Shown here: piece by piece, positions 1-64,000 of the stretch
How positions within the stretch are numbered: the stretch's first letter is position 1
Layout: each line of letters begins with the position of its first letter
Sequence record: LR756502.1
DNA length: 64,000 nt
Reading direction: 5' to 3' (one strand)
The notes under the pieces: model-generated
Seen by the model: only the letters and a program-made list of their open reading frames with translations
Databases searched by the model: none
Told to the model about the DNA's origin: nothing
Made by a program: the position numbers and the translations under genes

Positions 1-63
1 AGGTTCTAGACTTCTGACCTAGCATTACAGACGTTCCCTCCATTTTATTTATATTTAAAGAAA

Positions 64-456
64 ATGACACAGAAAGAGAAAATAGAAAAAGACTACATTG
101 TTGCTTTCAAGGCAAAGAACACTGTAGCAAAAAACCTTTTATCAGTAGTAAAGGGAGAAATTCAAAATACAGAAAAGAATGTTGGACAAACATCACTTTC
201 AGATGAGGATGTAAATAAAATATTATCAAAGATATCTAAAAGTCTGAAAGAAACTAATGATGAAGAGTCTAAACAGCAATTAATAATTGTGGATGGATAT
301 CTTCCTACTCAAATGTCTAAAGAGGAAATTACAAAGAAAGTATCCGAAATTGTAAATTCTGGCATCACTAATATTGGTGGCATAATGAAGGAGTTTGCAT
401 CATTGCCAGCCGACAAGAAGATGGTGTCTGAGGCTATTAAAGAAATTGTAAAATAA
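64..456 (+). CDS. GatB/YqeY domain protein (stand-alone tRNA-binding)
   Basis: A.K.K...NLLSVVKGEIQN.EK, LSDEDV.KIL.K..K, YLPTQMS.EEI...V and MKEF pattern typical of YqeY. Confidence 0.8.
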   Translation: MTQKEKIEKDYIVAFKAKNTVAKNLLSVVKGEIQNTEKNVGQTSLSDEDVNKILSKISKSLKETNDEESKQQLIIVDGYLPTQMSKEEITKKVSEIVNSGITNIGGIMKEFASLPADKKMVSEAIKEIVK

Positions 457-470
457 AAAAGAAAAATAGA

Positions 471-689
471 ATGGAAAAAAAACCACTTAAGAATTTTGGA
501 ATGATTACCGAAAAGGATTTCCTTGGTAAGACACTAGAAGAAGCAACTGAAAAAGCAGTTAATGACGGATACTCAACAAGAGTAACGGAGAGAGATGGTG
601 ATTCATTTATATTAACAATGGATATTAGAGTGGATAGAATGAATTTCAGAATTAATAAAAATATAGTAATCGGTGTTTATGTTGGTTAA
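471..689 (+). CDS. Small protein resembling peptidase inhibitor I78 family
   Basis: C-terminal LTMDIRVDRMNFRI...GVYVG resembles the TMDYRPDRLN motif. Confidence 0.5.
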   Translation: MEKKPLKNFGMITEKDFLGKTLEEATEKAVNDGYSTRVTERDGDSFILTMDIRVDRMNFRINKNIVIGVYVG

Positions 690-913
690 TAATAAGATAC
701 CAAATTTCTGGAAAATATATCAATCATTAATAGATGAGTGGGTAGCTGATAATAGAGAAATCACTTGTAATGAGGACTATGAAGTAGCTATTTTATATAC
801 ATTGGAAAGAGTATATGAAATGACAAAAAAAGGAGAAATTTAAAATAAATTTGGTGGAATTAAAACTTTACCATATATTTGTACTAATAATAAAAAAAGG
901 GACTTAAAAAGTT

Positions 914-922
914 TAATATATA
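914..922 (+). promoter_or_regulatory. Putative phage promoter TAATATATA (representative copy)
   Basis: Same 9-mer a short distance before starts at 3096, 11492, 17625, 27987, 29141, 46450, 53018, and on the minus strand before 10995, 15899, 24258, 40486. Confidence 0.7.
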
Positions 923-929
923 AGAAATA

Positions 930-1087
930 ATGAGAACAATTAACAAACATAAACATTTTAGTAAATTGAATAAGTGGTTTAGTAACCATCGATTCGAAGC
1001 TAAAGCGTTTTGCTAAATTGTTAATAAACATAAAGGCATAAACTTACTTGAACTCTCGAATTGAAAAATTCGAGAGTTTTTTATTTT
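930..1087 (+). promoter_or_regulatory. Attenuator 1: leader MRTINKHKHFSKLNKWFSNHRFEAKAFC (930-1016) + terminator (1051-1087)
   Basis: His x3, Phe x4, Trp, Lys x5; CGATTCGA (990-997) can pair with terminator arm TCGAATTG (1056-1063); followed by His/Phe/Trp/Lys tRNAs and trpS. Confidence 0.8.
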
Positions 1088-1096
1088 AAATTATAT

Positions 1097-1170
1097 GGTG
1101 GTTATCGTCCAAAGGAAGGATGTGTCCCTGTGAAGGACAAGATGTGGTATCGAGATCCATTAACCACCCA
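1097..1170 (+). tRNA. tRNA-His(GUG), encoded G-1
   Basis: GGTGGTTA/TAACCACC acceptor, TGTCC-CTGTGAA-GGACA. Confidence 0.85.
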
Positions 1171-1173
1171 AAA

Positions 1174-1246
1174 GGATCCTAAGCTAACTTGGTAGAAGCG
1201 TATGCCTGAAGAGCATGAGGATTTGGTTCGAAACCAAAAGGATCCA
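1174..1246 (+). tRNA. tRNA-Phe(GAA)
   Basis: GGATCCT/AGGATCC, TATGC-CTGAAGA-GCATG. Confidence 0.85.
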
Positions 1247-1256
1247 CAAAAAATAT

Positions 1257-1333
1257 GGTGATTGTAGCTCAATTGGTAGAGCGCTTGACTGTGAGTCAAG
1301 AGGTAGTGGGATCGAATCCCACCTTTCACCCCA
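1257..1333 (+). tRNA. tRNA-His(GUG)
   Basis: CTTGA-CTGTGAG-TCAAG, encoded CCA. Confidence 0.85.
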
Positions 1334-1335
1334 AT

Positions 1336-1407
1336 GGAGGATTAGCTGAGATGGTTTAGCGTCTGGTTGAAGACCAGAAGACCTCGGTTCGATTCCGGGA
1401 TTCTCCA
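1336..1407 (+). tRNA. tRNA-Phe(GAA)
   Basis: TCTGG-TTGAAGA-CCAGA, GGAGGAT/ATTCTCC. Confidence 0.85.
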
Positions 1408-1416
1408 CAAAAATAT

Positions 1417-1497
1417 ACACTCGCTCATTGGCGTGACCAGTCGGTTCCCCGATAAAGCGTAAGCGTGGTTAAGAGTTCGAATCTCTTCGGGTGTTCA
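1417..1497 (+). ncRNA. tRNA-like RNA with no assignable anticodon
   Basis: ACACTCG/CGGGTGT acceptor and AAGAG-TTCGAAT-CTCTT T-arm, but middle arm GTCGG-TTCC-CCGAT has a 4-nt loop. Confidence 0.55.
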
Positions 1498-1500
1498 AAT

Positions 1501-1571
1501 ACGTGATACTGGCAAGGTGTCGGTCAGGTCTCCAAAACCTCGATGGGTGGGTTCAATTCCTACATCACGTG
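1501..1571 (+). tRNA. tRNA-Trp(CCA)
   Basis: ACGTGAT/ATCACGT, AGGT-CTCCAAA-ACCT. Confidence 0.85.
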
Positions 1572-1589
1572 CTAAAAGAAAGAAAAGAA

Positions 1590-1647
1590 ATGAAAACAAA
1601 ACGAAAATATAAAAGATAACTGCTCACTGGATTTTCCATGGGCAGTA
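1590..1647 (+). promoter_or_regulatory. Lys-rich mini-ORF MKTKRKYKR (1590-1619) + hairpin, directly before three tRNA-Lys
   Basis: AAA at codons 2,4,6,8; hairpin ACTGCTCA..TGGA-TTT-TCCA..TGGGCAGT, no U-tract. Confidence 0.45.
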
Positions 1648-1660
1648 TAATATAACACAA

Positions 1661-1746
1661 GTGTCCGTGAGTGAATGGTTGAAACTACCAGTCTTTTAAA
1701 CTGGCTACCGAAAGGTACAATGTGGGTTCGAATCCCACCGGGCACA
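1661..1746 (+). tRNA. tRNA with Lys(UUU) anticodon and long variable arm
   Basis: CCAGT-CTTTTAA-ACTGG; V-arm TACC-GAAA-GGTA; A73. Confidence 0.85.
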
Positions 1747-1758
1747 CAAACATACAAT

Positions 1759-1847
1759 GTTTCTGTCGCTCAGCGGTCGAGAGCATCGGTCTTTTAAACC
1801 GAAGGATTTATATCCCATCGTGAGTTCAAATCTCACCAGGAACACCA
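1759..1847 (+). tRNA. tRNA with Lys(UUU) anticodon and long variable arm
   Basis: TCGGT-CTTTTAA-ACCGA; V-arm GGAT-TTAT-ATCC; encoded CCA. Confidence 0.85.
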
Positions 1848-1848
1848 A

Positions 1849-1929
1849 GGATCTGTCGCTTAGCGGCTATAGCAACTGGCTCTTAACCAGTCGAGAAATC
1901 AACCGTGGGTTCGAGTCCCACCAGATCCA
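1849..1929 (+). tRNA. tRNA-Lys(CUU) with 13-nt variable region
   Basis: ACTGG-CTCTTAA-CCAGT; variable CGAGAAATCAACC. Confidence 0.85.
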
Positions 1930-1933
1930 CAAA

Positions 1934-2260
1934 ATGATACTATACAGACCAGTAAACGGAAAGGAATTGGATTTGATAATCGAAAGTGGATATACAAAAT
2001 TCCCACCAAGATTACCAGAGCAACCAATCTTTTATCCAGTATTAAATAAAGAATATGCAATACAAATAACTAAGGAGTGGAACATTCCAGCCTATGGAGT
2101 TGGATATGTAACTGAATTTGATGTAGATGATACTTATATCAGTCAGTTTACAACTAAAAATGTAGGTGGTGAAATTCATAATGAACTATGGATACCATCT
2201 GAAAGATTGGAGGAGTTTAATAATAAAATTATAGGAAAAATTAGAATTATACAGATATGA
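1934..2260 (+). CDS. Conserved protein of the LYRPV..FPPRLPEQPIFYPV family (often labelled ADP-ribosylation/crystallin J1)
   Basis: True start is ATG 1934, after the tRNAs; motif recognised from memory. Confidence 0.55.
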   Translation: MILYRPVNGKELDLIIESGYTKFPPRLPEQPIFYPVLNKEYAIQITKEWNIPAYGVGYVTEFDVDDTYISQFTTKNVGGEIHNELWIPSERLEEFNNKIIGKIRIIQI

Positions 2261-2976
2261 AATATCTCATAGGGATCCAGCCAACTGGAAGAATACATAT
2301 TGGTAACTATTTAGGTTGCTTAAAGAAAGGACTCGATTTACAGAATCAAGGACATGAAGTTACATTTTTAATTGCTAACTACCATTCACTAACAACTGAT
2401 AGTTATACTGATGAAACTGAAAAGGAATTAGTTAGACTTGGATGTAAGAACATTAAAAGACAGACTCCTGAATATACTGAGTTGTTTTTCAAACTATGTT
2501 GCAAGATAAATTTAGCAACATTACAGAAGATGCCTCAATTCAAGGATAAGAAAGGGACAGTTGATTTTGATATGGGTATTTTATTATATCCTGTTCTAAT
2601 GACAGCTGATATTATGATGAATGATCCAGATGTTGTTATAGTTGGTAAAGACCAAGTTCCACATTTAGATTTATGTAATGATATTTCTAAAAGAGTTGGT
2701 GGTAAAGAATATAAGTATGAATTTGGTGATGTTGATAAGATAATGTCACTTAGTGATCCTACTAAGAAAATGTCTAAATCATTAGGTGAGAAACATGTTC
2801 TTTATCTATTTGATGAGGATTATAAAAAGAAAATTAGAAGTGCCAATGCGAATGAAGAGGGTTTAGAAAATCTTAAGAAACTTGGAAGAAGTCTCGGAGT
2901 CGATATTGATAAGTGTGTATTGAATGTTGAGTTGAAAGATGCAATTGCTCAGAAGATGGAAGAAATTTTCATTTAG
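2257..2976 (+). CDS. trpS: Tryptophanyl-tRNA synthetase, shortened (239 aa)
   Basis: GIQPTG..HIGNY, YPVLMTADI, VGKDQ.PHL, KMSKS. Confidence 0.9.
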   Translation: MKYLIGIQPTGRIHIGNYLGCLKKGLDLQNQGHEVTFLIANYHSLTTDSYTDETEKELVRLGCKNIKRQTPEYTELFFKLCCKINLATLQKMPQFKDKKGTVDFDMGILLYPVLMTADIMMNDPDVVIVGKDQVPHLDLCNDISKRVGGKEYKYEFGDVDKIMSLSDPTKKMSKSLGEKHVLYLFDEDYKKKIRSANANEEGLENLKKLGRSLGVDIDKCVLNVELKDAIAQKMEEIFI

Positions 2977-3108
2977 AAACCTATTTATGATGGTAGAATA
3001 GAAGAGCATGAATTATCTGAGTGTTGGAAGAAAAAGAATGGTAGATGGAATTTTGAATGCAAGTACTAAAAATCAGAAAAAACAGATTTTAGACTTAATA
3101 TATAAGTT

Positions 3109-3369
3109 ATGAAAAACGTATTTAATTTTGCAGACTTTGTTAACGAGGAACTAAAAAAACTCCCAACTACTTATAACTTCAAGAGTGAATCTGAAGATAA
3201 AAAACATGATAAACTAGCTTCTAAAAAGAAGGAAGGTCATATCTGGAAAAAGACTGTTAGTAAACACGGTAAAGAATCTAAGACTGAGAATTTTTCTTGT
3301 GAGTGTGGATATAAGAAGAAGGTTGAAAATGATGAGAATAAGAATGTTACAATTACTTATTCAAAATAA
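3109..3369 (+). CDS. Hypothetical protein with N-terminal tag variant (MKNVFNFADFVNEE)
   Basis: ORF behind TAATATATA. Confidence 0.6.
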   Translation: MKNVFNFADFVNEELKKLPTTYNFKSESEDKKHDKLASKKKEGHIWKKTVSKHGKESKTENFSCECGYKKKVENDENKNVTITYSK

Positions 3370-3393
3370 TTAGGATAAAATAAAAACAATTAG

Positions 3394-3401
3394 TATATTT
3401 G
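3394..3401 (+). promoter_or_regulatory. Bacteroidota sigma-A -7 element TAnnTTTG (representative copy)
   Basis: Also at 5603, 16798, 20897, 36526, 49897, 54202, 58860, 61975 and others, often with TTTG about 20 nt upstream. Confidence 0.8.
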
Positions 3402-3419
3402 TAATATAAATAAGAAGAA

Positions 3420-3555
3420 ATGAAAACAACTATTAAAAATACAAGTTCACGTAGTCGCTCGAGTAAATCGGGTGAGGTTCGACTGTATTCATAATAGTTA
3501 GTATAAACATATTGTGTAAACCCTCGAACTTAACCGTTTGAGGGTTTTTTGTTTT
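3420..3555 (+). promoter_or_regulatory. Attenuator 2: leader MKTTIKNTSSRSRSSKSGEVRLYS (3420-3494) + terminator (3518-3555)
   Basis: Ser x7, Arg x3; GGTTCGA (3476-3482) pairs with TCGAACT (3524-3530); followed by Arg/Ser tRNAs. Confidence 0.8.
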
Positions 3556-3560
3556 AAAAT

Positions 3561-3632
3561 GGCTTCATCGTCCAATGGATAGGACACTCCGCTACGAACG
3601 GAGAAATTTGGGTTCGAGTCCCTATGAGACTA
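3561..3632 (+). tRNA. tRNA-Arg(ACG)
   Basis: CTCCG-CTACGAA-CGGAG. Confidence 0.85.
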
Positions 3633-3708
3633 CAAATGAATATCACAGGAGAGTGTATTAAGTTGCAACCCGCGTAAATTGTGAAGGACAATCTGTGATA
3701 TTCAAATT

Positions 3709-3792
3709 GGAAGAGTAATTAAGCTGGCGCTTGACCTAGTCTTGAAAACTAGCGGTACCTACGGGTATGGGGATCGATACCTCACTCTTCCA
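3709..3792 (+). tRNA. tRNA-Ser(UGA)
   Basis: CTAGT-CTTGAAA-ACTAG, V-arm. Confidence 0.85.
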
Positions 3793-3797
3793 CAAAT

Positions 3798-3884
3798 GGA
3801 AGGTTGGCAGAGTCCGGCTTATTGCACCAGTCTTGAAAACTGGAGGTCCTTCGGGATCCGTGAGTTCGAATCTCACATCTTCCT
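3798..3884 (+). tRNA. tRNA-Ser(UGA)
   Basis: CCAGT-CTTGAAA-ACTGG, V-arm. Confidence 0.9.
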
Positions 3885-3889
3885 CTAAT

Positions 3890-3975
3890 GGAGATCAATC
3901 TACTCTGGTGAGTAGCGGCGTTTGCTAAACGTTCGGCACGTTCAATCGTGTGGGGTTCAATTCCTCTGGTCTCCT
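3890..3975 (+). tRNA. tRNA-Ser(GCU)
   Basis: GGCGT-TTGCTAA-ACGTT, V-arm. Confidence 0.85.
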
Positions 3976-4030
3976 CAATCATTAGTGGGGAAAGGACATC
4001 TTTAAGGGGTGAGGTGGGTTCCCTTAAATT

Positions 4031-4115
4031 GGAAGATAAGCTAATCGGGTGATTAGCCACGCTTGGAAAGCGTTGGGTACGTTCAATCGTATGGGCTTCG
4101 ATGCTCTATCTTCCT
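4031..4115 (+). tRNA. tRNA-Ser(GGA)
   Basis: ACGC-TTGGAAA-GCGT, V-arm. Confidence 0.85.
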
Positions 4116-4120
4116 CATAA

Positions 4121-4192
4121 GGATCCATCGTATAATGGATATTACTACCGTCTTCGAAACGGTAAATCGCAGTCCGACTCTGCGTGGGTCCT
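4121..4192 (+). tRNA. tRNA-Arg(UCG)
   Basis: ACCGT-CTTCGAA-ACGGT. Confidence 0.85.
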
Positions 4193-4225
4193 CTTTTAAA
4201 TTATTTTTAGTATATTTGTATTTAA

Positions 4226-4528
4226 ATGGAAAATATTGTAATAGGCATATGTCCTATTTGTGAAAGAGAAATGTGGAAAGATAAGTTTGTCAATAGACAT
4301 CACTTTCTTCCAAAATCGAAAGGTGGGAGAGAAACAGAGTGGCTTCATAAAATTTGTCATAGGAAAATTCATTCTATTTTTACAAACACAGAGTTAGCAA
4401 AAGAGTATAATAACCCGGAGGTTGTAAGGGCTCATCCAGAGATTGATAGATTTATTAAATGGATATCTAAAAAGGATCCAGATTTCTATGATGGAAATAC
4501 AACACATAATAAAAAAGGAAGACTATGA
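4226..4528 (+). CDS. HNH endonuclease family protein
   Basis: CPIC..NRHHFLPKSKGG..LHKICHRKIH. Confidence 0.8.
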   Translation: MENIVIGICPICEREMWKDKFVNRHHFLPKSKGGRETEWLHKICHRKIHSIFTNTELAKEYNNPEVVRAHPEIDRFIKWISKKDPDFYDGNTTHNKKGRL

Positions 4529-4854
4529 TAGTTATACTAAAAATGAAAATTACATGGAATGGATGGTCACAGCCATATTTAGCATCAGAGTCATATGCTG
4601 TTGATGCTACTGAAGTTGTTTGGATATATGAGAATTTGGATGAGGCGAGTAAGGGAAATTTAGAGTTTATGAATAGATTATCAAAAGGACCAATGGAACA
4701 AAGAGGATATAAGAAAATGAGAAGGGGTAAAAACACTGAGCAATATGCTATTGACTTATCATTTAATGGTGTAAAGGACAACATCTATTTGATAATTGAG
4801 GAAAAAATTAGACCAATGGTTAGAGAAAATAGATTAAATAACATTTTAAAATAA
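4525..4854 (+). CDS. Hypothetical protein with C-terminal tag (VRENRLNNILK)
   Basis: ORF track; shared C-terminal motif. Confidence 0.6.
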   Translation: MIVILKMKITWNGWSQPYLASESYAVDATEVVWIYENLDEASKGNLEFMNRLSKGPMEQRGYKKMRRGKNTEQYAIDLSFNGVKDNIYLIIEEKIRPMVRENRLNNILK

Positions 4855-5259
4855 TAAAGACATGGAATCAATTTATGCAAGATATAGAACAGGTAACCAA
4901 TCATTTTCAATGACATTGGAGTTGATACAAGAATTAATATCAGCAAGAAGTTGTAGAAAAGTTTGGGTACAAGGGTGTAACTCAGGTAGATCTACACTAG
5001 TTTTCACTATATTTGGTGAGGGTCTATATACTTGGCCTTTACCAGACTATAGAATAGAGACTGTATCATTTGGTAGTTTTAGACAATATAGACCAATACC
5101 TGTAAGTGATAGACCAGAAGACACTGCTCTATATGAGACGGAGATTAGACTAATTGAAGAACTGATTGCGAGACTAGGCACAGGTCCACTAAGTGGAGTT
5201 ATTTCCTAATTTGGAAATTATCCTTATATTTGTTTTATACTAAAAAATAATTACTTACT

Positions 5260-5595
5260 ATGAGTATTAAAAAATTTGAAAATTTTGAAGATGAATTTGA
5301 TGGAGAAGGAGTTGATAAAAGTGAGATTACTATGAAGGTTGCTGATACATCTACTTCACAAGAAGAATGGCAACAATATATGGCTCAGGATGGAGTTACA
5401 CTTCTTGTCTCAGCTTGGTATACAAATGCACAATATATGGTTGATTCTGAATTGTCTTTTATTTATCCAGAGTTGGAAGAAATAGAAGGATTGTATGACC
5501 TACAAGAAGGGTGTATGGAATATTCAGGACCCTTAACTGCCCAACAAATGGTTGATGAATTAATTAGATTAGGATTTAATGCGGTAATTGAATAA
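5260..5595 (+). CDS. Acidic hypothetical protein with N-terminal tag (MSIKKFENFE)
   Basis: ORF track; shared N-terminal motif. Confidence 0.6.
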   Translation: MSIKKFENFEDEFDGEGVDKSEITMKVADTSTSQEEWQQYMAQDGVTLLVSAWYTNAQYMVDSELSFIYPELEEIEGLYDLQEGCMEYSGPLTAQQMVDELIRLGFNAVIE

Positions 5596-5657
5596 TTATC
5601 CGTATATTTGTAAAACAGAAATTAAACTATTTAATAATATAATATATAATAATCGAA

Positions 5658-5765
5658 ATGAAAACTTTGCACACATATAAAAACGTGATTGACTGGATGT
5701 AAATATCCCGGCTACATAATTATATGTATTCCCAGTCAATAAAAATTGACTGGGATTTTTATTTT
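5658..5765 (+). promoter_or_regulatory. Attenuator 3: leader MKTLHTYKNVIDWM (5658-5702) + terminator (5729-5765)
   Basis: ATTGACTGG (5688-5696) is the exact complement of terminator arm CCAGTCAAT (5732-5740); operon contains RNA ligases and HisRS core. Confidence 0.65.
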
Positions 5766-5789
5766 AAAAAAATATAAAAATGTAAAGTT

Positions 5790-5987
5790 ATGAAAACTAA
5801 AGATATAGCTTGGTATGACCAGAAGTTGGAGAGTATCAAGAAAAGAAAAAGAAAGGTCTACCTTATTGATGATTCTAAAACTAGAAAGAGAATTAAGGCA
5901 GATCTTAAAAGAGAACAGCGTGGTGCTAAGCGAAGCGTTCGTAACTCTCTAAAAGAGTGGATTAAAAAAGAAATTAATACAGATTAA
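5790..5987 (+). CDS. Small very basic hypothetical protein
   Basis: Lys/Arg-rich 65 aa ORF. Confidence 0.6.
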   Translation: MKTKDIAWYDQKLESIKKRKRKVYLIDDSKTRKRIKADLKREQRGAKRSVRNSLKEWIKKEINTD

Positions 5988-5988
5988 G

Positions 5989-6186
5989 ATGGCAACACAT
6001 ACAAATACACTAACCTCACATCATGGTGAGAGTAGAACATCTAGAGCAGATAAAATGTCTGGTTGGATATCAGAATATAAAAGAATATTTGGTAAATCGG
6101 GAACATCGATGAAAACTGCCAAGACAATAAGTAATAGGAAAAGAAGAATGTTCTTAAAGAACAAAAAAAATTGGACAAAATTATGA
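5989..6186 (+). CDS. Small basic hypothetical protein
   Basis: 65 aa ORF, overlaps next gene. Confidence 0.55.
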   Translation: MATHTNTLTSHHGESRTSRADKMSGWISEYKRIFGKSGTSMKTAKTISNRKRRMFLKNKKNWTKL

Positions 6187-6836
6187 AATCATACCCGAGT
6201 ATAGACTATTTTGATAAAGGACTGTTTGGTGATACTGTTTGGGTATTCGACAAATTGGATGGATCAAATCTTAGAATGGAGTGGAACCGTAAGAGAGGGT
6301 GGTATAAATTTGGAACAAAGTCTGTAATGATTGATGTTAGTAATCCAGATTTTGGAGAAGCTATTCCTATATTTATGGAGAAATATTCCGATGATTTAGA
6401 GAGAGTATTTAAGAAAGAATATTCCAATGTTGAAAGCATTGTTGTTTTCTGTGAGTTTGTTGGAGACAACTCATTCGCTGGTCAGCATCTTGCTTCAGAT
6501 AAGAAGGATGTAGTTCTTTTTGATGTTAATCTTTATAAGAAAGGATTTATACATCCAAAAGATTTCCTCGATAACTTCGGACATCTCCATATACCCAAGT
6601 TGGTATATAAAGGAGAATATAATGACGACCTTATCAAAGATGTTAGAGATAATATCTGGGGTCTAAAAGAAGGTGTAATATGTAAAGGAGTTAGAAAAAC
6701 AAAAGGTGACCACATAGTCTGGATGACTAAGATTAAAACCATCGAATGGTTAAATAAAGTAAAAGAAAAATATGGAGAGAAGGCTCTCCTTGAAGAATTA
6801 AACAATAATAAAAAACTATTAAATTATGGAAATTAA
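6171..6836 (+). CDS. RNA ligase-like nucleotidyltransferase (Rnl2-type core)
   Basis: Motif I KLDGSN, CEFVG, LFDV, EGVICK, KIK. Confidence 0.75.
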   Translation: MDKIMKSYPSIDYFDKGLFGDTVWVFDKLDGSNLRMEWNRKRGWYKFGTKSVMIDVSNPDFGEAIPIFMEKYSDDLERVFKKEYSNVESIVVFCEFVGDNSFAGQHLASDKKDVVLFDVNLYKKGFIHPKDFLDNFGHLHIPKLVYKGEYNDDLIKDVRDNIWGLKEGVICKGVRKTKGDHIVWMTKIKTIEWLNKVKEKYGEKALLEELNNNKKLLNYGN

Positions 6837-7458
6837 ATTAGAATCAACGTATAAAGGAACTCGAATATTATTCGCTGAATCAGCTAAAAGAAAAAGAGAT
6901 ATATTAAATAAGATGATTGAAGTTCTTGAGTCCTATGGGTATCAGGAAATTATGATTCCTATTATTCAAAAACAAGAAACATTCCAATCAAAGGTGGGTG
7001 CTGAAAATCAAAACATGATGTTTAACTTCAAAGATAGAGGTGATCGTGATTTATGTTTATCCCCAGAGTATACCGCAATCGTTCAACAACTTGCTAAAGA
7101 GAAATTCAAATTCACAAACAATGTGAAGATGTTTTATATCGGTGAGTGTTTTAGAGGAGAAAATACACAAGCTGGAAGATGGAGACAATTTACTCAGTTT
7201 GGTGTTGAGATTATAAACCCAACAAAGGACTATTCTGATGAGATGGTTGAAATTGCTGGAAAACTAATTGAGTTAGTTACAAAAAATTATGAGACAAACC
7301 TAGATGCAACTCGTGGACTTGACTACTATAAAGGTGGTAAAGGATTTGAAATAGCTTGTCCAGAATTAGGTTCATCAAAGCAAGTTTGTGGCGGTGGTAC
7401 TTATGAAGGTGGTTTGGGATTCGCAGTGGGTGTTGATAGACTACTATTATGCAAATAA
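6826..7458 (+). CDS. hisS: Histidyl-tRNA synthetase catalytic core only (210 aa)
   Basis: LSPEYTA, motif 2 FRGENTQAGRWRQFTQFGVE, GLDYY, motif 3 GFAVGVDRL; no anticodon-binding domain. Confidence 0.8.
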   Translation: MEIKLESTYKGTRILFAESAKRKRDILNKMIEVLESYGYQEIMIPIIQKQETFQSKVGAENQNMMFNFKDRGDRDLCLSPEYTAIVQQLAKEKFKFTNNVKMFYIGECFRGENTQAGRWRQFTQFGVEIINPTKDYSDEMVEIAGKLIELVTKNYETNLDATRGLDYYKGGKGFEIACPELGSSKQVCGGGTYEGGLGFAVGVDRLLLCK

Positions 7459-7721
7459 GAGAAATAAAAATATCACTCCAGCAAAAGGACGGATATCTCT
7501 ACTTCAGAACTGGATCAGATCCAGTTGAAGTTGAAGTGAAGATAGAATTTGGCACTGCTAAAAATCTGAGGGATTTTTTACATAGTGGTGAAAAACTATG
7601 CAGTGTAGATAAAAATCTTGTGAAGATAATAAAAATTAATAAAATGAGACATACCTCTGTTGAGGCAACAATACAAAAAATTACTCTAAGAGAGTATAAT
7701 TTAGAAAGGTTACTATTATGA
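7449..7721 (+). CDS. Hypothetical protein with C-terminal tag (LREYNLERLLL)
   Basis: ORF track. Confidence 0.55.
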   Translation: MQIREIKISLQQKDGYLYFRTGSDPVEVEVKIEFGTAKNLRDFLHSGEKLCSVDKNLVKIIKINKMRHTSVEATIQKITLREYNLERLLL

Positions 7722-8431
7722 ACACAAAGAAAAGATTAAAGAATTTAAGAAATATCGCACCTGACTATCCGAGGATACCTCATTTAGACAAGTCTATATC
7801 AAATATGACACATGATGATATTCAACTTGAGTTACCGATTCAATTCCCATTTACTTGTTGGGTACAGGAGAAGATAGATGGCGCAAACATTGGTGTCTCT
7901 TGGACAAGCGGTCCACTTATTAGAAATAGAAACAACATTCTTAAAAAGGGATATATTGAGAAGGAAACTCCAGCTAAACTTCAGTTTAGACCGGCTTGGA
8001 ATTGGATACATGAGCATGGAAAAGAGATTAGAGATATCTCCAAAGAGATTATGTCACCTATAACAATATATGGTGAGTGGATGATAGCTAAGCATTCAAT
8101 TGAATATAATAAGCTAAGTGATTGGTTTATTGCATATGATATTTATTCTGCTGAGGATGGAAGATTCTTCGCTCCTGATATTGTTGATAGTATCTTATCA
8201 AAAACAAGTATTAAATATATCAAACCAAGTAAAGTCACCTTTGATAATATTGACGAAATTGTTGAGTACTCTGAGAGAAAATCAGAATATAGAGATGGCG
8301 TTAGAGAGGGTATTGTTATTAAGGTATCAGATGGTAGATTCGTTGGTCAATCATTTAAGGTGGTAAATAGACACTTTGTTCGTAGAGAGGACTTCAATAC
8401 CATTGATATAATTAAGAATAAATTATCCTAG
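7718..8431 (+). CDS. Second RNA ligase-like protein
   Basis: YPRIPHL, QEKIDGANIG, IYGEW, FIAYDI, EGIVIK, FKVV. Confidence 0.75.
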   Translation: MNTKKRLKNLRNIAPDYPRIPHLDKSISNMTHDDIQLELPIQFPFTCWVQEKIDGANIGVSWTSGPLIRNRNNILKKGYIEKETPAKLQFRPAWNWIHEHGKEIRDISKEIMSPITIYGEWMIAKHSIEYNKLSDWFIAYDIYSAEDGRFFAPDIVDSILSKTSIKYIKPSKVTFDNIDEIVEYSERKSEYRDGVREGIVIKVSDGRFVGQSFKVVNRHFVRREDFNTIDIIKNKLS

Positions 8432-8463
8432 AAATTTGGTTTTAATACATTATTTTACTATAT

Positions 8464-8820
8464 TTGTGTATGATATTTGATAAAGACTTTAAGAAGAATT
8501 TTAAGATAGAAGGACGTTATCGTCCAGTTACATTCACTTCGGTTGTTGATGGTAGAAAATATGCGGTCTCTGGTAGTAGCTGGATTCACATACCAGATGA
8601 TATGACATATGAGGAGATATTGAATGGATATACTGAGATTACTATTAGTAAGAAAAACTCTGGTGATTTATATAAAGAAGTAATATCGTCAAAGGGTAAG
8701 ACCAAGTACAAAGTTGCTTTCAGATCCGGATCTTGGAGTTGTAGTTGTTCTGGTTTTTCTTTTAGAAGAAAGTGTACTCATATTGATGGAGTTAAAAACG
8801 ATTTAAAAAAATTATTCTAA
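8464..8820 (+). CDS. SWIM zinc-finger protein
   Basis: CSCSGFSFRRKCTH. Confidence 0.7.
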   Translation: MCMIFDKDFKKNFKIEGRYRPVTFTSVVDGRKYAVSGSSWIHIPDDMTYEEILNGYTEITISKKNSGDLYKEVISSKGKTKYKVAFRSGSWSCSCSGFSFRRKCTHIDGVKNDLKKLF

Positions 8821-9227
8821 TGGGACATTGTATAGATGTTTATCTGATTAATAAATCAGAGTTGAGAAATGGTAAAATTGACTCAGTTATATCAGTTAAT
8901 GATATCGCCGGAGATAATAATATTATTTGGACTGAGTTAAAAGAGGGAATTCTAGCTACCCCGTACATTAAAAATGTAAGAGAGTGGGGAAAGGGAAAGA
9001 CAATTGCTAAGATATCTACTGACTATTTTGGTGGTCCTGGTCACCAAACGGCTAAGCTATTCATTGATAATAATAAGGTGTATGATGCTAGTGATGAATT
9101 TGAATATAAAGAGGCTCCAATAAATGGTGTGTTGAAGATGATTGGTGTTATTGCTAAACCTGGTTCAGATGAATTTGATACAATTGGTCTCTCTAGATAT
9201 AGAAGTAATAATGATTTCAAAAAATGA
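8820..9227 (+). CDS. Hypothetical protein
   Basis: ORF track, coupled stop/start. Confidence 0.6.
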   Translation: MGHCIDVYLINKSELRNGKIDSVISVNDIAGDNNIIWTELKEGILATPYIKNVREWGKGKTIAKISTDYFGGPGHQTAKLFIDNNKVYDASDEFEYKEAPINGVLKMIGVIAKPGSDEFDTIGLSRYRSNNDFKK

Positions 9228-9763
9228 GAATTCCACCCGCAGCCGATATTGAGCCAATATTAACACTCGATGAAATTGATATAAAGCGTAATAAAGAAGT
9301 TACACTATCAAAAACCGATTGTTCTTTAGTTGCTAATAAAATAAGAGATCATCACGATAAGTATGATTTCTTTAACTCTGTTTTCCCTAAGTGTGCTGGT
9401 CAGCATTTCCTATATGAAAACTTTATTTATAGTCATGATGATGCAAATCACCTTAAAGTTAGCTATCCAAAACTTGGTATCTACCTAAATGCCTACCCTT
9501 GTGACCAAACTATTGAAGTTGAGTGGGTTGATCATCGAAGAACATGGGAATGGAATAGTAGATTCAGTGAGCACTGCTTTGTTGCTGAGCAAACATCTGA
9601 GTTAAAATATCTTCCACTTTGGAGTGACTCGATGATGATATATGGTGTTTGGGATAAAATGCCGGATTGGCGTCAATTAAAACAAGCATATGAGAGAACT
9701 TGGTGGTTTTGGAGAAGTCCGGAGGAGTTGAGAGATATGCAGATTAATAGACTATTAAGATGA
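9224..9763 (+). CDS. Hypothetical protein with C-terminal tag (LRDMQINRLLR)
   Basis: ORF track. Confidence 0.6.
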   Translation: MRIPPAADIEPILTLDEIDIKRNKEVTLSKTDCSLVANKIRDHHDKYDFFNSVFPKCAGQHFLYENFIYSHDDANHLKVSYPKLGIYLNAYPCDQTIEVEWVDHRRTWEWNSRFSEHCFVAEQTSELKYLPLWSDSMMIYGVWDKMPDWRQLKQAYERTWWFWRSPEELRDMQINRLLR

Positions 9764-10026
9764 TGGAAGAAGAAAAATATCACTTAATTATAAAAGAGTA
9801 TAAAAAATATGCTGTATCTATTCAGTCATATGAACTAGCCGCTCATCTAAGAGATATTGAGACAACATTTTTTAATGTATCATTACCAAATGTTCCGACA
9901 ACAATACATAACTATATCGGATTTAATAAGGATCTTTTAATTAATCACTTGAGTCTTTTACCACTAAAAGTAAAAGGATCAGAATTTATAATAAGAGATA
10001 TTAAACTAAGGGAGTTATTGGATTAG
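9760..10026 (+). CDS. Hypothetical protein with C-terminal tag (IRDIKLRELLD)
   Basis: ORF track. Confidence 0.6.
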   Translation: MMEEEKYHLIIKEYKKYAVSIQSYELAAHLRDIETTFFNVSLPNVPTTIHNYIGFNKDLLINHLSLLPLKVKGSEFIIRDIKLRELLD

Positions 10027-10394
10027 TCTTTAATCTGATTGGACCATGGTAGTTTTAAACCATCATCTTTATTTCTAGGAACAAGATGTATATGTAGGTG
10101 GAAGACAGATTGTGTTGCATTTTCTCCTTTACTTGTTATTAGATTAAATTCACCACCAATAGATTTGGCTAGCTCACTAGCTCTAAGCATCGCATTAGCA
10201 GTTATATCTGGGTTATCTGTAAAATCATCAACATGAGCTTTTGGAATGACAAGAATGTGTCCTGGTACAACAGGTCCTAGTGGTATTATTGCTATACAAT
10301 CATCCCATTCTTTTACTATTGTTGACTTTGCATTTCCATTAGCTATACTACAAAATATGCAGTTATTATTTTTACTTTCTGTAAATTTTCTCAT
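10023..10394 (-). CDS. HIT family nucleotide hydrolase
   Basis: CIFCSI, PGHILVIPK.H, QSVFHLHIHLVP. Confidence 0.92.
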   Translation of the reverse strand: MRKFTESKNNNCIFCSIANGNAKSTIVKEWDDCIAIIPLGPVVPGHILVIPKAHVDDFTDNPDITANAMLRASELAKSIGGEFNLITSKGENATQSVFHLHIHLVPRNKDDGLKLPWSNQIKD

Positions 10395-10767
10395 ATATTT
10401 TTAATATTTTAATATTTTGGTAACTTCATATCAGTAGTTATCTCAATTCTGAATCCAAATCCAGTCTCATCATCACTACCATATTTAATTTCTGTGTCAT
10501 ATTGACTACCATGAAATGTAATAGGTTTTGGACCATTCATTTGTTGTTGTCTCCTCAACTTCTCTTCTTTTTCTTTCGCCTCTTGTCTTAATACCATTTC
10601 TTCGAATGTCATCTCTGGTTGGATTGGTTGTTGTGGCTCTTGTCTTGTTGAGAATTGTTGATCAACCCCATACTTACGAAGAATTTCTTCAGCTTCGTAT
10701 CCAGTTACTTCTCTCTCTGATTCAACTTGTTGAGGTTGAACTATTCTAACTGTTGGTCTTTCCATAA

Positions 10768-10995
10768 TTATAGACTTTCTATTTTATCTTTTATCTTCTT
10801 AATTACTGAGAACATTTTACCAAAGTATTCAAATCTTTCCTCCTCAGTCATGTGTTCCCAATTGTCCCACTCATCACCAAAATATTCCTGTTCTGATATA
10901 TTCCATCTCATCTCAGGGAGACTAGATACTAAATCTTTTAACTCATCTATATCATTGCCTGATACGCCTTCATTGAATTTATTCAAATGTTTCAT
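10768..10995 (-). CDS. Hypothetical protein with N-terminal tag (MKHLNKFNE)
   Basis: Shared N-terminal motif; TAATATATA upstream. Confidence 0.65.
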   Translation of the reverse strand: MKHLNKFNEGVSGNDIDELKDLVSSLPEMRWNISEQEYFGDEWDNWEHMTEEERFEYFGKMFSVIKKIKDKIESL

Positions 10996-11005
10996 AATTT
11001 ATATA

Positions 11006-11488
11006 TTAATTTTTTACTATATTAATTCTATTACCACCATAGTAGTCTAGTCTATATCCCGGTATAGGATTTCTCTCCAAATATCTAACATACATACTTG
11101 TTCTCTGTGTTACATATTGCCTTTCTTTCTCCTTTGCTAAACCAACCATTGTTATTTTCTTAACAAATGGTTTTCTTTTAATAAAGTCATTTAGAATCTC
11201 TCCAAATATAGTTTTTAGAATCCTATATGGATTAACATTTACTACTTTAGAGACATCATAGTAATCTTTAGATTCATCATATACAAAGTAGCATACTTCA
11301 TACTCTGTAATTAATTCACCTTTTTTTGGTTTTAAATTCCTAATTCCTTTGAACTCAACGAGGTATTTATTACCTTCATTATCTAAAAATTCATATCTAA
11401 CTTTCTTATTATCATCATTGATCAATTCCCATTGATAGGAATCAACTGATTCAAATAATAAGTCGTATATCGAATTTAAATACTTCAT
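11006..11488 (-). CDS. Hypothetical protein with N-terminal tag variant (MKYLNSIYDLLFES)
   Basis: ORF track. Confidence 0.6.
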   Translation of the reverse strand: MKYLNSIYDLLFESVDSYQWELINDDNKKVRYEFLDNEGNKYLVEFKGIRNLKPKKGELITEYEVCYFVYDESKDYYDVSKVVNVNPYRILKTIFGEILNDFIKRKPFVKKITMVGLAKEKERQYVTQRTSMYVRYLERNPIPGYRLDYYGGNRINIVKN

Positions 11489-11505
11489 ATTTAATATATA
11501 TTAAA

Positions 11506-12339
11506 ATGATTAAACTTAAAACATACGAGGAGTTTAACTGGTCACCGGAAAGTAGCACCATAGCTGGATACGTATTTTCATTACTCGCTGCTAAAATAGG
11601 ATCAAAACTACTTCTAAAAAAGAAGGAAAGAGATAGTGTAAAGAAGATGATGAAAAATTCTATATACACAACATCCTCTAAATGGCTAATATCTGAAACC
11701 GGAGATTTGATAAACATATCTAATATAGATACAAAGAGGGTTTTTACTATTGATAAGAAAAATAGAACGATTGAATATAAGTCGGAAATTTATCCACTAA
11801 AAGCAAAATTAAATAAAAATGATATAACAGAAATAGTTGATAGTGTTTATTTTGCTAAAGATGTCTCTGAGTCAATAGATGATTGTTTCTATGATTTAGT
11901 CGATGAGGGATTTACTGTAACTCTTATATCCCTTAATTTTACTAAAAAAGCCTTTGCTATAAAAATAACACTGAAAGGTGATAGAGAAAGTTGGGGTAGA
12001 GATAGGACTATACCTATTCATCAAATAGGAGTTCAATTAAATGAGACTTTGCAAAAAATAATTGGACAGTATGATGTTGTTGTGGATGATTTACCTGGAG
12101 TAAATGATCTTACTCAGAGATATGGTGTAAGGTCTGTTCCTGATGATGGGTATATAGTTACTGAATATAAAGATGGGGTTATTAAAATTATCCCATTTAA
12201 TAGTGACCGAGATGTTGTTCCTGTATCATCATTAATATCTACTGACATTGATCTAATGGATATGCCTAATATATGGTCAAGTTTTGGTAAAGGTATACCA
12301 CAATTAAAGGCTCTTACAATACCATTTATAAAGAAATGA
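11506..12339 (+). CDS. Hypothetical protein with N-terminal tag (MIKLKTYEEF)
   Basis: ORF track. Confidence 0.65.
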   Translation: MIKLKTYEEFNWSPESSTIAGYVFSLLAAKIGSKLLLKKKERDSVKKMMKNSIYTTSSKWLISETGDLINISNIDTKRVFTIDKKNRTIEYKSEIYPLKAKLNKNDITEIVDSVYFAKDVSESIDDCFYDLVDEGFTVTLISLNFTKKAFAIKITLKGDRESWGRDRTIPIHQIGVQLNETLQKIIGQYDVVVDDLPGVNDLTQRYGVRSVPDDGYIVTEYKDGVIKIIPFNSDRDVVPVSSLISTDIDLMDMPNIWSSFGKGIPQLKALTIPFIKK

Positions 12340-12761
12340 AATATATAAAGACATTTGAAAATAATAAGCCCACGAAACAGTTGATTATAGATCAGTTGAA
12401 TTCTATAGTTGATGATGCTTTTGCTACTATAGAAGATGATGGATTTGAGATGGAACAAGGGCATAAGGGAACTAGAAATTGGGATATTGTTAGGGTATAT
12501 ACTAGACTTAATATAAAAGGTATTAATAGACTTCATTTTGTTGGCGAAGTTACTGGTGAGCATTGGAAAATGGCCACCTTTATTCCTTGTAAAATTAAAT
12601 ATGAAACATGTTTTAACTTAAACCCGGAGATGTATGATGATATTATAAAAGATGTTGAAAATGCTATGATTATGATATCTGGATTATCTGGGTTGAGTTT
12701 CAGCTTTAGCTTTACTAATTTCTATGGACAAGACAAAATTATATTTCAATTAAGAGTATGA
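12336..12761 (+). CDS. Hypothetical protein with N-terminal tag (MKYIKTFEN)
   Basis: ORF track. Confidence 0.65.
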   Translation: MKYIKTFENNKPTKQLIIDQLNSIVDDAFATIEDDGFEMEQGHKGTRNWDIVRVYTRLNIKGINRLHFVGEVTGEHWKMATFIPCKIKYETCFNLNPEMYDDIIKDVENAMIMISGLSGLSFSFSFTNFYGQDKIIFQLRV

Positions 12762-13222
12762 TGTATATAAAAACATATGAGAATTTCGATAATATTTTAT
12801 ATAGTATTGTTGGTGGATCAAAAGAGAACTTTGAGTTCTTGTCAAATTTTGATGCAATTCCTAGTATTGAATCATACCTAAGTAGCCCAAGAATTAAAAT
12901 TGTTGAAGCTAGATTAAATGATGAATTAATAGCATGTTCTATGTTTGTATTGAAGGAGAACTCAGTTCATCTTAATTATACCTTTGTTATTGATTCATAT
13001 AGAAACAAAGGAGTTAACCAAGGTCTAAAGAAAACTCTTGTGGATTGGTGTTCAAAAAACGGATATGCGAAAATTACTTGTAATGTAAGAGAGAGTAATA
13101 TACCATCTCTATCATCCTTGATTAAGTCTGGATTTAATATTAATACCAACTATAATGATTTGAAATACCCAGATGGAGAAAAGAAAATACCACTTTACTA
13201 TGAAGTATCTAAGAACATATGA
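12758..13222 (+). CDS. GNAT acetyltransferase with N-terminal tag (MMYIKTYENF)
   Basis: TFVIDSYRNKGVNQGL, NVRESNIPSLSSLIKSGF. Confidence 0.8.
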   Translation: MMYIKTYENFDNILYSIVGGSKENFEFLSNFDAIPSIESYLSSPRIKIVEARLNDELIACSMFVLKENSVHLNYTFVIDSYRNKGVNQGLKKTLVDWCSKNGYAKITCNVRESNIPSLSSLIKSGFNINTNYNDLKYPDGEKKIPLYYEVSKNI

Positions 13223-13769
13223 GGGATTTGATCACCTATCAGAGAGAGGTATTGATCCGAAGAGAACTTATTTTGTGCATGATGAAGAGTCTAATAATAC
13301 TTATTTCTTTCTATATAATCTAAGTGGTATTTGTGTTGGTTATCAGAAATATAATCCTGATAATGAGAAGGCTGGTGGTCTTGGTTGGATGGGTAGATAT
13401 TTTACAAAGGCTAATAAAGAAGCAACTGGTCATACTAAAATAGCTGTATATGGTCTGGAGACATATCAATTAGATAAAGACTATTTCTTTGTCGCAGAGG
13501 GTATATTTGATATAATTAAAGTTCATAATACTGGAGAGCCAGGAATTGCAAACCTTGGTTGCTCTCTATCTAATCAAGCTAAGAATTGGTATATGAGTCT
13601 GTCTCAAAAGAAAATTGTTATACAAGATAGAGATGATGCTGGTACCGAACTTGGATCAATTGGTGATTATATTTATACCGTTCCTGAACCATATAAGGAT
13701 CTTGGTGAAATGCCACAGTCTGAAGTAAATGAATTTATTAGAAATATTAAGAGTGAACTAGGAATTTAA
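13200..13769 (+). CDS. Toprim/primase-like protein with N-terminal tag (MKYLRTYEGF)
   Basis: FVAEGIFD, IQDRDDAG, YKDLGE; likely start ATG 13200. Confidence 0.65.
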   Translation: MKYLRTYEGFDHLSERGIDPKRTYFVHDEESNNTYFFLYNLSGICVGYQKYNPDNEKAGGLGWMGRYFTKANKEATGHTKIAVYGLETYQLDKDYFFVAEGIFDIIKVHNTGEPGIANLGCSLSNQAKNWYMSLSQKKIVIQDRDDAGTELGSIGDYIYTVPEPYKDLGEMPQSEVNEFIRNIKSELGI

Positions 13770-15899
13770 TTTCTTAAACTCTTCAAATCCTTTTAGATGT
13801 TCCAGCTTACTTATATCAATTTTGAACTTTTTTAATAATTTAGGTGGAAGTATAAGCTTAGCAGCAGCTACCGCTATATCAAAGTCATTATACTCTGTTG
13901 CTATGTACTCACAAAGTCCTTTGTTTAATGCACCTTTATTCAGAAGACCTATTAGTCTACTTTTATATTCCTGTTCTAAATTATTCTTCTGTATATAAGC
14001 GATTGAATCTTCTGCTAGAGCATTGGTGCTATGAATAAAGTCAAAGTCATTTTCTATTATCCATTTAACTATTCTATCATCTAGTAGTCCATGTTGCCAT
14101 GAAATTAATTTATAGTGTTTTGAAATATCTAATATTCCTTTAGATACTAGTAATTCTATAAATTCCTCTGCTGTCCCGCCTTTGCATTTAATGAAATCAT
14201 ATTTATTATCCAAGAAAAATTTAGATATTGATACGATAAAGTCATCCTCCGAGTCCGAATTGTTTGGTGAGATGTTTTTATCATCTAGTATATCAAATAG
14301 ATCAATACCGATCCAATCTTTATCAAATGAGCAAATATCTAACAATCTAAATCCGATAACATTTTCAATGTCTATTTTTAGTTTAATATTTTTTTCTTTG
14401 AGTATATTTTTAAAATATTTAAAGAATTCCTCATCCTTGAAACTTTCATAGGAAAAGGAGTAGTCCTCCTCATCATCGAAATTTTCCTGACATTCTATAA
14501 AATCTCCAAGTAACTTCGATAGAGAAGCTACTGGGTTTTTAAGAGATAGACATCTATTTACTTTCTCGGAATATAGCTCCTTAATTTTGAACTCTATACC
14601 CCAAAGGTCATTTTTATCATAATCATATAATGTGTAGAAAGCGTCTAGTATGTTTTTGAACTCTATTTTTAGAGATTCGGTTCCTACTTTTGTACTTTTC
14701 CTTCTATTACTAGGTCCAGTATAATGTGTTATTCCATTAATTATATCCTTCGCTGTATCTTGGCAGTCGTCATCATCTTCCCAGTGAGCGGCATGAATTT
14801 TTTTATCAACACCCATTGTAATACCCATTACTGACTGTTCATCTACTAATGGAGTTTTCCCTTTGACAAACAATACTAATTGTATTCTCTTCTCCTCTGT
14901 TACATAATCATTGAACGTATCTTCATCATCCACTATACACCAATAAGAACTTCCGAATTTTTTAATTCCCTCATAGTTAACTGCGATGATTAAATATCTC
15001 TCATCATCGTAGATGAATTTTATATATGGTGTTTCTATTACAGTTGGTCCTGATAGATAATGTCTATTATTTCCTGAATCTCGGTTTATTATAATTTTTG
15101 GGCTTGATAAAGATATCTTTTTAATATCTTCAATAGATGCCATATTTAGTAACTTGCTAATATCCTCAGTTAATCTATCACATGCGTCATCATCATAGTC
15201 GCTATATCTACCCGATTTCTTGGATAGAAAATCAATGATAATATCTTTCTTATCTTTATGTAAGGCTAAAAATGATGTGAATTTTGACCAAGGAGAATCA
15301 CCATCACCTCTACCAGTACCATCACACTTTCCACATTTTACTTGACCATCATCACAAGATGTACATTTATGTAATCCATTTCCATTACACTTTGTACACT
15401 CAATATCCTTTTTTTTGGCTTTATCCCATGTGTCGCCATTTCCATCACAAGCTTTACACTCAATTTCACCATCCCCAGTACATGTGATACACTCATCATT
15501 ACCTGATCCATAACATTGACTACATTCTTCTGATCCAGATTCTTTTAACTCTTCTCTAGTTCTTGATGGAATAGCACCAATCATTTGATTAACCGCCGCC
15601 TCGGAATCTCCTCTAATAATCGAGTCGATTATTTCCTCGGGAGATTTGTATTCATCTATTTGTTTTGGTAAGCTAGTTCCTTTAATTCTTTTAAATAGAT
15701 TTTCCAATTGTGTATATGGGACCTTATCTTTGAACATCCACTCAGTAAACTTACCAAGATATCCTGAATTTCTATTTAATAAAGCTCTTAATTTAACAAA
15801 ATCTTTATTGGTCTCAGGAATACTAAGTACCTTAAGAACACTTCTAGCCTTTTGTAGGTTCTCGTTTATTAGAGTGAAATTGGAATATTTTGGTATCAT
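13758..15899 (-). CDS. Large protein with DnaJ-like CxxCxGxG zinc-finger repeats
   Basis: CSQCYGSG, CITCTGDG, CKACDGNG, CTKCNGNG, CGKCDGTG; no J-domain HPD motif seen. Confidence 0.65.
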   Translation of the reverse strand: MIPKYSNFTLINENLQKARSVLKVLSIPETNKDFVKLRALLNRNSGYLGKFTEWMFKDKVPYTQLENLFKRIKGTSLPKQIDEYKSPEEIIDSIIRGDSEAAVNQMIGAIPSRTREELKESGSEECSQCYGSGNDECITCTGDGEIECKACDGNGDTWDKAKKKDIECTKCNGNGLHKCTSCDDGQVKCGKCDGTGRGDGDSPWSKFTSFLALHKDKKDIIIDFLSKKSGRYSDYDDDACDRLTEDISKLLNMASIEDIKKISLSSPKIIINRDSGNNRHYLSGPTVIETPYIKFIYDDERYLIIAVNYEGIKKFGSSYWCIVDDEDTFNDYVTEEKRIQLVLFVKGKTPLVDEQSVMGITMGVDKKIHAAHWEDDDDCQDTAKDIINGITHYTGPSNRRKSTKVGTESLKIEFKNILDAFYTLYDYDKNDLWGIEFKIKELYSEKVNRCLSLKNPVASLSKLLGDFIECQENFDDEEDYSFSYESFKDEEFFKYFKNILKEKNIKLKIDIENVIGFRLLDICSFDKDWIGIDLFDILDDKNISPNNSDSEDDFIVSISKFFLDNKYDFIKCKGGTAEEFIELLVSKGILDISKHYKLISWQHGLLDDRIVKWIIENDFDFIHSTNALAEDSIAYIQKNNLEQEYKSRLIGLLNKGALNKGLCEYIATEYNDFDIAVAAAKLILPPKLLKKFKIDISKLEHLKGFEEFKKLNS

Positions 15900-15932
15900 G
15901 ATAACTATATATTAAAGTTTAAGGATAAAAAA

Positions 15933-16487
15933 CTATATATGTTTCCATCTTCTTCTATTTACTATATTCGCTACTGTTTGCTTTGCTATTCCATATTTCT
16001 TTACCAGCTTTCCATATGAGTAACCGCTTTCTCTTAATGATCTTAGCTCTCTTACTTGATCTTCTGTAAGCTTTGATTTTCCGTTTTTTTCTCCCGGACA
16101 TTTTTGTATACCATTTCCTTCTTTTATTCTCTTGTACATTATCTCTCTTAGCTTAGCCTTGGTTTCCTCGCTGTGTTTTTTACCACTCCAACAATCTCCC
16201 CCTTCTCCACCATTTGTTCCATTATAAAGTTTAAATCCCCAAGATTTTATTTGTGATATCCAGAATTTTTCCCAATAGTCCTCTTCTCCTTTATTGACTA
16301 TATCTATAATGGAGATAGTGATATCTTCTCCATTGGATAGTATTTTATTTATTTTTTTTTCTTTATGTGTCCTTTTTAGTATGCACTCCTTTTTATGTTT
16401 ATTTAGTCTTGTAGATAGGCTTATTGTCTTACCTACATAGAATAGGGTGTTATTGTGCTCAAGTGTGTATATGTAATATTTTTCCAT
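15933..16487 (-). CDS. GIY-YIG homing endonuclease with NUMOD3 and C-terminal HTH
   Basis: YYIYTL..FYVGKT, GKKHSEETKAKL, GEKNGKSKLTEDQV. Confidence 0.85.
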   Translation of the reverse strand: MEKYYIYTLEHNNTLFYVGKTISLSTRLNKHKKECILKRTHKEKKINKILSNGEDITISIIDIVNKGEEDYWEKFWISQIKSWGFKLYNGTNGGEGGDCWSGKKHSEETKAKLREIMYKRIKEGNGIQKCPGEKNGKSKLTEDQVRELRSLRESGYSYGKLVKKYGIAKQTVANIVNRRRWKHI

Positions 16488-16570
16488 AGTTTATATATTA
16501 TTCTCACGAGCTTACCTTTTTTTCATGAAAAAGTAAAACAAAGAAGAATTTTATAATATATACTTTATAT

Positions 16571-16675
16571 TGCGGGGTAGGGAAGTGGTCATCCCGAGAC
16601 GCTCGTTTTTGATTCTTAAATGATGAAGAAGTGAGATAACGTTTAGATCGTTGGTTCGAATCCAACCCATCGCTA
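16571..16675 (+). tRNA. Initiator-Met-like tRNA interrupted by a 31-nt insert in the anticodon loop
   Basis: AGACG-CTC[31 nt]ATAA-CGTTT; intact D- and T-arms; U1:U72 mismatch. Confidence 0.65.
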
Positions 16676-16834
16676 CAAGAAGGAAGTATTGAAACCCATT
16701 AAAAAGAGAATATACAGACGGGGATCTTTTGAAATTCAGTACTTCTGAAGAATTATAAAAAGTTTACAAAAAATTTGGTGAGGTTAAAAAGTCACCTTAT
16801 CTTTGTAAAAGAAAATTAGAAATAAAAGATATAT

Positions 16835-16909
16835 TGCGGAGGGGTGAAACGGAATTCATGTAAGTCTCATAAACTTTTTCGATAATTGGTTCGACTCCAA
16901 TCTCCGCTA
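16835..16909 (+). tRNA. tRNA-Met(CAU), initiator-like (1:72 mismatch)
   Basis: AAGT-CTCATAA-ACTT, TGCGGAG/CTCCGCT. Confidence 0.8.
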
Positions 16910-16947
16910 CAAAAGAATAAAAACAAAATATTAATAAATTAGAAATA

Positions 16948-17100
16948 ATGAATAGATTTACTAACATAGAAACAATAGGGTACACAGGGTATGAGGGCGC
17001 GTATAGCGAACTTTTAGTCAGACCTTTGTCTATGTTATAATGTAAAATATTATACAATTTGATAAAATCCAGTCTGATTAATTTCAGACTGGATTTTTTG
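16948..17100 (+). promoter_or_regulatory. Attenuator 4: leader MNRFTNIETIGYTGYEGAYSELLVRPLSML (16948-17040) + terminator (17064-17100)
   Basis: Tyr x3, Glu x3; TAGTCAGAC (17015-17023) pairs with GTCTGATTA (17072-17080); followed by Glu/Tyr tRNAs. Confidence 0.8.
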
Positions 17101-17160
17101 TGTTTAAAGTTCTTTGAAGATTGAAATTTGGGAGTATAACGTTCCCACCAAAACCAATAT

Positions 17161-17245
17161 GCTACGGTATGCAAATTGGACTAAGCGCCCAGACTTTCAA
17201 TCTGGTCACGAAAGTGGATTGCGGGTTCGAATCCCGTCCGTAGTA
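17161..17245 (+). tRNA. tRNA with Glu(UUC) anticodon, Leu-like body and variable arm
   Basis: CCAGA-CTTTCAA-TCTGG; V-arm CAC-GAAA-GTG. Confidence 0.8.
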
Positions 17246-17259
17246 CAAATATAAAGCAC

Positions 17260-17343
17260 GGGAGTGCGCCAACGTTGGAGAGTTGGGCTAGTCTGTAAAA
17301 CTAGTGGCTTATGCCTGAGTGAGTTCGATTCTCACCACTCCCA
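17260..17343 (+). tRNA. tRNA-Tyr(GUA)
   Basis: CTAGT-CTGTAAA-ACTAG, V-arm. Confidence 0.85.
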
Positions 17344-17354
17344 CAAAGACAGAA

Positions 17355-17426
17355 GGTCCTGTCGACTAAAGGTTAGGTCAACACCCTTTCAAGGTGTAGA
17401 TACGGGTTCGATCCCCGTCAGGATCA
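17355..17426 (+). tRNA. tRNA-Glu(UUC)
   Basis: ACACC-CTTTCAA-GGTGT. Confidence 0.9.
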
Positions 17427-17431
17427 CAAAT

Positions 17432-17513
17432 GGGTCGTTAGCAAAGCGGCAAAGTCGAGGGACTGTAAATCCCTTCCCTTCGGGGTTCGTAGGTTCGAGT
17501 CCTACACGGCCCA
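17432..17513 (+). tRNA. tRNA-Tyr(GUA)
   Basis: AGGGA-CTGTAAA-TCCCT, V-arm. Confidence 0.9.
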
Positions 17514-17522
17514 CTAAAATAT

Positions 17523-17596
17523 GTTCCTATCGACTACGTTGGTTAGGTCACCTGCTTCTCAGGCAGGAGAACTCGGATCGTCACCGAGTGGGAATA
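17523..17596 (+). tRNA. tRNA-Glu(CUC)
   Basis: CCTGC-TTCTCAG-GCAGG. Confidence 0.85.
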
Positions 17597-17655
17597 CAAA
17601 AAATAAAAAGAGAGATTAAACTTTTAATATATACAATTATATAAAACAAGAAACT

Positions 17656-17797
17656 ATGAAAAATTTACATAACATATCAGTTGGAGTTATAGCGATAGGC
17701 GCGGGGAGCGTTTGTCTGTGGCTGAACTATGTTTCGTAAATAGTAAAATATTTATCATAAACTAACCCAGTCACAAAATGACTGGGTTTTTTATTTA
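17656..17797 (+). promoter_or_regulatory. Attenuator 5: leader MKNLHNISVGVIAIGAGSVCLWLNYVS (17656-17739) + terminator (17764-17797)
   Basis: Ile ATA x3, Gly x3, Ala x2; TGTGGCTG (17717-17724) pairs with CAGTCACA (17768-17775); followed by Ile(UAU)/Gly/Ala tRNAs. Confidence 0.8.
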
Positions 17798-17798
17798 T

Positions 17799-17871
17799 GG
17801 TCTATTAGCTCAATGGTCAGAGCAGGACGCTTATATCGTCAAGGTTACAGGTTCGAGTCCTGTATAGACTA
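17799..17871 (+). tRNA. tRNA-Ile(UAU)
   Basis: GACG-CTTATAT-CGTC. Confidence 0.85.
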
Positions 17872-17925
17872 CAAATGTCGGGTAAGGGAACTCACGGTGG
17901 GAGCACCGCCCCCTCGGCTCCAATA

Positions 17926-17947
17926 ATGAAGGAAAACATTAAACCCG
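17926..17947 (+). repeat. 22-bp direct repeat ATGAAGGAAAACATTAAACCCG (second copy 18801-18822)
   Basis: Exact copies bracket two tRNA-Gly and the GIY-YIG gene. Confidence 0.85.
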
Positions 17948-17966
17948 TCCAGCCAGACGTAAAATC

Positions 17967-18037
17967 GCAAAATGTAGCTTAGTGATAAAGCACCTCACTT
18001 CCAATGAGGGGATGGAGTTTGATTCTCACATTTTGCT
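17967..18037 (+). tRNA. tRNA-Gly(UCC)
   Basis: CCTCA-CTTCCAA-TGAGG. Confidence 0.8.
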
Positions 18038-18042
18038 CAATA

Positions 18043-18115
18043 GCAGTAGTGGTGTTAATGGTTAGCACAGGAGATTTCCACTCTTCTGGTGTCGGTTCGA
18101 ATCCGGTCTACTGCA
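18043..18115 (+). tRNA. tRNA-Gly(UCC)
   Basis: GGAGA-TTTCCAC-TCTTC. Confidence 0.85.
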
Positions 18116-18177
18116 CAAAAGAAAAAATTGTGGGTGATGGGACTTCAACTATTTTAATATATAAAAATAAAATAGTT

Positions 18178-18804
18178 ATGTATCATACAATTTATAAAAT
18201 AACAAATATACTAAATGATAAAATTTATATAGGCAAACACTCAACAGAAAATTTAGACGATAGTTATATGGGGTCTGGTTCTTATATTAGAAGATCCATA
18301 AAAAAATATGGAGTTGAGAATTTTAAGAAAGAGATTTTGTTTATATTTGATAGCTCAGAAGAGGCATATAAAAAAGAAATAGAAATTGTTAATGAAGACT
18401 TTGTATTAAGAACAGACACTTATAATATTATAACTGGAGGTGATTCATTTGAGGCAATTAACTCTAATGAAGAACTTAGAAAGGAAAAAAATAAAAGGGC
18501 AGCAGTATCAATGAATAGAATTAATTGGACAAATCCTGAGTTTATAAAAAGAAACCATGATAGAATGTCTGAACAAAATAAGAGATTATTTAATGAGGGA
18601 ATACTTAAAGCACCTGATTGGACAGGTAGAAAACACAAGGATGAAACCAAAATTAAACAAAGTATTTCAGCTAAAAAAAGAATTAGAGAGAAAAATAAAC
18701 ATTGTTGGGTATATCATTACGTAGATGGTAATAAAAAAATAAAAATATCCGAAATAGATACATATCTAATCAATGGATGGATAAAGGGAAGAATAATGAA
18801 ATGA
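18178..18804 (+). CDS. GIY-YIG (Seg-like) homing endonuclease inside the tRNA array
   Basis: IYKITN..KIYIGKHST..YMGSG; NUMOD3-like GRKHKDETK; true start ATG 18178. Confidence 0.9.
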   Translation: MYHTIYKITNILNDKIYIGKHSTENLDDSYMGSGSYIRRSIKKYGVENFKKEILFIFDSSEEAYKKEIEIVNEDFVLRTDTYNIITGGDSFEAINSNEELRKEKNKRAAVSMNRINWTNPEFIKRNHDRMSEQNKRLFNEGILKAPDWTGRKHKDETKIKQSISAKKRIREKNKHCWVYHYVDGNKKIKISEIDTYLINGWIKGRIMK

Positions 18805-18821
18805 AGGAAAACATTAAACCC

Positions 18822-18893
18822 GCGAAAGTAGCACAGCGGTAGTGCGATACCTTGCCAAGGTATAGGTCGTGGGTTCAATCCCCATCTTTCGCT
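18822..18893 (+). tRNA. tRNA-Gly(GCC)
   Basis: ATACC-TTGCCAA-GGTAT. Confidence 0.9.
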
Positions 18894-18898
18894 CAAAA

Positions 18899-18970
18899 GC
18901 AGTATTGGTGTTTAATGGTAGCATATCTGGTTCCATCCAGTAGGCGTCGGTTCGAATCCGGCACACTGCT
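18899..18970 (+). tRNA. tRNA-Gly-like with 6-nt anticodon loop
   Basis: CTGG-TTCCAT-CCAG; Gly-type GCAGTAT acceptor, U73. Confidence 0.6.
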
Positions 18971-18978
18971 CAAATTAT

Positions 18979-19058
18979 TGGCGAGTACCAGTGCATCCTT
19001 ATAAGATGCATACCTGTAGCGGTCGTTGAAAACGTGGGTTCAAATCCCACCTCGCCAA
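18979..19058 (+). tRNA. D-armless tRNA-like RNA, Ile(UAU) anticodon
   Basis: TGGCGAG/CTCGCCA; TGCATC-CTTATAA-GATGCA only 6 nt after the acceptor; long variable region; normal T-arm. Confidence 0.7.
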
Positions 19059-19068
19059 CAAAATTAAT

Positions 19069-19143
19069 GGGGGCGCATGTTCCAAGGCTTAGGCGAATGA
19101 CACTTGCAATGTCGTTGGGGGATTTCGATTATCCTCGCTTCCA
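19069..19143 (+). tRNA. tRNA-Ala(UGC)
   Basis: G3:U70, GACA-CTTGCAA-TGTC. Confidence 0.85.
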
Positions 19144-19152
19144 CTAAAATAT

Positions 19153-19226
19153 GGGGCTATGGTGACAACTGGCTAACACGCGGCATTTGCAATGCTGAGA
19201 TCTCGGATCATTCCCGGGTAGCTCCA
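19153..19226 (+). tRNA. tRNA-Ala(UGC)
   Basis: G3:U70, CGGCA-TTTGCAA-TGCTG. Confidence 0.85.
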
Positions 19227-19544
19227 CAAAAAATAATAAACACTATGAAAGTAGATAAAAAGAGGAGAAAGTTACAAGAAAGACTTGAGTTTTTGGAGAA
19301 TGAAATGATTGTAAATTTAACAAAGAAAACTTCTAATACGAAGGAAATCGATGTTCCTACTTACAACAGAAAGATCCAAGAACTTAGAGTAGAACTTTCA
19401 AAACTAAAATAAGAAAGAAAGAGGAAAACAGGCTATGGACGCAGGTCAGTAAAACAAAAAATTGAAAGAATCGAAAGTAGAAAAATCGAAATTGGTTCTA
19501 AACACAGAAGAAAATTAAAAAGATATTCGGATAATTTTAATCGA

Positions 19545-20015
19545 ATGTTCCTATTCTTCTTTAGCTCCAATAGAAGAGGAGTTATAACCTTTTGTGGGAC
19601 ACATACAGATGTTATATTTGATCCGAATGGACCAGATTGTAAAGAGTGTTTTAGATTATTTGAGGATGGGTTTTATAAAAATAAGCCAATAACATCGAGG
19701 CATCCGAATATTGTAAAATCTGTGTTGATTGGTAAGAAGGGTTGGGGTCTTTGGGTACAGGAATGGACAGATGGGATAGTTGATTGGACGTTCACTAAAG
19801 AGGAGATACTTGGTAATTTTGAAAATAATAAAATTGAAATACCTGACTCATTCTTAAAGGAATTTGAGAATGTGTTGGATAAGAAGAAAAGAAAAAGAAA
19901 TTTAAGAGATTGGGGATTTGAAAACTTTACTCCTATTAATTACGTAGAAGTAAAGGAGGTCATAATTGACCCAAAAGAAATAGAAATGTTACATTCAGGA
20001 GGAATGTGGGTATGA
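19545..20015 (+). CDS. Hypothetical protein
   Basis: ORF track. Confidence 0.55.
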   Translation: MFLFFFSSNRRGVITFCGTHTDVIFDPNGPDCKECFRLFEDGFYKNKPITSRHPNIVKSVLIGKKGWGLWVQEWTDGIVDWTFTKEEILGNFENNKIEIPDSFLKEFENVLDKKKRKRNLRDWGFENFTPINYVEVKEVIIDPKEIEMLHSGGMWV

Positions 20016-20221
20016 TAGGTATGACGATATTTAAGAACATAAAAGATGGTAAGCTATATACACTTTACAACGCAAGTAAGGATGTAAACTTGTATATCGC
20101 AATGCCTTATAGACATAAAGGTGTGCCAATAATGTGTTGTGTTGTATCTGAATTTATTCCAATATCAATGTCTGATATAAAAACCTCTGGGTTTATGTAA
20201 ATTAACTAATAGAAGTCAAAA

Positions 20222-20593
20222 TCATTCCCACCTCTCTAATTTTTTTATTATTCTAATTTTAATCGAATATACTCGATCGAAATTAGAATAGTTTGATTCT
20301 GGGTAGAAATTTATCTTCATTCCTATAAATCTTTCCAGACTATCCTTTATTCCTTTTAAGTAATCATGTATATCCCTTTGTTCTGACCAAGTAAGGTTTT
20401 CGATATTTATACCACAATATTTTTGAAGAATTGCGTATTCCGCCCAGTATTTATATTGTGGTTTCTCATTCGTTAATCCTTTATATCTTACTATATCATA
20501 CTTATCAAAAATGTCTTGGATATAGTCAATCATATTATCAAGTGAATTTGAATCTAATATCTCAAATAATTTAAATTCTTTAAGATATTTCAT
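20222..20593 (-). CDS. Hypothetical protein with N-terminal tag (MKYLKEFKLFE)
   Basis: Shared N-terminal motif. Confidence 0.6.
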   Translation of the reverse strand: MKYLKEFKLFEILDSNSLDNMIDYIQDIFDKYDIVRYKGLTNEKPQYKYWAEYAILQKYCGINIENLTWSEQRDIHDYLKGIKDSLERFIGMKINFYPESNYSNFDRVYSIKIRIIKKLERWE

Positions 20594-20886
20594 TATTCTG
20601 AAAAGAAATTTGTTATGACTTTAGCTCCTACTCCTAAAACGTTTAATGAAAAAATAATCCAAATTGTATAATTATCTGGTATAGGTGCTCCCATCATAAT
20701 AGCTGATAATCCACTTGTTCCAACGAGTACGGAGTCCCCTATCTTCCTCCATTTTATTGGAGTGGGTGCTGTGTATTTCTCAGTTAGAGTTTTTACTTTC
20801 AAAGGCTTATTACCTCCGGGGAGTAGTGGATTTGGTGACATAAAGGTTATAATTTGTTTCTGTATATATTTTTTCCATAAAGTCAA
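20593..20886 (-). CDS. Small membrane protein (holin-like topology, unassigned)
   Basis: Two hydrophobic segments near the C-terminus. Confidence 0.4.
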   Translation of the reverse strand: MTLWKKYIQKQIITFMSPNPLLPGGNKPLKVKTLTEKYTAPTPIKWRKIGDSVLVGTSGLSAIMMGAPIPDNYTIWIIFSLNVLGVGAKVITNFFSE

Positions 20887-20908
20887 TTTATTTTTCTATA
20901 TTTGTAAA

Positions 20909-21316
20909 ATGTTAACAAAAAGCGTTGAGTATGCAATAAAGTCTCTAATACTTATTAAGTGTCAGGATTCCCATATTAGTGTTGATCAAATCAGTAAAAA
21001 ACTGAGTACTCCGAAAAACTTCACATCTAAAATTTTACAACTTTTAGTAAAAAGAGAATATATTATATCCCAAAAAGGACCAGGTGGTGGATTTATTCCT
21101 AATGACTATACTCGCACTATAAAAGATCTTATAACTGACGTTGATGGTGAGTTTAAATATGATAGATGTGTTTTGGGTTTATCTGCTTGTTCTGACTCAA
21201 ACCCTTGTCCACTACACGATTACTTTAAGCCAATAAAATCAAAAATACTTGATGAATTTATGGAAGTATCAATCGAAGAAATTTGCAAAAATCCAAATAA
21301 AGTACTTAAACTTTAA
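20909..21316 (+). CDS. Rrf2 family transcriptional regulator
   Basis: YAIKSL..KILQLLVK..SQKGPGGGF, CVLGL..CSDSNPCPLH; start ATG 20909 after TAnnTTTG. Confidence 0.88.
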   Translation: MLTKSVEYAIKSLILIKCQDSHISVDQISKKLSTPKNFTSKILQLLVKREYIISQKGPGGGFIPNDYTRTIKDLITDVDGEFKYDRCVLGLSACSDSNPCPLHDYFKPIKSKILDEFMEVSIEEICKNPNKVLKL

Positions 21317-21385
21317 TATTTTTTATTATATATAAAAAGGGATATAGACATCGTTTTATATCTTAAAAAAATATAATAAAAATTT

Positions 21386-23899
21386 ATGATAGATGAGAAA
21401 ATTTCTAATTTTAAAATTGACACAAAGTTTGTAGATGAGTTCAGTAAAGAGATATATGAGCAAACATACAGATACGGACTAGAAGACATAAATCAAACAC
21501 AATTAAGAGTAGCTAAAGACTTAGCTTCTATCGAAAAAGACCCAGATTATTGGACCCAGGAATTTCTTTGGGCCTTGGAAGATTTCAAATTCTCACCTGG
21601 AGGTCGAATAACATCAAATGCTGGTACTGGATTAAAAGGAACAACCTACATAAACTGCTTTGTTGATGGTTTTATGGGGGAAGATCAAGACTCAATGGAG
21701 GGAATCCTTGATGCTCTTAGAAGACAGGCTCTTATTTTAAAATCAGAAGGTGGTTATGGATTTTGTGCTGATGTGATGAGGCCTAGAGGATCATTTATTA
21801 ATGGCATTGGGAATGAGTCACCAGGATCTGTTAGAATGTTGGATATGTGGGACACTCAATCTGGTGTAATAACAGAGGGAAGTGGTAATAAGACTAAGAA
21901 GGAAAAGGGAAAGATAAAGATACGCAAAGGTGCTCAAATGGTAACAATGTCTTGTTGGCATCCTGATATCGAAGAGTATATAACCGCAAAACAAACACCT
22001 GGCCGCTTAACAAAATTTAATATGTCTGTTCTTATAACTGATGAGTTAATGGATGCTGTTAAAAATAATAAACCATGGGTATTGGAGTTTCCTGACTATG
22101 ACTTACATCCATCAGAGTATAAATCTAACTGGGATGGTAATATTAAAAAATGGAAAGCTCTCGGATATGCAACATCAATATTTAAGACATATGATAATGC
22201 AAATCAGTTATGGGATATAATAATGACATCAACATACAATAGAAATGAACCAGGAGTTCTTTTTGTTGATACGATGAATAGGCTAAACAACCTTTACTAT
22301 ACCGAATATATTACTGCGACAAACCCATGTGGTGAACAAATACTTCCAATTGGTGGGGTTTGCTTACTTGGGTCTATTAACCTTACACAATTTGTTGATT
22401 TTGAAAATAGAAATTGGGATTATGATAAACTAAAGAAGCTTATACCGATAGCTATAAGATTTATGGACAATGTAAATGATAAGACAAATGTGCCTTTGCC
22501 ATCACAGAAGGAATCTCTAGTTAATAAAAGGAGAATTGGTCTTGGTTTACTTGGATATGGGTCTGCTCTAATGATGATGAAGATGAGATATGGATCTAAA
22601 GAGGCTCTTGATCTTACAGAAACACTTATGGAGTTTTTGGCAAACCAGTCCTACCAGTCGTCTGCACTTCTAGCTTCTGAGAAGGGGTCATTTAAACTAT
22701 TTGATAAGGATAAATACCTGGATAGTAAATTTATAGAACAAGCTTTGACCGAAGAAACTAAAAGTATGATTAGAAAGTATGGTCTAAGAAACTCACACTT
22801 ATTATCTATACAACCAACTGGTAATTCATCCGTATTTGCTAATAATGTTAGTGGTGGATTAGAACCTCTATTTATGCCAAAATATATTAGAACTACAATT
22901 ATGCCATATGCTCCTGATGGATTGGATAAACCAAGAAATATTGATTGGGATAATAAAACATTTGAATCCGACTCAATCTGGACCTGGATAAAAGAAGGTG
23001 ATGAGAATTTGATGAGAACTGAGTTTGGTGGATATGTTTGGAAGTTTGATAAATCTAGGGGTTTATTAAGAGAGAATGTTGTTATGGACTATGCTGTTAG
23101 ATTTTTGGAATCAAAGGATCAATGGGATCCAAAGGCTGACTGGGCAGCTACAACAACCGAATTGAGTATTGATGAGCATATTAATACTATGGCAATTATG
23201 TCAAAGTATATTGATTCTGCTATGTCAAAGACTGTTAATTTACCAAACGATTACCCATACGAAGACTTCAAAAAACTATACATCGATATGTATAACACTG
23301 GAACTATAAAGGGTGGCACAACATATAGATCTGGAACAATGACTGTTGTTCTTTCGGAGAAGTCAAGTGATGCTGATGATGTGAAGATAGTTAAGACAAA
23401 TGCTCCAAAGAGACCAAAGTCTTTGAGTTGTGATATTAATCACTTGACCGTACAAGGTGATAGATGGATAGTTATTGTTGGATTACTTGGTAAGGACCCT
23501 TATGAGATATTTGCATTTAGAAAGAAAAACATTAATCTATCTGATAAGATAAAGGATGGTAAGCTAACAAAGGTAAAGAGTGGAAAGTATAACCTTGAGC
23601 TTGATGGGTTTACATTGGAGGATTTGAAGGAACATTTTGAATCTGATGAGCAAGAAGCATTGACAAGAATGATATCAACTTCTCTTAGACACGGTGCTGA
23701 TATTAATTTCATATATGATCAATTGCAAAAGTCAGAAGGAACAATAGTTTCGTTCTCAAAGGCTATATCTAGAACTCTTAAGATATATCTGAAAGAGGGA
23801 TCTGTTGGTTCTTGTGACAACTGTGGTTCACCTGACGGGTTGGTGATGCAAGAAGGATGTTTTAAGTGTAAGGATTGCGGGTACTCAAAATGTTCTTAG
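21386..23899 (+). CDS. nrdJ: Class II (B12-dependent) ribonucleotide reductase
   Basis: PGGRI, INCFV, TNPCGEQ, CLLGSINL, QPTGNSS, SKTVN; C-terminal CxxC..CxxC; no beta subunit nearby. Confidence 0.88.
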   Translation: MIDEKISNFKIDTKFVDEFSKEIYEQTYRYGLEDINQTQLRVAKDLASIEKDPDYWTQEFLWALEDFKFSPGGRITSNAGTGLKGTTYINCFVDGFMGEDQDSMEGILDALRRQALILKSEGGYGFCADVMRPRGSFINGIGNESPGSVRMLDMWDTQSGVITEGSGNKTKKEKGKIKIRKGAQMVTMSCWHPDIEEYITAKQTPGRLTKFNMSVLITDELMDAVKNNKPWVLEFPDYDLHPSEYKSNWDGNIKKWKALGYATSIFKTYDNANQLWDIIMTSTYNRNEPGVLFVDTMNRLNNLYYTEYITATNPCGEQILPIGGVCLLGSINLTQFVDFENRNWDYDKLKKLIPIAIRFMDNVNDKTNVPLPSQKESLVNKRRIGLGLLGYGSALMMMKMRYGSKEALDLTETLMEFLANQSYQSSALLASEKGSFKLFDKDKYLDSKFIEQALTEETKSMIRKYGLRNSHLLSIQPTGNSSVFANNVSGGLEPLFMPKYIRTTIMPYAPDGLDKPRNIDWDNKTFESDSIWTWIKEGDENLMRTEFGGYVWKFDKSRGLLRENVVMDYAVRFLESKDQWDPKADWAATTTELSIDEHINTMAIMSKYIDSAMSKTVNLPNDYPYEDFKKLYIDMYNTGTIKGGTTYRSGTMTVVLSEKSSDADDVKIVKTNAPKRPKSLSCDINHLTVQGDRWIVIVGLLGKDPYEIFAFRKKNINLSDKIKDGKLTKVKSGKYNLELDGFTLEDLKEHFESDEQEALTRMISTSLRHGADINFIYDQLQKSEGTIVSFSKAISRTLKIYLKEGSVGSCDNCGSPDGLVMQEGCFKCKDCGYSKCS

Positions 23900-24258
23900 A
23901 AAACAATATTGTACTTTATATCAAATGATCTATCTCTTAGATGTACATTTAGCTTTAGATTTTTAATAAAATCGGGCTTTACAATAAATGTATTCTTCTT
24001 AGTTAGCTTTAGGTAGTTGTTAATAAACATATCTGGATTATCAACCTTTTTTGATAAGTCCATTTTTAACACATCAATACCTTTTGGATCTTTATTATAG
24101 TTAGCAATGGTATCAACTATTGCTAACTTTTTTTGATCATCTTTTATTTCCTGTGCCTGAACCTTACTTATACCCAGACCTAGTAAGGCTGAAAGAAGTA
24201 GTGTTTTAATATATCCCACTTCTTCATTTACGAAGTCATTATATTTTTTTATTATCAT
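23896..24258 (-). CDS. Hypothetical protein with N-terminal tag (MIIKKYNDFVNEE) and hydrophobic segment
   Basis: ORF track. Confidence 0.55.
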   Translation of the reverse strand: MIIKKYNDFVNEEVGYIKTLLLSALLGLGISKVQAQEIKDDQKKLAIVDTIANYNKDPKGIDVLKMDLSKKVDNPDMFINNYLKLTKKNTFIVKPDFIKNLKLNVHLRDRSFDIKYNIVF

Positions 24259-24288
24259 AATGTATATATTAATTTTTTTTGTATATTT

Positions 24289-24885
24289 GTGAATATGATG
24301 ATTAGAGTTTTAGATAAGATTCCTAAAGGTGATTTTGGATTGGCTTGTTCAGGTGGTGTGGACTCAATGGCTATTCTTGACTTCCTGCTAAAGGGTGGAT
24401 ATAACCCACAAGTTATTTATTTTAACCACAATACAAAGCATGGTGATGAAGCTGAAAAGTTTATCACCGATTATTGTTTGCATAATAGATTAAAACTAAC
24501 TATTGGTCGTACTGACCTTAAACCTACTTCAAATAAAGAAAAGATTTGGAGTGATGCTCGATATGAGTTTTTTTCTAAATTTGAATTTCCTATTATCACT
24601 TGTCATCACTTAGATGATTGTGTTGAAACATATATATTTACTATGTTGCGTGGGTTTCAATCAGTTATTCCATACACAAAGGGGAATGTAATTAGACCAT
24701 TCTTATTGAATGAGAAACATGTATTTTCTAGTTGGTGTAATGATAAGGGAGTTCCATTCATTGAGGATGAGTCCAATTCAAGTGTAGATTATTCAAGAAA
24801 TAGAATCAGACATAATATTGTCCCGGAAGCTTTGAAGGTTAATCCAGGATTAAAGACGGTTGTTAAAAAAATGCTTATGAAATGA
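24289..24885 (+). CDS. tilS: tRNA(Ile)-lysidine synthetase, catalytic domain only
   Basis: ACSGGVDSM, HHLDDCVET, IRPFL, YSRNRIRH. Confidence 0.88.
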   Translation: MNMMIRVLDKIPKGDFGLACSGGVDSMAILDFLLKGGYNPQVIYFNHNTKHGDEAEKFITDYCLHNRLKLTIGRTDLKPTSNKEKIWSDARYEFFSKFEFPIITCHHLDDCVETYIFTMLRGFQSVIPYTKGNVIRPFLLNEKHVFSSWCNDKGVPFIEDESNSSVDYSRNRIRHNIVPEALKVNPGLKTVVKKMLMK

Positions 24886-25268
24886 GAATCTATAGAATTA
24901 CTTGTCCCGTGCTCCGACACGGGTCACCACATTCATTTGATTCTGATGATGATATTGAGTACGAATACTTGACTGATAAACTAGATTTGAATCTTATAAA
25001 TATAAAATTGAGGCTTAAATATCACGGAACTTTGCAATGTCGCTCTTCCGATATAAAAAGGATTAATATGGTTGGTGGTTCGGTTATTTATCATGCACCG
25101 TCAATATACTTTGATAAATTTGTCTATATTATTGACTCTGATTATGATAGTAATAGTAAAAGTTCAAATGATTATGTTGATAGAGTTGGTAATAGGAATG
25201 ATATTGAGTTATATGAAAGTCTTAGAATAAGACTAAGAGATGTAAAAATTAATGAAGTATTAAAATGA
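24882..25268 (+). CDS. Hypothetical protein with C-terminal tag (LRDVKINEVLK)
   Basis: ORF track. Confidence 0.6.
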   Translation: MRIYRITCPVLRHGSPHSFDSDDDIEYEYLTDKLDLNLINIKLRLKYHGTLQCRSSDIKRINMVGGSVIYHAPSIYFDKFVYIIDSDYDSNSKSSNDYVDRVGNRNDIELYESLRIRLRDVKINEVLK

Positions 25269-25861
25269 GTAGTTATTACGAAAAGTTTTTGAAACCCTGT
25301 CCTGTTTGTGATGGCTCTATTACGGATGATTCCTATGATAGGGGAATTAGATTTGGTTGTAAGTCTTGTGGATATACTAAGTCATATCCTGGATTGATTC
25401 AAAGTAAAGTAAGTTCAGTTCCTATGCCGATGGTTGATGGTGATGGAATGCCGATAGATCCAAAAGATGTTAAGCATCAGGAATACTATCACCAAAATGC
25501 TAATGATTTTGCTGTTGCTGAATTTAACAAGTGGGTTGATGATAGAAATTCTTGTATAGCTAGAAATTCTAAGATAGAGGATGTATTGAAAAAATCATAT
25601 GTTCTAAACGTTATTATTAATGGATTGACTATTTCAGTTGTTGGTATTTTCGATAATATGGAAGACCTTAATAAGGCTATCGATAAATGGGAATCTGTTA
25701 AAGAGATTAACTTTGAATTCTATTTCAATGAGTTGGAGTTTAACAAGGATGACTTATCTATGAATCCGGAAAGACACTTCACAAGATCGGAAATGGAAGA
25801 CATTCCCAAGGATATTATAAGAGATACTAAATTGAACAATATACTAAGTGAGAAAATTTAA
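25265..25861 (+). CDS. Zn-ribbon protein with internal and C-terminal tags (ARNSKIEDVLK; IRDTKLNNIL)
   Basis: CPVC..CKSC; probable fusion of two tagged modules. Confidence 0.6.
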   Translation: MSSYYEKFLKPCPVCDGSITDDSYDRGIRFGCKSCGYTKSYPGLIQSKVSSVPMPMVDGDGMPIDPKDVKHQEYYHQNANDFAVAEFNKWVDDRNSCIARNSKIEDVLKKSYVLNVIINGLTISVVGIFDNMEDLNKAIDKWESVKEINFEFYFNELEFNKDDLSMNPERHFTRSEMEDIPKDIIRDTKLNNILSEKI

Positions 25862-26246
25862 AACAATTTGTCATAATAATCAATATAAGGATTGTGGTGT
25901 AACTCCTGAACAAAGGGATAGGGAAAGCGGAGGATTTTTAATAGCTGATTCTCGACCAACAAACTCCGGTACATTGATGCAGTTTAAAATGGGTAGAACA
26001 GCTACAACAATCGGAATATCATCAGAAAAAATACCACTTGAAGTTGGAAAAGAATATGACGTTGCTTATGATGGTAGTGGGTACTCAATAGTTGACACTG
26101 AAGGATCTCTTATCTATTTAATGACGGAAGATGAAAAAATGATTTCACTTTATAGTGAGGAAAGTATTATGGGTATTAGATTTAGTGACTTTTTTTATAC
26201 AGAGGAACAACTAAGGGATAATAAAATTAATAAAATATTGGATTAA
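25848..26246 (+). CDS. Hypothetical protein with C-terminal tag (LRDNKINKILD)
   Basis: ORF track. Confidence 0.6.
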   Translation: MRKFKTICHNNQYKDCGVTPEQRDRESGGFLIADSRPTNSGTLMQFKMGRTATTIGISSEKIPLEVGKEYDVAYDGSGYSIVDTEGSLIYLMTEDEKMISLYSEESIMGIRFSDFFYTEEQLRDNKINKILD

Positions 26247-26474
26247 TCAAATCGAAATGAATTATAAAGAAGTACCACATGAAAGAATAATCACTGAGAG
26301 GTCTAGTGATGAATTACGTAAGATGATAGAATACGGACACTTAAGAGAGAAGAAGATTGCAGAAGATATTATTCCGGAATTAGATCAAGTTACTGATATA
26401 CTCTCGGTTATGTCTGATGGTGATCTATCACATGTACTAAACCATATATCTAGGGAGGTTAGACGCAAAAGAAA

Positions 26475-26699
26475 ATGATAGTTGTGTGTATTAACAATCA
26501 TAATGATGGTAACTATCTAACCGTTGGTCGTAAATATGATGCTTCTTTAACTGCACATCCAAGCGCGAAACTTAATTCTGATAAATTATATTATCTTTTG
26601 GTAAATGATCATGGAAGGAAATCATTTTATGATATAAATGATTTTAAGTCAATTGATTTGATTAGAGATGAGTATATTAATAGTATTTTAGTAGATTGA
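26475..26699 (+). CDS. Hypothetical protein with C-terminal tag (IRDEYINSIL)
   Basis: ORF track. Confidence 0.55.
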   Translation: MIVVCINNHNDGNYLTVGRKYDASLTAHPSAKLNSDKLYYLLVNDHGRKSFYDINDFKSIDLIRDEYINSILVD

Positions 26700-27133
26700 A
26701 AGAAATACCTTAGTTTTAAATCTAATTAGTCTTAGTAATAATACGATTGATATTCTTCCTCTTCTTTCTTTTCTCCACTTTCTATATTTTCTAAACTTTC
26801 TCTCCTTAAAGGCCTGGACAACCTCATATTCTTCGTGTTTAATTAGATTACTCATAAATACATTTAGAAGTCTAGTTCTTCCAGCATAATTGAAATTACC
26901 GTCATGAACTCTCTTATCATATAATAGGAATAGAGCCTCTATCTTCTTATTTATTGCCTCGTCTTTGTGAAACCTCTTACTTTTATATTTTGTTATACTA
27001 AACATAGGCTATTTTATTTTATTTATACGTTATATAATCCAAACAAGTTATCACCTATTATTATGCGGTAGATTTTAGATATAAGCGGTATAAACCTCGT
27101 ATTATATATTAAAAATATAATATATAAATCATT

Positions 27134-27784
27134 ATGAGAAGAGTTAAATCATTTAGAAGTTTCAAGCATAGAAAGTCCCCTAAGGGTAAAGACCTTTCAA
27201 TATTTGTTAGATTTGGTGGACTTGATCTCAAAACACAAAGAGGATATGGTAGTGATACTTTCCATGCTCCTCCAGCTCCACGTGGGTTCTATGCATTTCC
27301 AAAAGTTGCTCAAGAGATGTTTTTAGTTGGATCACTTGATAAATTTCAACCCGGTATTATATCAAAATCTCCTGAGTATCCAAAACACAAAGAAGTTATA
27401 AATGATAAAGGTAAAAAAACACTTTCTCCGGAAGATATGGAGAAGTGGGAGAAGGAGAGAGATGCATTTGATTGGGATAAGTATAGTGAAGATAGAAAGA
27501 AAAGATATACAGAGATAAGAAAAGAGTTTAGGAAAACCACTGGGAATATATGGCATCACCTCGGTGAGTTTTGTAAAACTACCGATGTAATTGATAGACA
27601 TGGTAGTTGGGTAAAAACATCAATTGCTGATTGGCAGAAAGCATTTTCAAAATCATCTTTAACTAATAGATATGGTGAGGATTGGGGTGGTGGTAGAGGT
27701 GAAAAATCAATAAACTCAACTAGGGGAATAAGTGGATGTTACTCAAAGGACCACTATGAGGTATTTTTTGATGAGAAGGTTTAG
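27134..27784 (+). CDS. Hypothetical protein
   Basis: ORF behind TAATATATA. Confidence 0.6.
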   Translation: MRRVKSFRSFKHRKSPKGKDLSIFVRFGGLDLKTQRGYGSDTFHAPPAPRGFYAFPKVAQEMFLVGSLDKFQPGIISKSPEYPKHKEVINDKGKKTLSPEDMEKWEKERDAFDWDKYSEDRKKRYTEIRKEFRKTTGNIWHHLGEFCKTTDVIDRHGSWVKTSIADWQKAFSKSSLTNRYGEDWGGGRGEKSINSTRGISGCYSKDHYEVFFDEKV

Positions 27785-27818
27785 TGATAATATATACAAA
27801 TAAATAAATGTATATACA

Positions 27819-27989
27819 ATGGCAAAAGACAAAATGTTCTCACTTAGAGTACCTGAAAAGCTTTTAGAAGATTATAGAAAGTTCTGTGAGGAGCATTCAA
27901 TTAATATATCCAAAAGACTAAGAAGATTTATGGAGAAGGATATAGAGAAATGGAATGAAGCTAAACAAAAAAACCCTAACAGGAATTAA
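27819..27989 (+). CDS. Ribbon-helix-helix DNA-binding protein (56 aa, not in ORF track)
   Basis: MAKDKMFSLRVPEKLLEDYRKFCEEHSINISKRLRRFMEKDI, CopG/Arc-like pattern. Confidence 0.65.
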   Translation: MAKDKMFSLRVPEKLLEDYRKFCEEHSINISKRLRRFMEKDIEKWNEAKQKNPNRN

Positions 27990-27999
27990 TATATAAACT

Positions 28000-28521
28000 A
28001 TGAAACATATAAAGAAATTTGATAGCTATTCAATAAATGAGGAGTTTGATAGATATGATCTTGGTAAGTTAGTGATGACCTCTAAAAGTATATTTTCTGT
28101 TGCTATTGATTTGTTTTTACTTAAGTGGAGTAAAATACCAGGTACACTTAGAAAGGTTGGTAAATTTAATAAACTTATGAATGTGCTTAGACACATAATA
28201 AATTTGTCTAACTTGGGTGCAAATAGTTTATCTAAAAAAGAATTGATAGATTTGCTTAAATCAAAGGTTGGTCATGGTGTTGTTAATTACTCTCATATAA
28301 CAAGTGGTCCGGATGTTAATGATTTAAGCATGGCATATACTATACTATCTTATGATGGTGATTTGGGTAAAGACATTAAAGATTCAATTGAATTTATAGA
28401 AAGTTTAGACCCTGATAAAAAGATTAAGTTAAAAGACGTTGGTGAGATTTTGAATATCTTTAACAAGATGATAGATAATAGAAGGTATTATCAGTCTGTT
28501 ATGTTGATTGAAGACTTATAA
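28000..28521 (+). CDS. Hypothetical protein with N-terminal tag (MKHIKKFDSYSINEE)
   Basis: ORF track. Confidence 0.6.
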   Translation: MKHIKKFDSYSINEEFDRYDLGKLVMTSKSIFSVAIDLFLLKWSKIPGTLRKVGKFNKLMNVLRHIINLSNLGANSLSKKELIDLLKSKVGHGVVNYSHITSGPDVNDLSMAYTILSYDGDLGKDIKDSIEFIESLDPDKKIKLKDVGEILNIFNKMIDNRRYYQSVMLIEDL

Positions 28522-28583
28522 GATATGGAAAAAAACCACTATAAAAAGTTAATATATAACTTATAAAAAAATATTACATTTAA

Positions 28584-29066
28584 ATGAAAAAACTTAGATT
28601 TATAAAAGAATATCAACAATTCAGAGAAAACTTTGGAGAAGAAGGTATGAATGATGTATTCAATGATGATCAAGTATCTGACGTAGAACAAGGTGAATCA
28701 CCTGAGTCTCAAGAAGAAGTGACTGAATCGGGTTGCCAAGATGCATTATCTGATGCTATTGATAATTTAGACGCTGCATTACAAGGTTGTATGGGTGTTG
28801 AATCAGAAGAATCAGAAGAAGAATATTCCGAGATGGAAAACGAATCTCTTGAAGAAGAAACTGAAACTGAAGAGAATGAATCTCCAGAAGGTCATGATGA
28901 ACGCGAAATGGAAATTTATGGTCGCATGAAGGAACTTTCTGACGAATTAAAAGGATTGATGGCTGAACTAAGAGGTGAAGAATCTCATGAAGAGCATGAA
29001 GAAGGTCAAGGTGAAGTTCAAGAAGAAGGTCAAGATGATGACGAGTTTGAAGATAAAGATGAATAA
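28584..29066 (+). CDS. Extremely Glu-rich protein with N-terminal tag variant
   Basis: Long E-rich low-complexity tracts. Confidence 0.65.
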   Translation: MKKLRFIKEYQQFRENFGEEGMNDVFNDDQVSDVEQGESPESQEEVTESGCQDALSDAIDNLDAALQGCMGVESEESEEEYSEMENESLEEETETEENESPEGHDEREMEIYGRMKELSDELKGLMAELRGEESHEEHEEGQGEVQEEGQDDDEFEDKDE

Positions 29067-29157
29067 TTTTACAAAAATTTGGTAGATATAAAACTTTATC
29101 ATATATTTGTATACAAGATTAAAGAAGAATAACAAAATTTTAATATATAATACTATA

Positions 29158-29327
29158 ATGAAAACAATGAATTTAAATATGAATCTAAACACACTGACAG
29201 TGGTGAATAATACGTTATGTATTAGACCTTGTGAGGGTTTTGATCTATTTAATGATTTGTAGTATGGCATAAACATTAATAAAGGATAATCAAAACCCTC
29301 AGTCAAAAACTGAGGGTTTTTTGTTTT
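29158..29327 (+). promoter_or_regulatory. Attenuator 6: leader MKTMNLNMNLNTLTVVNNTLCIRPCEGFDLFNDL (29158-29262) + terminator (29292-29327)
   Basis: Asn x7, Leu x6, Thr x4, Val x2; TGAGGGTTTTGAT (29232-29244) is the exact complement of ATCAAAACCCTCA (29289-29301). Confidence 0.85.
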
Positions 29328-29344
29328 AAATAAAATTTAATAAA

Positions 29345-29548
29345 ATGGAACCGGAATTAGAAGAATTAATTATAAGAGAAGAAATGATTGAAGAAATGAA
29401 AAAACTTTTTACAAAGGGACAAACAAACCCAAGTGCAATAACCTCTTTGATGTATATGAAAGGATTCAAGGGTAGATTTATGGAGATTAGAAAAATTGCA
29501 GAATACCAGTATAAGGTTTATACTATGGAAATAAAAAGAAAACAGTAA
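29345..29548 (+). CDS. Hypothetical protein, first gene after attenuator 6
   Basis: ORF track. Confidence 0.55.
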   Translation: MEPELEELIIREEMIEEMKKLFTKGQTNPSAITSLMYMKGFKGRFMEIRKIAEYQYKVYTMEIKRKQ

Positions 29549-29554
29549 AAATAC

Positions 29555-29633
29555 GGATAAGTAGCTATTAACTGGATAGAGCTACTCGTTGTTAGCGAGA
29601 GGGTTGTGGGTTCGAATCCTACCTTATCCGCCA
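29555..29633 (+). tRNA. tRNA-Asn(GUU)
   Basis: CTCG-TTGTTAG-CGAG, G73, encoded CCA. Confidence 0.85.
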
Positions 29634-29643
29634 GAAAGAATAA

Positions 29644-29715
29644 GGGGTAATAGCTCAGCGGGAGAGCAAGTGACTGTTAATCACTAGGTCGTAGGTTCAA
29701 TCCCTACTTACCCCT
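29644..29715 (+). tRNA. tRNA-Asn(GUU)
   Basis: AGTGA-CTGTTAA-TCACT. Confidence 0.9.
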
Positions 29716-29724
29716 CAAATAAAA

Positions 29725-29803
29725 CGGTACATACCGAGCCACACTGATAATGTGGATATTCGTAGCGGTGTTGTAAACGTGGGTTCAAATCCCTCTGTAC
29801 CGA
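29725..29803 (+). tRNA. D-armless tRNA-like RNA, Ile(GAU) anticodon
   Basis: CGGTACA/TGTACCG; CCACA-CTGATAA-TGTGG; variable region CGTAGCGGTGTTGTAAAC. Confidence 0.7.
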
Positions 29804-29808
29804 CAAAT

Positions 29809-29887
29809 GCCCTTGTAGTCGAGTCAGTTTTCTAAACTGTTAATCGTAATGGAAAGGAAGATGCAGGTTCGAATCCTGTCTAGGGTA
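29809..29887 (+). tRNA. D-armless tRNA-like RNA, Arg(UCU) anticodon
   Basis: CAGT-TTTCTAA-ACTG; variable region with CGTAATGG; normal T-arm. Confidence 0.6.
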
Positions 29888-29894
29888 CATAAAT

Positions 29895-29977
29895 GCTCCC
29901 GTGGTGGAACGGCAGACACGCCAGATTTAGGATCTGGTATCCGAAAGGATGTGAGAGTTCGAGTCTCTCCGGGAGTA
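29895..29977 (+). tRNA. tRNA-Leu(UAG)
   Basis: CCAGA-TTTAGGA-TCTGG, V-arm. Confidence 0.9.
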
Positions 29978-29985
29978 CAAAATAT

Positions 29986-30025
29986 TACTGAGTTGCCGTA
30001 GTGGCCTAACGGTCCATCAGTAGCA
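29986..30025 (+). pseudogene. tRNA fragment: acceptor stem + D-arm only
   Basis: TACTGA/TCAGTA encloses GCCG-TAGTGGCCTAA-CGGT; no anticodon or T-arm. Confidence 0.5.
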
Positions 30026-30030
30026 AAAAT

Positions 30031-30103
30031 GCCCCTGTAGCTTAATCGGGAAAGCGCTGTTTTTACATGACAGATAGAGTCGGATCGTAACCGGCCAGGG
30101 GTA
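30031..30103 (+). tRNA. tRNA-Val(UAC)
   Basis: CTGTT-TTTACAT-GACAG. Confidence 0.85.
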
Positions 30104-30110
30104 CAAAAAT

Positions 30111-30184
30111 TGTCACTTAGCTCAAATGGTCAGAGCGCGAACCTGATAAGTTCGAGGTACTGGGATCGTTACCCAGAGTGACAA
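30111..30184 (+). tRNA. tRNA-Ile(GAU)
   Basis: CGAAC-CTGATAA-GTTCG. Confidence 0.9.
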
Positions 30185-30191
30185 CATAAAT

Positions 30192-30274
30192 GGTACCGTG
30201 GCCGAGCGGAGTCGTAAGACGAGAGGCAGTGATCTGCAAAATCACTCACACTGGTTCAATCCCAGTCGGTACCT
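30192..30274 (+). tRNA. tRNA-Cys(GCA) with extra hairpin in the D-loop
   Basis: GTGAT-CTGCAAA-ATCAC, U73; GTC-GTAA-GAC inside the D-loop. Confidence 0.8.
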
Positions 30275-30292
30275 CAAGTGTTTAAATAAAAC

Positions 30293-30364
30293 GCTTCTTA
30301 AGCATTAATGGTGATGCACTAGTCTTGTAAACTAGAGAAATCGGATCGTTACCGGTAAGAAGCT
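30293..30364 (+). tRNA. tRNA-Thr(UGU)
   Basis: CTAGT-CTTGTAA-ACTAG. Confidence 0.9.
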
Positions 30365-30370
30365 CAAAAT

Positions 30371-30442
30371 TGGAGATTAGCTTAATGGGAAAGCGTTACC
30401 TTGACATGGTAGAGAGAGTGGGATCGTTACCCACATTTCCAA
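30371..30442 (+). tRNA. tRNA-Val(GAC)
   Basis: TTACC-TTGACAT-GGTAG. Confidence 0.85.
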
Positions 30443-30462
30443 CAAATAATGGATGGTGACTG

Positions 30463-30536
30463 AGAGAGTTACTTCGTGATTGGTACACAATTTGACTCAA
30501 AATCAAACTTACGGGGTTCAAATCCCCACACTCTTT
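30463..30536 (+). pseudogene. Degenerate Leu(CAA) tRNA-like gene, no V-arm
   Basis: TTTGA-CTCAAAA-TCAAA and T-arm present; acceptor and D-arm imperfect. Confidence 0.5.
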
Positions 30537-30557
30537 CGAAACTTTCCTCCATTACTT

Positions 30558-30637
30558 GCCAATGTGGCTCAGCGGCGACAGCACCGCTTTTGTAAAGCGG
30601 AACACAAACAGCGGGGGTTCGAGTCCCTCCATTGGCT
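30558..30637 (+). tRNA. tRNA-Thr(UGU) with 12-nt unpaired variable loop
   Basis: CCGCT-TTTGTAA-AGCGG. Confidence 0.85.
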
Positions 30638-30642
30638 CAAAT

Positions 30643-30715
30643 GCCTTTATGACGTAATTGGTAGTCGTATGCGCCTTAGAAGCGTAGTGTCTCGGTTCGA
30701 GTCCGAGTAGAGGTA
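30643..30715 (+). tRNA. tRNA-Leu(UAG) lacking the variable arm
   Basis: TGCGC-CTTAGAA-GCGTA then only GTGT before the T-arm. Confidence 0.8.
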
Positions 30716-30725
30716 CAAAATTAAT

Positions 30726-30800
30726 GCCCCGGTGACGTAATAGAGTTAGTCGTATCCGGCTTAAAATCGGAGTGCATGGGTTCGAGTCCCATCTGGGGTA
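30726..30800 (+). tRNA. tRNA-Leu(UAA) lacking the variable arm
   Basis: TCCGG-CTTAAAA-TCGGA then only GTGC before the T-arm. Confidence 0.8.
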
Positions 30801-30815
30801 CAAATGGTGTTAATT

Positions 30816-30899
30816 GCATCAGTGGCGGAATGGTATACGCGAGGGTCTTAAAAACCCTTGGTCATTATGATCGTGTGGGTTCGAGTCCCATCTGGTGTA
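30816..30899 (+). tRNA. tRNA-Leu(UAA)
   Basis: AGGGT-CTTAAAA-ACCCT, V-arm. Confidence 0.9.
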
Positions 30900-30959
30900 C
30901 AAAATGATAGACGTTTTGGAAATTACTCTTTTTTGTTTTCCATAATTTATATATAGATT

Positions 30960-31394
30960 ATGGTAAAATATGACAAAGAGGAATTTATAAGTGTTTGTGA
31001 GGACAGTCCTACAATGGCTAGAGCGGCTTCTAAATTAGGTATTCATTTTAATACCTTTAGAAGGATAGCTGTTAAGTTGAATTGTTATAGAACAAATCAG
31101 TCCGGAAAGGGTTTAACTAAAAAGAGCGATAGAGGAACACCTTTGTCAGAAATTCTTGAGGGAAAACATCCACAATTTCAATCATTTAAATTGAAAAATA
31201 AATTGATAAAGGAAGGAATAAAAGAGAATAGATGTGAGGTTTGTAATATAAGTGAATGGAATGGGAAAGTGATAAATTGTGAACTAGACCATATAGATGG
31301 TAATAGCAGAAATCACAGATTGGAAAATCTAAGAATACTGTGTCCAAATTGTCACTCACAAACTGATACATTTAGAGCAAAGAATATAAAATAA
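30960..31394 (+). CDS. HNH endonuclease inside the tRNA array
   Basis: CEVC..ELDHIDGNSRNHRLENLRILCPNCH. Confidence 0.9.
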   Translation: MVKYDKEEFISVCEDSPTMARAASKLGIHFNTFRRIAVKLNCYRTNQSGKGLTKKSDRGTPLSEILEGKHPQFQSFKLKNKLIKEGIKENRCEVCNISEWNGKVINCELDHIDGNSRNHRLENLRILCPNCHSQTDTFRAKNIK

Positions 31395-31610
31395 ATGGAG
31401 TATCTATGTGATAATGCAAGACATCTAGTTTGTAAACCTTATTCAATTGAGAATCTACATAAGATGGCCGAGGAACTAAACATTAAGAGATGTTGGTTTC
31501 ATAAGAATCATTATGATATTCCAAAAAGAAGAATAGATGAAATTACAATTAAGTGTAAACTAATTTCATCTAAAGAGATAGTAGATATTATAAATATTGA
31601 TATAGCTTAA
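31395..31610 (+). CDS. Small conserved protein (DUF4031-like)
   Basis: HLV..SIENLHKMAEEL.IKR.WF..HYDIP. Confidence 0.55.
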   Translation: MEYLCDNARHLVCKPYSIENLHKMAEELNIKRCWFHKNHYDIPKRRIDEITIKCKLISSKEIVDIINIDIA

Positions 31611-31667
31611 TGATAGAGCGGCGGCCTTATATGCCGTTAGTCCAGTGTTTGATTCCTGGTATCGATA
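31596..31667 (+). tRNA. tRNA-Ile(UAU)
   Basis: GCGGC-CTTATAT-GCCGT; overlaps the end of the upstream ORF. Confidence 0.75.
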
Positions 31668-31672
31668 CAAAA

Positions 31673-31745
31673 GCAGTAGTCGTATAAGCGGTTATTACAC
31701 GCCCTTGGTAAGGGTGAGACTCCAGTTCGATTCTGGACTTCTGCT
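31673..31745 (+). tRNA. tRNA-Thr(GGU)
   Basis: CGCCC-TTGGTAA-GGGTG. Confidence 0.9.
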
Positions 31746-31750
31746 CAAAT

Positions 31751-31832
31751 GCACAGATGGCGTAACAGGTAGCCGCGCTGGTCTAAGAAGCCAGTATTGA
31801 GAAATGTAGGGGTTCGATTCCCCTTCTGTGTA
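31751..31832 (+). tRNA. tRNA-Leu(AAG)
   Basis: CTGGT-CTAAGAA-GCCAG, V-arm; A34. Confidence 0.8.
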
Positions 31833-31843
31833 CTAAAATAAAT

Positions 31844-31913
31844 GCCGTGGCTTAGTGGAAAAGATCCAGCTCTCATAAGGCCGGTTAAGTGAGTTCGAAC
31901 CTCATACACGGTA
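31844..31913 (+). tRNA. CAU-anticodon tRNA (Met or lysidine-Ile), partly degenerate
   Basis: CTCATAA loop, T-arm intact, acceptor/D junction short. Confidence 0.55.
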
Positions 31914-31933
31914 CTAAGGCAGGGAAGATACTG

Positions 31934-32016
31934 GCTGGAATGGTGGAATGGTATACACACTGAGCTCAAACCTCAGTATCTAATAGATGATGAGGGTTCG
32001 AGTCCCTCTTTCAGTA
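31934..32016 (+). tRNA. tRNA-Leu(CAA)
   Basis: CTGAG-CTCAAAC-CTCAG, V-arm. Confidence 0.9.
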
Positions 32017-32081
32017 CTAAATATTTGTATATGTTAGAATTAAAAACTAATCCTTATATTTGTAAAATAAAATTTAATAAA

Positions 32082-32426
32082 ATGGAAAAGAACGAAGTAA
32101 AGAAGTATTTATATAGAAACAAAGAGTTGATGGCTAAGTTTAGTCACTATGTCTCAGGTAATTTATACTACACCGTGCAATTAGAAGATGGTGTTTATCA
32201 ATTCCCTATTTCGACAGTCGATAAAGTAAATACTCCACTTTTTAGATTAGATGGAAAGACACAAGCAAGTCCAAGTATCTCTATGTCTTATACAAGAGTA
32301 ATTGAGGAATATTCAACTCTTTCATCTGACTTGGGTACAACCGATTTTAGTGCTGAAATTAAAGCCAGCTTCTTAAATAGGTGGATCGATAAGGCAATTG
32401 ATAAGGGAGAGTTTATCAAGTTATAA
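32082..32426 (+). CDS. Hypothetical protein
   Basis: Start ATG 32082 after TAnnTTTG promoter. Confidence 0.55.
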   Translation: MEKNEVKKYLYRNKELMAKFSHYVSGNLYYTVQLEDGVYQFPISTVDKVNTPLFRLDGKTQASPSISMSYTRVIEEYSTLSSDLGTTDFSAEIKASFLNRWIDKAIDKGEFIKL

Positions 32427-32431
32427 AAAAT

Positions 32432-32504
32432 GACACCGTAGTTAAACTGAACATAACAAATTCCTCCTAAGAATTAGTTCCGGGTTTGAGTCCCAGCGGA
32501 GTCA
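32432..32504 (+). tRNA. tRNA-Arg(CCU)
   Basis: AATTC-CTCCTAA-GAATT. Confidence 0.8.
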
Positions 32505-33070
32505 CAAAATAAATTAGGCAGATTGAAAAATTATGCAAAATGAATCAGTTTTTAATGAACACTTTAATCTTATTTAATATGAGTTATCTTACAAAGCAAG
32601 AGAAACAGATGGTCGAACAAATGAAACAGACCACTAAGAGTGAGTATTATTATGATAATCCTTCTGCTGCTATTGATGATATTGAATATCTTTTAAGTAT
32701 CGTTAGACGACTTGATGATAAACTAACTGACTTAACTGAGGAATTATAATGACAGATTCACAAAAGAAACTAATTGAAGACTATATTGATAAGTATGGTG
32801 GGGTAAATCTTATAGAACTTGAAAAGACCAATATGGTTCAACTTCAACTTGACTTTAATATGGTTAGAATGGAAGGAATATCCTTCTACTGGTTAGAAAA
32901 GTTCTCAAAGGAATTTTTTGAAATCAGTGTTGGTGTAGCTGATAAGACTAATGAAAAGTATGGAGCTTTTATTACAATGTTTACAATTGATATTTATGAT
33001 AGTAATTAAAATTATATTAACCTTTATAGTAATATTCTCCTTATATTTATAGGATTAAAGATAACCCTAT

Positions 33071-33433
33071 ATGATATACGAATTCTTTACAGATAAGACG
33101 AGTGCTCCACTTACTAACTACTTCAGTAAGTTTATGCCTACAGTGAAATTACTTGACTACACCATCTTAGACTATCACACACTTGATCATAAAGAGTGTA
33201 ATGTGAAGAGATTCATTTTTGGGTTTGAGGGAAACTCATTCAAACTTTACCTGTCACCAAGTGACACTATGTGTATATCATCTGATAATAAGATGCCATT
33301 AAGTGGTGAATTCCATTTATTTTGTAATGTTGAGCATTCTGCAGGAACATCAAGTAATAACAAGAAAATGATGGATATGAAATCATATCTAGTATCATTT
33401 ATAAGAGAACAAAAAATAAATCAAATTTTATGA
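33071..33433 (+). CDS. Hypothetical protein with C-terminal tag (IREQKINQIL)
   Basis: ORF track. Confidence 0.6.
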   Translation: MIYEFFTDKTSAPLTNYFSKFMPTVKLLDYTILDYHTLDHKECNVKRFIFGFEGNSFKLYLSPSDTMCISSDNKMPLSGEFHLFCNVEHSAGTSSNNKKMMDMKSYLVSFIREQKINQIL

Positions 33434-33639
33434 CACCAACCGAAATATTAGGATATGCTTCAATGGCATTGGTACTTATATCAATGCTTATGAAGAATAT
33501 GAAAACTCTAAGAATATTAAATAGTATTTCCTGTGCTATGTTTGTTGTGTATGGGTTTGCTCTTAATGCCTATCCTATTATAATAATGAATATTTTAGTT
33601 ATATTTATTAATGTTTATCGACTAAGAAAAGGAGAATAG
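33430..33639 (+). CDS. Small inner-membrane protein (YgjV-like, common in Bacteroidota)
   Basis: Three hydrophobic helices, LRILNSI.CAMFVVYG..NAYPII.MN. Confidence 0.6.
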   Translation: MTPTEILGYASMALVLISMLMKNMKTLRILNSISCAMFVVYGFALNAYPIIIMNILVIFINVYRLRKGE

Positions 33640-33640
33640 A

Positions 33641-34111
33641 TTAGTTTGGGTTATAATCATCACTCTTATCAAGGAACTTGAAGTCACTAACACTTAGTTT
33701 CATACCATTAAATTTGTTTAGAAAGTTTACAAATTCGGATAGTGACTTATTATCTAAAGCGAATACTGTATTACTTGGATCAAATTTTGAGTGATATGAT
33801 GTATATTGACCAACCGTTACTTTATTTGGGGATTCTATACTAAACTCAGATGCTACCAAATCACCATATGTTATATCAATATCTAGTTTAATTGATCCGT
33901 TGTTTGAGAAATATATATCGAACTCTAATGTGTTTGGATATCCAACTTCTTTATTAGAGTAAGTTATTTGGACCATATCCGCGTTTATCATAATATTGCC
34001 CTTCTTAAAAATATGTTCCCCATCTTTTATTAATGTTATCTCTTCAGGTAGAAAGCTTTCCCAGCTTTTATCATAAATACTACTTTCATTGAATTTTCTT
34101 AGATACTTCAT
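33641..34111 (-). CDS. Hypothetical protein with N-terminal tag (MKYLRKFNES)
   Basis: Shared N-terminal motif. Confidence 0.65.
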   Translation of the reverse strand: MKYLRKFNESSIYDKSWESFLPEEITLIKDGEHIFKKGNIMINADMVQITYSNKEVGYPNTLEFDIYFSNNGSIKLDIDITYGDLVASEFSIESPNKVTVGQYTSYHSKFDPSNTVFALDNKSLSEFVNFLNKFNGMKLSVSDFKFLDKSDDYNPN

Positions 34112-34163
34112 ACTCTATATATTATATTTTTTATTTTCAATATTTTTTTATATATTTGTAAGA

Positions 34164-34499
34164 ATGTATGAAAAGGACACTAATGAATTGGAGAATATTA
34201 GAACAGATGAGTTGATTGGTTCTAATCCAAGTATAGATGGTATATACGACTTTGAATTTAATCTTGTGTGTTCTGATGTGGAAAGATCCGATTATGTCAA
34301 AAGATTTGCCAATTGGATGTTTGCATGTGATGAGTGTAAGAAGAATTTCAGAAAAGAACATCAATTATCCTATCATAACGAATTCATTTCTGGTACATCT
34401 TGGGACACCACCAAATCCCGTATCAGTTGGTTAGATTACTACAAAGAAGCTTTATTAAGAGATATAAGAGATATTAGATTAAAAAAATTAATAAAATAA
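34164..34499 (+). CDS. Hypothetical protein with C-terminal tag (IRDIRLKKLIK)
   Basis: Start ATG 34164 after TAnnTTTG. Confidence 0.55.
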   Translation: MYEKDTNELENIRTDELIGSNPSIDGIYDFEFNLVCSDVERSDYVKRFANWMFACDECKKNFRKEHQLSYHNEFISGTSWDTTKSRISWLDYYKEALLRDIRDIRLKKLIK

Positions 34500-35215
34500 T
34501 GTATTTATTTGGATCAAGTCTTATTAAGAAATTGTTTTCTGATTTCAGAGAACCAAAAGATATTGATTGGATTACAAATGATCCAAATCAAATGAAGAAG
34601 TCTATTATTGGTAAGGAAGAATTCTACTGTATTCCATTTACACCAAGTAGAGAAATGACACCAGATGAGATCTATACTGTTAAGGTATCACATGCAATCT
34701 ATGATATTCATTGGAGGAAAACGATGAGTGATATTAGATTTTTACAAATTAAAGGATGTAAAGTGATACCATCATTCTTATCTGAGTTAAGGGAACACTG
34801 GATTAAGATACATGGTCAGCAAAAGAGAACTAACTTTGAGGTTGATCCAGGAGAATTTTTTGATGATAGAGTTGAAAGAAGATTTCATCATGATGATTTA
34901 CATAAGATGATTAATCCTAATCCAACATATTTAAATATGGTTGATGGTGTTACTCCTAATCCTGATAAATTTAGTAGTTTATCAGATGATGATAGAAAGG
35001 AAGTTTTATTTGAGGAGGCCTTTGTTATTTCTATTGAGAGGTTTCAATCTACTCCTAATAGACTATCTTATCAAATGGCTCAGCAGTTATTGGTCACTAA
35101 ACTACATCCTGTTTGGATATCAGATATAATAATTAAAAACTGGAATAAATATTACTGGAACTGTTCAAATTCAAAATTTTATAATAACTATAATAACTAT
35201 AATAACCTAAAATAA
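34499..35215 (+). CDS. Nucleotidyltransferase-like phage protein
   Basis: N-terminal FGS...DIDW (Pol beta-type GS..DxD); HHDDLH. Confidence 0.55.
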   Translation: MYLFGSSLIKKLFSDFREPKDIDWITNDPNQMKKSIIGKEEFYCIPFTPSREMTPDEIYTVKVSHAIYDIHWRKTMSDIRFLQIKGCKVIPSFLSELREHWIKIHGQQKRTNFEVDPGEFFDDRVERRFHHDDLHKMINPNPTYLNMVDGVTPNPDKFSSLSDDDRKEVLFEEAFVISIERFQSTPNRLSYQMAQQLLVTKLHPVWISDIIIKNWNKYYWNCSNSKFYNNYNNYNNLK

Positions 35216-35571
35216 TGGAATTTACAAGAGACGAATTGTTAGAGAGAGTTAGATTAAATGACTGTAAATATTTCTATGATATTTATAATGATAATTGGAG
35301 CTCCAGCAGAAAAAATGCCAATGATGTTAAATCTATTTATAGCCAAAATCTTGGTGATGGTAATGAATATACTATTTGTCTAAGCTTCATGAAGCTAGAC
35401 TTACTTGTTCTTCTAGAGGGAACTTACTCATCTTGGGACTCACCGGAGTGGGATAGTGTTTCATTTGCCGAACCATTTGAGTTTAAGGAGATAAGATATA
35501 AACCAGTTACTTTAGAGTACTTGCGTGATAAAAAGATAGAAACTGTTCTTAAACCAGATACCAAATTATAA
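35215..35571 (+). CDS. Hypothetical protein with C-terminal tag (LRDKKIETVL)
   Basis: ORF track. Confidence 0.6.
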   Translation: MEFTRDELLERVRLNDCKYFYDIYNDNWSSSRKNANDVKSIYSQNLGDGNEYTICLSFMKLDLLVLLEGTYSSWDSPEWDSVSFAEPFEFKEIRYKPVTLEYLRDKKIETVLKPDTKL

Positions 35572-35575
35572 AGAA

Positions 35576-36013
35576 ATGTATATAGTTGAGAGACCTATTG
35601 AATTAATATTAATTTTGGTAATGATTAGTCTTTGTGTATTTATGTTTTTGCGCACTAAGGTAATAAAGTCCAATCTTAAGAAGATGCTTAGCTTTTATGA
35701 AATAAAGCCTGGTAATAAGGCAATACTGCCAAATTACTCACTTACATATACGGATAATGCTGGTAAAAAAATCAATTTTTGTGTAACTTACGAATTGGAA
35801 GTAGTAGAAATATCTGATGATAGAGTTAAGGTTAAAGTTCTTGATATATCATCACAATCTGCACATGGTAATGATCCATCACAAAGGGCATCCATAATAG
35901 ATATTGTACATAATAACTGGATAAAAAAAGTCAATATTGAACTTATAACTACTATGAGCCTAAATGAGATTAGAGATAAGAAACTTGATGCGATTTTGGA
36001 TGAAAGATTCTAG
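35576..36013 (+). CDS. Membrane-anchored protein with C-terminal tag (IRDKKLDAIL)
   Basis: N-terminal TM helix. Confidence 0.6.
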   Translation: MYIVERPIELILILVMISLCVFMFLRTKVIKSNLKKMLSFYEIKPGNKAILPNYSLTYTDNAGKKINFCVTYELEVVEISDDRVKVKVLDISSQSAHGNDPSQRASIIDIVHNNWIKKVNIELITTMSLNEIRDKKLDAILDERF

Positions 36014-36141
36014 AAAAATAACAGTGGATTTTTTACTTGGATACTATATGTGATACAGATCCACCTCATCCTTGTAGGGGTCAGGTCCTTCAACTCTATC
36101 CAGGTTTTCTAAAGTAAAAGAAAAAATAGAAGATATAATAA

Positions 36142-36501
36142 ATGAACCCCCAACTAAATAATATTGTAAATACTCCTCCTACTGGATTGGCTACTGGATC
36201 ATTAAGCTTTTCATCAACCCCGGTTGGTAAGATAGGTTGGAAGGAAATGGGTTGGAAGATAGGTGATGAGATTACCTGTCTACACAACATTCAAAGAGAT
36301 AGACCAAGTGAGGATTTCTGGGTAGATAGATTAACAATTGGTAAGAAGTATAAGATAGATGATCTTGAATGGAGATTTTTTGATAGAGTTTGTGTAGTTT
36401 CTGACTATAATAATCGAGCAGAGTTTGTCCCGGTAGAATTTTTCTTCGATACTATTGCTGAGAAGAGAGAAAAGACGATAGAAGATATACTTAAAAAATA
36501 G
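36142..36501 (+). CDS. Hypothetical protein with C-terminal tag (KREKTIEDIL)
   Basis: ORF track. Confidence 0.55.
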   Translation: MNPQLNNIVNTPPTGLATGSLSFSSTPVGKIGWKEMGWKIGDEITCLHNIQRDRPSEDFWVDRLTIGKKYKIDDLEWRFFDRVCVVSDYNNRAEFVPVEFFFDTIAEKREKTIEDILKK

Positions 36502-36565
36502 TTTGTAAAACTGATATATTCTCCGTATATTTGTATTTCTAATAACCACTAAAAATCAAAAAAAT

Positions 36566-38038
36566 ATGAATATCGTAACAAGAATAGCGCCTTCACCGAC
36601 AGGATCCTTCGCCCATATTGGGAACGTAAGAACTCTATTGTATAATTACTTTCTAGCTAAGCGTCACGGAGGTAAATTCCTTGTGCGTCTAGAAGATACT
36701 GACCGTGATCGATATACACCTTCGTTCCTTAACTATTTTAAGGACATGTGTGATTGGTTAGGAATAGTTCCTGATGCTTCTTACTGGAGCCCAGATACAT
36801 CTATTGGAACCTTTGTTCAATCAACAACTGACTATTCTACTAAGATTAATTTCTTACTTGATAATGGGTTTGCTTATTATGCTTTCGATTCTAAAGACGA
36901 TTTGGATAAGGCACATAAGTCAATTGCTAATTTCAAATATGATTCCACTACTCGTTTGAGTATGAAGAACTCTCTAACTATGTCTAAGGACGATGTTGCT
37001 AACGCAATTGTAACAACTCCTTATGTTATTCGTTTTATGGTGTCTCCAAATATCGATATAACTGTTAATGATGCAATCCTTGGTGATATCAAAATCAGTT
37101 CAAATACTATCGATGATAAAGTTTTAATGAAGTCCAACGGGGTTCCATCATATACATTGGCTAATGTTTGTGACGATCACGATATGGGGATTACTCACGT
37201 GCTTCGTGGTAACGAGTGGGTACCTTCCACACCTTGTCATATTCTACTTTACAAGGCGTTTGGTTGGGATGTTCCTACATTTGCTCACTTACCATTGATT
37301 ATGAATCCAGATGGTAAAGGCAAACTATCTAAGAGAACTGCTGCTAAGTATGGTATTCCAATTGCCCCATTAGGTTATACTGATGGTGATGGTATCTATG
37401 TAAATGGTTGGAAAGACCTTGGGTACGATCCAAAAGCTTTCATAAACGCTTTATCCTTAATTGGTTGGAATCCTGGACATGATGTTGAAATTATGTCAAT
37501 GGGTGATATGATTAAAAACTTCTCACTTGACCGTGTTCATAAGGCCGGTGCTCGTTTTGATATGGATAAGGCTAAATGGATTAACTCTCAATATATTAAG
37601 AATACACCAAACTCTTGTTTGCTTCCTTATATTGATGTTAAAGATGATAGGTACTCTGATGATAAGTTAGATATGATTATATCTTTAGCTAAAGATAGAT
37701 CTGACTTCAAATACGATTTGAATAAAATTGTAGATTTATTCTTCAATGATCCAATCATTAAAGACTATTCAAAGATTGATGATAACTATACAAGAGTTAT
37801 GTCAACATTCAACTATAAGATTGACTCAGTTGACTTTAGTGATGTTAATTTAATTAAAGATAGTATATCAAAAATCTGTGACGATTTAGGTGTTAAGATG
37901 GGTAAAGTAATGCCTGGATTAAGAATGGCTTTGGTTGGTGGAATTGCTGGTCCTGACTTAATGACAACAATGTTAATTCTTGGTAAAGACCAAGTTAAAG
38001 ATAGAATTATCAAATCTGGTAAAAGAGTAACTGTGTAA
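36566..38038 (+). CDS. gltX: Glutamyl-tRNA synthetase
   Basis: RIAPSPTG..HIGN, RLEDTD, DDHDM.ITHVLRG.EW, KLSKR, anticodon-binding helical domain. Confidence 0.95.
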   Translation: MNIVTRIAPSPTGSFAHIGNVRTLLYNYFLAKRHGGKFLVRLEDTDRDRYTPSFLNYFKDMCDWLGIVPDASYWSPDTSIGTFVQSTTDYSTKINFLLDNGFAYYAFDSKDDLDKAHKSIANFKYDSTTRLSMKNSLTMSKDDVANAIVTTPYVIRFMVSPNIDITVNDAILGDIKISSNTIDDKVLMKSNGVPSYTLANVCDDHDMGITHVLRGNEWVPSTPCHILLYKAFGWDVPTFAHLPLIMNPDGKGKLSKRTAAKYGIPIAPLGYTDGDGIYVNGWKDLGYDPKAFINALSLIGWNPGHDVEIMSMGDMIKNFSLDRVHKAGARFDMDKAKWINSQYIKNTPNSCLLPYIDVKDDRYSDDKLDMIISLAKDRSDFKYDLNKIVDLFFNDPIIKDYSKIDDNYTRVMSTFNYKIDSVDFSDVNLIKDSISKICDDLGVKMGKVMPGLRMALVGGIAGPDLMTTMLILGKDQVKDRIIKSGKRVTV

Positions 38039-38046
38039 ATGTTTAA

Positions 38047-38082
38047 CTAAAAGAAGACCTCTTAATTGAGGTCTTCTTTTTT
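38047..38082. terminator. Bidirectional intrinsic terminator
   Basis: AAAAGAAGACCTC-TTAATT-GAGGTCTTCTTTT between convergent genes. Confidence 0.85.
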
Positions 38083-38215
38083 CTTATGATATGGGCAATG
38101 TTTGCAGTCACAAATACAGCAGAATCCCCTTTCTAATAGGTATTTTTCAGTCCAAACCCTGAACTTTCTTCCATCTTTTTCCGTCCAATAGAAATCTTCT
38201 CCTTCTTTTAATTCT

Positions 38216-40486
38216 TTATTCATTTCCTAGTGGGATATTCGGTAAATAAATTCTTGTAGTAGCATTGTCAGCAAATACCATATATTTGGAATCATCTCTA
38301 ATTATATACTGATTTAGTATCTTATTATGATTGTCCTTAGGTATGATGTCAATAAATAGTCTAACATTTGTTAGTTTCATATCTGATCCTAATATCTCAC
38401 CATAGATATTTTCTAATTCAAATTCAATTGGTTCCATATCTTGTTCATTCTCATAAACAGACCTTAGTATAGTTGATGTTAAACTTGCAGCATCATCTTC
38501 AAAGTCAACATCTCTTTTGTAGATATATTGGTTTATTTTTCTTTGTCTTTGGTCTATATTAACTACATAACAATACCATGTCTCTTCTTCCAATCCAATT
38601 GTATTTGATATTGTAGCTCCTGTTAAATTGAAGTTATATGTTGTTGAGTTTAGATCAATTGATATATTATCATTTGATAGATTTATTTTCCATCCTAGAT
38701 TATTAACTGTGTCATAGTAATTAAAGAAGTTATAAGACTCATCAACTACATAATTGTTCATATTAAACCAAATAGTGAATCCAATATTATCTGATACCTT
38801 AATAACTGAGTCAAGATTTTTATACTTTACCGCTGATGTTTGATAATCAACTGATGATAAGTCATAGTATGACTTAGATATAACAGTAGAACTATTTTCA
38901 AGTAGAAACTTTTCTATTGAAGACTTGTACTCCAGTCTTATTGGATCTTTTGTTAATGGTTTGAATTGGTCTTTATTAGCAACTGCCGCTTTATCTTGAG
39001 CATTTTCAATTCCAAATAACTCATCAATTGTTGAGTTGCTTGTAAGTTGCTTGATTTTGTCTTGTATCTGTTGACTTCCAGCTTGAACATTTGCTTTCTG
39101 AGTGTATTTTTTCAATATCAATTTATAATAAATTGCTGTATTGTTAAATCCTCTGAACTGTTGAGTATGATCAACTTGATACATTCTATTAACATCACAG
39201 AACCAAAGAAAGTCTTCCTTACCAGGTCTTCTGTGTGGTCCAAATACTTGTTTGAAATTATCTTTTGTTATGTGTACTTCCATTGTTTCAAATAGATTTA
39301 GATCAAACTGATTCATCGTTATCTGACTATCTGGAAAGTTATTTCCTTCAACAGATACCTTTATTTCTTCCGAACAAACCACATTGAATAGTTGAAACTC
39401 ATGTAATGTTGAGTCTTGTCCTTTCCTATCAGGATCTGTTAGGAAGTATTCAACTTTAAATCCAAATACCTGTTGAGCATCACTACTTAGTTTATTTAAA
39501 AGATTAATTGCTGCAGTTTGTTGGTATGGGTTAAATAACTTAGACTTCTCATCCGCGGTCATTGGTCCAGTCCTATTAGTTGTATCACAACCAATTCCAC
39601 CAACACTGCCATTTGTATTTACTGCTGGTACCGGATTTCCGTTTTTATCTAAAATTGGATTCCCATTAGAATCAATAGCATTTCCTCCACTTCCAACCAA
39701 ATTTGATTTACAGCACTCTCTAATACCAAATAAGTTAGTTTTATAGTAATCTAATGTTACATTTTGAAAATCTCCAATTAAATTAACATCATATATTTTA
39801 ACTGATGATGATGCATTATTTGTTATTGAATACTCTATTTGAAAGAACCTAATTGGATTTATTCTTACAGTCGTAATGTTTTCCTTAGTAAATGGCTCCC
39901 AGTTAGACCAGCTTCTACCAGTATCCTGTGAAAATCTGTACTTTATATCAACATCACTTATGTCTACTTTAGATATAACCTCAATATCAGATATACTGAA
40001 GACTTTATATATGTATGGTGCCTTAAGTATTATACTCTGTCCAGGGTTTAGATTTATTGTAGACTCACCATCGGTCTCATTTCTTTCGATAGATCCATCC
40101 AAACTATATTCAAGTATTCGAATTGATCCAATTGGTGATGATCCAGCCCTTACCCACTTAACATCTATGAAAAGAGGGTCTTTTGTATTTATTAATGGGA
40201 AGTCTGTTATGTTTGTATTTAAGTCTAACCAAGAGGTCCATGCGTGTGTGTCTCTTGATATTCTGTAATATGTCTTTAGATATCTATTATCTGTTGTGCC
40301 AAGTGTATCATACGTAAATTTATTAAATGAGCTAATATCATTTAGATTGGTGAAACTCAATATAAACTCTTCATCTATTGTATATAAATAGGGTGTTTGG
40401 TCTGATGATGCTGTTGCTGCGTTTATATCATACTTATCTGATATCTGGACAGTTCCATTAGATTTGTTATAAATAGTATCATACAT
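38216..40486 (-). CDS. Large probable virion protein (neck/head-completion-like central part)
   Basis: Behind TAATATATA; central QVFGFKVEYF..F..VFG..RPGKEDFLWF..MYQV recalls T4 gp14-like proteins; beta-rich C-terminus. Confidence 0.4.
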   Translation of the reverse strand: MYDTIYNKSNGTVQISDKYDINAATASSDQTPYLYTIDEEFILSFTNLNDISSFNKFTYDTLGTTDNRYLKTYYRISRDTHAWTSWLDLNTNITDFPLINTKDPLFIDVKWVRAGSSPIGSIRILEYSLDGSIERNETDGESTINLNPGQSIILKAPYIYKVFSISDIEVISKVDISDVDIKYRFSQDTGRSWSNWEPFTKENITTVRINPIRFFQIEYSITNNASSSVKIYDVNLIGDFQNVTLDYYKTNLFGIRECCKSNLVGSGGNAIDSNGNPILDKNGNPVPAVNTNGSVGGIGCDTTNRTGPMTADEKSKLFNPYQQTAAINLLNKLSSDAQQVFGFKVEYFLTDPDRKGQDSTLHEFQLFNVVCSEEIKVSVEGNNFPDSQITMNQFDLNLFETMEVHITKDNFKQVFGPHRRPGKEDFLWFCDVNRMYQVDHTQQFRGFNNTAIYYKLILKKYTQKANVQAGSQQIQDKIKQLTSNSTIDELFGIENAQDKAAVANKDQFKPLTKDPIRLEYKSSIEKFLLENSSTVISKSYYDLSSVDYQTSAVKYKNLDSVIKVSDNIGFTIWFNMNNYVVDESYNFFNYYDTVNNLGWKINLSNDNISIDLNSTTYNFNLTGATISNTIGLEEETWYCYVVNIDQRQRKINQYIYKRDVDFEDDAASLTSTILRSVYENEQDMEPIEFELENIYGEILGSDMKLTNVRLFIDIIPKDNHNKILNQYIIRDDSKYMVFADNATTRIYLPNIPLGNE

Positions 40487-40579
40487 AATAGTTATATATT
40501 AATTTATTCATTGCTTAATTTATCTTAAATAATTTGTTTTTCGTCAAAAAAGGCGTATATTTGTTTAAATACCCTCAAA

Positions 40580-41782
40580 ATGAACATAAAAGACAGATTT
40601 ATTCAACTTACAAGTAGGACTTATCCACATGGGGTTGAGAAAGAACTATTTCACCTATTACCTAGTGAACTCCAAGCTGATGAATTTGGTAACTTATTCA
40701 TTCAGATAGGGGAGAGTGACGTTATGTTTACTTCTCACTTGGATACAGCAACATCTGTATTAACTCACATTAATCATGAGTTTGATGGAGATATTATTAA
40801 AACAGATGGTACCACAATTTTGGGTGCTGATGATAAGGCTGGTGTGGCTGTAATGATTCATATGATTGAACATAACATACCAGGATTATACTATTTCTTC
40901 TTGGGTGAAGAAGTTGGTTGTGTTGGGTCTAAGAAATTAAGAGATAAACATACAACTGAGAAAATTGAAGGAATAAATAAGGTTATCTCATTTGATCGTA
41001 GAGGTACTAACTCTGTTATTACATTTCAAGCAAGTTCTCGTTGTTGCTCTGATAAGTTCGGAGATGCCTTATCTGCTGAATTAAACAAACACGAAGCAAC
41101 ATTTACATATAAAAATGACCCTACTGGTATTTATACTGACTCTGCTCAATTTACTAAGATATATGCAGAGTGTACTAATATCTCTGTAGGATATCAAAAT
41201 GAACATACATTTACTGAACTTCAAGATATTGAGCACTTAGATAAGTTGGCACAAGCTTGTTTGAAGGTTGATTGGAATAGCCTTCCTGTCGAAAGAGATA
41301 TGACTAAGACTGAGTATAGTAGTTATGGTGGTTGTGGATATGGAAGTTGGGACTGGGATGATGAGTGGGCTTATAGTGGATATGGTGTTGGTGGTGGTTA
41401 TAAGAGAACATACAGTACTCCTATTATAACAACTGATAAAGAGTGGTTTCATGATAATAAATATAACTATGTTTCTCACTTTGAAGTAGAAAGATCAACA
41501 AAGAAGATTCTTTCGGTTGATATATGTGAAAGTAGAATTTTATTTGAACAACAAATTATCTCTGACTTATTAAGCACATTAGAAATAAACTTTGAATCAA
41601 TTAAATGGGATGGATTTAAATTACTGGTTACATATGATAGTAATGTACATGGTAATGGACATATCACAAACTGTGACCGTAATGATCTTATAGAATATCT
41701 TCCAGAGTTAGATTATCAAGGACTTGAAGATATTGGTGGTATTAAAGAAGAAGAATTTTTAGATAAAGATATCTATGACTAA
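40580..41782 (+). CDS. M28/M20-family metallopeptidase
   Basis: SHLDT, LGADDKAG, GEEVG, SFDR, EH. Confidence 0.8.
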   Translation: MNIKDRFIQLTSRTYPHGVEKELFHLLPSELQADEFGNLFIQIGESDVMFTSHLDTATSVLTHINHEFDGDIIKTDGTTILGADDKAGVAVMIHMIEHNIPGLYYFFLGEEVGCVGSKKLRDKHTTEKIEGINKVISFDRRGTNSVITFQASSRCCSDKFGDALSAELNKHEATFTYKNDPTGIYTDSAQFTKIYAECTNISVGYQNEHTFTELQDIEHLDKLAQACLKVDWNSLPVERDMTKTEYSSYGGCGYGSWDWDDEWAYSGYGVGGGYKRTYSTPIITTDKEWFHDNKYNYVSHFEVERSTKKILSVDICESRILFEQQIISDLLSTLEINFESIKWDGFKLLVTYDSNVHGNGHITNCDRNDLIEYLPELDYQGLEDIGGIKEEEFLDKDIYD

Positions 41783-42299
41783 AATAAATAAAGTATTGGT
41801 ACCTAAGAGTGGTACTTATAAGTGTGTTGTATTAAGTGATGGTGTGAACTATGTATTCCGTGCTGATAATGGTGGCTTTCATTTTGAGGTCACTAAGGCA
41901 GTTAAAACCAAAGAACCATTACTTGAGAACTATCATGTTTGTGGTGGTGGTAGAGTTAGTATAAACTCTACTAGTATAAGAGTATATGGTTACTCTGTAG
42001 ACTTTGGTAATATGGATAAGGGAGTTGTTGAAACTCTTCTATCAGAATATGCGAAGGATAATAATGTATCATTTATAAATGATACTGGTAAAGGATATTA
42101 GATAATATGGGAGCTAAATTCACAGAACAAGACTTGATTGATGCTTGTAAATACGGGTACGATTACCATAAAACTTCTCAGTTTCCTGAAAAAGAATTTG
42201 AAGAGGAAGCTATAAACAACTTCAAACAGGTTTTGGCAGGTAAAGAGGCTGACAAGATGTTAAAAGCTCTTAAATCGAAGAAAAACAAAATATAAAGAT

Positions 42300-42779
42300 A
42301 TGAAAACAATCGTGTTATATCCAGGATCTTTTAGTCCATTTCATATTGGTCATCTTAACATTGTTAGGAAGGCTGAGAAAATATTTGGCAAAGGTAGTGT
42401 AATTGTTGCTATTGGTATAAACCCTGATAAAATAGATTATGATAAAAGGGACCAATATGTTGATAAAATGGAAATAGAGGCTATTAGATTATCAAGATCA
42501 ATTGGTATTGATGTTATTGTGTATCCTACTTTCTTGCATCAATTGGTTGAGAAGTATGAATCAACTGATAACAATGTTGTTGTTATAAGAGGTCTTAGAA
42601 ATGGTACTGATCTTGATTATGAAGTCAATCAGTTGAGGTTTGTTACTGATTTTAAGAAAGATGTAAATGTTGTTTATATAACTTGTGACCAAGAATTTGA
42701 ACACATATCATCTTCAGCTATTCGTAAGATTCAAGATTTTGGTGGGTATGATAGTGTTAAAAATTATATAGTTGAATAA
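42300..42779 (+). CDS. coaD: Phosphopantetheine adenylyltransferase-like
   Basis: YPGSF.PFHIGH, IRGLRN.TDLDYE, ISSSAIR. Confidence 0.8.
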   Translation: MKTIVLYPGSFSPFHIGHLNIVRKAEKIFGKGSVIVAIGINPDKIDYDKRDQYVDKMEIEAIRLSRSIGIDVIVYPTFLHQLVEKYESTDNNVVVIRGLRNGTDLDYEVNQLRFVTDFKKDVNVVYITCDQEFEHISSSAIRKIQDFGGYDSVKNYIVE

Positions 42780-43254
42780 CGAGGAAGTACATATTATAAA
42801 AATTGGGGAAATAAATGTTGAACCATTCCACTATATAATGGTCGATGAAGATACAGATATTAGAAAGTATTATGTGGATATTTTAAGAGATCACTTACAT
42901 AATAATCTTAGAGATGATCAACTGAAAATTTGGCTACAACATAAGTTTAATGGGGATCGACATACGATTAGATTAGATAGAGATGTTAAAATAATGAAAA
43001 CATCGGGTATAATTAGACAACCTACTTTATCAAGGTATAATACATTTATTGGAATTAGTCAAGAACCTCTTATAGGAATACCTGATGATGTTCCTATTGT
43101 TGGTAGTAAATTTACAATTAACAATTTTTCTTGGGGAACATCAATAGTAAACTATAATATCGATAACATTATTATAATAACAAAAAACTCCGTTTATGCA
43201 ATACATAATAAATCACATTTCAGAGATACACAATTGAAATTGATAGGGATATAA
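42772..43254 (+). CDS. Hypothetical protein with C-terminal tag (FRDTQLKLIGI)
   Basis: ORF track. Confidence 0.55.
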   Translation: MNNEEVHIIKIGEINVEPFHYIMVDEDTDIRKYYVDILRDHLHNNLRDDQLKIWLQHKFNGDRHTIRLDRDVKIMKTSGIIRQPTLSRYNTFIGISQEPLIGIPDDVPIVGSKFTINNFSWGTSIVNYNIDNIIIITKNSVYAIHNKSHFRDTQLKLIGI

Positions 43255-43346
43255 AGAAATTAAATAAATAATACAACTTTATGAAAGTCATGAAGTATAA
43301 CAATTGGCGATAATGCCGAAATAAAAATAAATAAATAAAGAATACA

Positions 43347-43571
43347 ATGAAAACAGGAACAGTAAAATTTTACAACGAAGCAAAAGGATTTGGTTTTATC
43401 ACTGATGAAACAGGAACAGACATTTTTGTACATGTAACAGGATTAATCGATGAAATTCGTGAGCACGATTCAGTTACATTTGAAGTAACAGAAGGAAAAA
43501 AAGGACCTAACGCAACTAACGTAAAAGTTAGCTCTTTAATGTTTTTGTTGGCGAAGACCAAACTTGGGTAA
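43347..43571 (+). CDS. Cold-shock domain protein
   Basis: GTVKFYNEAKGFGFI, DIFVH, GKKGPNATNV. Confidence 0.92.
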   Translation: MKTGTVKFYNEAKGFGFITDETGTDIFVHVTGLIDEIREHDSVTFEVTEGKKGPNATNVKVSSLMFLLAKTKLG

Positions 43572-43687
43572 ATATAAAGTTAAGACTATTAAATAAATCC
43601 CTTGGTTTAATGCCAAGGGATTTTTTTTAGCCGAAATTATAAATTTTAAAATGATATATAAAATAAGTAAAAATAAAATTAAATAAA

Positions 43688-46384
43688 ATGTTAAAAAGAA
43701 TATTTCTAAGTTGTGCAATCCTCCTCTTGTCTTTGTATACAAAGGCTCAAATGGTAGGAACCGACGCATATATACAAGGTACTAGCGTTGAAATTGGTAT
43801 TAATGGATTAGGTGGATATGAGGGAGTTAACCAAACTACATCACCACCTCCAGCGGGATATCATGCTCGTGGTACATTTCTACCATTTGGATTTATTGCA
43901 AATCCCCAGGTAAATTCTTGGGCTACTTATGATGGTGACTTTTTTACTCCTGGTAGTCCAGAGAATGGTTGGGGATTCCAAATTGGGTCAACAACCGGAT
44001 CCGCTAACTCTAGAGGTAATAATTGTGCTGGTTTGCAACAAATTAATGGTAGTTTTACAAACTGGTCTCATAACTTCAACTGTTATAATGCTACATGGGA
44101 AGGAGATTACACTTCGGCAACAGACATTCACTTTACTATAAGTTATGATCTTGTTCAGACTGATTTATTTTACACAACAACTGTTTCTATAACAAATAAT
44201 ACTACTGCTACTATTCCAGATTTATATTACTATAGAAATGTTGACCCTGATAATAATGAGGAGATAAGTGGTACCTTTACAACAACACAAACAATAGTAA
44301 GTCAACCAGCTTCTGGTTGTAACCTAGCACACGTTCAGGCCACATCACCAACACCTTGGAACTCGTATCTTGGGTTTGCTGCTATTGGTGCTAATTGGAG
44401 AGCAGACTATGGTGGATTTAGTAATAGAGCCGCTGCTGATTTATGGACTGGTCTTGGATTTACACAAACTGTTGGTGCCACAAATACCGCAGATGAGGGA
44501 ATATCACTAGCATATAGAATACAAAATCTTGCTCCAGGTGCTACAGAAACATTTAAATTTGTGGTTATTTTAGACCCATCATCAGCTACGGCAGCAATTA
44601 ACAACCTACTTTACTTATCATATCCAGGTTCATTAACAGCTCCGCCATCTGTTTGTACACCTTATGCCGATACAATTAGAACATGTGGTGGACCAGTTCC
44701 TATTAACATTGCCGGACCTATTGTTGGTGATTTTAGCTGGACGTGGACACCAACTACTGGTTTAACACCAATTACTGGACCATCTGTTAGTGCTAACCCT
44801 AGTGTAACAACAACATATACCGCAGTTGGTACACCTTTAAGCGCTTGTGTAACACCGGTTTCACTAACATTTGTTGTTTTAATAACTCCGGGTGGTGGAA
44901 CCGCACCTTATATAACACCAGTTGCTCCAGTATGTATCACGACACCACCTTTTAATTTTGTGGCTGATACTCTTGGTGGAGTATGGAGTGGAACAGGAAT
45001 TAGTCCTACAGGAACCTTTAATCCCGCAACTGCTGGAGCTGGTACGTATTTAATAACATATACGACAACCAATACTTGTAATCCTATAGATACAACATAT
45101 ATTACAGTAAGTGGTTCAGACCCTACAATAACTACACATATTCCTGTTTGTGCAGGTTCCTCACCTTATACTTTAACTGCCGCATCTACTGGTGGTGTAT
45201 GGAGTGGTGGTGGAATTAGTCCTACAGGAGTTTTTACACCTAGTACTGCCGGTACTTTTGTTATAACATACACACTTTCAGGGTTGTGTGCAGCAACAGA
45301 TACCGTAACATTAGTTGTAAACCCAACCGTACCACCGATAACAGGTATTTCATACATCACACCTGTATGTATAAGTGGTACTAACCCAACACCAATACCT
45401 GTATCAGGATTCACTGTCGGTGGTGTATATAGTTCAACACCAGGATTATCTTTGAATACTGGAACTGGAGTTGTAAATTTAGCGGGTAGTACACCTGGTA
45501 CATATACAATAACATATTCTTATGCAGCAACTGTTTGTGGACCGGCAGGTTCAAGTAGTACAACTTTAGTTATAACTCCACTAATAGTGCCAGTTTTAGG
45601 ATTCTCATATAATAGTGTTTGTGTTGATGGTGTTGATCCATCCCCTATCACAGTTGCTGGATTTACAACCGGTGGTGTTTACTCATGTCCTGGTTTATCA
45701 ATAAACCCAGCAACTGGAGTAATAGACTTATCATCTAGTTCACCTGGTACATATACTGTTACATATACTGTTACAGGATCATCTGTTCTATGTACCTCTG
45801 GTGGTACTAGTACATCTACTATAACTATTAAACCACTTCCGGTTATAATTATATCTTCTGATCAAACAATATTTCTTGGTCAAAGTACGCTTATATTTGC
45901 TAGTGGTGGAACAATATATAATTGGAGTCCCTCACAAGGGTTGAATACAACTACTAATGATAGTGCTATTGCTTCACCAGTTGTAACAACAACATATTGT
46001 GTTGGTGTTTCTAGTTTAGGTTGTATTGATACAATGTGTGTTAAAGTTAATGTTGAAATTCCTTGTCCAAGTAATAGAAATATGGGAGTACCAAATGCAT
46101 TTACTCCAAATGGTGATGGTAATAATGATCAACTATGTTTAGATGGTTGGGATGATTGTATCTCAAACTTTGAAATAAGAATATTTGACCGTTGGGGTGA
46201 GAAAGTATTTGAATCTAAAAATCCTGGCTTTTGTTGGGATGGTGTGTATAAGGGTAAGCCTTTAGATCCAGCTGTCTTTGTTTACTACATTACTGCATCA
46301 TATAATGTTGATGGTGTTTTACCAACATCACAGACAAGTACTACTAAGGTTAATAAAACAGGAAATATCTCATTGATTAGATAA
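43688..46384 (+). CDS. Secreted Thr/Gly/Pro-rich surface protein with T9SS type B (gliding-motility-associated) C-terminal domain
   Basis: Signal peptide; repeated Ig/PKD-like units (GGVWSG.GI...G.F.P); VPNAFTPNGDG.ND..IFDRWGEKVFES..WDG.YKG. Confidence 0.88.
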   Translation: MLKRIFLSCAILLLSLYTKAQMVGTDAYIQGTSVEIGINGLGGYEGVNQTTSPPPAGYHARGTFLPFGFIANPQVNSWATYDGDFFTPGSPENGWGFQIGSTTGSANSRGNNCAGLQQINGSFTNWSHNFNCYNATWEGDYTSATDIHFTISYDLVQTDLFYTTTVSITNNTTATIPDLYYYRNVDPDNNEEISGTFTTTQTIVSQPASGCNLAHVQATSPTPWNSYLGFAAIGANWRADYGGFSNRAAADLWTGLGFTQTVGATNTADEGISLAYRIQNLAPGATETFKFVVILDPSSATAAINNLLYLSYPGSLTAPPSVCTPYADTIRTCGGPVPINIAGPIVGDFSWTWTPTTGLTPITGPSVSANPSVTTTYTAVGTPLSACVTPVSLTFVVLITPGGGTAPYITPVAPVCITTPPFNFVADTLGGVWSGTGISPTGTFNPATAGAGTYLITYTTTNTCNPIDTTYITVSGSDPTITTHIPVCAGSSPYTLTAASTGGVWSGGGISPTGVFTPSTAGTFVITYTLSGLCAATDTVTLVVNPTVPPITGISYITPVCISGTNPTPIPVSGFTVGGVYSSTPGLSLNTGTGVVNLAGSTPGTYTITYSYAATVCGPAGSSSTTLVITPLIVPVLGFSYNSVCVDGVDPSPITVAGFTTGGVYSCPGLSINPATGVIDLSSSSPGTYTVTYTVTGSSVLCTSGGTSTSTITIKPLPVIIISSDQTIFLGQSTLIFASGGTIYNWSPSQGLNTTTNDSAIASPVVTTTYCVGVSSLGCIDTMCVKVNVEIPCPSNRNMGVPNAFTPNGDGNNDQLCLDGWDDCISNFEIRIFDRWGEKVFESKNPGFCWDGVYKGKPLDPAVFVYYITASYNVDGVLPTSQTSTTKVNKTGNISLIR

Positions 46385-46410
46385 ATCTACTAATTTTACT
46401 TATATTTAAA

Positions 46411-46564
46411 CCCTCGGATAAAAATTCGAGGGTTTTTGTTTAAAAGAATTAATATATAACCTATGAGACACATGAAAAAATTTAATGCCCTCGGATAAAA
46501 ATTCGAGGGTTTTTGTTTAAAAGAATTAATATATAACCTATGAGACACATGAAAAAATTTAATG
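46411..46564 (+). repeat. Perfect 77-bp tandem duplication (terminator + TAATATATA + MRHMKKFN start)
   Basis: 46411-46487 identical to 46488-46564. Confidence 0.9.
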
Positions 46565-47028
46565 AAAATGAAGTGAACTTTAGTGGGTATGAGCCGACTG
46601 TAGTTTATTATGGTTTTTTTAATGGTGGTGATGGGTCAGTTTTTCTTAGATGGTATTTAGATCCTGATATGGCTTCTGATGAAGAGGAATCACAATCTGA
46701 AGGTTGGGGAGAGGATTGTACTGGATCAGTGGAGACATTTGTTGGATCTGATATACATAAAGATGCCGTTAAGAATGACTTAAAGATTAAGAATGATCCT
46801 AGTAGAGCTATCATTGAAGAGATGTCAAACATTACTGATGTTCAAGAGATTGAAGATTGGGTAGATAAATATGTAGAATCTTCCTATGATAAGAATAAGG
46901 ATGGTGTTAATCAAATAAGAAATAAAAGGATAGAGTCTAAATATAATTTATCTAGATTAATAGATAAAATTAAATCTCCTAGTGTAAAGGGTAACTGGAG
47001 AACAGTAATTAGAAATACAAGTAACTAA
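46540..47028 (+). CDS. N-terminal-tag protein (MRHMKKFNE)
   Basis: First gene of tagged array. Confidence 0.65.
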   Translation: MRHMKKFNENEVNFSGYEPTVVYYGFFNGGDGSVFLRWYLDPDMASDEEESQSEGWGEDCTGSVETFVGSDIHKDAVKNDLKIKNDPSRAIIEEMSNITDVQEIEDWVDKYVESSYDKNKDGVNQIRNKRIESKYNLSRLIDKIKSPSVKGNWRTVIRNTSN

Positions 47029-47460
47029 ATGAAACACTTAAAGAAATATAACGAATCAACAAGCCATCCAGCACCATATACTTGGGATGAGCTTATTTAT
47101 AGAATAGACTCAGGTGAATGTAAATTACCACCAAGTAAATATAGTCCAATGGATGAAGTTAAATCTGATGTAATTGAATCTATTAAGGAATATCTAAAGA
47201 TGAATTCAAAAAGATTTCCGGATATGAATACTGAGCCAATTGAGGATCCAAAAAGAATTATAGATGGTATAGCTGAAGTTGGTGGAAATTTTGTTGCAGT
47301 ATTTGATGATGATTTAGCACCGATTGCACTAATAACTGAATATGATATGATGAACCCTTTCGTGTTTGGTACTGTTGTTATTGTACCAGGTCGTGATTCA
47401 ATTACTTGTTATGATAAATCAACAGGTGAATTTAAAAGAGAACGTAGAAAAAGAGTATAG
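47029..47460 (+). CDS. N-terminal-tag protein (MKHLKKYNES)
   Basis: Shared motif. Confidence 0.65.
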   Translation: MKHLKKYNESTSHPAPYTWDELIYRIDSGECKLPPSKYSPMDEVKSDVIESIKEYLKMNSKRFPDMNTEPIEDPKRIIDGIAEVGGNFVAVFDDDLAPIALITEYDMMNPFVFGTVVIVPGRDSITCYDKSTGEFKRERRKRV

Positions 47461-47467
47461 ATAAATT

Positions 47468-47953
47468 ATGAAACACTTAAAAAAATATAACGAGTCTGTA
47501 TCTGGTTCTAGAGAAGAATTAGTTAGGGATATAAATGCTATGTTTAAGTTTCATAGCAACTATATCTGTGGAATAGAATTCGATCTAAATAATATCGATG
47601 AGATAAATGATGAAATAGATGAGAATTTAATACCATCTAAATTTAGAGATGCTGCTGGATTCACAGCAGAAGAGAACTGTGAGAGAAGAAAGCAAGAAAT
47701 TAAAAGTCTATTCCTTAAATATAAAGGATGGATATTTGATAATAAAGAATCCTTGGGTGATAGTAAACACGATGGTGATTGGCATGAGTTCACGATTGAG
47801 ATAACTGACCCAGAAGGTAATATCTATATTGGTAGAGGTGATACTTGTCCAGCTGAGTCTCCACAAATCAATGAGATATCTGATAATGATGAAGAGAGAG
47901 ATAAAGCATATAAGAAGTATCTTAAGCTAAAAAAGAAATGGAATTTCAACTAA
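47468..47953 (+). CDS. N-terminal-tag protein (MKHLKKYNES)
   Basis: Shared motif. Confidence 0.65.
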   Translation: MKHLKKYNESVSGSREELVRDINAMFKFHSNYICGIEFDLNNIDEINDEIDENLIPSKFRDAAGFTAEENCERRKQEIKSLFLKYKGWIFDNKESLGDSKHDGDWHEFTIEITDPEGNIYIGRGDTCPAESPQINEISDNDEERDKAYKKYLKLKKKWNFN

Positions 47954-47954
47954 T

Positions 47955-48308
47955 ATGAAACACTTAAAGAAATTTAACGAAAATAAAATGGATGGACTGC
48001 AATTTACAATTGATGACTTTGAAGATGTGATGCAACTTCAATGGGAGAAATACAAAGGACTTGAAAAGTTATACAAAATAGTTGATATTGAAGTAGAAGA
48101 TACTGATATAGGTAAAGGCATAATAAATGCTAATGCTATTATAGAAAGACTATCTGATGGTAGATTTTTCAAATTTGAATACTCTCATGATGAGGGAAGA
48201 AATCCATTGAGTATAGGAGGATTGGCAAATCCAAGAACTATGATAGGAGTAGAAGTATATCCACATACAGTTACAAAGGTTGTATATAAAACAAAACCAA
48301 AAAGGTAA
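47955..48308 (+). CDS. N-terminal-tag protein (MKHLKKFNE)
   Basis: Shared motif. Confidence 0.65.
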   Translation: MKHLKKFNENKMDGLQFTIDDFEDVMQLQWEKYKGLEKLYKIVDIEVEDTDIGKGIINANAIIERLSDGRFFKFEYSHDEGRNPLSIGGLANPRTMIGVEVYPHTVTKVVYKTKPKR

Positions 48309-48310
48309 AT

Positions 48311-48487
48311 ATGAAATACTTAAAGAAAATTAACGAAGGTAATGATACTTACTTTGAGTATGATGTAAATGATACATCTACTTATAAAGGTCGAGATGTT
48401 GGTAAAATGATAAAAGACGTCTTAGATGCACTGAACATTGACTATACTAAGGATGATAATGAAGTCTTATTTTGGGTATCTTGGTAA
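48311..48487 (+). CDS. N-terminal-tag protein (MKYLKKINEG, 58 aa, not in ORF track)
   Basis: Read manually; shared motif. Confidence 0.6.
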   Translation: MKYLKKINEGNDTYFEYDVNDTSTYKGRDVGKMIKDVLDALNIDYTKDDNEVLFWVSW

Positions 48488-48526
48488 AATTGCTTAAATA
48501 TGTAAATCGATAAAAAATAAAATATT

Positions 48527-48874
48527 ATGAAACACTTAAAGAAAATTAACGAATCTAGTAATTATAAAAAACAAAATGACCTATTTATAAATACTAGAGT
48601 TATTGATGTTAGTAATATTAGAGATACTAATATCAGAGATATTATTTATAAATATGCTGAGAATAGAGTTCGTTCAAATAATTCATACTTTAAATACTAT
48701 GTTTGTGATACCGCTAAACACATATCCGAGGTTAAGGATATTAACAATATAATAAGATTTCCTAACCATAATCCTGATTATGTTTATGAAAGAGGAGATG
48801 ATCCTATAAGTGATTTCCTACTGGATAATGGTGCTAAACTATCAGAATCACTTATATTCTTAATAAATTGGTAA
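48527..48874 (+). CDS. N-terminal-tag protein (MKHLKKINES)
   Basis: Shared motif. Confidence 0.65.
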   Translation: MKHLKKINESSNYKKQNDLFINTRVIDVSNIRDTNIRDIIYKYAENRVRSNNSYFKYYVCDTAKHISEVKDINNIIRFPNHNPDYVYERGDDPISDFLLDNGAKLSESLIFLINW

Positions 48875-48876
48875 CT

Positions 48877-49437
48877 ATGAAACATCTAAAATCATATAAC
48901 GAGTCCGTTCAAGATGAAGAAGATGAGAAAGGTGACCGTATAGAAGTGCATCTTACCGTTCCTGTTTTCTCTGGTACTCCACTTAATCGTAAATGGACGA
49001 CATTTTTTTCATGCAGAAGGTCTAAGACTAATGATAGAGGACAATATGAAACAGTTGGTGGTTATGATGAACTCGAATTAAGATATTTTGATATTGTTTG
49101 GGAGAAATATGAAGGCAAAGAGATGCCTAATCGAGATATGAAGGGTGGTAGATTTAGTGGACTACTTGGTTATAAGGGTCCATGTAGACCAGAGTTTGAA
49201 GTATATCCTAAAGAGTTAATAGATGCTTTGTCTTATTTTGAAAATAGTTCATTTGTTACTGAATTTGAAAAAGGATTAAAGAAGAGATACTTTTCAAAAA
49301 GTAGTGGTGAGATAGACCCATTTCCTGATAAAGAAGAAATATCTAAAATGTCTCTGGAGTTTCAAAGTGAAGAAGATGCTTTTGATTGGTTAAATGATTT
49401 AGAATATCTTATTATTACCAACAAAATAGACTCATAA
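48877..49437 (+). CDS. N-terminal-tag protein (MKHLKSYNES)
   Basis: Start moved to the tagged Met. Confidence 0.65.
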   Translation: MKHLKSYNESVQDEEDEKGDRIEVHLTVPVFSGTPLNRKWTTFFSCRRSKTNDRGQYETVGGYDELELRYFDIVWEKYEGKEMPNRDMKGGRFSGLLGYKGPCRPEFEVYPKELIDALSYFENSSFVTEFEKGLKKRYFSKSSGEIDPFPDKEEISKMSLEFQSEEDAFDWLNDLEYLIITNKIDS

Positions 49438-49440
49438 AAT

Positions 49441-49860
49441 ATGAAACACTTAAGAAGATTTAATGAAAGTCTAGAAGGTAATCTAGAAGAGATAAATGAT
49501 ATATTTACAGTTGAAGTTGCTGATCATTTTAATTTAGTTAGAATATCATATGACGAATATAATGGTCAGGCTGAGGGTGGTGGACCACTTGAAAGAAATA
49601 AATCAACAGATCCATCAATTTATTACATTGAAGACTACTTTAGTCGGCCTGAACTAGATCCGGTAGGATTTGTAAGAATAGAAATGGCTATAAGTAATGA
49701 CAATGCTGAATTATTTAAATTAAAATATTTATCACTATTTGAGGAAAGATTATCAAAAATAGGATTTAAAATGAGTGTAAAGTATTATTACGGTAAGGTA
49801 AGTGGTAGAATATTCAGACGAAATTTTACCGAGGTAACTATGATAATAGAAGCACTATAA
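49441..49860 (+). CDS. N-terminal-tag protein (MKHLRRFNES)
   Basis: Shared motif. Confidence 0.65.
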   Translation: MKHLRRFNESLEGNLEEINDIFTVEVADHFNLVRISYDEYNGQAEGGGPLERNKSTDPSIYYIEDYFSRPELDPVGFVRIEMAISNDNAELFKLKYLSLFEERLSKIGFKMSVKYYYGKVSGRIFRRNFTEVTMIIEAL

Positions 49861-49957
49861 AATTAAAATTAATTTGGTAAATTGAAAACTTCTTCCTATA
49901 TTTGTAATAGAATTAAAAATAACAAAAACACGCTTTAAAAAGCTGATATATACTAAA

Positions 49958-50119
49958 ATGAAAAACTTAATCTTAAATATCGCAATTCAAGTACAACGTC
50001 AAGTTGTTGTCGATCAGGATCAACCGGATACGACTGAGGCTAATTGCGATTTTATAAGAGAGTAAAATAATACTTGAATTATACAAACCCAGTTAGTCTA
50101 TGATTAACTGGGTTTTTTT
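49958..50119 (+). promoter_or_regulatory. Attenuator 7: leader MKNLILNIAIQVQRQVVVDQDQPDTTEANCDL (49958-50056) + terminator (50085-50119)
   Basis: Asp x4, Gln x5, Pro; GGCTAATTG (50038-50046) pairs with CAGTTAGTC (50090-50098); followed by Pro/Asp tRNAs. Confidence 0.75.
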
Positions 50120-50130
50120 ATTGCTTAAAA

Positions 50131-50203
50131 CGCGAAGTGACTGAGGTTTAAGCGAGAGTGGTCTGGAGCCATTTTTTAGTCAGTTCGATTCTGACCTTCG
50201 CGA
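50131..50203 (+). tRNA. Atypical tRNA-Pro(UGG), C33/A37
   Basis: C1:G72, A73; AGTGG-TCTGGAG-CCATT. Confidence 0.65.
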
Positions 50204-50211
50204 CAAAATTA

Positions 50212-50286
50212 CGGAAATTGGGCTAATTGGTAAGCCGCTTCATTTGGGATGAAGACATCGTGTGGGTTCAAGTCCCGCATTTCCGA
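50212..50286 (+). tRNA. tRNA-Pro(UGG)
   Basis: CTTCA-TTTGGGA-TGAAG. Confidence 0.9.
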
Positions 50287-50291
50287 CAAAT

Positions 50292-50366
50292 GGCTCGTGG
50301 TACTGCACGGTGTGGTAACCTGTTTGTCAAACAGGATACAGATGGGATCATTACCCATACGAGTCA
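50292..50366 (+). tRNA. tRNA-Asp(GUC)
   Basis: CCTGT-TTGTCAA-ACAGG; unusual D-arm, A73. Confidence 0.8.
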
Positions 50367-50371
50367 CAAAA

Positions 50372-50443
50372 GGTCTATTAGTGAAATGGCTATCATCCCA
50401 CACTGTCACTGTGGAGTAGACGGATCGAAACCGTCATAGACCG
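50372..50443 (+). tRNA. tRNA-Asp(GUC)
   Basis: CCACA-CTGTCAC-TGTGG, G73. Confidence 0.9.
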
Positions 50444-50508
50444 CAAGAGATTAATTTGGAATCTTAAACCTTGCAAAAGCGAGGACTGGTAATATTTTAA
50501 TCTCATAT

Positions 50509-50583
50509 GGTTCGTGGAACTGCACGGTGTGGTTACTTGATTGTCAATCAGGACACAGACGGGATCGTTACCCGTACGAATCA
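50509..50583 (+). tRNA. tRNA-Asp(GUC), paralogue of 50292
   Basis: CTTGA-TTGTCAA-TCAGG. Confidence 0.8.
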
Positions 50584-50588
50584 CAAAA

Positions 50589-50662
50589 CGAGAAGTGACT
50601 AAGGCTTTAAGCACGGGTGATCAGGAGTCATCTGTTAGTGGGTTCAATTCCAACCTTCTCGA
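50589..50662 (+). tRNA. Atypical tRNA-Pro(AGG), C33/A37
   Basis: C1:G72, A73; GGTGA-TCAGGAG-TCATC. Confidence 0.65.
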
Positions 50663-50670
50663 CAAATATA

Positions 50671-50744
50671 AAGATGTTGATCGTCTAATGAAAGGTTCCC
50701 CTACGGAGGGGAGGGTTTGGGTTTGATTCCCAAGAGACGTTTTT
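50671..50744 (+). pseudogene. Degenerate tRNA-Arg(ACG)
   Basis: TCCC-CTACGGA-GGGA and T-arm; weak acceptor. Confidence 0.5.
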
Positions 50745-50752
50745 ATGTTAAC

Positions 50753-50822
50753 GGTGCTGTCGTCTAATGATAGGATGCTCCCATTGGAGGGAGTGATGTA
50801 GGTTTGATTCCTAACTGTACCG
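50753..50822 (+). pseudogene. tRNA-like gene with 6-nt anticodon loop (ATTGGA)
   Basis: CTCCC-ATTGGA-GGGAG; D- and T-arms present. Confidence 0.5.
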
Positions 50823-50833
50823 CAAAAATAATA

Positions 50834-50902
50834 CGAGATGTAGCCTATTGGCATGAGGCACTAGTTTTGTGAACTAGACGAAGCAGGTTCCTGTCATCTC
50901 GA
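50834..50902 (+). pseudogene. Pro-type body with UGU anticodon and deleted T-loop
   Basis: CGAGATG/CATCTCG; CTAGT-TTTGTGA-ACTAG; GCAGG-TT-CCTGT. Confidence 0.55.
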
Positions 50903-50936
50903 CAAGAGAGAAACAAAATATTAATAAATAGAAATT

Positions 50937-51052
50937 ATGACAACTTCATTTCAGCAACAACAGCAACAACAAATTAATCGAACAGATTGATGTGGAATGA
51001 TATTGTTTAAATATTACACCCGTTAGTCTGAGGAGATTAACGGGTTTTTTAT
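50937..51052 (+). promoter_or_regulatory. Attenuator 8: poly-Gln leader MTTSFQQQQQQQINRTD (50937-50990) + terminator (51018-51052)
   Basis: 7 consecutive CAG/CAA codons; CAGATTGATG (50983-50992) pairs with CGTTAGTCTG (51021-51030); followed by 4 tRNA-Gln and glnS. Confidence 0.9.
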
Positions 51053-51123
51053 TGTCCGATAGTGTAGAGGTAACACAAGGGTCTTTGGTCCCCTTATCAC
51101 TGGTTCGATCCCAGTTCGGATAA
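51053..51123 (+). tRNA. tRNA-Gln(UUG)
   Basis: U1:A72; CTTTGGT loop. Confidence 0.85.
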
Positions 51124-51130
51124 CAAATAT

Positions 51131-51214
51131 TGCGGAATCCCATAATGGCATTGGTCCTGACTTTGAATCAGGTGGAATGAAAATTCTGTGTAGGTTCGAA
51201 TCCTACTTCCGCAT
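51131..51214 (+). tRNA. tRNA-Gln(UUG) with long variable arm
   Basis: CCTGA-CTTTGAA-TCAGG; V-arm GGAAT-GAAA-ATTCT. Confidence 0.85.
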
Positions 51215-51219
51215 CAAAT

Positions 51220-51292
51220 TCCTCTTTGGTCTAATGGCTAATGACGTGTCCCTTTGACGGATAAGGTGGTGGTTCGATTCCATCAAGAGGAA
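51220..51292 (+). tRNA. tRNA-Gln(UUG)
   Basis: TGTCC-CTTTGAC-GGATA. Confidence 0.85.
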
Positions 51293-51297
51293 CAAAA

Positions 51298-51369
51298 TGT
51301 CTTATAATATAATGGTTAGTATAACCGCCTCTGAAGCGGTTTGTCTTGGTTCGAGTCCAGGTGAGACAA
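51298..51369 (+). tRNA. tRNA-Gln(CUG)
   Basis: ACCGC-CTCTGAA-GCGGT. Confidence 0.9.
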
Positions 51370-51397
51370 CTAAAAATTAATTTAAACTAAAACAATT

Positions 51398-52999
51398 ATG
51401 AATTTCATTGAAGATAAAATAATAGAGAAAAATAACTTAGATAAACTAAAGTTAAGATTTCCACCAGAAAACTCAGGTTATATCCACCTGGGTCATGCCA
51501 AATCTATCTGTCTTAATTTTGGACTAGCATTAAAATATAACAGACCTTGTAATTTAAGGTTTGATGATACTAACCCATCCAATGAATCTGACGATTTCAC
51601 AAGATCAATAATTGAAGATATCAAATGGTTAGGATTCACACCATCTGAGACTCTATATACCTCTGATTATTTCTCTGAACTATACAACTATGCAATCATC
51701 CTAATTAGAAAAGGATTAGCTTACGTTGATGATTCAACATCAGAAGAAATTGCCTTATTAAAAGGAACACCAACATCTGTTGGTAAAGATTCTCCATATA
51801 AATCAAGAACTATCGAAGAGAACTTAGACTTATTCAATAGAATGAAATTAGGTGAATTCACAGAGGGTTCTAAAACACTTAGAGCAAACATTGATATGAC
51901 TTCATCTAATATGATATTGAGAGATCCTATCATATATAGAATGATTAATAAGACACACCACAATGTTGGTGATGCTTGGAAGATATATCCAATGTATGAT
52001 TTTGCACATCCATTGTCTGACTATATTGAAGGTATAACTGACTCTTTGTGTACTATGGAATTTGAGGTACATTTGCCTTTATATATGTGGGTATTGAAAA
52101 ATTGTGATTTAAAAAATTCTTTACCGGAAGAAACTGAGTTTGCTCGATTGAACATTGATTTTACAATAATGAGTAAGAGAAAACTAAAGAGATTAGTTGA
52201 AGAAGGATTTGTTTCTGGATGGGATGATCCAAGAATGCCTACTATCTCTGGATTAAGAAGAAGAGGATTTACACCAAAAAGTATTAGAGATTTTTGTGAA
52301 GAAATTTCTGTAACAAGAAGTAACTCTATAATTAGTCATAAAGTATTAGAAGAGTGTTTAAGAACAGATTTGAATAAGTCAGCTAATAGAATGATGGGTG
52401 TTATTGACCCTGTTAAATTGACTATTACTAATTGGGTTGGTGGTACTGAATGGGTTGAAATAGAGAATAACCCAGAAGATCCAAACGCTGGAACTAGATT
52501 GGTTCCTTTTACTGGAGTGTTGTGGATTGAGATAGAAGACTTTAGATTAGAAGCTGATAAGAAATTTCACAGATTAAAGTTGAATGAAGAAGTTAGATTA
52601 AAAGGTGGATACGTTGTTAAAGCAACCGATGTTGTTATGAATGGTGATGTTATATCTGAGATAAAATGTACATTCGATCCTAACTCTAAATCTGGAATGG
52701 TTTTAGATAGAAAGGTAAAAGGAGTAATTCACTGGGTATCTGTTGAACACGCTGTTAACTTAGATGTTAATGAGTATGATACTTTATTTACTGAATCTAA
52801 TCCTGATGATTTAGAAGATTTTACAACTTGTATTAATCCTAATTCTTTAATTGTGAATACAAAGGCTATGTTTGAACCACATATAATGGCACTTGAAGTT
52901 GGTGTTCCGGTTCAAATGATGAGAAAAGGATATTATTGTCTTGACAAGGATGGTGTTTTTAACAAGACCGTTTCATTGAAAGAAGGTTGGAAAGGATAA
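51398..52999 (+). CDS. glnS: Glutaminyl-tRNA synthetase
   Basis: RFPPENSGYIHLGHAK, LRFDDTNP, YPMYDFAH, SKRKL, GWDDPRMPTI.GLRRRG, VKGVIHWVS. Confidence 0.95.
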   Translation: MNFIEDKIIEKNNLDKLKLRFPPENSGYIHLGHAKSICLNFGLALKYNRPCNLRFDDTNPSNESDDFTRSIIEDIKWLGFTPSETLYTSDYFSELYNYAIILIRKGLAYVDDSTSEEIALLKGTPTSVGKDSPYKSRTIEENLDLFNRMKLGEFTEGSKTLRANIDMTSSNMILRDPIIYRMINKTHHNVGDAWKIYPMYDFAHPLSDYIEGITDSLCTMEFEVHLPLYMWVLKNCDLKNSLPEETEFARLNIDFTIMSKRKLKRLVEEGFVSGWDDPRMPTISGLRRRGFTPKSIRDFCEEISVTRSNSIISHKVLEECLRTDLNKSANRMMGVIDPVKLTITNWVGGTEWVEIENNPEDPNAGTRLVPFTGVLWIEIEDFRLEADKKFHRLKLNEEVRLKGGYVVKATDVVMNGDVISEIKCTFDPNSKSGMVLDRKVKGVIHWVSVEHAVNLDVNEYDTLFTESNPDDLEDFTTCINPNSLIVNTKAMFEPHIMALEVGVPVQMMRKGYYCLDKDGVFNKTVSLKEGWKG

Positions 53000-53030
53000 T
53001 TTTCCAACCTTTCTTTTTAATATATAACCT

Positions 53031-53552
53031 ATGAAACATTTAAAAATATTTGAAGATTTTGAATATAAATCAATAACACCTGATGAGTTAAAAGGCTTGG
53101 TTGTTAAAAGAATATATCATAGTAGTAACGGATCATCTATTGTTGAGACAGATAAAGGTATATTTGATGTTGGTTGCATGGGTGGTGCTATGATATCATT
53201 TGAAGGCAGTTTAAGTATTGAAGAGGTTGTAAATAGAACAATAATTGACGTTTTGATGGAAGAAGGATCGATAACTCTAGTATTTAGTGATGGTGAAATT
53301 TCTTTTGTAGATGATACTGGTGGTGAAGGAGTTTCAGCTGATTGGGTAAATGAATCTAATGATTCAAAAATTGAGGACATTGAATTAAAAATTAAAGATG
53401 CTGCTTATAGTTTGAAGACATTTGGGACTATGAATAAACAAGGAGCTTTTATAAATGGTGCTAAATGGGCTATTCACAATTTAACAGATGAAGAGATAAA
53501 ATATATGAGAGAGAGCTCAGATTCGGAAGATCATAGTTTCTTTGGACTTTAG
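53031..53552 (+). CDS. N-terminal-tag protein (MKHLKIFEDF)
   Basis: Behind TAATATATA. Confidence 0.65.
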   Translation: MKHLKIFEDFEYKSITPDELKGLVVKRIYHSSNGSSIVETDKGIFDVGCMGGAMISFEGSLSIEEVVNRTIIDVLMEEGSITLVFSDGEISFVDDTGGEGVSADWVNESNDSKIEDIELKIKDAAYSLKTFGTMNKQGAFINGAKWAIHNLTDEEIKYMRESSDSEDHSFFGL

Positions 53553-53567
53553 AAAATAAATTAGTAT

Positions 53568-53885
53568 ATGAAACATTTAAAAAAATTTAATGAGTCTGAA
53601 ACTTGGTCAAGTGGTATTTCACTTGATGATGTAATTGAGTTTATTCATCCTTCAAATCCTATGGATTCACAAGAGTACTATTATTATATATGGGCTGATG
53701 ATGAGGTTTACTATGAATTTGCAAAATTGAAGGTACGTGATTATATGGATGTGATTAATCGTACAGTTTTCAAAGAAGAATCAAATACAGCTAAAAAGTT
53801 TGGTTATGATTTTATTATGACTAATCAAGAAGAGATATTAGATAAGTGTGAGGAATATTTAATATCTGATGGAGTTAGAAAATAA
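53568..53885 (+). CDS. N-terminal-tag protein (MKHLKKFNES)
   Basis: Shared motif. Confidence 0.65.
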   Translation: MKHLKKFNESETWSSGISLDDVIEFIHPSNPMDSQEYYYYIWADDEVYYEFAKLKVRDYMDVINRTVFKEESNTAKKFGYDFIMTNQEEILDKCEEYLISDGVRK

Positions 53886-53894
53886 AATTAGTAT

Positions 53895-54161
53895 ATGAAA
53901 AATATTAAAACATTTGAATTATTTAGTGATTGGTTTAAGTCTAAGGAACAAAATGCTCGTGAGGAGATGTTTGGTACAAAAAACTTAGAAAAAAAATCAG
54001 AAGATGTTCAGAAACTAATAGATGAGATAATACTAAACCAAGGTACTAGTTTAGATCACAGAAATGATAGATTTAAAGTGTATAGTGACGTAGAGTTATC
54101 AAATATGTCCGATGATGAAATTACTAGTATTTGGCAGCAAATAACTGGGAATAGGTATTAG
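53895..54161 (+). CDS. N-terminal-tag protein (MKNIKTFELF)
   Basis: Shared motif. Confidence 0.6.
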   Translation: MKNIKTFELFSDWFKSKEQNAREEMFGTKNLEKKSEDVQKLIDEIILNQGTSLDHRNDRFKVYSDVELSNMSDDEITSIWQQITGNRY

Positions 54162-54213
54162 AAAAAAAATAAATAAATTAGAACAAATCAAAAAATTTAT
54201 ATATATTTGTAGA

Positions 54214-54338
54214 ATGAGAAAGATAATTAAATTAAAAGATGATCGTTATTTATGGACTGACTGCCTCGCAGATTAGTGATAGATAACTATTACCTATAAT
54301 CTTCAAACCCAGTCAGAAATGACTGGGTTTTTTATTTT
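54214..54338 (+). promoter_or_regulatory. Attenuator 9: leader MRKIIKLKDDRYLWTDCLAD (54214-54276) + terminator (54305-54338)
   Basis: Asp x4; CTGACTG (54257-54263) pairs with CAGTCAG (54310-54316); directly before aspS. Confidence 0.8.
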
Positions 54339-54362
54339 AAACAAAAATTAAAAAAATATATT

Positions 54363-55640
54363 ATGAAAAGAATAAACGTAAATCAATTAGAAAACTTTAT
54401 CGGTCAAACTGTACTGGTAAAAGGATGGGTATCTCAATTTAGAGAACTTAAAAAAATGTCTTTCCTTATTTTAAGAGAAAGAACTGGATATTGTCAAATC
54501 ATTATCCCAAAAGAAATTAGTGAATCACTTTCACCTGAGTCTGTTGTCGAGGTTATCGGAACAGTTAAAGTAGAAAGTCAATCTCGTTATGGTGGTTATG
54601 AAATTGTAGCTGAGTCAGTTAAAGTAACATCAGTTGCCCAACTACTTCCTTTTCCTATAAACAGAGAAGAAGGTATTCCCGCTTTCAACACATTAAACAT
54701 ATTTAGACCTTTAACATTAAGAAAGGAAAAAGAAAGATGTATATTCAAAATTCAATCTGAGATTATCTGGGCTTATAGAGAATATTTAAGAAGTCAAGGG
54801 TTTACTGAAATACAATCTACTAAAATGTCTGCAGCTGGATTAGAAGGTGGATCAGAAATGTTTGAGATAGAATACTTTGGTCAAAAAATGTATTTAACTC
54901 AATCACCACAGTTTTATAAACAAATGATGGTTGGTGTTTATGAAAGAGTATTTGAAGTTGGTAAAGTTTACCGTGCTGAAGGTTCTAACTCCAACAAACA
55001 CTTAACCGAGTTTGTTGGTTTTGAATTCGAAATGGGATTCATTGAATCTGTTGAAGAAGTTATGCAAATGGAAGAAAATGTATTTGAGTATATCTTTACT
55101 CACTTAACATCTGTTTGTGAGAAAGAATTGGGATATTTAGAAGTAGAACTTAAATTTAATCCTATTCCAAGAGTAACTTACGCTGAGGTGATTGAGATTA
55201 TAAAAAATGAATATGGAATTACTTATGAGAAAGTAGGATTAAATACTGAAGCTGAAAGATTAATTTCTGAGTATATCTTTAGTAAGACTGGTTCTGAATT
55301 TGTTTTCATTACAAAATATCCACTTTCAGAAAGACCGTTCTATGCAATGCCTTCTGTTGAAGAAGGATGTTCAGAGACATTTGAATTGTTATATAAGGGA
55401 ATGGAGATTACTTCTGGTGGTCAACGTATTCATAACTATGAAGAATTAGTAAAATCAATTGAGTCTAAGGGATTAAACCCAGAAGCTTTTGAAAGTTACT
55501 TAATGGCTTTTAAGTTTGGAATGCCAACACATGGTGGTATGGGTATTGGATTAGAAAGAGTTGTTAAACAGATGTTAAATTTATCATCAGCTGAAGAAGC
55601 TTCTTTAATTCCAAGAACAAAAGAGAAGTGGATACACTAA
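54363..55640 (+). CDS. aspS: Aspartyl-tRNA synthetase, short archaeal/non-discriminating type
   Basis: OB-fold N-terminus, LTQSPQFYKQ, YRAE..HLTEF, EITSGGQRIH, PTHGGMGIGLER; no GAD insertion. AsnRS not fully excluded. Confidence 0.85.
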   Translation: MKRINVNQLENFIGQTVLVKGWVSQFRELKKMSFLILRERTGYCQIIIPKEISESLSPESVVEVIGTVKVESQSRYGGYEIVAESVKVTSVAQLLPFPINREEGIPAFNTLNIFRPLTLRKEKERCIFKIQSEIIWAYREYLRSQGFTEIQSTKMSAAGLEGGSEMFEIEYFGQKMYLTQSPQFYKQMMVGVYERVFEVGKVYRAEGSNSNKHLTEFVGFEFEMGFIESVEEVMQMEENVFEYIFTHLTSVCEKELGYLEVELKFNPIPRVTYAEVIEIIKNEYGITYEKVGLNTEAERLISEYIFSKTGSEFVFITKYPLSERPFYAMPSVEEGCSETFELLYKGMEITSGGQRIHNYEELVKSIESKGLNPEAFESYLMAFKFGMPTHGGMGIGLERVVKQMLNLSSAEEASLIPRTKEKWIH

Positions 55641-55878
55641 TAATATATAAAAGTAAAATACTTATGAATAAAATTATGAAGGTCGCTAGTATTTCGTTTG
55701 CTTGGAGTATACTAATCGGTATATTACTCTTGTGTTTTAATAGTTACATATTTGAAAGAACAGATATTGCAATTATTGTTGGAGTTGGTAGTGTTTTTAT
55801 TGGTATGTTATCTTATGTGCTTGGATTTCTATCATTGTATTTGTATAGGATATCAAAGATAAGGTCAAGGAAAATTGA

Positions 55879-56259
55879 TTAGTGTTGATGATCCAGTACT
55901 TCTATTAGTGTTGATTCACGCCTTTCGTCTAGAGTTTTAATGTTCTCAATGAAGATGTAATTAAACTCAATTATATCATTAAACTCAGTTCTTATTGTGC
56001 TAAAGTATTCAAATGATTCCGCCATCTTGACGTTATCAAAATGAAGACCACTTAATATCATAAAGTTTATTGATTTATAGTTTCCGGTGCCATTGACTTT
56101 ATCATCTGATTGACTAACAAATAATTCTGATGAGTATGTAATTTTAATAGTATTTCCTTGTGTAATATGTACATGTAAAATTTTGCTAAATTTTGGACAT
56201 CTTAATGTTGTTAATCCATAGTAGTTAATGGGTATTGATGATGTATTTATGTAGCTCAT
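55879..56259 (-). CDS. Hypothetical protein with C-terminal tag variant (RRESTLIEVLD)
   Basis: ORF track. Confidence 0.5.
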   Translation of the reverse strand: MSYINTSSIPINYYGLTTLRCPKFSKILHVHITQGNTIKITYSSELFVSQSDDKVNGTGNYKSINFMILSGLHFDNVKMAESFEYFSTIRTEFNDIIEFNYIFIENIKTLDERRESTLIEVLDHQH

Positions 56260-56904
56260 TCAGAAAATATGTATTTATATTTATTATATATATCTTTATA
56301 TAGATAAGTTTAGGTATAATATATCTTGTGAAAATATTTTTTATAAAAATATCCCTTTGTTTATATGATACTTGAGTGGTGGTGAGGATGTCAAATTGGA
56401 TATTTTTTGTTATATTTGTAAAAATAGTTATATTTGTATGTTAAATTGTTTATATAGAATAAAATTTGGTAAACTATCCTCTGAGTTAAACGAAGAGTAT
56501 GATAGACTCTCTGATTATGAAAAGGAAAAAATATCAGATATTGATGCTGAAAGTTTCTTCGATTGTGATGATGAGAGTTCTGGTAGTTACTTTTGTTATA
56601 TAATTACTGATCCTATGGAGATGAAATCTTACTTATCTATATTAGATTCCAATTTAATAAGAGTTAAGTGTGATAACTTATCAAATGACATAATTAGCAA
56701 TAGAATAAATTTAGAAAAAGAATTAAAATCTCAGGTTAGTGCATTAAATTCAGTGAAGTATAGTTTCTTCATTGATGATGTAAAGGACTGGATATATAGA
56801 AACCTATCAATTGATACTGTTCTTGATAGGATATCAGAATCCGGTATGGATTCACTAACAGATGTAGAACTATTATTTTTAACCAATCTTAATAATTAAA
56901 ACCA

Positions 56905-57330
56905 ATGAATATTTACTTAGACGACTTGAGAGTTCCAAGTATGTCTCATAATAAGGACAAGGGACTTGGATATGCTTACTCATTTGAGTCTAAGTGGGTA
57001 ATTGTACGCGACTACTTTGAATTTGTTGAATTGATTAATAGTGATTTTGATAAAATAAATTTGATATCATTTGATCATGATTTAGCTTGCTTCAAAAAGT
57101 CACACGGTATTCGTGAGGAGTTTACTGGTAAAAGTGCGGTAGATTATTTAATAAACTTTTGTTTAGATAATAATAAAAAGTTTCCAGACTGGTATGTTCA
57201 TACTGATAATACCTCTGGAAGAGGAAATATTATTGGAGCAATACTTAACTATATGAAAGTTATAGAAGGGTATGATACTACCAATTTTAGATATTATAAT
57301 AGTGGTATATTTAATAATAAAATAATATAA
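56905..57330 (+). CDS. Cyclic-phosphate-processing receiver-like protein
   Basis: IYLDDLR.P, WVIVR, ISFDHDL, TG..A..L, VHTDN. Confidence 0.7.
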   Translation: MNIYLDDLRVPSMSHNKDKGLGYAYSFESKWVIVRDYFEFVELINSDFDKINLISFDHDLACFKKSHGIREEFTGKSAVDYLINFCLDNNKKFPDWYVHTDNTSGRGNIIGAILNYMKVIEGYDTTNFRYYNSGIFNNKII

Positions 57331-57652
57331 TGGCTAATTTTATAACATTACATATGGTTGGTAAAATATTTGATACCGTTAGGGTTAAGCAAAGAGCTCT
57401 AGGTCATGATGGATTCCTATATTTTAATGAGGTAATTGGTGCTGGTAAAATAAGAATTAATCGAATAAACTCTTATTTTCCTTATGAAAAAGAACAGATA
57501 GTGCCAACAAGTCTTAACTCTCTTAGAGGAGATGCCTTGATGGAGATATATGATAAGTTAAACTCTAATGAGTTTTATGTATATAAGAAGATAGATGGTA
57601 GGGATTGTAAAATGAGATTGAAATTTATACCAAGAATACCAAAATAATAATT

Positions 57653-58402
57653 ATGTTTGAGTTGGGTGATGTTGATTTTAAATATTCTGGTGTTGAGTAT
57701 GACTACCGGACCGAAAACTCTTGCGTTGAAAGTGGGTGTGATTCTATTTGTAGGTGTGGTGTTATAGTTGATGAGTGTGTTATTGGTGTAGATGTTTCTA
57801 TTCTATCTAATGAGATATATAATATGTATTTTGATAATTCAAAGTTAACTAAGAGAAATAATACAATAAATTCAATTCTTTATGGGACTGGTGAGGAGTT
57901 AGACAGATACTGTATTGATCGTATACTTAGAAGTCACAAGGTTTGGTTATCACATAATTGGGATATAGTGGTTGAAGGTGGTTATTATGGTCAGGAAATT
58001 GGTCATGTGAGACTTGAATCCAGAGTATCTAGTAAAATACAGGATGATATCAACGAAGTAATATCAATAAATACAAATGCTGGTAAAGTTGAGTTTGTTC
58101 TTAACCTTGAGTATGGATACATACTTCCTGAACTAGATGGATGTAATTATGAAATAGTTGATATTGATGTTAATAGTATTATCTTTGGTAGTATTGGTCA
58201 ATATAAAAAGGTACAAAGTGAGAAACTTGAACATTATATTGATATAAAATATAGTGGGCCAAGAGGTGTTGTGAAGAAAGACGGTGATAAATATAAGATA
58301 ATAGATGGGTATCACAGAATATATGCTGCTGGATTGACTAATAAAAATAAAGTTGGTGTAAATTTGATTAGAGTAATACTTGTTAAAGATGAAATTTTAT
58401 AG
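57653..58402 (+). CDS. Protein with C-terminal ParB/Srx-like motif
   Basis: YKIIDGYHRIYAA. Confidence 0.55.
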   Translation: MFELGDVDFKYSGVEYDYRTENSCVESGCDSICRCGVIVDECVIGVDVSILSNEIYNMYFDNSKLTKRNNTINSILYGTGEELDRYCIDRILRSHKVWLSHNWDIVVEGGYYGQEIGHVRLESRVSSKIQDDINEVISINTNAGKVEFVLNLEYGYILPELDGCNYEIVDIDVNSIIFGSIGQYKKVQSEKLEHYIDIKYSGPRGVVKKDGDKYKIIDGYHRIYAAGLTNKNKVGVNLIRVILVKDEIL

Positions 58403-58853
58403 CCACGGAAGTACAATTGGAGTTACCCTTTCTGGTTGGTTAGGTGTTCTAATATTGGTATATATAACTCTTGAGTGTTTGAGTATATTTATCTCTCACA
58501 CAACATTATTTCGTAGGACTTATCTATATTTTAAGCTAAGGAAGAAAGTTTCTAAAATTTTACCAGTTTGGTGGGAATTAGAATATGTTAGTTTTATTGC
58601 AATATCTAGAGCGAGCAGTCACACTGATAGGTATGTAGTTTATTTAAAAATTGTATCTAAAATATCACCATGTTGGATGGATAAAAAATCTTGGACAAAT
58701 GCCTTTATTTTTGTTGATAAAAATGGAAATATTGTAAACAAGTATGAGTTATTAAGAAGAACTGAGTTAGGTGACAGGGTAAATCAGGTAACTGATGAAA
58801 TGATAAATCAGTATGTTAGAGATAAATCACTAACTGATTTAGGAATCAAATAA
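58389..58853 (+). CDS. Membrane protein with C-terminal tag (VRDKSLTDLGIK)
   Basis: N-terminal TM helix. Confidence 0.55.
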   Translation: MKFYSHGSTIGVTLSGWLGVLILVYITLECLSIFISHTTLFRRTYLYFKLRKKVSKILPVWWELEYVSFIAISRASSHTDRYVVYLKIVSKISPCWMDKKSWTNAFIFVDKNGNIVNKYELLRRTELGDRVNQVTDEMINQYVRDKSLTDLGIK

Positions 58854-58894
58854 ATTCCGTATCTTTGTAAAGATTGTAATTTAATAAATACAAT

Positions 58895-59491
58895 ATGAAA
58901 ATAAAAAAATTTAATCAATTTAATTCATCTGAATGGATAGGACCTCTTGAGATTCTTGATATAAAAGATGATATGGTTTATACCAACTTTGGTACATTTA
59001 CCAATAAATCAGGTTCTAGATTAACTAAGGGGTATTCATACTTATTAAGGATTATCGATGATGAAGTTGTTGAAACTGGAATGAGTTGTGTTGACTTAGT
59101 TATCCTTGTTAGAAATGGTAGTGGATATAAAATACTATCTATCAAGAGAGGTCATCCACCATTCGTGGGTATGTGGGCCAACCCAGGTGGTAACATTGAT
59201 GAGGGTGAAAAGCCGGTTGATGCTGCTGTGAGAGAACTAGTAGAAGAAACTGGACTGAAACTTGATAAAAGTGAGTTACATTATGTTGGTATGTTTGATA
59301 AACCATTCAGAGATCCACGAAATAAAAATTGCGTATCCTATGCTTTTAGAGTTATATTGGATGATTATCCAGATGTAACGGCTGGTGATGATGCTACAGA
59401 ATGTACTTGGAATGATGTTGATTCAGATGGAAGTATTAAAGTAGAAATGGCATTTGATCACGCTGAAATAATAAAAAAATCAATTCAATGA
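58895..59491 (+). CDS. Nudix hydrolase with N-terminal tag (MKIKKFNQF)
   Basis: GGNIDEGEKPVDAAVRELVEETGL; RDPR; AGDDA; MAFDH. Confidence 0.9.
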   Translation: MKIKKFNQFNSSEWIGPLEILDIKDDMVYTNFGTFTNKSGSRLTKGYSYLLRIIDDEVVETGMSCVDLVILVRNGSGYKILSIKRGHPPFVGMWANPGGNIDEGEKPVDAAVRELVEETGLKLDKSELHYVGMFDKPFRDPRNKNCVSYAFRVILDDYPDVTAGDDATECTWNDVDSDGSIKVEMAFDHAEIIKKSIQ

Positions 59492-59719
59492 AGAAAGGGT
59501 TAGATGAGTTTTTTATGAAACTATCTAGGAAAAAACTACTTCAGTTAGACAAAGAGTTTACTCAGAATAAGTTAGATGGTGCTATTAAAATTATAAGTCA
59601 GGTTATATCTAGTAGATATGGGGTTGATCAAGAATATGCTTTGTATCTAATACAAACTAATCTTCAAAGAATATTAAGCATTAAGCTTAAACCAAAATTA
59701 AAATTAAAAAAGAATAAAA

Positions 59720-60211
59720 ATGAACTTAAAGAATCTTAAAGAGCCATTTGTTATTGTGTTAATTGGTCCACCTCTTAGTGGTAAAACAACATGGATAAGA
59801 AAGAACTTTGCTGAAGGAGATGTTGAACTTATTAGTAGGGATCAAATAGTACTTGATGTCTATGGTAGTGATAACTATGATGAGGCATTCAGTCGAGTTA
59901 ATCAAAAGCAAGTTGATAGAGAACTACAAAGTGCTCTTGTTGATGCTTCAAAGAATAAAAAGAATACAATAATTGATATGACACACATGACTTCTAAAAG
60001 AAGATCACATAATCTATCCTATTTTGGTGAAGAATATTATAAACTAGCTGTTATATTTCCTATTTTATCTGATGATGAATATTCAAAAAGAAATAATAAG
60101 AGAGCTGCTGAGGAGAATAAAAATTTACCAATGCATATTATAAAGAGGATGATATCACAATATCAGACTATAAGACCAGAAGAAGGATTTAATAAAGTAA
60201 TATCACTATAA
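59720..60211 (+). CDS. P-loop kinase (AAA_33 / polynucleotide kinase-like)
   Basis: GPPLSGKTTW, ISRDQI, IIDMT. Confidence 0.75.
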   Translation: MNLKNLKEPFVIVLIGPPLSGKTTWIRKNFAEGDVELISRDQIVLDVYGSDNYDEAFSRVNQKQVDRELQSALVDASKNKKNTIIDMTHMTSKRRSHNLSYFGEEYYKLAVIFPILSDDEYSKRNNKRAAEENKNLPMHIIKRMISQYQTIRPEEGFNKVISL

Positions 60212-61039
60212 CTAAACATGAACGATAAAATAATGGCAACAATATCAAAATTTAACAATCAAAAAATGCCCAGTGCGGCTCGTATAGATATGAATAAAGA
60301 AGAAAGAACAGTTTTAATAAACAGTATTAGAGATGCTATCACTGCGTCCGGTAAGAAATTTGAAGAGATTGGTAAGGATTCATTTTACCAATTTTTTGAA
60401 AAACAAAAAGTACAACCGAAAATGTGGGACTCAATCTATAGTGAGCTCTCCTCGTTATACAAAAGTAACAGTAAACTAATGAGTGGGTCAGTTAGTATGG
60501 ATGACACTATGAGTAAAATAATGGATCAGCCTCCAGTTGACTATTACTCATCATCACAAAATGATGTAAAACAAAGAACTCCTAGAAAAAACATATTTGG
60601 ATCAATATCAAAAATTGGTTAATATGAGCATCTACTTATATTTGGTTTTTTGATAAAAAAGGCTTATATTTGTGTATATGAAAGACTATACATCAACATA
60701 TCTTATTGGAAGTGACTCTTTAATCGTAATTGATAAAAGCGACTTTTTTAAGTCAACTTGGTGGAATGAATGCGTTCGTGAGAAAGGTGGATCATTTGCT
60801 GAGTTTGATCAGTGTATGACATTTTTATCCAATGGATTTGAGATAGTTGTTGAATTTGAATTTGTAGTTAGTGCTGATTATATCTATGATAGTGGTGATT
60901 ACTTTACACCACCATCATCAAGTTTAGATATAATTGATGTTGATATTGAAATCAATTGTATTACAATTGATGGTTATGATGTTGAGTTGGGCGCTGATGT
61001 TGTTAGTATGTTTACGAAATTGGTAGATATTAATCTATA

Positions 61040-61828
61040 ATGGATATAAAGGATAAAGTTTTTGTAATAACTGGATCTACACAGGGTATTGGTCGTGAGT
61101 TAGGTAGACAGGTATTACTGAGAGGTGGTAAGGTTGTATTCAATAGTAGAAGTGAGAATAAGAAACTATTGATATCCGAACTAGGAAATATTGATAACAC
61201 TTTATTTGTCGCATCTGATGTCACTAAGAGTAATGAGGCTAGTGAGTTAATATCAAAGTCAATTGATAAATTTGGTCGCATTGATGTTCTTGTTACTAAT
61301 GCTGGTATGTCAAGTTTTGGTGAACTTTCGGAGAGCTCACCATCTGTAATACAAGATATAATTAATAGTAATATAATTGGTACTTTGTTACCAACTCATT
61401 TCTCTATACCACATTTAATTAAGTCTAATGGTAAAGTTTTATTTATTTCATCACTTGCCGCATTTCATGGACTACCAAACTATTCTTTGTATTCTTGTTC
61501 GAAGATGGCATTGACTGGAGTTCAACAAAGTCTATCTAAAGAATTAAAATCAAAGGTATTTGTTGGTATAGCTTATGTTGGTTTTACAAAGAATGATGAT
61601 TCTAAAAAGACATATGCTCCTGATGGCACTCTTGAATCAGTACCAAGTAGAGATAAGTTTAATGTAGTAACTCAAGAGGAAACTGCGTTACTTCTACTTA
61701 AACAAATAGTGGATTGTAAAAAGTCAGTTGTTCATTCTCCAATAGGTAAACTTACATCTTTTATGAGTAGGTTATTCCCATCACTGGTTCATAGACTAAT
61801 ATCAAACAACTATAAAAAAAATAGTTAG
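61040..61828 (+). CDS. Short-chain dehydrogenase/reductase
   Basis: TGSTQGIG, NAG, YSCSK. Confidence 0.92.
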   Translation: MDIKDKVFVITGSTQGIGRELGRQVLLRGGKVVFNSRSENKKLLISELGNIDNTLFVASDVTKSNEASELISKSIDKFGRIDVLVTNAGMSSFGELSESSPSVIQDIINSNIIGTLLPTHFSIPHLIKSNGKVLFISSLAAFHGLPNYSLYSCSKMALTGVQQSLSKELKSKVFVGIAYVGFTKNDDSKKTYAPDGTLESVPSRDKFNVVTQEETALLLLKQIVDCKKSVVHSPIGKLTSFMSRLFPSLVHRLISNNYKKNS

Positions 61829-62038
61829 AATCAACTGTTTGGACAATTTAATATTATTTTTAAATAATTTTTGGCATTTCAATAAACTTTACTATCTTTG
61901 TGTATATAAATAATCTGTTAACGAAGTCAGATAAAAAACTTCAACAAAAATTTGGTAGATTGAAATATCTTTCTTATCTTTGTAAAAGAAATCAGAAATG
62001 ATTTTACATTTTACATTATTTTTATTAAAATAATACAT

Positions 62039-62154
62039 GGCCTTTTCGTCTAGTGGTTCTTCCTTGTGAAGATACATTGATAGTCTTTGACTTCCAGTGT
62101 AAGGACGGGTGTCTTTTCAGACACAGAACAGCGGTTCGACCCCGTTAAAGGCTA
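62039..62154 (+). tRNA. tRNA-Glu-type gene with 43-nt D-loop insert and 8-nt anticodon loop
   Basis: Same body as 63101; insert 62059-62101; GTGT-CTTTTCAG-ACAC. Confidence 0.7.
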
Positions 62155-62159
62155 CAATT

Positions 62160-63098
62160 AAAAAGTCTACCCCTTCGTCCTCGATGGGTAATATCCAAAT
62201 AAAGACGCAAATAGGATGTTTCAGACTTTGTACCAAGCTTCGACTTCGGTTGTTGTGTAGGTAGGGCGGCTTATAGTCCTTAAATAAACCTCGAAAGGGG
62301 GATAAAGTGAGTATCATTGCTAAATGATATTTGCGGTTTGAACTGAAAGGTTTGAGCTCGAGTAAGCAAGCGAAATACCACAAAATCTGTAGTAATGAGG
62401 GTAACTCCGTAGTGAAACGATTTTGTGATTGGGTGAACGTAGGTCACTTGATTGACTTCGGAAGAAGAACAGGAATAATTCGTAGGAATTTTGTGAGAAA
62501 TATCGGCTTAACCGGCTAGTATGATTGCGAGTTCTAATTCAAGAGATGTCTTAAAGTTGAAAGACAATTCTTCTACCAGGTGGTGCTGTTGAAGAACATT
62601 AATCTGACTACCAAGTTGGTAGGTATCATCGCAAGGTGGTATCGTGATGAAGAAATCTTAAAGAATTGTGATGGAGGCATCACACAGAGTAGTTCAGTAT
62701 TTTGTCTGTCAAAAACGGATGAAGCTGAGAGGAGACCACTACTTTGACTTAATCTACAAGCACAAAAAATTTACTTATGATGTAAAAACTATAACTAAAT
62801 CAAAAGTGTTTCCTAGTTATCAATGAAAATTGACTACTTAGCCGTGAGTTGTTCACGGTCACATTAAGCCCGAAAGGCGGATGTGATTTCAGAGAAAAGC
62901 TTATAGAGGGTCGAACCTCTAATCAGTTCGCAAGACTGAATAAGTGGAGTAAATGGAGAATAGTTGATAACTTAAGGAGTGGTTGGTCTAACTAACCGTC
63001 ATTGACAAGTTACTACTCAAAAGGTAGTGGATAGATTTGGGAATAAATAATCCAAACAGAGGCTTGTTGTTTTAGGATGTAATCTCAGTCCTTTTTTT
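62160..63098 (+). ncRNA. Large (~0.9 kb) structured ncRNA, GOLLD/ROOL-class candidate
   Basis: No credible ORF, higher GC, many hairpins (CCTC-GAAA-GGGG, GAG-GGTAA-CTC, TATCATC-GCAA-GGTGGTA, GTGATG/CATCAC, CCGTGA/TCACGG, AGAGG/CCTCT), flanked by tRNAs, ends in U-tract. Family not verified. Confidence 0.7.
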
Positions 63099-63100
63099 AT

Positions 63101-63173
63101 GGCCTTTTCGTCTAGTGGTTAGGACGAATATCTTTTCAGATATTAAACAGCGGTTCGAATCCGTTAAAGGCTA
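63101..63173 (+). tRNA. tRNA-Glu-type gene with 8-nt anticodon loop
   Basis: GGCCTTT/AAAGGCT; AATAT-CTTTTCAG-ATATT. Confidence 0.75.
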
Positions 63174-63177
63174 CAAC

Positions 63178-63208
63178 AACCCACCGATCTGGTGGGTTTT
63201 TTTATTTT
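63178..63208 (+). terminator. Intrinsic terminator
   Basis: AACCCACC-GATCT-GGTGGGTT followed by T-tract. Confidence 0.85.
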
Positions 63209-63265
63209 TAAATAAATCCAATAAAGTCTAAACTTTTATTTATATTTGTATATTAATTTCATAAA

Positions 63266-63733
63266 ATGACAGATATAATTACATCATCAAAGGAGATGGA
63301 AATTCTTCTATTCTCTCTTCCAAAAGTTATAATAGCTACTATCTGTGGTGCTATAATTGGTTATGATCGTGAGATGAAAAATAAGGTAGCTGGTATAAGA
63401 ACAAATATTTTAATTTGTGTTGGTGCTACTATATTTACTATTGTATCTGTTGTGTTAGCACAACTTAACCATTCAGACCCAACACGAATACTATCAACTA
63501 TTGTTACTGGAATAGGATTTCTTGGAGGTGGTGCTATAATGAAAACAGATGATAAGATTGTAGGTATGACTACCGCCGCGTTTATTTGGGTAGTTAGTGC
63601 AATTGGTATACTTTGTGGTATTGGATCTACAATAACCCCTATTCTATTGACCATTGGATTAATAGTGGTTTCGAAGATATTTGAAAGAGTTGAAAAGCAA
63701 ATGAAAGAAAATAACAATCTAAAAAAAGACTAA
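63266..63733 (+). CDS. MgtC/SapB family membrane protein
   Basis: GAIIGYDRE..KVAGIRT, DPTRI...IVTGIGFLGGG, GMTTAA.IW. Confidence 0.92.
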   Translation: MTDIITSSKEMEILLFSLPKVIIATICGAIIGYDREMKNKVAGIRTNILICVGATIFTIVSVVLAQLNHSDPTRILSTIVTGIGFLGGGAIMKTDDKIVGMTTAAFIWVVSAIGILCGIGSTITPILLTIGLIVVSKIFERVEKQMKENNNLKKD

Positions 63734-63736
63734 AAT

Positions 63737-64000
63737 ATGCATCTTGAAATTGAGAGAAAGTTCCTTTTGAAGGCAATGCCTGATAATCATCCTGATGAAA
63801 TAGTTCAAATTGAGCAGTGGTATTGGAAAAACAAAGATGGTATCTGGGAAAGAGCTAGAACTTGGTTCTCTGATGTTAATGGTGATAAATGGATACATAC
63901 AATTAAAAAAAGTGTATCAAAGGGTGTGAATATTGAGGATGAACGTGACTTGACTAAAGAGGAATTTGATAAATTTGTTAAGATATGTCAGTCTCCGAAA
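63737..64000 (+). CDS. CYTH-domain protein (partial, runs off window)
   Basis: MHLEIERKFLLK (ExExK motif), IEQWY. Confidence 0.75.
   Translation, partial: MHLEIERKFLLKAMPDNHPDEIVQIEQWYWKNKDGIWERARTWFSDVNGDKWIHTIKKSVSKGVNIEDERDLTKEEFDKFVKICQSPK

Follow-up and report, generated by a model that had tools for sequence, protein, structure and literature searches.

A predicted codon-sensing attenuator upstream of tRNA genes in a huge phage

The reasons why phages carry tRNA genes, and the moment at which they use them, are an old question that is usually answered by correlating codon usage. A locus in a 642-kb phage bears on it: a promoter is followed there by a 35-codon mini-gene containing Asp, Gln and Pro codons, then by a terminator with an alternative hairpin, and immediately afterwards by a block of Pro and Asp tRNA genes. 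We asked whether this arrangement may constitute a sensor by which the phage switches on its own tRNAs when ribosomes stall for want of them. The analysis was centered on a stretch of 64,000 nucleotides of record LR756502.1, hereafter the window, for which a first-pass annotation had proposed a leader-peptide attenuator sensing Asp, Pro and Gln ahead of the Pro and Asp tRNA genes. That interpretation is supported by the sequence-level evidence presented below, although no experiment exists.

The elements of the locus lie in the order expected for an attenuator (Table 1). The promoter assignment rests on the -33/-7 consensus that Bacteroidota sigma-A promoters appear to follow; the exact -7 sequence TATATTTGTA occurs 14 times on the + strand of the window and once on the - strand, and the copies that were mapped lie just upstream of leader ORFs or gene starts. 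The leader ORF starts about 50 nt after the -7 box, its stop codon is at 50063, the terminator begins 19 nt after the stop codon and only 16 nt separate it from the first tRNA gene. In several sister leaders and orthologues the AT-rich motif upstream of the ORF is the one found before many ordinary start codons, while this copy has only a weak version (ATATATA). The 9-bp antiterminator strand indicated by the first-pass annotation is real: AGGCTAATTG, corresponding to codons 27-30, pairs with CAGTTAGTCT in the 5' arm of the terminator over 10 bp, two of which are G-U, and starts 10-13 nt after the Pro and last Asp codons. The leader region folds better than shuffled sequences (z = -4.46), and when the RNA is truncated at the terminator loop the minimum-energy fold is the antiterminator. 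The three Asp genes and two of the three Pro genes listed in the first-pass annotation were found by ARAGORN, whereas the third Pro gene (AGG) appeared only at a relaxed threshold. The annotation had also described several genes of the cluster as decaying, but this is an interpretation which is not established, and the Pro(AGG)-like gene has a 91% identical orthologue in a diverged genome.

Table 1. Coordinates of the Pro/Asp locus and of related units in the window (all on the + strand).
Position	Feature	Details
49873-49906	Promoter of Bacteroidota type	TTTG (49873-76), 20 nt, TATATTTGTA (49897-49906)
49958-50065	Leader ORF, 35 codons	MKNLILNIAIQVQRQVVVDQDQPDTTEANCDFIRE; ATG AAA A.. start also found in 10 related phage loci
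49979-49987	Region 1, possible anti-antiterminator	ATCGCAATT; pairs with 50042-50050 (AATTGCGAT) over 9 bp in the minimum-free-energy fold
49988-50029	Sensing codons	Q-V-Q-R-Q (49988-50002); D-Q-D-Q-P-D, codons 19-24 (50012-50029)
50037-50046	Region 2, 5' strand of the antiterminator	AGGCTAATTG
50085-50119	Intrinsic terminator, 14 pairs	5' arm 50085-50098 (includes region 3, 50090-50099, CAGTTAGTCT); 3' arm 50102-50115; T-run 50113-50119
50131-50584	Pro(TGG) x2, Asp(GTC) x3 tRNA genes	Pro 50131-50204, 50212-50287; Asp 50292-50367, 50372-50444, 50509-50584; only 50212 and 50372 score as canonical tRNAs in Rfam
50589-50902	Four aberrant tRNA-like genes	Pro(AGG)-like 50589-50663 (20.7 bits in Rfam); 50672-50745 (not detected by Rfam); 50753-50822 (33.6 bits, 6-nt anticodon loop); 50834-50902 (44.1 bits, collapsed T-loop)
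50937-51051	Second attenuator in series, no promoter of its own	Leader MTTSFQQQQQQQINRTD (50937-50990); region 2 at 50983-50992, overlapping the stop codon; terminator 51018-51045
51053-52999	tRNA-Gln x4 and glutaminyl-tRNA synthetase	tRNAs 51053-51370; synthetase 51398-52999 (TIGR00440 glnS, 618 bits)
54202-55640	Asp attenuator before AspRS	Promoter at 54202; leader MRKIIKLKDDRYLWTDCLAD (54214-54276); terminator about 54305-54336; aspartate-tRNA(Asn) ligase 54363-55640 (NF003483, 469 bits against a cutoff of 353)
930-1079	Phe/His(/Lys/Trp) unit	Leader 930-1016; terminator 1050-1079; before Phe, His, Phe and Trp-like tRNAs; Lys mini-leader 1590-1619
3420-3547	Ser/Arg unit	Leader (..SSRSRSSKS..) 3420-3494; terminator 3518-3547; before Arg and Ser tRNAs
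16948-17788	Glu/Tyr and Ile/Gly/Ala units in series	Leader 16948-17040, terminator 17064-17097; leader 17656-17739, terminator 17764-17788; Ile codons ATA x3, tRNA Ile(TAT)
29158-29320	Asn/Leu/Thr/Val unit	Leader 29158-29262; terminator 29292-29320; before Asn, Leu, Val, Ile, Thr and Met tRNAs

Taken on its own, this leader is the weakest of the window. It has a single Pro codon, Pro and Asp together account for 5 of 34 residues, and with these two amino acids alone it cannot be distinguished from random small ORFs. When Gln is included, a run of six residues within {D,P,Q} occurs in 2 of the 637 small ORFs of the window, and the Gln codons are 5 against 0.7 expected (P = 7e-4). Ten orthologues in related huge phages, located next to GlnRS genes of 64-74% amino acid identity to that of the window, keep the ORF, PQPQ and DQDP(D) codons at the corresponding positions and the terminator ahead of Asp/Pro tRNAs, and the Pro codons differ synonymously between close relatives (CCG/CCT). 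The core 8 bp of the antiterminator is paired in 10 of 10 homologues, including the locus L004, where both strands differ, and the terminator hairpin is kept through compensatory changes in L004 and in a further locus, L009. Covariation in the antiterminator is nevertheless modest, because both strands are highly conserved (37 of 500 shuffles reach the observed score), and in L009 the antiterminator overlaps the altered terminator only marginally. RNAalifold on the ten Pro/Asp leaders recovered only the terminator; since the MAFFT alignment misplaces the altered terminators of L004 and L009, the antiterminator was tested on motif-anchored blocks and with duplex energies against shuffles. The hairpin between regions 1 and 2 of the classical four-region model, strong in the copy of the window, is not supported in the orthologues (p 0.08-0.68).

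The window holds eight or nine units of this design. Each of eight leaders is rich in the amino acids of its own tRNA block, and the true pairing of leaders and blocks is the unique maximum of 40,320 permutations, with a mean cognate fraction of 0.36 against 0.127 +/- 0.043. In all nine units, the best complement to the 5' arm of the terminator lies in the leader ORF, before or across the stop codon; it is 3' of the sensing codons in eight units and overlaps the last of them in the Phe/His unit (Fisher P = 1.6e-7). The Lys mini-leader is followed by a hairpin without a U-tract and is not counted as a confirmed attenuator. Among the Gln attenuators, pairing of region 2 with region 3 was found in 11 of 11, and in one of them, L005, a different terminator is accompanied by a correspondingly different region 2, the two being still complementary (-15.2 against -6.8 kcal/mol). 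Moreover, the downstream enzyme was guessed from the leader before being identified, and in the five cases tested the guess held: an IIII leader was followed by IleRS (674 bits), NNRN by AsnRS, LLL by a LeuRS-like gene, VVVV by a ValRS-like gene and a D-rich leader by AspRS. Leader composition could thus serve as an annotation rule.

Such units were absent from the control sequences. No cognate leader was found in 669 kb of cellular-type contigs with 25 tRNA genes, no poly-Q leader plus terminator in 71 cellular-type glnS loci, and neither tRNA genes nor such units in 100 kb flanking the window in the same genome. The cellular-type loci derived from a metagenome scan with the GlnRS alignment, which mostly returned glnS at about 50% identity and a single phage relative, L017. 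A tblastn search of IleRS against the phage collection gave only LR745206 plus bacterial-like records, and hence no view of wider distribution.

In light of these results, the locus is probably a ribosome-mediated transcription attenuator whose regulated genes are the phage's own tRNA genes, although translation of the leader, stalling, read-through and feedback are inferred from sequence without experimental or transcriptome evidence, for an uncultured phage whose host is only predicted (Bacteroidetes; PMC7162821), with tight transcription-translation coupling in the host assumed. In this model, a ribosome translates the leader while RNA polymerase moves on. If Asp-, Pro- or Gln-tRNA is scarce, the ribosome stalls at the sensing codons and region 2 stays free to pair with region 3 as soon as that is made, so that the terminator cannot form and polymerase reads into the Pro and Asp tRNA genes and on to the next gate. 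If decoding is fast, the ribosome runs over region 2 to the stop codon, the terminator forms and transcription ends before the first tRNA. As the output relieves the stall, the circuit would act as a negative-feedback supply controller. The Gln codons fit the serial layout: the Gln tRNAs and GlnRS lie behind a second, poly-Gln attenuator lacking a promoter of its own, and on this model the first gate must also open on Gln demand. There is no promoter or terminator between the Pro/Asp tRNAs and the Gln leader in the window or in four relatives. However, this reading is not backed by every relative: L017 has promoter-like boxes before its Gln leader yet keeps 5 Q, and the idea that loss of the serial arrangement predicts loss of Q codons was not borne out consistently, since it fits in the related locus L006 but not in L017 or L015. 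The analogous enrichment is significant only for Pro/Asp+Gln, being marginal for Phe/His+Lys (P = 0.06) and absent by count for Glu/Tyr+Ile/Gly.

Other explanations appear unlikely, but deserve consideration. The hairpin could be an ordinary terminator or insulator preceded by a fortuitous reading frame, with the tRNA genes expressed from an unrecognised phage promoter or by leaky read-through. Strong terminators are indeed common in the window, the Pro and Asp codons of this leader are not significant alone, and a second AT-rich motif of unknown role, TTTAATATATA, lies near many gene starts and could be a phage promoter. On the other hand, the promoter lies upstream of the terminator, which leaves so little space before the first tRNA, and the conservation of the ORF and its codons, the correspondence between leaders and tRNA blocks, the successful guesses of the synthetases and the absence of such units from flanking and control DNA all speak against a chance ORF. 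The same low credence is given to a general sensor of translation capacity, in which the leader would report overall ribosome speed or availability, as erm-type leaders report drug-stalled ribosomes. This particular leader mixes three amino acids and many others, and Pro and Asp codons may be intrinsically slow to decode, but amino acid specificity is the strongest signal in the data, with QQQQQQQ before the Gln tRNAs and GlnRS, IIII before IleRS, VVVV before ValRS-like and SSRSRSS before Ser and Arg tRNAs.

Slightly less remote, yet still unlikely, is a translation-independent switch, in which the conserved CTAACT/AGTTAG elements and the hairpin are read by an RNA-binding antiterminator protein, or directly by uncharged tRNA as in a T-box, the ORF being incidental or merely positioning the element. 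The strong sequence conservation of both antiterminator strands, with its weak covariation, leaves room for a protein site, the Pro/Asp and Gln terminators of the window share GTTAGTC...GATTAAC, and huge phages carry many unknown proteins. Nevertheless, Rfam detected no T-box or other riboregulator family in the window at gathering threshold, the leader RNA is only about 160 nt and is dominated by an ORF, the non-homologous units of the window have unrelated region 2 and 3 sequences but the same geometry and cognate codons, and L005 and L004 changed both strands while keeping the pairing. A protein or tRNA sensor would not need runs of cognate codons in frame after an ATG.

A broader reading, which remains tentative, is that the tRNA island of this phage is run by a decoding-homeostasis regulon, where at least nine amino-acid-specific, ribosome-stalling attenuators govern the roughly 45-58 tRNA genes called in the window and several aminoacyl-tRNA synthetase genes. 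Gates would be chained, so that an upstream leader integrates the demands of everything behind it (here Asp, Pro and Gln, then Gln alone), and the virus would measure, codon family by codon family, whether the infected cell can still decode, replacing only what is missing, for example after the host degrades its tRNAs or cleaves them with anticodon nucleases as a defence. The short, modular gates could also serve as sensors of decoding capacity.

No prior description of such an arrangement was found in a literature search that left out most subscription journals. The tRNA gene clusters of T4 and other large phages are likewise co-transcribed as arrays, with homing endonuclease genes inside, but within that search, which included the genome paper (PMC7162821), no codon-specific sensor was found described in front of them. 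T-box riboswitches before aaRS genes in Firmicutes share the regulatory logic, in that a shortage of charged cognate tRNA prevents a terminator from forming and raises the decoding supply, but a T-box binds uncharged tRNA directly through a specifier codon and the T-box sequence, without translation, while the sensor proposed here is a translated ORF. With the attenuators of enterobacterial biosynthesis operons (trpL, hisL, pheL, leuL, thrL, ilvL) the locus shares a promoter-proximal short ORF with regulatory codons, an intrinsic terminator, an antiterminator strand just 3' of those codons and a stop codon placed so that an unstalled ribosome blocks the antiterminator; it differs in that the regulated genes are tRNA genes and not biosynthetic enzymes, the element is viral, several amino acids appear to be sensed at once, gates are chained in series within one transcription unit and the hairpin between regions 1 and 2 is not supported in the orthologues. 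Leader-peptide attenuation would thus be extended to tRNA genes as a new class of target, to viruses and to a Bacteroidota setting. In the pheST attenuator of E. coli (pheM leader) and in the His-codon leaders before hisS paralogues in bacilli (PMC2965389), attenuation already controls a component of the decoding machinery with negative feedback through charged tRNA, and the phage's Asp, Ile, Val, Asn and Leu leaders before the matching synthetases are of this kind; in the window, however, the same device stands in front of tRNA genes themselves, and one unit, that for Gln, appears to drive both the tRNAs and their synthetase.

The window is identical to positions 372001-436000 of LR756502.1, an unannotated 642,428-bp genome of an uncultured phage, and the paper describing the 634-735-kb genomes places all of its largest genomes in the Mahaphage clade, with predicted Bacteroidetes hosts, and reports many tRNAs and tRNA synthetases, without any mention of attenuation, leaders or terminators (PMC7162821). 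Features of the window fit that host. The box TATATTTGTA, which appears to match the Bacteroidota -7 element TAnnTTTG, occurs 14 times exactly on the + strand, and the copies that were mapped lie just upstream of leader ORFs or gene starts, while one ORF carries a type IX secretion CHU_C domain and is followed by two nearly identical terminators in tandem. A second motif, TTTAATATATA, was matched 29 times with at most 1 mismatch against 13.9 expected, and lies a few to about 25 nt upstream of many start codons on both strands, including those of leader ORFs; it may represent a second promoter class or a translation-initiation signal. The window is a translation island, with 44 tRNA genes detected by ARAGORN (58 at a relaxed threshold), GlnRS, a GluRS-type enzyme, AspRS, a TrpRS-like fragment, two RNA ligases and a full-length GOLLD RNA (275 bits) located at the end of the tRNA island, whereas the 50 kb on either side contain no tRNA gene. 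Weak Pfam matches, all below the gathering thresholds, suggest the insertion of homing-endonuclease-like genes (GIY-YIG/SegE-like and HNH-like) inside tRNA blocks.

Coordinates of the features discussed in the text (positions in the window unless otherwise stated)
Feature	Position	Remarks
Promoter, TTTG box	49873-76	followed by 20 nt
Promoter, TATATTTG	49897-49904	
Asp/Pro/Gln leader ORF	49958-50065	MKNLILNIAIQVQRQVVVDQDQPDTTEANCDFIRE
1:2 helix	49979-87 with 50042-50	9 bp
Region 2 (antiterminator 5' strand)	50037-46	AGGCTAATTG
Region 3	50090-99	CAGTTAGTCT, inside the terminator's 5' arm
Terminator	50085-50115	14 pairs, run of seven T
Pro(TGG) x2 and Asp(GTC) x3		16 nt after the terminator
One Pro and two Asp genes not reaching E = 1 (Rfam)	50131, 50292, 50509	
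Pro(AGG)-like gene and three aberrant tRNA-like genes	up to 50902	
Gln leader	50937-50990	
Lys mini-leader and following hairpin	1590-1645	MKTKRKYKR, directly before three Lys tRNA genes
TrpRS-like ORF	2257-2976	239 aa, behind the Lys tRNAs
Attenuator-like unit not followed by tRNA genes	5603-8431	promoter box at 5603
Leader of that unit	5658-5702	MKTLHTYKNVIDWM
Complement to its terminator arm	5688-5696	9 bp, perfect
Terminator arm of that unit	5730-5755	
RNA ligases	6171-6836, 7718-8431	
HisRS-core-like ORF	6826-7458	210 aa, between the two RNA ligases
tRNA-like hit of 103 nt	16572-16674	
Promoter-like box	16798	TATCTTTGTA
tRNA-Met-like gene	16838-16910	region 16798-16948
Homing-endonuclease-like genes	18178-18804, 30960-31394	
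tRNA-like genes with unusual anticodon loop	18899-18971, 50753-50823, 62082-62155, 63101-63174	
The same, locus L003 (outside the window)	3244-3315	
The same, locus L098 (outside the window)	13836 and 1364	
CHU_C domain ORF	43688-46384	
Tandem terminators	46408-46435, 46487-46510	
GOLLD RNA	62685-63091	
tRNA-like genes flanking GOLLD	62039-62155, 63101-63174	
Terminator after GOLLD	63178-63198	
Motif TTTAATATATA, examples	912, 11490, 17623, 18153, 29139, 53016	

At the locus under study a promoter, a short ORF, a terminator and the Pro and Asp tRNA genes follow each other in this order. The antiterminator strand noticed in the first-pass annotation is real: region 2 pairs with region 3 and, when the RNA is truncated at the terminator loop, this helix is the minimum-energy fold. 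The observation is thus confirmed, while the claim that the cluster includes several decaying genes is not established. Several genes called by ARAGORN score indeed poorly in Rfam, and the two Asp genes that do not reach E = 1 share an unusual T-arm (GGGATCATTACCC / GGGATCGTTACCC), but the Pro(AGG)-like gene is 91% identical to its counterpart in a genome whose GlnRS is only 73% identical. Recurrent tRNA-like genes whose anticodon loop has 6 nt (reported by ARAGORN as '???' with a two-base anticodon), and one with 8 nt, were found in the window and in the loci L003 and L098; the gene at 63101-63174 is otherwise a good tRNA (52.8 bits), and these genes may be decay products or frameshift-type tRNAs.

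Taken alone, this leader is the weakest in the window, as P+D accounts for 5 of 34 residues, no better than random small ORFs. Including Gln changes the picture, since a run of six residues within {D,P,Q} occurs in 2 of 637 small ORFs, and Q is 5 against 0.7 expected (P = 7e-4). The decisive evidence is nonetheless comparative. GlnRS relatives and a terminator-pattern scan gave ten loci from related huge phages, including the 634-kb genome LR745206.1, each with a short ORF, a terminator and Asp/Pro tRNA genes in the same order. Their peptides include ...NPQPQVVIDQDPGSKEANYVVLG, ...NPQPQDQDPMRKANYVFMIS, ...QPQSQVVIDQEQDPDTIEANCVFM, ...NPQPKGLNDLDPDRIVTNCFVFMS and ...QVQPDPQVSSAGCMFHMS, where the Pro, Gln and Asp positions persist while other residues change, and close relatives differ by synonymous Pro codons. 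The window's copy has lost the two Pro codons of PQPQ (now VQRQ) and gained an extra DQ.

In 10 of 11 family members the best complement to the terminator's 5' arm lies at the homologous place, codons E/G/K-A/T-N-Y/C just after the sensing codons. On motif-anchored blocks, the core 8 bp of the antiterminator is a standard pair in 10 of 10 sequences, with wobble-compatible one-sided changes (G/A opposite U, U/C opposite G) and one two-sided change, while slid registers pair in at most 43% of cells. Covariation is modest (37 of 500 shuffles reach it) because both strands are conserved, and RNAalifold recovered only the terminator. The 1:2 helix of the window's copy has no significant counterpart elsewhere.

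The pattern is general, as every tRNA block in the window is preceded by a short ORF and a strong terminator, and each ORF is rich in the amino acids of the tRNAs behind it: MRTINKHKHFSKLNKWFSNHRFEAKAFC precedes Phe, His, Phe and Trp-like genes, then Lys; ..TSSRSRSSKS.. precedes Arg and Ser; ..IETIGYTGYEGAYSE.. precedes Glu and Tyr; ..ISVGVIAIGAGS.. precedes Ile(TAT), Gly and Ala, with all three Ile codons ATA; MKTMNLNMNLNTLTVVNNTL.. precedes Asn, Leu, Val, Ile, Thr and Met; and MTTSFQQQQQQQINRTD precedes four Gln tRNAs and GlnRS. The Lys mini-leader is followed by a 12-bp hairpin that lacks a U-tract, and that is therefore not a canonical terminator; the TrpRS-like protein encoded behind the Lys tRNAs is shortened and below the family cutoff. 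The tRNA-Met-like gene lying between a promoter-like box and the Glu/Tyr leader would be transcribed ahead of the gate, in the same RNA as the leader ORF, and a nearby tRNA-like hit of 103 nt may carry an insertion. Among all 40,320 ways of pairing eight leaders with eight tRNA sets, the true one is the unique maximum. In all nine units the segment most complementary to the terminator's 5' arm lies in the leader ORF; in seven of the eight measured units it starts 7-17 nt after the last sensing codon, while in the Phe/His unit it overlaps the last sensing codons. The stop codon lies 10-19 nt beyond it, or inside it for Gln, and the terminator begins 19-33 nt after the stop (Fisher P = 1.6e-7). 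This is the geometry of classical attenuation, where a ribosome stalled on the sensing codons abuts region 2 but leaves it free, and a ribosome that finishes the ORF covers it.

Some leaders are followed by protein genes rather than tRNA genes, and for these we predicted the enzyme from each leader before identifying it. MNFNTIIIIRYS.. precedes IleRS (TIGR00392, 674 bits), MKTMTINNRNRL.. precedes AsnRS, MINNNVNILLLPLT precedes a LeuRS-like gene, MKHINSNNVVVVNRN.. precedes a ValRS-like gene and, in the window, MRKIIKLKDDRYLWTDCLAD precedes aspartate-tRNA(Asn) ligase. The eleven Gln attenuators all show region 2 pairing with region 3, and the related locus L005 has a different terminator and a matching, different region 2. 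A further attenuator-like unit in the window is not followed by tRNA genes: its leader contains a perfect complement to the terminator arm (p = 0.002), and downstream of it lie small basic ORFs, two RNA ligases and a shortened HisRS-like ORF. This leader strings together His, Tyr, Lys, Asn and Asp codons and, if the corresponding tRNAs are typical targets of anticodon nucleases, it could speculatively act as a damage sensor for a tRNA-repair module.

Control sequences did not show the same arrangement. In 669 kb of cellular-type contigs with 25 tRNA genes, two had an upstream terminator and none a cognate leader; 71 cellular-type glnS loci lacked a poly-Gln leader with a terminator; and the 100 kb flanking the window has no such unit.

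The best-supported reading, in which we place fairly high confidence although translation, stalling, read-through and feedback are all inferred from sequence, is ribosome-mediated attenuation with tRNA genes as the output; the interpretation of the first-pass annotation, an Asp/Pro/Gln leader before Pro and Asp tRNAs, is supported at the level that sequence analysis can reach. In this reading, slow decoding of Asp, Pro or Gln codons keeps region 2 free, the antiterminator forms, and polymerase reads into the tRNA genes, while fast decoding lets the terminator form. Because the products speed up decoding of the sensor, the loop is self-limiting. The Gln codons are explained by the layout, as the Gln leader follows the last tRNA-like gene directly and no promoter box or terminator lies between the blocks in the window or in four relatives, so that Gln demand must open the first gate as well; in two relatives a Gln tRNA even sits in the Asp/Pro block. 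This serial-gate idea is supported for this unit, only marginally for Phe/His-Lys (P = 0.06), and not by count for Glu/Tyr-Ile/Gly. Relatives have ORFs inserted between the Asp/Pro and Gln blocks (loci L004, L006, L009, L015 and L017), and relatives with inserted genes and promoter-like boxes do not consistently lose Q.

No description of leader-peptide control of tRNA genes, or of such elements in large phages, was found in the full texts searched, although prior work in subscription journals cannot be excluded. The device works like trpL/hisL-type attenuators and, for the synthetase genes, like the pheST attenuator and the His-codon leaders before hisS paralogues (PMC2965389). In logic it resembles T-boxes, but it fails their defining features, and no T-box or other riboregulator was found by Rfam in the window. 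What is new, as far as the texts searched show, is the target, i.e., the tRNA genes themselves, together with the viral setting, the multi-amino-acid sensing and the chained gates.

Follow-up and report, generated by a model that had tools for sequence, protein, structure and literature searches.

A Likely Leader-Peptide Attenuator with a Poly-Glutamine Run Upstream of Four tRNA-Gln Genes and glnS in a Huge Phage Genome

Results

The stretch of DNA analyzed here (the window, 64,000 nucleotides) comes from the 642-kb "Mahaphage" genome LR756502.1, for which a Bacteroidetes host is predicted. It contains a short open reading frame (ORF) with seven consecutive glutamine codons, an intrinsic terminator, four tRNA-Gln genes, and a glutaminyl-tRNA synthetase gene, glnS (Table 1), all of which had been proposed in a sequence-only reading of the locus and were confirmed at the same positions. 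The first tRNA-Gln gene begins 2 nt past the U-run of the terminator, and no promoter or terminator was found between the last tRNA-Gln gene and glnS. The glnS product scores 618.3 bits against the equivalog model TIGR00440 (cutoff 425.8), matches the class I E/Q catalytic and anticodon-binding domains (PF00749, PF03950, PF20974), and has visible HLGH and MSKR motifs.

Table 1. Positions of the features at the poly-Gln locus, numbered from the first letter of the window
Feature	Position	Strand	Remarks
Bacteroidetes-type promoter, TTTG-N20-TATATTTG	49873-49904	+	Regex scan; likely operon start, with the poly-Gln attenuator inside the operon
First-tier attenuator, leader MKNLILNIAIQVQRQVVVDQDQPDTTEANCDFIRE then stop	49958-50122	+	Asp, Pro and Gln codons; terminator 50085-50115 plus U-run
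A/T-rich box AAAATATTAATAAATAGAAATT	50915-50936	+	Directly 5' of the leader ATG; conserved in relatives
Leader ORF MTTSFQQQQQQQINRTD then stop	50937-50990	+	17 codons; ATG 50937, TGA 50988-50990; ATG ACA ACT TCA TTT CAG CAA CAA CAG CAA CAA CAA ATT AAT CGA ACA GAT TGA
Seven tandem Gln codons	50952-50972	+	CAG CAA CAA CAG CAA CAA CAA (2 CAG, 5 CAA)
Segment 1, AUUAAUC	50973-50979	+	Ile-Asn-Arg codons, adjoins Gln run; pairs with segment 2 in the minimum free energy (MFE) fold
Segment 2, CAGAUUGAUG	50983-50992	+	Asp codon and stop; alternative partners segment 1 or terminator 5' arm
Conserved box UGGAAUGAUAUUGUUUAAAU, in most relatives GUAUUGUCUAAA	50993-51012	+	3' strand of outer stem
Intrinsic terminator	51018-51051	+	Segment 3 51018-51029, loop GAGG, segment 4 51034-51045, U-run 51046-51051
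Four tRNA-Gln genes	51053-51370	+	ARAGORN; Rfam tRNA scores 53-60 bits
tRNA-Gln(UUG), three genes	51053-51124, 51131-51215, 51220-51293	+	
tRNA-Gln(CUG)	51298-51370	+	
glnS, glutaminyl-tRNA synthetase	51398-52999	+	533 aa; starts 27 nt after last tRNA-Gln gene
Operon-end terminator	52982-53020	+	Terminator scan; overlaps glnS stop

The run of glutamine codons, which mixes CAG and CAA as the sequence-only reading had said, exceeds in length every other single-residue run in the window, all six frames considered, its own opposite-strand shadows excepted. The A/T-rich box before the leader resembles the boxes that precede other leaders in the window, contains no Shine-Dalgarno sequence, and is presumed to be the translation-initiation region; translation of the leader is itself inferred from sequence alone. 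The terminator consists of a 12-bp stem (hairpin ΔG -16.3 kcal/mol) followed by TTTTTT, and terminator-like sites are abundant in the region (12 found, 1.4 expected). That the hairpin at 51018-51045 ends transcription at the U-run is a prediction from its sequence.

A regular-expression scan based on the known Bacteroidetes promoter consensus returned 16 full matches on the plus strand and none on the minus strand. One of these, at 49873, is the likely start of the operon. The same scan found no TAnnTTTG box between this promoter and the poly-Gln leader and none between the leader with its terminator and the tRNA-Gln genes. A hidden promoter between leader and tRNA-Gln was considered and rejected, since no TAnnTTTG box is present and the sigma-70 scan stayed at chance level. 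Because the gap is only 2 nt and lacks such a box, no promoter fits between terminator and tRNAs, and tRNA-Gln and glnS must therefore be expressed by read-through alone. Upstream in the same operon lies the first-tier attenuator, whose downstream genes are two tRNA-Pro and three tRNA-Asp genes (50131-50584) followed by tRNA-like genes to 50902; relatives keep a PQPQ..DQDPD motif before Pro/Asp tRNAs. We place the poly-Gln unit as a second, internal attenuator of an operon whose promoter is probably that at 49873, an arrangement inferred from sequence. Some relatives have a promoter directly 5' of the poly-Gln leader.

In the MFE fold of the untranslated leader, segment 1 pairs with segment 2 as an anti-antiterminator hairpin (50973-79:50985-91, AUUAAUC:GAUUGAU), flanked by an outer stem and followed by the terminator, with a z-score of -6.4 against 200 shuffled sequences. 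The outer stem joins the conserved box to codons 1-6 of the ORF (50939-50943 and 50946-50953); whether this box has an additional role, for example as a pause site, is not established. Segment 2 can alternatively pair with the 5' arm of the terminator (50983-50992, CAGAUUGAUG, with 51021-51030, CGUUAGUCUG) over 10 bp that include 3 G-U pairs. The sequence-only reading had proposed exactly this antiterminator (2:3) pairing; the 1:2 hairpin was absent from it and is both predicted and conserved. Folding 21 versions of the leader, we obtained the combination of 1:2 hairpin, outer stem, and terminator in most of them, most clearly in leaders of the INxTD type. When a ribosome footprint was masked on a Gln codon, segment 2 paired with the 5' arm in eight of nine folded versions (-13 to -18 kcal/mol), the automatic hairpin parse having failed for the ninth (L011), and a footprint at the stop codon left little or none of this pairing (0 to -5 kcal/mol). 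In these models, which are in silico only, the placement of the segments meets the requirement of an attenuator, namely that a stalled ribosome disrupts 1:2 and a ribosome at the stop codon blocks 2:3.

An in-frame poly-Gln ORF lies 55-75 nt 5' of a tRNA-Gln cluster in 24 distinct relatives on huge-phage contigs. These leaders span 14-26 codons with 4-8 Gln codons in the relatives; start codon, frame, and stop are conserved, and the position of the stop shifts along with the structure. In 18 aligned versions the last three Gln codons change at third positions alone, between CAA and CAG. The sequence-only reading would have been refuted by a Gln tract that drifted out of frame in homologs, which is the case in none of the 24 distinct versions. 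Its further idea, that the CAG/CAA mix mirrors the CUG and UUG tRNAs downstream, failed as a rule: there is no clear relation across relatives, which average 1.2 CAG codons per leader where a tRNA-Gln(CUG) is present and 0.9 where it is not (counted by hand). The conservation excludes a chance origin of the leader.

The leader is found at every phage-type tRNA-Gln-cluster locus with enough upstream sequence. It is absent from phage glnS loci that lack tRNA-Gln and from about 54 probably cellular glnS loci of 51-54% identity. It thus tracks the tRNA-Gln cluster and not glnS as such, and stays with the cluster when glnS lies elsewhere. A pattern scan of viruses yielded 9 true cases among 11 hits, and a scan of 185,579 cellular genomes yielded none among 12; the 12 cellular hits were rejected as chance matches, being inside genes and without a short ORF or tRNA-Gln.

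The alternative helices are maintained across this diversity. The 2:3 helix was assessed sequence by sequence, through duplex energies against shuffles and a cross-compatibility matrix, and formal pair counts were limited to helix 1:2, because MAFFT alignments of whole leaders kept segments 1 and 2 in register and left the terminators out of register. Of 21 distinct versions, 20 have a 2:3 duplex stronger than those of their dinucleotide shuffles (p 0.002-0.044), and the remaining one, L020, has p=0.052. Two divergent relatives carry different yet complementary pairs, GGGUUCCGG:CCUGGAACU in L007 and GAGUAGCU:AGCUGCUU in L019, and each fits its own partner better than foreign ones by 2-4 kcal/mol; the margin for L020 is 0.3. 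In helix 1:2, 88.8% of cells in the aligned relatives are paired and two pairs show double changes. Among close relatives the variation in both helices is mostly one-sided or wobble, and fully compensatory changes are confined to three to five divergent lineages. A terminator is present in all versions, its stem differing in sequence and retaining its pairing. Of 21 versions, 19 have segment 2 beginning 10-12 nt past the Gln run, a spacing that approximates the downstream reach of a ribosome; relative to the stop codon its position varies (-23 to +1 nt). Four relatives have the stop 19-23 nt past the point where segment 2 begins, so that a ribosome terminating there would leave part of the segment uncovered.

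These data bear on whether the element could be an RNA sensor that works without translation, in which the anticodon of uncharged or total tRNA-Gln pairs with the CAA/CAG repeats in the manner of a T-box, or in which the CAA repeats are merely an unstructured spacer. In its favor, the CAA repeats lack structure and are the complement of the UUG anticodon, and T-box riboswitches are known to control aminoacyl-tRNA synthetase genes in other bacteria. Against it, the T-box model (RF00230), defined by a Stem I specifier loop and a T-box antiterminator sequence, finds no match, and neither does any other Rfam leader or riboswitch family, even at E<=5; the element is only ~115 nt long and has neither Stem I nor a T-box motif. 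In addition, ATG, frame, and stop are conserved, the last moving with the structure, the constant spacer of 10-12 nt that separates segment 2 from the Gln run agrees with the footprint of a ribosome, and the interleaved codons of leaders before mixed tRNA clusters (described below) suit decoding by a ribosome and not a single specifier. We regard this explanation as very unlikely. More generally, Rfam leader families (His_leader, Trp_leader, Leu_leader, Thr_leader, and others) gave no match at gathering score anywhere in the window, and searching 49850-51120 at up to E=5 returned only weak chance hits to unrelated families. Identity with a known RNA family was accordingly rejected for want of a covariance-model match.

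The poly-Gln unit is one of about ten tiered, paralogous units and belongs to a leader family that is genome-wide. The window holds nine further units of short ORF and hairpin, located before tRNA clusters, before AspRS, or, in one case, before unidentified small ORFs, and in eight of the nine the leader codons match the genes that follow (Phe/His/Lys, Lys, Arg/Ser, Glu/Tyr, Ile/Gly/Ala, Asn/Leu/Val/Ile/Thr, Pro/Asp, and Asp). For the eight leaders of tRNA clusters, the poly-Gln leader included, the true pairing of leader with cluster outranks every other among 40,320 permutations (p about 2.5e-5). Leaders of mixed clusters interleave several different codons. Seven of the nine further units show antiterminator pairing with their own terminator 5' arm; no such pairing occurs in the Lys unit, and assessment of the AspRS unit was by eye only. 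The Lys leader at 1590-1619 has a hairpin and neither a U-run nor an antiterminator partner, and may possibly work differently; the leader at 5658-5702 has a full switch and no recognizable cognate target. An automatic screen of related contigs recovered 36 distinct terminator-tRNA junctions, and at 33 of them there is a short ORF in which the matching residues are abundant. On tRNA-like stretches, ARAGORN at relaxed thresholds gave inconsistent calls, and some anticodons were read by eye.

Another possibility is that the hairpin closes off the upstream Pro/Asp tRNA unit as an ordinary terminator or insulator, or serves as a processing signal, and that the short ORF senses nothing, being either fortuitous or a ribosome loader that, for example, shields an untranslated tRNA transcript from Rho. 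The leader does directly follow a run of tRNA genes, similar-looking plain operon-end terminators occur in the window at 24099, 38049, 52982, and 63178, and ribosome loading could in principle matter, tRNA operons being untranslated. An ordinary terminator, however, would leave tRNA-Gln and glnS without the read-through that the 2-nt gap and missing promoter make necessary, and would account neither for an in-frame Gln run conserved in 24 versions nor for an antiterminator pairing that is conserved and covaries. A generic ribosome-loading ORF, likewise, needs no matching codons, and eight further leaders in the window have them. We therefore consider this explanation unlikely.

Discussion

The poly-Gln element is, in our judgment, likely a ribosome-mediated (leader-peptide) transcription attenuator that senses the supply of Gln-tRNA(Gln) and sets transcription of the tRNA-Gln genes and glnS, an interpretation that has no experimental evidence behind it. 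Comparative evidence strongly supports what the sequence-only reading had suggested, a Gln-sensing attenuator over four tRNA-Gln genes and GlnRS resembling the his leader, and the regulation itself remains an inference, as do the direction of the response, its dependence on Gln-tRNA supply, and its physiological trigger. The attenuator would read the speed of CAA and CAG decoding, which amounts to the supply of Gln-tRNA(Gln). Host RNA polymerase would start at the 49873 promoter, and a ribosome would translate the leader during transcription. When Gln codons are decoded quickly, the ribosome would reach the stop codon and cover segment 2, the 3:4 terminator would form, and transcription would end in the U-run, 2 nt short of the first tRNA-Gln gene; without any translation, 1:2 pairing aided by the outer stem would likewise allow the terminator to form. 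When charged tRNA-Gln is scarce, the ribosome would stall within the Gln run and cover segment 1, leaving segment 2 free to pair over 10 bp with the emerging 5' arm. With the terminator blocked in this way, polymerase would read into the four tRNA-Gln genes and glnS, and RNase P would cut the leader from the first tRNA. The net effect would be negative feedback that provides Gln-decoding capacity on demand. The scheme assumes that transcription and translation are coupled in Bacteroidetes hosts and that leader-peptide attenuation operates in them.

The demand could arise from CAA use by the A+T-rich genes of the phage or from loss of host tRNA during infection. In 16 phage genes, which are A+T-rich, we counted 99 CAA and 35 CAG codons. 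If glutamine itself were short, extra tRNA and GlnRS would not help, and a benefit therefore requires that tRNA or synthetase be the limiting factor. It can be asked whether the attenuator is real and its signal a different one, the general capacity of the host for translation or its starvation for glutamine (nitrogen), so that it would serve timing of the phage's tRNA expression and not homeostasis. Classical attenuators do sense amino-acid starvation through the same charged-tRNA signal, and the cause of slow decoding cannot be distinguished from sequence. Against this alternative, the products are tRNAs and the synthetase for the very codons sensed, the logic of pheST, and a separate leader with matching codons for each cluster favors codon-specific feedback. 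We consider it improbable and retain sensing of Gln-tRNA(Gln) supply as the preferred reading.

A bolder reading, toward which the evidence tips without settling the matter, extends this logic to the whole genome: phages of the Mahaphage clade that infect Bacteroidetes would run a codon-by-codon, demand-sensing network in which every tRNA cluster, along with two or more synthetase genes, lies behind its own codon-matched attenuator. The network would be tiered, the first leader carrying all codons of the downstream genes and internal leaders those of sub-clusters. If this is true, a phage could gauge at which codons decoding is slow in the infected cell and replenish exactly the corresponding tRNAs; it could also detect and make good the tRNA losses that result from host shut-off or from tRNA-cleaving anti-phage defenses. 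The network would be a first in three respects, as ribosome-mediated attenuation of tRNA genes, as a glutamine attenuator, and as a viral system of this kind.

These observations bear on why and when large phages use their tRNAs, as the sequence predicts synthesis on demand upon slow decoding of particular codons. The family offers a natural set of compact (~115 nt), codon-specific sensors that would operate without Shine-Dalgarno sequences in a Bacteroidetes context, as well as an annotation rule: from the composition of a leader one can predict which tRNAs or synthetases follow it, including odd tRNAs missed by standard finders. We found no prior description of the element in the literature searched, which did not cover subscription journals, and the words "leader" and "attenuat" do not occur in the paper that published LR756502.1.

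The textbook cases of leader-peptide attenuation are pheST and the operons of amino-acid biosynthesis; in this virus the logic of the mechanism appears to govern non-coding outputs, tRNA genes, together with synthetases. Like hisL, trpL, leuL, thrL, pheL, and ilvL of enterobacteria, the phage unit combines a short ORF bearing tandem regulatory codons (the seven Gln codons parallel the seven His codons of hisL), four segments that form an anti-antiterminator, an antiterminator, and a terminator, and an intrinsic terminator 5' of the genes under control; read-through is likewise the predicted outcome when a ribosome stalls at the cognate codons. It differs from them in lacking sequence or covariance-model similarity, in its amino acid, glutamine, and in having tRNA genes and a synthetase rather than biosynthetic enzymes as its output; it also resides in a phage genome with a Bacteroidetes host, among about ten tiered paralogous units, and lacks a Shine-Dalgarno sequence. 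A classical attenuator for glutamine is not known, as the sequence-only reading had remarked and as the literature searched bears out, and to our knowledge none has been known for many of the amino acids represented in this leader family, glutamine included.

The nearest functional precedents lie in the control of synthetases. The pheST attenuator of E. coli (pheM) is known to place a synthetase under leader codons for its own amino acid, a feedback through charged tRNA, though it controls protein-coding genes only, whereas the phage unit has the cognate tRNAs first and the synthetase last. T-box riboswitches share the purpose, sensing the charging of a specific tRNA and antiterminating transcription of synthetase genes, but they bind the tRNA directly and without a ribosome, whereas the phage element has a conserved, translatable ORF. 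Arrays of tRNA genes also occur in T4, T5, KVP40, and the huge phages, and synthetases in the huge phages (Al-Shayeb et al. 2020); such arrays are generally thought to help translate phage genes or to stand in for host tRNAs, and codon-sensing control of the tRNA clusters of large phages is not known to us. Set beside these systems, the poly-Gln unit reads as a variant of leader-peptide attenuation, not previously described as far as we could find, in which a phage directs the mechanism toward tRNAs and an aminoacyl-tRNA synthetase.

Results

Every element of the his-leader-like, Gln-sensing attenuator that the sequence-only reading had proposed ahead of four tRNA-Gln genes and glnS was found where that reading placed it, including the seven tandem Gln codons mixing CAG and CAA, which form the longest homopolymeric run of the window when all frames are compared. 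The claimed complementarity between the stop-codon region and the 5′ arm of the terminator also held exactly (50983-50992 with 51021-51030; 10 bp, 3 G-U). The first of the four tRNA-Gln genes (three UUG, one CUG) begins at 51053, with the U-run of the terminator 2 nt upstream, and the phage's own genes favor CAA (99 CAA versus 35 CAG in 16 genes), a preference that fits this tRNA set.

Searches with the GlnRS protein as bait yielded 10 loci in viral contigs and 80 in metagenomes, and a scan of the viral collection for the leader pattern added 11 stretches. All phage-type loci that contain a tRNA-Gln cluster and extend far enough upstream carry a short Gln-run ORF 55-75 nt ahead of the first tRNA-Gln. 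The earlier reading had suggested searching related phages for such ORFs and had named loss of the Gln tract in homologs as grounds for refutation; we found them ahead of tRNA-Gln clusters in 24 distinct versions (e.g., MTTTQQIQQQQINQTD, MTTFTQYQQQQQINRTD, MKNFIQQQQQQQTLTESSYCFV, MVNITINIQQQQQQQTLNKGSGIALS, MKNLTLQQQQQMIKLD), across which the Gln run is kept. The last three Gln codons of 18 aligned versions change solely at the third position, to A or G, as expected under selection on coding. Phage-type glnS loci without an upstream tRNA-Gln cluster have no Gln-run ORF, indicating that the leader tracks the tRNA cluster and not glnS as such, and none was found at ~54 loci whose GlnRS is only 51-54% identical, many of them on contigs of cellular size. 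The leader DNA pattern matched 12 times in 185,579 cellular genomes, never with a short ORF or tRNA-Gln, and we rejected these as chance matches within genes. In three metagenome contigs (L022, L024 and L025), glnS lies downstream of an Asn/Ile/Arg/Thr/Cys/Val/Leu tRNA cluster, not of tRNA-Gln, and the leader of that cluster (…NLNMNLNNTLNMVVNTLCIRP…) has Cys, Ile and Arg codons matching its tRNAs.

In isolation, the leader folds into three elements (z = -6.4). One is a hairpin that pairs AUUAAUC (segment 1, 50973-50979, comprising the three codons that follow the Gln run) with GAUUGAU (50985-50991, the Asp codon and stop, within segment 2); the second is an outer stem joining codons 1-6 to a conserved box 3′ of the stop; and the third is the terminator. 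Most relatives give a comparable fold, the INxTD-type leaders most clearly. When we masked the footprint of a ribosome whose A site holds a Gln codon, using textbook footprint sizes, and removed the 3′ arm not yet made, the stop-region segment paired with the terminator 5′ arm (segment 3) in eight of nine versions, at -13 to -18 kcal/mol; hairpin parsing failed in the ninth, from related contig L011. Placing the footprint over the stop codon instead left this pairing weak or absent.

Of 21 distinct versions, 20 have an antiterminator duplex (2:3) more stable than those of dinucleotide-shuffled leaders (p 0.002-0.044); the exception is L020 (p = 0.052). In most relatives this duplex remains AGAUUGA:UCAAUCU, its wobble variants being UUAGUCU, UCAGUCU and UUAAUCU, and three divergent lineages carry unrelated yet still complementary sequences: L007 (GGGUUCCGG:CCUGGAACU), L019 (GAGUAGCU:AGCUGCUU) and L020. 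L007 and L019 favor their own partner over a foreign one by 2-4 kcal/mol, L020 by only 0.3. The evidence for covariation comes from few divergent lineages. For the 1:2 hairpin, the putative anti-antiterminator, pairing across 18 versions reaches 88.8%, and two pairs differ on both sides; the pairing is lost once the partner is slid by one column or more. Spacing is the most informative regularity: in 19 of 21 versions, segment 2 starts 10-12 nt past the last codon of the Gln run, while its offset from the stop codon varies between -23 and +1 nt, so the constant is how far a ribosome on the Gln codons reaches and not where the ORF ends.

The box 3′ of the leader stop, GUAUUGUCUAAA, is kept in relatives even where the remaining leader differs, and similar AUUGU boxes lie 3′ of the Phe/His and Arg/Ser leaders. 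It supplies the 3′ strand of the outer stem, opposite the CAA-UAC (Gln-Tyr) codons; its sequence is conserved beyond the needs of pairing, and no role beyond the outer stem is explained. It might be a pause site.

No promoter box was found between the terminator and the tRNA-Gln genes or just upstream of the poly-Gln leader, which directly follows tRNA and tRNA-like genes (50131-50902). The nearest promoter precedes the Pro/Asp leader, whose terminator (50085-50115) is near-identical in sequence to the poly-Gln terminator and is followed by two tRNA-Pro and three tRNA-Asp genes. This arrangement makes the poly-Gln unit a second-tier attenuator within a longer operon, and the first leader has Gln as well as Asp and Pro codons, fitting its position upstream of everything. 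Three related contigs (L008, L011 and L094) have a TAnnTTTG box of their own before the poly-Gln leader.

The + strand carries nine additional short ORF-hairpin units; each has a strong terminator apart from the Lys unit, in which the hairpin lacks a U-run. In eight of the nine, the residues mirror the downstream genes. For the eight tRNA-cluster leaders, poly-Gln included, none of the other 40,320 possible permutations scores as well as the true leader-cluster pairing, itself one of that number, and enrichment in its own residues holds for each leader taken singly. Anticodons of the Arg/Ser cluster, read by eye, show that serine AGY and UCN codons and isoacceptors are both present. In seven of the nine units, a segment in or at the end of the ORF pairs with the terminator 5′ arm and is sequestered in the unmasked fold; no antiterminator partner was found for the 5′ arm of the Lys unit, and the AspRS unit was judged by eye only. 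An automatic screen of related phage contigs gave 36 distinct terminator-tRNA junctions (tRNA ≤45 nt after the terminator), 33 of them with an upstream short ORF rich in cognate residues (e.g., PQPQ…DQDPD before Pro/Asp and NLNMNLNNTL…CIR before Asn/Ile/Arg/Thr/Cys/Val/Leu). First-tier leaders also hold codons of clusters further downstream, suggesting a tiered arrangement.

The unit at 5658 has its own promoter box (5603), a terminator at 5730-5755 and an 11-nt ORF segment, GAUUGACUGGA, that pairs with the terminator 5′ arm. Small basic ORFs are all that follows it, with neither a tRNA nor a synthetase among them.

Coordinates of the leader units and other features of the window
Feature	Position	Strand	Remarks
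Poly-Gln leader ORF	50937-50990	+	product MTTSFQQQQQQQINRTD; Gln codons CAG CAA CAA CAG CAA CAA CAA
Box 3′ of leader stop	50993-51012		GUAUUGUCUAAA
Poly-Gln terminator hairpin	51018-51045	+	12 bp, then U6
glnS	51398-52999	+	27 nt past last tRNA-Gln; own terminator at its end
Nearest promoter	49873-49904	+	then short ORF 49958-50065
Pro/Asp leader	ORF 49958-50065, unit 49958-50115	+	…VVVDQDQPD…; then Pro, Asp
Phe/His/Lys leader	ORF 930-1016, unit 930-1079	+	MRTINKHKHFSKLNKWFSNHRFEAKAFC; then Phe, His, Phe, later Lys
Lys leader	ORF 1590-1619, unit 1590-1650	+	MKTKRKYKR; then Lys x3
Arg/Ser leader	ORF 3420-3494, unit 3420-3547	+	MKTTIKNTSSRSRSSKSGEVRLYS; then Arg, Ser x4, Arg
Leader-like ORF, no clear target	ORF 5658-5702, unit 5658-5755	+	MKTLHTYKNVIDWM
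Glu/Tyr leader	ORF 16948-17040, unit 16948-17097	+	…IETIGYTGYEGAYSEL…; then Glu, Tyr, Glu, Tyr, Glu
Ile/Gly/Ala leader	ORF 17656-17739, unit 17656-17788	+	…ISVGVIAIGAGSV…; then Ile, Gly x3, Ala
Asn-etc leader	ORF 29158-29262, unit 29158-29320	+	MKTMNLNMNLNTLTVVNNTLCIRP…; then Asn x2, Leu, Val, Ile, Thr and others
AspRS leader	ORF 54214-54276, unit 54214-54330	+	MRKIIKLKDDRYLWTDCLAD; then AspRS
Promoter boxes	850, 3394, 5603, 16774, 29078, 36502, 49873, 54202 and others	+	TTTG…TATATTTGTA
GluRS	36566-38035		promoter upstream, no leader
Non-discriminating AspRS	54363-55637
Large CHU_C protein	43688-46381
Ribonucleotide reductase	21386-23896
tRNA-like genes missed or misread by ARAGORN	1410-1580, 3700-3795, 3889-3975, 4028-4118, 16572-16674, 50589-50902
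GOLLD RNA stretch	62685-63198		Rfam RF02032, full-length, 275 bits, model 1-416
tRNA directly 3′ of GOLLD	63101-63174		anticodon loop not readable by ARAGORN
Terminator after this tRNA	63178-63198

The window matches with full identity the sequence near 422,100 in the 642,428-bp genome LR756502.1, recorded as an "uncultured phage". In the source paper, genomes of 634, 636, 642 and 735 kb rank as the largest complete ones from phages and were assigned to the "Mahaphage" clade, with Bacteroidetes hosts predicted (PMC7162821). The window itself has three features consistent with this assignment: its G+C content (32.7%), the CHU_C type-IX domain, and 16 matches on the + strand, with 0 on the - strand, to TTTG-N17-21-TAnnTTTG, the Bacteroidetes promoter consensus. 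CHU_C is a type-IX secretion signal domain, a Bacteroidetes hallmark. The -7 box of the 54202 promoter ends only ~5 nt ahead of the AspRS leader ATG, a spacing that raises the possibility of a leaderless or nearly leaderless transcript.

The window encodes GlnRS, GluRS and a non-discriminating AspRS, together with 44 or more tRNA genes that are clustered according to amino acid. Many detected tRNAs (Lys, Glu, Gln, Thr, Asn) are 80-89 nt long, which suggests inserts or long extra arms. Genes missed or misread by ARAGORN include, by eye, Ser(UGA), Ser(GCU), Ser(GGA), Trp(CCA)-like, Pro(AGG/CGG/UGG)-like and His(GUG)-like genes, and one such tRNA-like gene scores in Rfam as tRNA-Sec.

Discussion

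The poly-Gln unit likely represents canonical ribosome-mediated attenuation, though translation, termination and regulation are all inferred and none has been shown directly. In this model, charged tRNA-Gln would be the signal and tRNA-Gln and GlnRS the output, so that decoding capacity would be under negative feedback driven by demand. Termination 2 nt upstream of the tRNA would follow when decoding is fast or when the leader is not translated; a stall at CAA or CAG would allow the antiterminator to form and transcription to read through, after which RNase P would presumably trim the leader off the first tRNA. The normal trigger could be codon-usage mismatch, host shut-off or host tRNA-cleaving defenses, and the sequence cannot tell which.

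No Rfam leader or T-box model matched the poly-Gln unit, and we found no prior description in the full-text literature searched or in the source paper, although coverage was incomplete and priority is not excluded. The unit meets all sequence-level defining features of leader-peptide attenuators and is predicted to share its mode of action with hisL and trpL, and most of all with the pheST (pheM) attenuator. It differs from known attenuators in the amino acid sensed, in the genes it would regulate, which are tRNAs, in its location in a virus, in belonging to a set of multiple, tiered units, and in its Bacteroidetes setting.

Follow-up and report, generated by a model that had tools for sequence, protein, structure and literature searches.

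The 150 nt that precede the aspartyl-tRNA synthetase gene (aspS) of a giant phage look like a genuine ribosome-mediated (leader-peptide) transcription attenuator, in which a short Asp-containing reading frame and a terminator hairpin would together sense Asp-tRNA(Asp). The unit is one of at least eight such predicted switches in the window analyzed here (a 64,000-nt stretch of sequence record LR756502.1), most of which lie before tRNA gene arrays, a target for which our literature searches found no prior description. An earlier note had inferred attenuation analogous to that of pheST from four Asp codons and a CTGACTG/CAGTCAG complement directly before aspS. All of these features are present, and the interpretation is supported by comparison with related loci, although the note understated its scope. 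The phage is known only as an uncultured metagenomic assembly and the evidence is entirely computational, but we regard attenuation as the likely explanation.

Anatomy of the aspS leader

The leader ORF (54214–54276; the Asp unit, aspS, and all modules below are on the plus strand) comprises 20 codons plus a stop and reads MRKIIKLKDDRYLWTDCLAD, with Asp at codons 9, 10, 16, and 20. The Asp codons 9 and 10 (GAT GAT, 54238–54243) constitute the predicted ribosome stall site and lie in the 5′ strand of a long leader hairpin (region 1). Strand A (ACTGACTGC, 54256–54264), the 5′ half of the antiterminator, contains the CTGACTG motif at 54257–54263, inside codons 15–17. It is followed by strand B (GCAGATTAGT, 54268–54277), which includes the last Asp codon and the TAG stop and forms an apical hairpin with strand A in the terminating conformation, and by a spacer (region 2, 54278–54301). 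The intrinsic terminator (54305–54335) is composed of an 11-bp stem with 5 G–C pairs, AAACCCAGTCA-GAAA-TGACTGGGTTT, followed by a T-run, with the 5′ arm (C) at 54305–54315 and the 3′ arm (D) at 54320–54330. The complement CAGTCAG (54310–54316) lies in the 5′ arm. Only 27 nt of A-rich sequence, without a TAnnTTTG box, separate the terminator from the aspS start codon at 54363, leaving no room for a promoter.

A motif scan suggests a predicted Bacteroidota sigma-A promoter at 54178–54209, consisting of a −33-like element that reads TTAG (54178–54181) rather than TTTG, a 20-nt spacer, and the −7 box TATATTTG (54202–54209). The TAnnTTTG box lies at −12 to −5 in Flavobacterium transcription start site maps (PMC9723704), and this geometry would place +1 on the A of the leader ATG, in which case the leader mRNA would be leaderless. 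The start site is inferred, and a leaderless start is a minority mode in Bacteroidota, at 3.7–5.5% of mRNAs. One of the related loci (L009, below) has identical spacing, and the same 20-nt spacer occurs in several modules of the sister phage LR745206.1. A scan for sigma-70-type promoters, which is not relevant for a Bacteroidota host, showed no enrichment (51 sites against 43.7 expected).

Taken alone, the two signals of the Asp unit are only modestly above chance. Four Asp in 19 codons gives a binomial p of 0.04 against the 7% Asp content of the window (0.14 for the unit in the sister phage), and the best duplex between the terminator arm and the leader gives p = 0.026 against 500 dinucleotide shuffles. 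Given that the genome carries 124 strong terminators and that AT-rich DNA is full of short ORFs, the hairpin could in principle be an ordinary terminator of the upstream genes, with the ORF and the 7-nt complement due to chance and AspRS expressed from an unrecognized promoter or by leaky read-through. We consider this very unlikely in light of the conservation of the unit and its membership in a family of 20 similar modules, as described below.

Conservation and covariation of the unit

Four related huge-phage loci, L002 (from LR745206.1), L004 (from a 508-kb IMG/VR contig), L009, and L011, keep the same unit next to AspRS although the upstream genes differ, indicating that the unit travels with aspS. 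The orthologous leaders, all of 17–20 codons, are MKNIRLNDDRFLLTNCKADW (L002), MTIKRIKLADDCLTCLTVTD (L004), MREIMKLNDDRYFRLTV (L009), and MIRIFRVDDDRCLLTNCGTD (L011). A DD or DDD run is invariant in all five sequences and is followed by 12 nt before the antiterminator strand (11 nt in L004 and L009, counting the 8-nt strand; 13 nt to the paired CTGACTG core in the window and L002), and the stop codon lies 3–15 nt beyond strand A. The unit is confined to a sub-clade: AspRS relatives at 38–72% identity (L005, L006, L008, L010, and L012) have no leader or terminator, and in some of them an upstream ORF abuts the gene, while another relative, L003, carries a variant leader with a single Asp.

The antiterminator pairing between strands A and C is likewise conserved. 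Of 8 aligned pairs across the five sequences, 100% of 39 cells are paired, with 2 compensatory pairs (A–U to U–A in L004 and A–U to G–C in the window), whereas slid controls give 3–38%. Because only five orthologs exist, 35 of 500 shuffles reach the observed covariation. The A:B hairpin (9 pairs, 97.7% of cells paired, 1 pair compensatory) and the terminator (11 pairs, 94.5% of cells paired) were recovered independently by RNAalifold and by pair counting. DNA-pattern scans of IMG/VR for further Asp leaders were uninformative, yielding only one chance hit in a GC-rich contig and failing to return even L004.

Proposed mechanism of attenuation

These features suggest a model in which host RNA polymerase starts at the predicted promoter and a ribosome translates the 20-codon leader while the polymerase moves on. 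When Asp-tRNA(Asp) is plentiful, the ribosome would run to the stop codon and cover strand A (ACUGACUG); if no ribosome is present, the RNA would fold into the long hairpin, in which region 2 pairs with the Asp-codon region (1:2), with A:B at its tip. In both cases, the arm CCCAGUCA is free to pair with UGACUGGG, the terminator forms, and transcription stops 27 nt before aspS. When Asp-tRNA(Asp) is scarce, the ribosome would stall on the GAU GAU pair with its leading edge 2–3 nt short of strand A, assuming standard ribosome footprint sizes. Region 2 then loses its partner and pairs with B instead, A pairs with the 5′ arm of the terminator (CUGACUG:CAGUCAG), the terminator cannot form, and AspRS is made.

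Constrained minimum free energy folds of all five orthologs agree with this model. Free RNA gives the long hairpin plus the terminator; with a ribosome blocked on the Asp run, A:C and B:2 form before the 3′ arm exists; and with a ribosome on the stop codon, no A:C forms. The conserved A:B hairpin can form before the terminator arm is transcribed, and antitermination therefore needs the B:2 refolding, which rests on these thermodynamic predictions only. Asp codons 16 and 20 are unlikely to be regulatory, as stalling at either would cover strand A and favor termination; codon 16 is not conserved as Asp, and conservation at these two positions is better explained by RNA pairing.

A family of cognate leader modules

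The Asp unit belongs to a set. Eight modules in the window, and eleven in the sister phage, place a leader rich in the cognate amino acids before a terminator that precedes, and is predicted to gate, tRNA arrays or synthetases. The Gln module (50937–51045; leader MTTSFQQQQQQQINRTD, 50937–50990; terminator 51018–51045) precedes 4 tRNA-Gln genes (51053–51370) and GlnRS (51398–52999), and its Gln run has a binomial p of 1.5e-8. It is conserved in the sister phage and in 7 further huge-phage contigs from IMG/VR, one of which has an unrelated terminator sequence and a matching, unrelated antiterminator strand. The Pro/Asp module (49958–50114; leader containing VVVDQDQPDTTE, 49958–50065; terminator 50086–50114), whose orthologs contain NPQPQ..DQDP, precedes the tRNA-Pro and tRNA-Asp array (50131–50902). 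The Lys/His/Phe/Trp module (930–1078; leader MRTINKHKHFSKLNKWFSNHRFEAKAFC, 930–1016; terminator 1051–1078) precedes tRNA Phe, His, Phe, Trp, and Lys ×3, and the Ser/Arg module (3420–3546; leader MKTTIKNTSSRSRSSKSGEVRLYS, 3420–3494; terminator 3519–3546) precedes tRNA-Arg(ACG), Ser(UGA), Ser(GCU), and Arg(UCG). The Glu/Tyr module (16948–17095; leader containing IETIGYTGYEGAYSE, 16948–17040; terminator 17066–17095), whose sister ortholog contains SYESYYEEG, precedes tRNA Glu, Tyr, Glu, Tyr, and Glu. The Ile/Gly/Ala module (17656–17788; leader containing ISVGVIAIGAGSV, 17656–17739; terminator 17764–17788), whose sister ortholog contains ISIAVIGNGAGAI, precedes tRNA Ile(UAU), Gly ×3, and Ala. Finally, the Asn/Leu/Thr/Val/Ile module (29158–29318; leader beginning MKTMNLNMNLNTLTVVNNTLCIRP, 29158–29262; terminator 29294–29318) precedes the large array at 29555–32505. 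In the sister phage, IleRS, AsnRS, and a LeuRS-like gene turned out to carry leaders with IIII, NN.N, and LLL.L, respectively. No close relatives of the IleRS were found in the phage collection or in IMG/VR, and the Ile module could not be compared across genomes.

The true pairing of the 8 window leaders with their downstream tRNA or synthetase sets is the single best of 40,320 permutations, and for the 11 sister-phage leaders, 0 of 200,000 permutations reach the observed score. All 20 modules carry a complement to the terminator 5′ arm at the 3′ end of the leader ORF, 19 of them at p < 0.05 (Fisher p = 1.3e-17). The match extends to codon choice: the Ser/Arg leader uses CGT, CGC, and CGA, which account for 12% of phage Arg codons (88% are AGR), before tRNA-Arg(ACG) and tRNA-Arg(UCG), and the sister Asn/Arg leader uses AGA before tRNA-Arg(UCU) ×2.

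One further module of the same architecture (w3, 5658–5755; leader MKTLHTYKNVIDWM, 5658–5702; a 9-bp antiterminator, duplex p = 0.004; terminator 5730–5755) has no recognizable cognate signal and precedes an operon with an RNA ligase and a HisRS-like fragment, without a tRNA or matching synthetase downstream; its function is unassigned. This module, together with the weak Asp enrichment of the aspS leader by itself, could indicate that the switches are real and depend on translation but report general translation capacity or transcription–translation coupling, for example ribosome availability after host shut-off, rather than the charging level of particular tRNAs. We consider this improbable, as a general sensor would not need the specificity observed at both the amino acid and codon levels.

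Alternatively, the leader could act as RNA only, with the codon runs binding uncharged tRNA anticodons or a protein directly, in the manner of a T-box or PyrR system, and the ORF incidental. Runs such as CAA/CAG ×7 could in principle pair with anticodons, and the alternative hairpins would work with any ligand that stabilizes one conformer. However, an Rfam search of the whole window gave no known leader, T-box, or riboswitch at gathering thresholds, and a search of 54100–54420 at E ≤ 10 gave only sub-threshold sRNA hits driven by the terminator (best score 21 bits against a gathering threshold of 50). Moreover, all 20 modules keep an ATG, an open frame, and a stop placed within −13 to +26 nt of the antiterminator strand; orthologs keep the amino acid while changing the synonymous codon (for example, Ser AGT/TCA/TCG/TCT in module w2 versus s2); and multi-amino-acid leaders have no fixed RNA motif. 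An RNA-only mechanism thus appears unlikely.

A census of the complete LR756502.1 genome for a terminator, a short ORF, and a downstream tRNA or ORF located cognate modules only in the tRNA island, that is, in the window, and other coincidences of small ORFs and terminators look incidental. Not every synthetase is associated with such a module, as GluRS in the same window (36566–38038) has a plain promoter and no terminator or attenuator.

Comparison with known systems

The E. coli pheST attenuator (pheM leader peptide) appears likewise to combine a short leader ORF rich in the cognate amino acid with alternative antiterminator and terminator hairpins before a synthetase gene, with ribosome speed at the cognate codons as the sensor. 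The Asp unit differs in that it is phage-encoded, sits in a predicted Bacteroidota-type promoter context, is probably leaderless, has only two adjacent regulatory codons, and has an extra conserved apical hairpin (A:B) acting as an anti-antiterminator; it has no sequence relationship to pheM. The trp, his, thr, and ilv leader-peptide attenuators of amino acid biosynthesis operons, including those predicted in Flavobacterium (PMC9723704), belong to the same mechanism class, and the multi-amino-acid leaders of ilv and thr parallel the Lys/His/Phe and Asn/Leu/Thr/Val leaders described here. In the phage, the regulated products would be tRNAs and synthetases rather than biosynthetic enzymes, and codon choice follows the anticodons of the downstream tRNAs, suggesting that isoacceptor supply is sensed rather than the amino acid pool. 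In addition, several attenuators sit in series inside one tRNA transcript (modules w7 then w8, and w4 then w5). T-box riboswitches upstream of synthetase genes in Firmicutes serve the same regulatory goal through a terminator/antiterminator choice, and a cellular AspRS relative found here (L015) does carry a T-box-like leader; however, a T-box binds the uncharged tRNA directly and needs no translation, and no specifier loop or T-box sequence is present in the Asp unit.

Dense tRNA clusters together with synthetase genes are known from large phages such as T4, T5, and the huge phages of Al-Shayeb et al. (2020), among which LR756502.1 is one of the published genomes. Such arrays are usually treated as constitutively or temporally expressed, and we found no report that they are gated by cognate leader peptides. 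Proposed reasons for their presence include codon-usage compensation, replacement of degraded host tRNAs, and evasion of tRNA-cleaving defenses. It is more likely than not, although undemonstrated, that the phage carries a codon-resolved supply-and-demand controller for its own translation kit, in which each tRNA sub-array or synthetase is switched on only when ribosomes slow down on the codons that these particular tRNAs decode. Such slowing could follow a mismatch between host tRNAs and the AT-rich phage codon usage, host shut-off, or host anticodon-nuclease defenses. This would be the first case of tRNA genes regulated by ribosome-mediated attenuation, would extend the mechanism to viruses and to serial gating within a single tRNA operon, and would give direct evidence that phage tRNAs are expressed on demand. 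The modules are compact (about 120–150 nt), and could be useful as synthetic sensors of tRNA charging in Bacteroidota.

Specificity of the synthetase

The gene downstream of the Asp unit (54363–55640) encodes a 425-aa archaeal/eukaryal-type class IIb AspRS, in which Pfam finds tRNA-synt_2 and an OB anticodon-binding domain (PF00152 and PF01336). The NCBIfam AspRS model NF003483 scores 469 bits against a cut-off of 353, whereas the AsnRS models score 220–235 bits, below their cut-offs (235 bits against 414 for one model). The best PDB relatives are all AspRS, the nearest structure being the non-discriminating Thermus AspRS2 (1N9W, E = 3e-99). The suggestion in the earlier note that the leader supports Asp rather than Asn specificity is thus supported for the amino acid, but these data do not bear on tRNA discrimination: the best NCBIfam and PDB relatives are named non-discriminating, and the phage has two tRNA-Asn genes, while tblastn with the AspRS, GlnRS, GluRS, and HisRS-like proteins of the window found no AsnRS or LysRS paralog in the genome. 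The sister phage has a separate AsnRS with its own Asn leader. Such leaders independently predict the specificity of adjacent phage synthetases, supporting Asp for this enzyme and Ile, Asn, and Leu for those in the sister phage.

Genomic setting of the Asp unit

The window corresponds to positions 372,001-436,000 of LR756502.1, a 642,428-bp uncultured megaphage genome that originates from a French freshwater lake (PMC9723777). It is 32.7% G+C and contains 44 of the 46 tRNA genes identified by ARAGORN in the genome, all on the + strand, as well as a few more that were detected at relaxed settings; the other two (Met and Arg) lie near 581.6 kb on the minus strand. The window also encodes a GOLLD RNA, GlnRS, GluRS, AspRS, and a HisRS-like fragment. 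TTTG-N19/20-TAnnTTTG promoter motifs point to a Bacteroidota host, as does the Bacteroidota-specific CHU_C type IX secretion sorting domain carried by an 898-aa protein (43688-46384).

The features described in an earlier note, which proposed that a short Asp-containing leader attenuates a phage AspRS, are all present. The ORF at 54214-54276 reads MRKIIKLKDDRYLWTDCLAD followed by a stop codon, and the sequence CTGACTG lies at 54257-54263. Its complement CAGTCAG is located at 54310-54316, inside the 5' arm of the hairpin AAACCCAGTCA-GAAA-TGACTGGGTTT, which is followed by a T-run (54305-54335), and aspS starts at 54363. On their own these signals are modest, with a p value of 0.04 for the Asp count and of 0.026 for the duplex between the terminator arm and the leader when compared against 500 dinucleotide shuffles.

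The 425-aa product of the downstream gene is an archaeal-type class IIb AspRS. The family model NF003483 scores 469 bits against a cut-off of 353, whereas the AsnRS models score 220-235 bits, below their cut-offs, and Pfam identifies PF00152 and PF01336. The best structurally characterized relative is Thermus AspRS2 (1N9W, E = 3e-99), followed by other AspRS structures, with AsnRS structures ranking lower.

Conservation of the Asp unit

In order to test whether the unit is conserved, we examined close AspRS relatives (62-85% identity), which were found in four other places: the sister megaphage LR745206.1 (locus L002), a 508-kb IMG/VR contig (L004), and two metagenome contigs (L009 and L011). 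The genes upstream differ from locus to locus, yet each locus carries the same unit next to aspS, with the leaders MKNIRLNDDRFLLTNCKADW (L002), MTIKRIKLADDCLTCLTVTD (L004), MREIMKLNDDRYFRLTV (L009), and MIRIFRVDDDRCLLTNCGTD (L011). Three features are constant, namely a run of two or three Asp codons, a distance of 11-13 nt from that run to the strand (A/U)CU(A/G)ACUG, and a stop codon situated 3-15 nt beyond that strand. The strand (hereafter A) always matches the start of the 3' arm of the terminator, so it always complements the 5' arm. In the five-sequence alignment, the antiterminator helix consists of 8 pairs, and 100% of 39 cells are paired. Two of the pairs have changed on both sides (A-U to U-A in L004 and A-U to G-C in the window), and slid controls pair in only 3-38% of cells. 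With only five sequences, 35 of 500 shuffles reach this level, and the test is supportive rather than decisive. RNAalifold independently returns a second conserved hairpin, A:B, in which B comprises the last Asp codon and the stop, in addition to the terminator, and pair counts confirm both helices.

The unit is not found with every AspRS gene. More distant AspRS relatives lack it, and one IMG/VR relative (L003, 1636-1851) carries a variant leader (MKTINTQDQLYLIH) with a single Asp between Gln codons after a tRNA-Gln. The terminator and antiterminator at this locus resemble those of the Gln module, which suggests that modules are shuffled between genes. A cellular AspRS relative with 47% identity (L015, 1170-1500) carries T-box-like sequences (GGTGGTACCGCG) upstream, and here the same regulatory need is met by a different device.

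A model for attenuation

Constrained folding of all five orthologs gives the same picture of how the Asp unit probably functions. In the free RNA, the Asp-codon region (region 1) pairs with the spacer (region 2), A:B forms at the tip, and the terminator, composed of the 5' arm (C) and the 3' arm (D), follows. To mimic a ribosome stalled on the Asp run before the 3' arm has been made, everything up to 10 nt past the last Asp codon of the run was blocked; region 2 then pairs with B, and A pairs with C to form the antiterminator. With a ribosome positioned on the stop codon, A is covered and no antiterminator forms. This is the classical attenuation logic with one extra element, the A:B hairpin, acting as an anti-antiterminator. 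Asp codons 16 and 20 are unlikely to be sensors, as codon 16 is not conserved as Asp and stalling at either codon would cover A; their conservation fits RNA pairing better.

In Flavobacterium the TAnnTTTG box occupies -12 to -5 (PMC9723704). In the window, TATATTTG lies at 54202-54209, which puts the inferred +1 exactly on the A of the leader ATG; L009 has identical spacing, and the AsnRS leader of the sister phage is 1 nt longer. The leader mRNA is therefore probably leaderless, an inference that should be viewed in light of the fact that leaderless mRNAs make up only 3.7-5.5% of transcripts in Bacteroidota. A recurrent motif (TTAATATATAA) that is distinct from the TAnnTTTG box lies 5-25 nt upstream of leader and gene start codons (for example at 916-926, 29136-29148, 46444-46456, and 53016-53026), and could be a second promoter class or a translation-initiation element.

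A family of cognate leader modules

Strong terminators sit directly upstream of almost every tRNA array in the window, and each is preceded by a short ORF whose composition mirrors the genes behind it. The leader MRTINKHKHFSKLNKWFSNHRFEAKAFC precedes tRNA Phe, His, Phe, Trp, and Lys x3, and the leader MKTTIKNTSSRSRSSKSGEVRLYS precedes tRNA Arg, Ser, Ser, and Arg. Leaders containing IETIGYTGYEGAYSE and ISVGVIAIGAGSV are followed by tRNA Glu, Tyr, Glu, Tyr, and Glu and by tRNA Ile, Gly x3, and Ala, respectively. The leader beginning with MKTMNLNMNLNTLTVVNNTL precedes tRNA Asn x2, Leu, Val, Ile, Thr, and more, a leader containing DQDQPD precedes tRNA Pro and Asp, and the leader MTTSFQQQQQQQINRTD precedes tRNA-Gln x4 and GlnRS. 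The true leader-to-array assignment is the single best of 40,320 permutations (Z-sum of 30.5, against a mean of 0.2 and an sd of 5.9).

The tRNA island of the sister phage contains orthologs of all these modules. It also encodes three aaRS genes that are absent from the phage studied here (L103 32399-34751, L103 40875-42197, and L104 5566-7096, all in LR745206.1), and each carries the expected leader and a terminator. These are MNFNTIIIIRYSIPWSIPIG before IleRS (TIGR00392, 674 bits), MKTMTINNRNRLTDII before AsnRS (NF003037, 414 bits), and MINNNVNILLLPLT before a LeuRS-like protein of 422 aa (TIGR00396, 390 bits, below its cut-off), which is about half the length of the 843-position bacterial LeuRS model. 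None of 200,000 permutations reaches the match observed in the sister phage. All 20 modules carry a complement of the terminator 5' arm that ends between -28 and +11 nt of the end of the leader ORF, with 19 of the 20 reaching p < 0.05 and a Fisher's combined p of 1.3e-17, and cognate codons lie 0-14 nt upstream of that strand. Seven further huge-phage contigs (55-519 kb) maintain the order of Gln leader, terminator, tRNA-Gln, and GlnRS. One of them has an unrelated terminator (AAGCCUGGAACU) and a matching unrelated strand (GGGUUCCGG).

Not every translation gene is gated in this manner. GluRS (36566-38038) has a textbook TTTG-N19-TATATTTG promoter (36503-36565) and a 5' UTR of about 30 nt, but no leader ORF or terminator, unlike GlnRS and AspRS. 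Conversely, one module (5658-5755) has the attenuator architecture, including a 9-bp antiterminator (UUGACUGG:CCAGUCAA), but its leader (MKTLHTYKNVIDWM) has no recognizable cognate signal and matches nothing downstream; the genes behind it, which extend to 7458, are two small basic ORFs, an RNA ligase (6171-6836), and a 210-aa HisRS-like class II core fragment (6826-7458). Outside the tRNA island the genome has no such modules.

Codon choice in the leaders provides evidence for translation as the sensor. Although 88% of the Arg codons of the phage are AGA or AGG, the Ser/Arg leader uses CGT, CGC, and CGA, which are the codons read by the downstream tRNA-Arg(ACG) and tRNA-Arg(UCG). The Asn/Arg leader of the sister phage uses AGA and is followed by two tRNA-Arg(UCU) genes. 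Leaders also use rare GCG, GGC, GGG, and TCG codons that the downstream tRNAs read, and orthologs keep the amino acid but vary the synonymous codon. These observations argue against an alternative in which the sensor is RNA only, and suggest that isoacceptor supply is monitored, not merely the amino-acid pool.

Relationship to known attenuators

In mechanism, the Asp unit is likely to be a leader-peptide attenuator, of the type probably exemplified by trp, his, ilv and, for an aaRS, E. coli pheST, and it satisfies every sequence-level criterion of that class. It is not a T-box. The interpretation offered in the earlier note is supported, and the sequence evidence gives us good, though not complete, confidence that this is a working Asp-sensing attenuator. 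The note further took the leader as support for Asp rather than Asn specificity of the enzyme; the leader speaks to the amino acid (Asp), not to whether the enzyme also charges tRNA-Asn, which remains plausible because its nearest relatives are named non-discriminating enzymes and the phage has tRNA-Asn genes but no AsnRS. Three aspects distinguish these switches from the known systems: they are phage-encoded, they gate tRNA gene arrays, in places as serial attenuators inside one tRNA transcript (window module w7 then w8, and w4 then w5), and their codons are matched to the downstream anticodons. No earlier description was found in full-text literature searches that did not extend to subscription-only papers.

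Other features of the tRNA island

At 1661-1930, 16572-16674, 17161-17246, and 51131-51215, several tRNAs are unusually long (Lys 82-89 nt, Glu 86 nt, and Gln 85 nt), and a tRNA-Met is predicted only with a 31-nt intron. The Rfam 'tRNA-Sec' hit at 3889-3975 is more likely tRNA-Ser(GCU). A GIY-YIG (SegE-like) homing-endonuclease ORF (18004-18804) sits inside the Gly tRNA array, between the Gly(UCC) pair and Gly(GCC). A tandem duplication of about 78 bp (46409-46510) carries a terminator hairpin plus the following TTAATATATAACCTATGAGACACATG start region, with the two terminators located at 46409-46434 and 46487-46510. Lastly, within 62685-63198, a full-length GOLLD RNA (275 bits, gathering threshold 150) is followed directly by an odd tRNA (63101-63174, anticodon not called) and a terminator (63178-63198).
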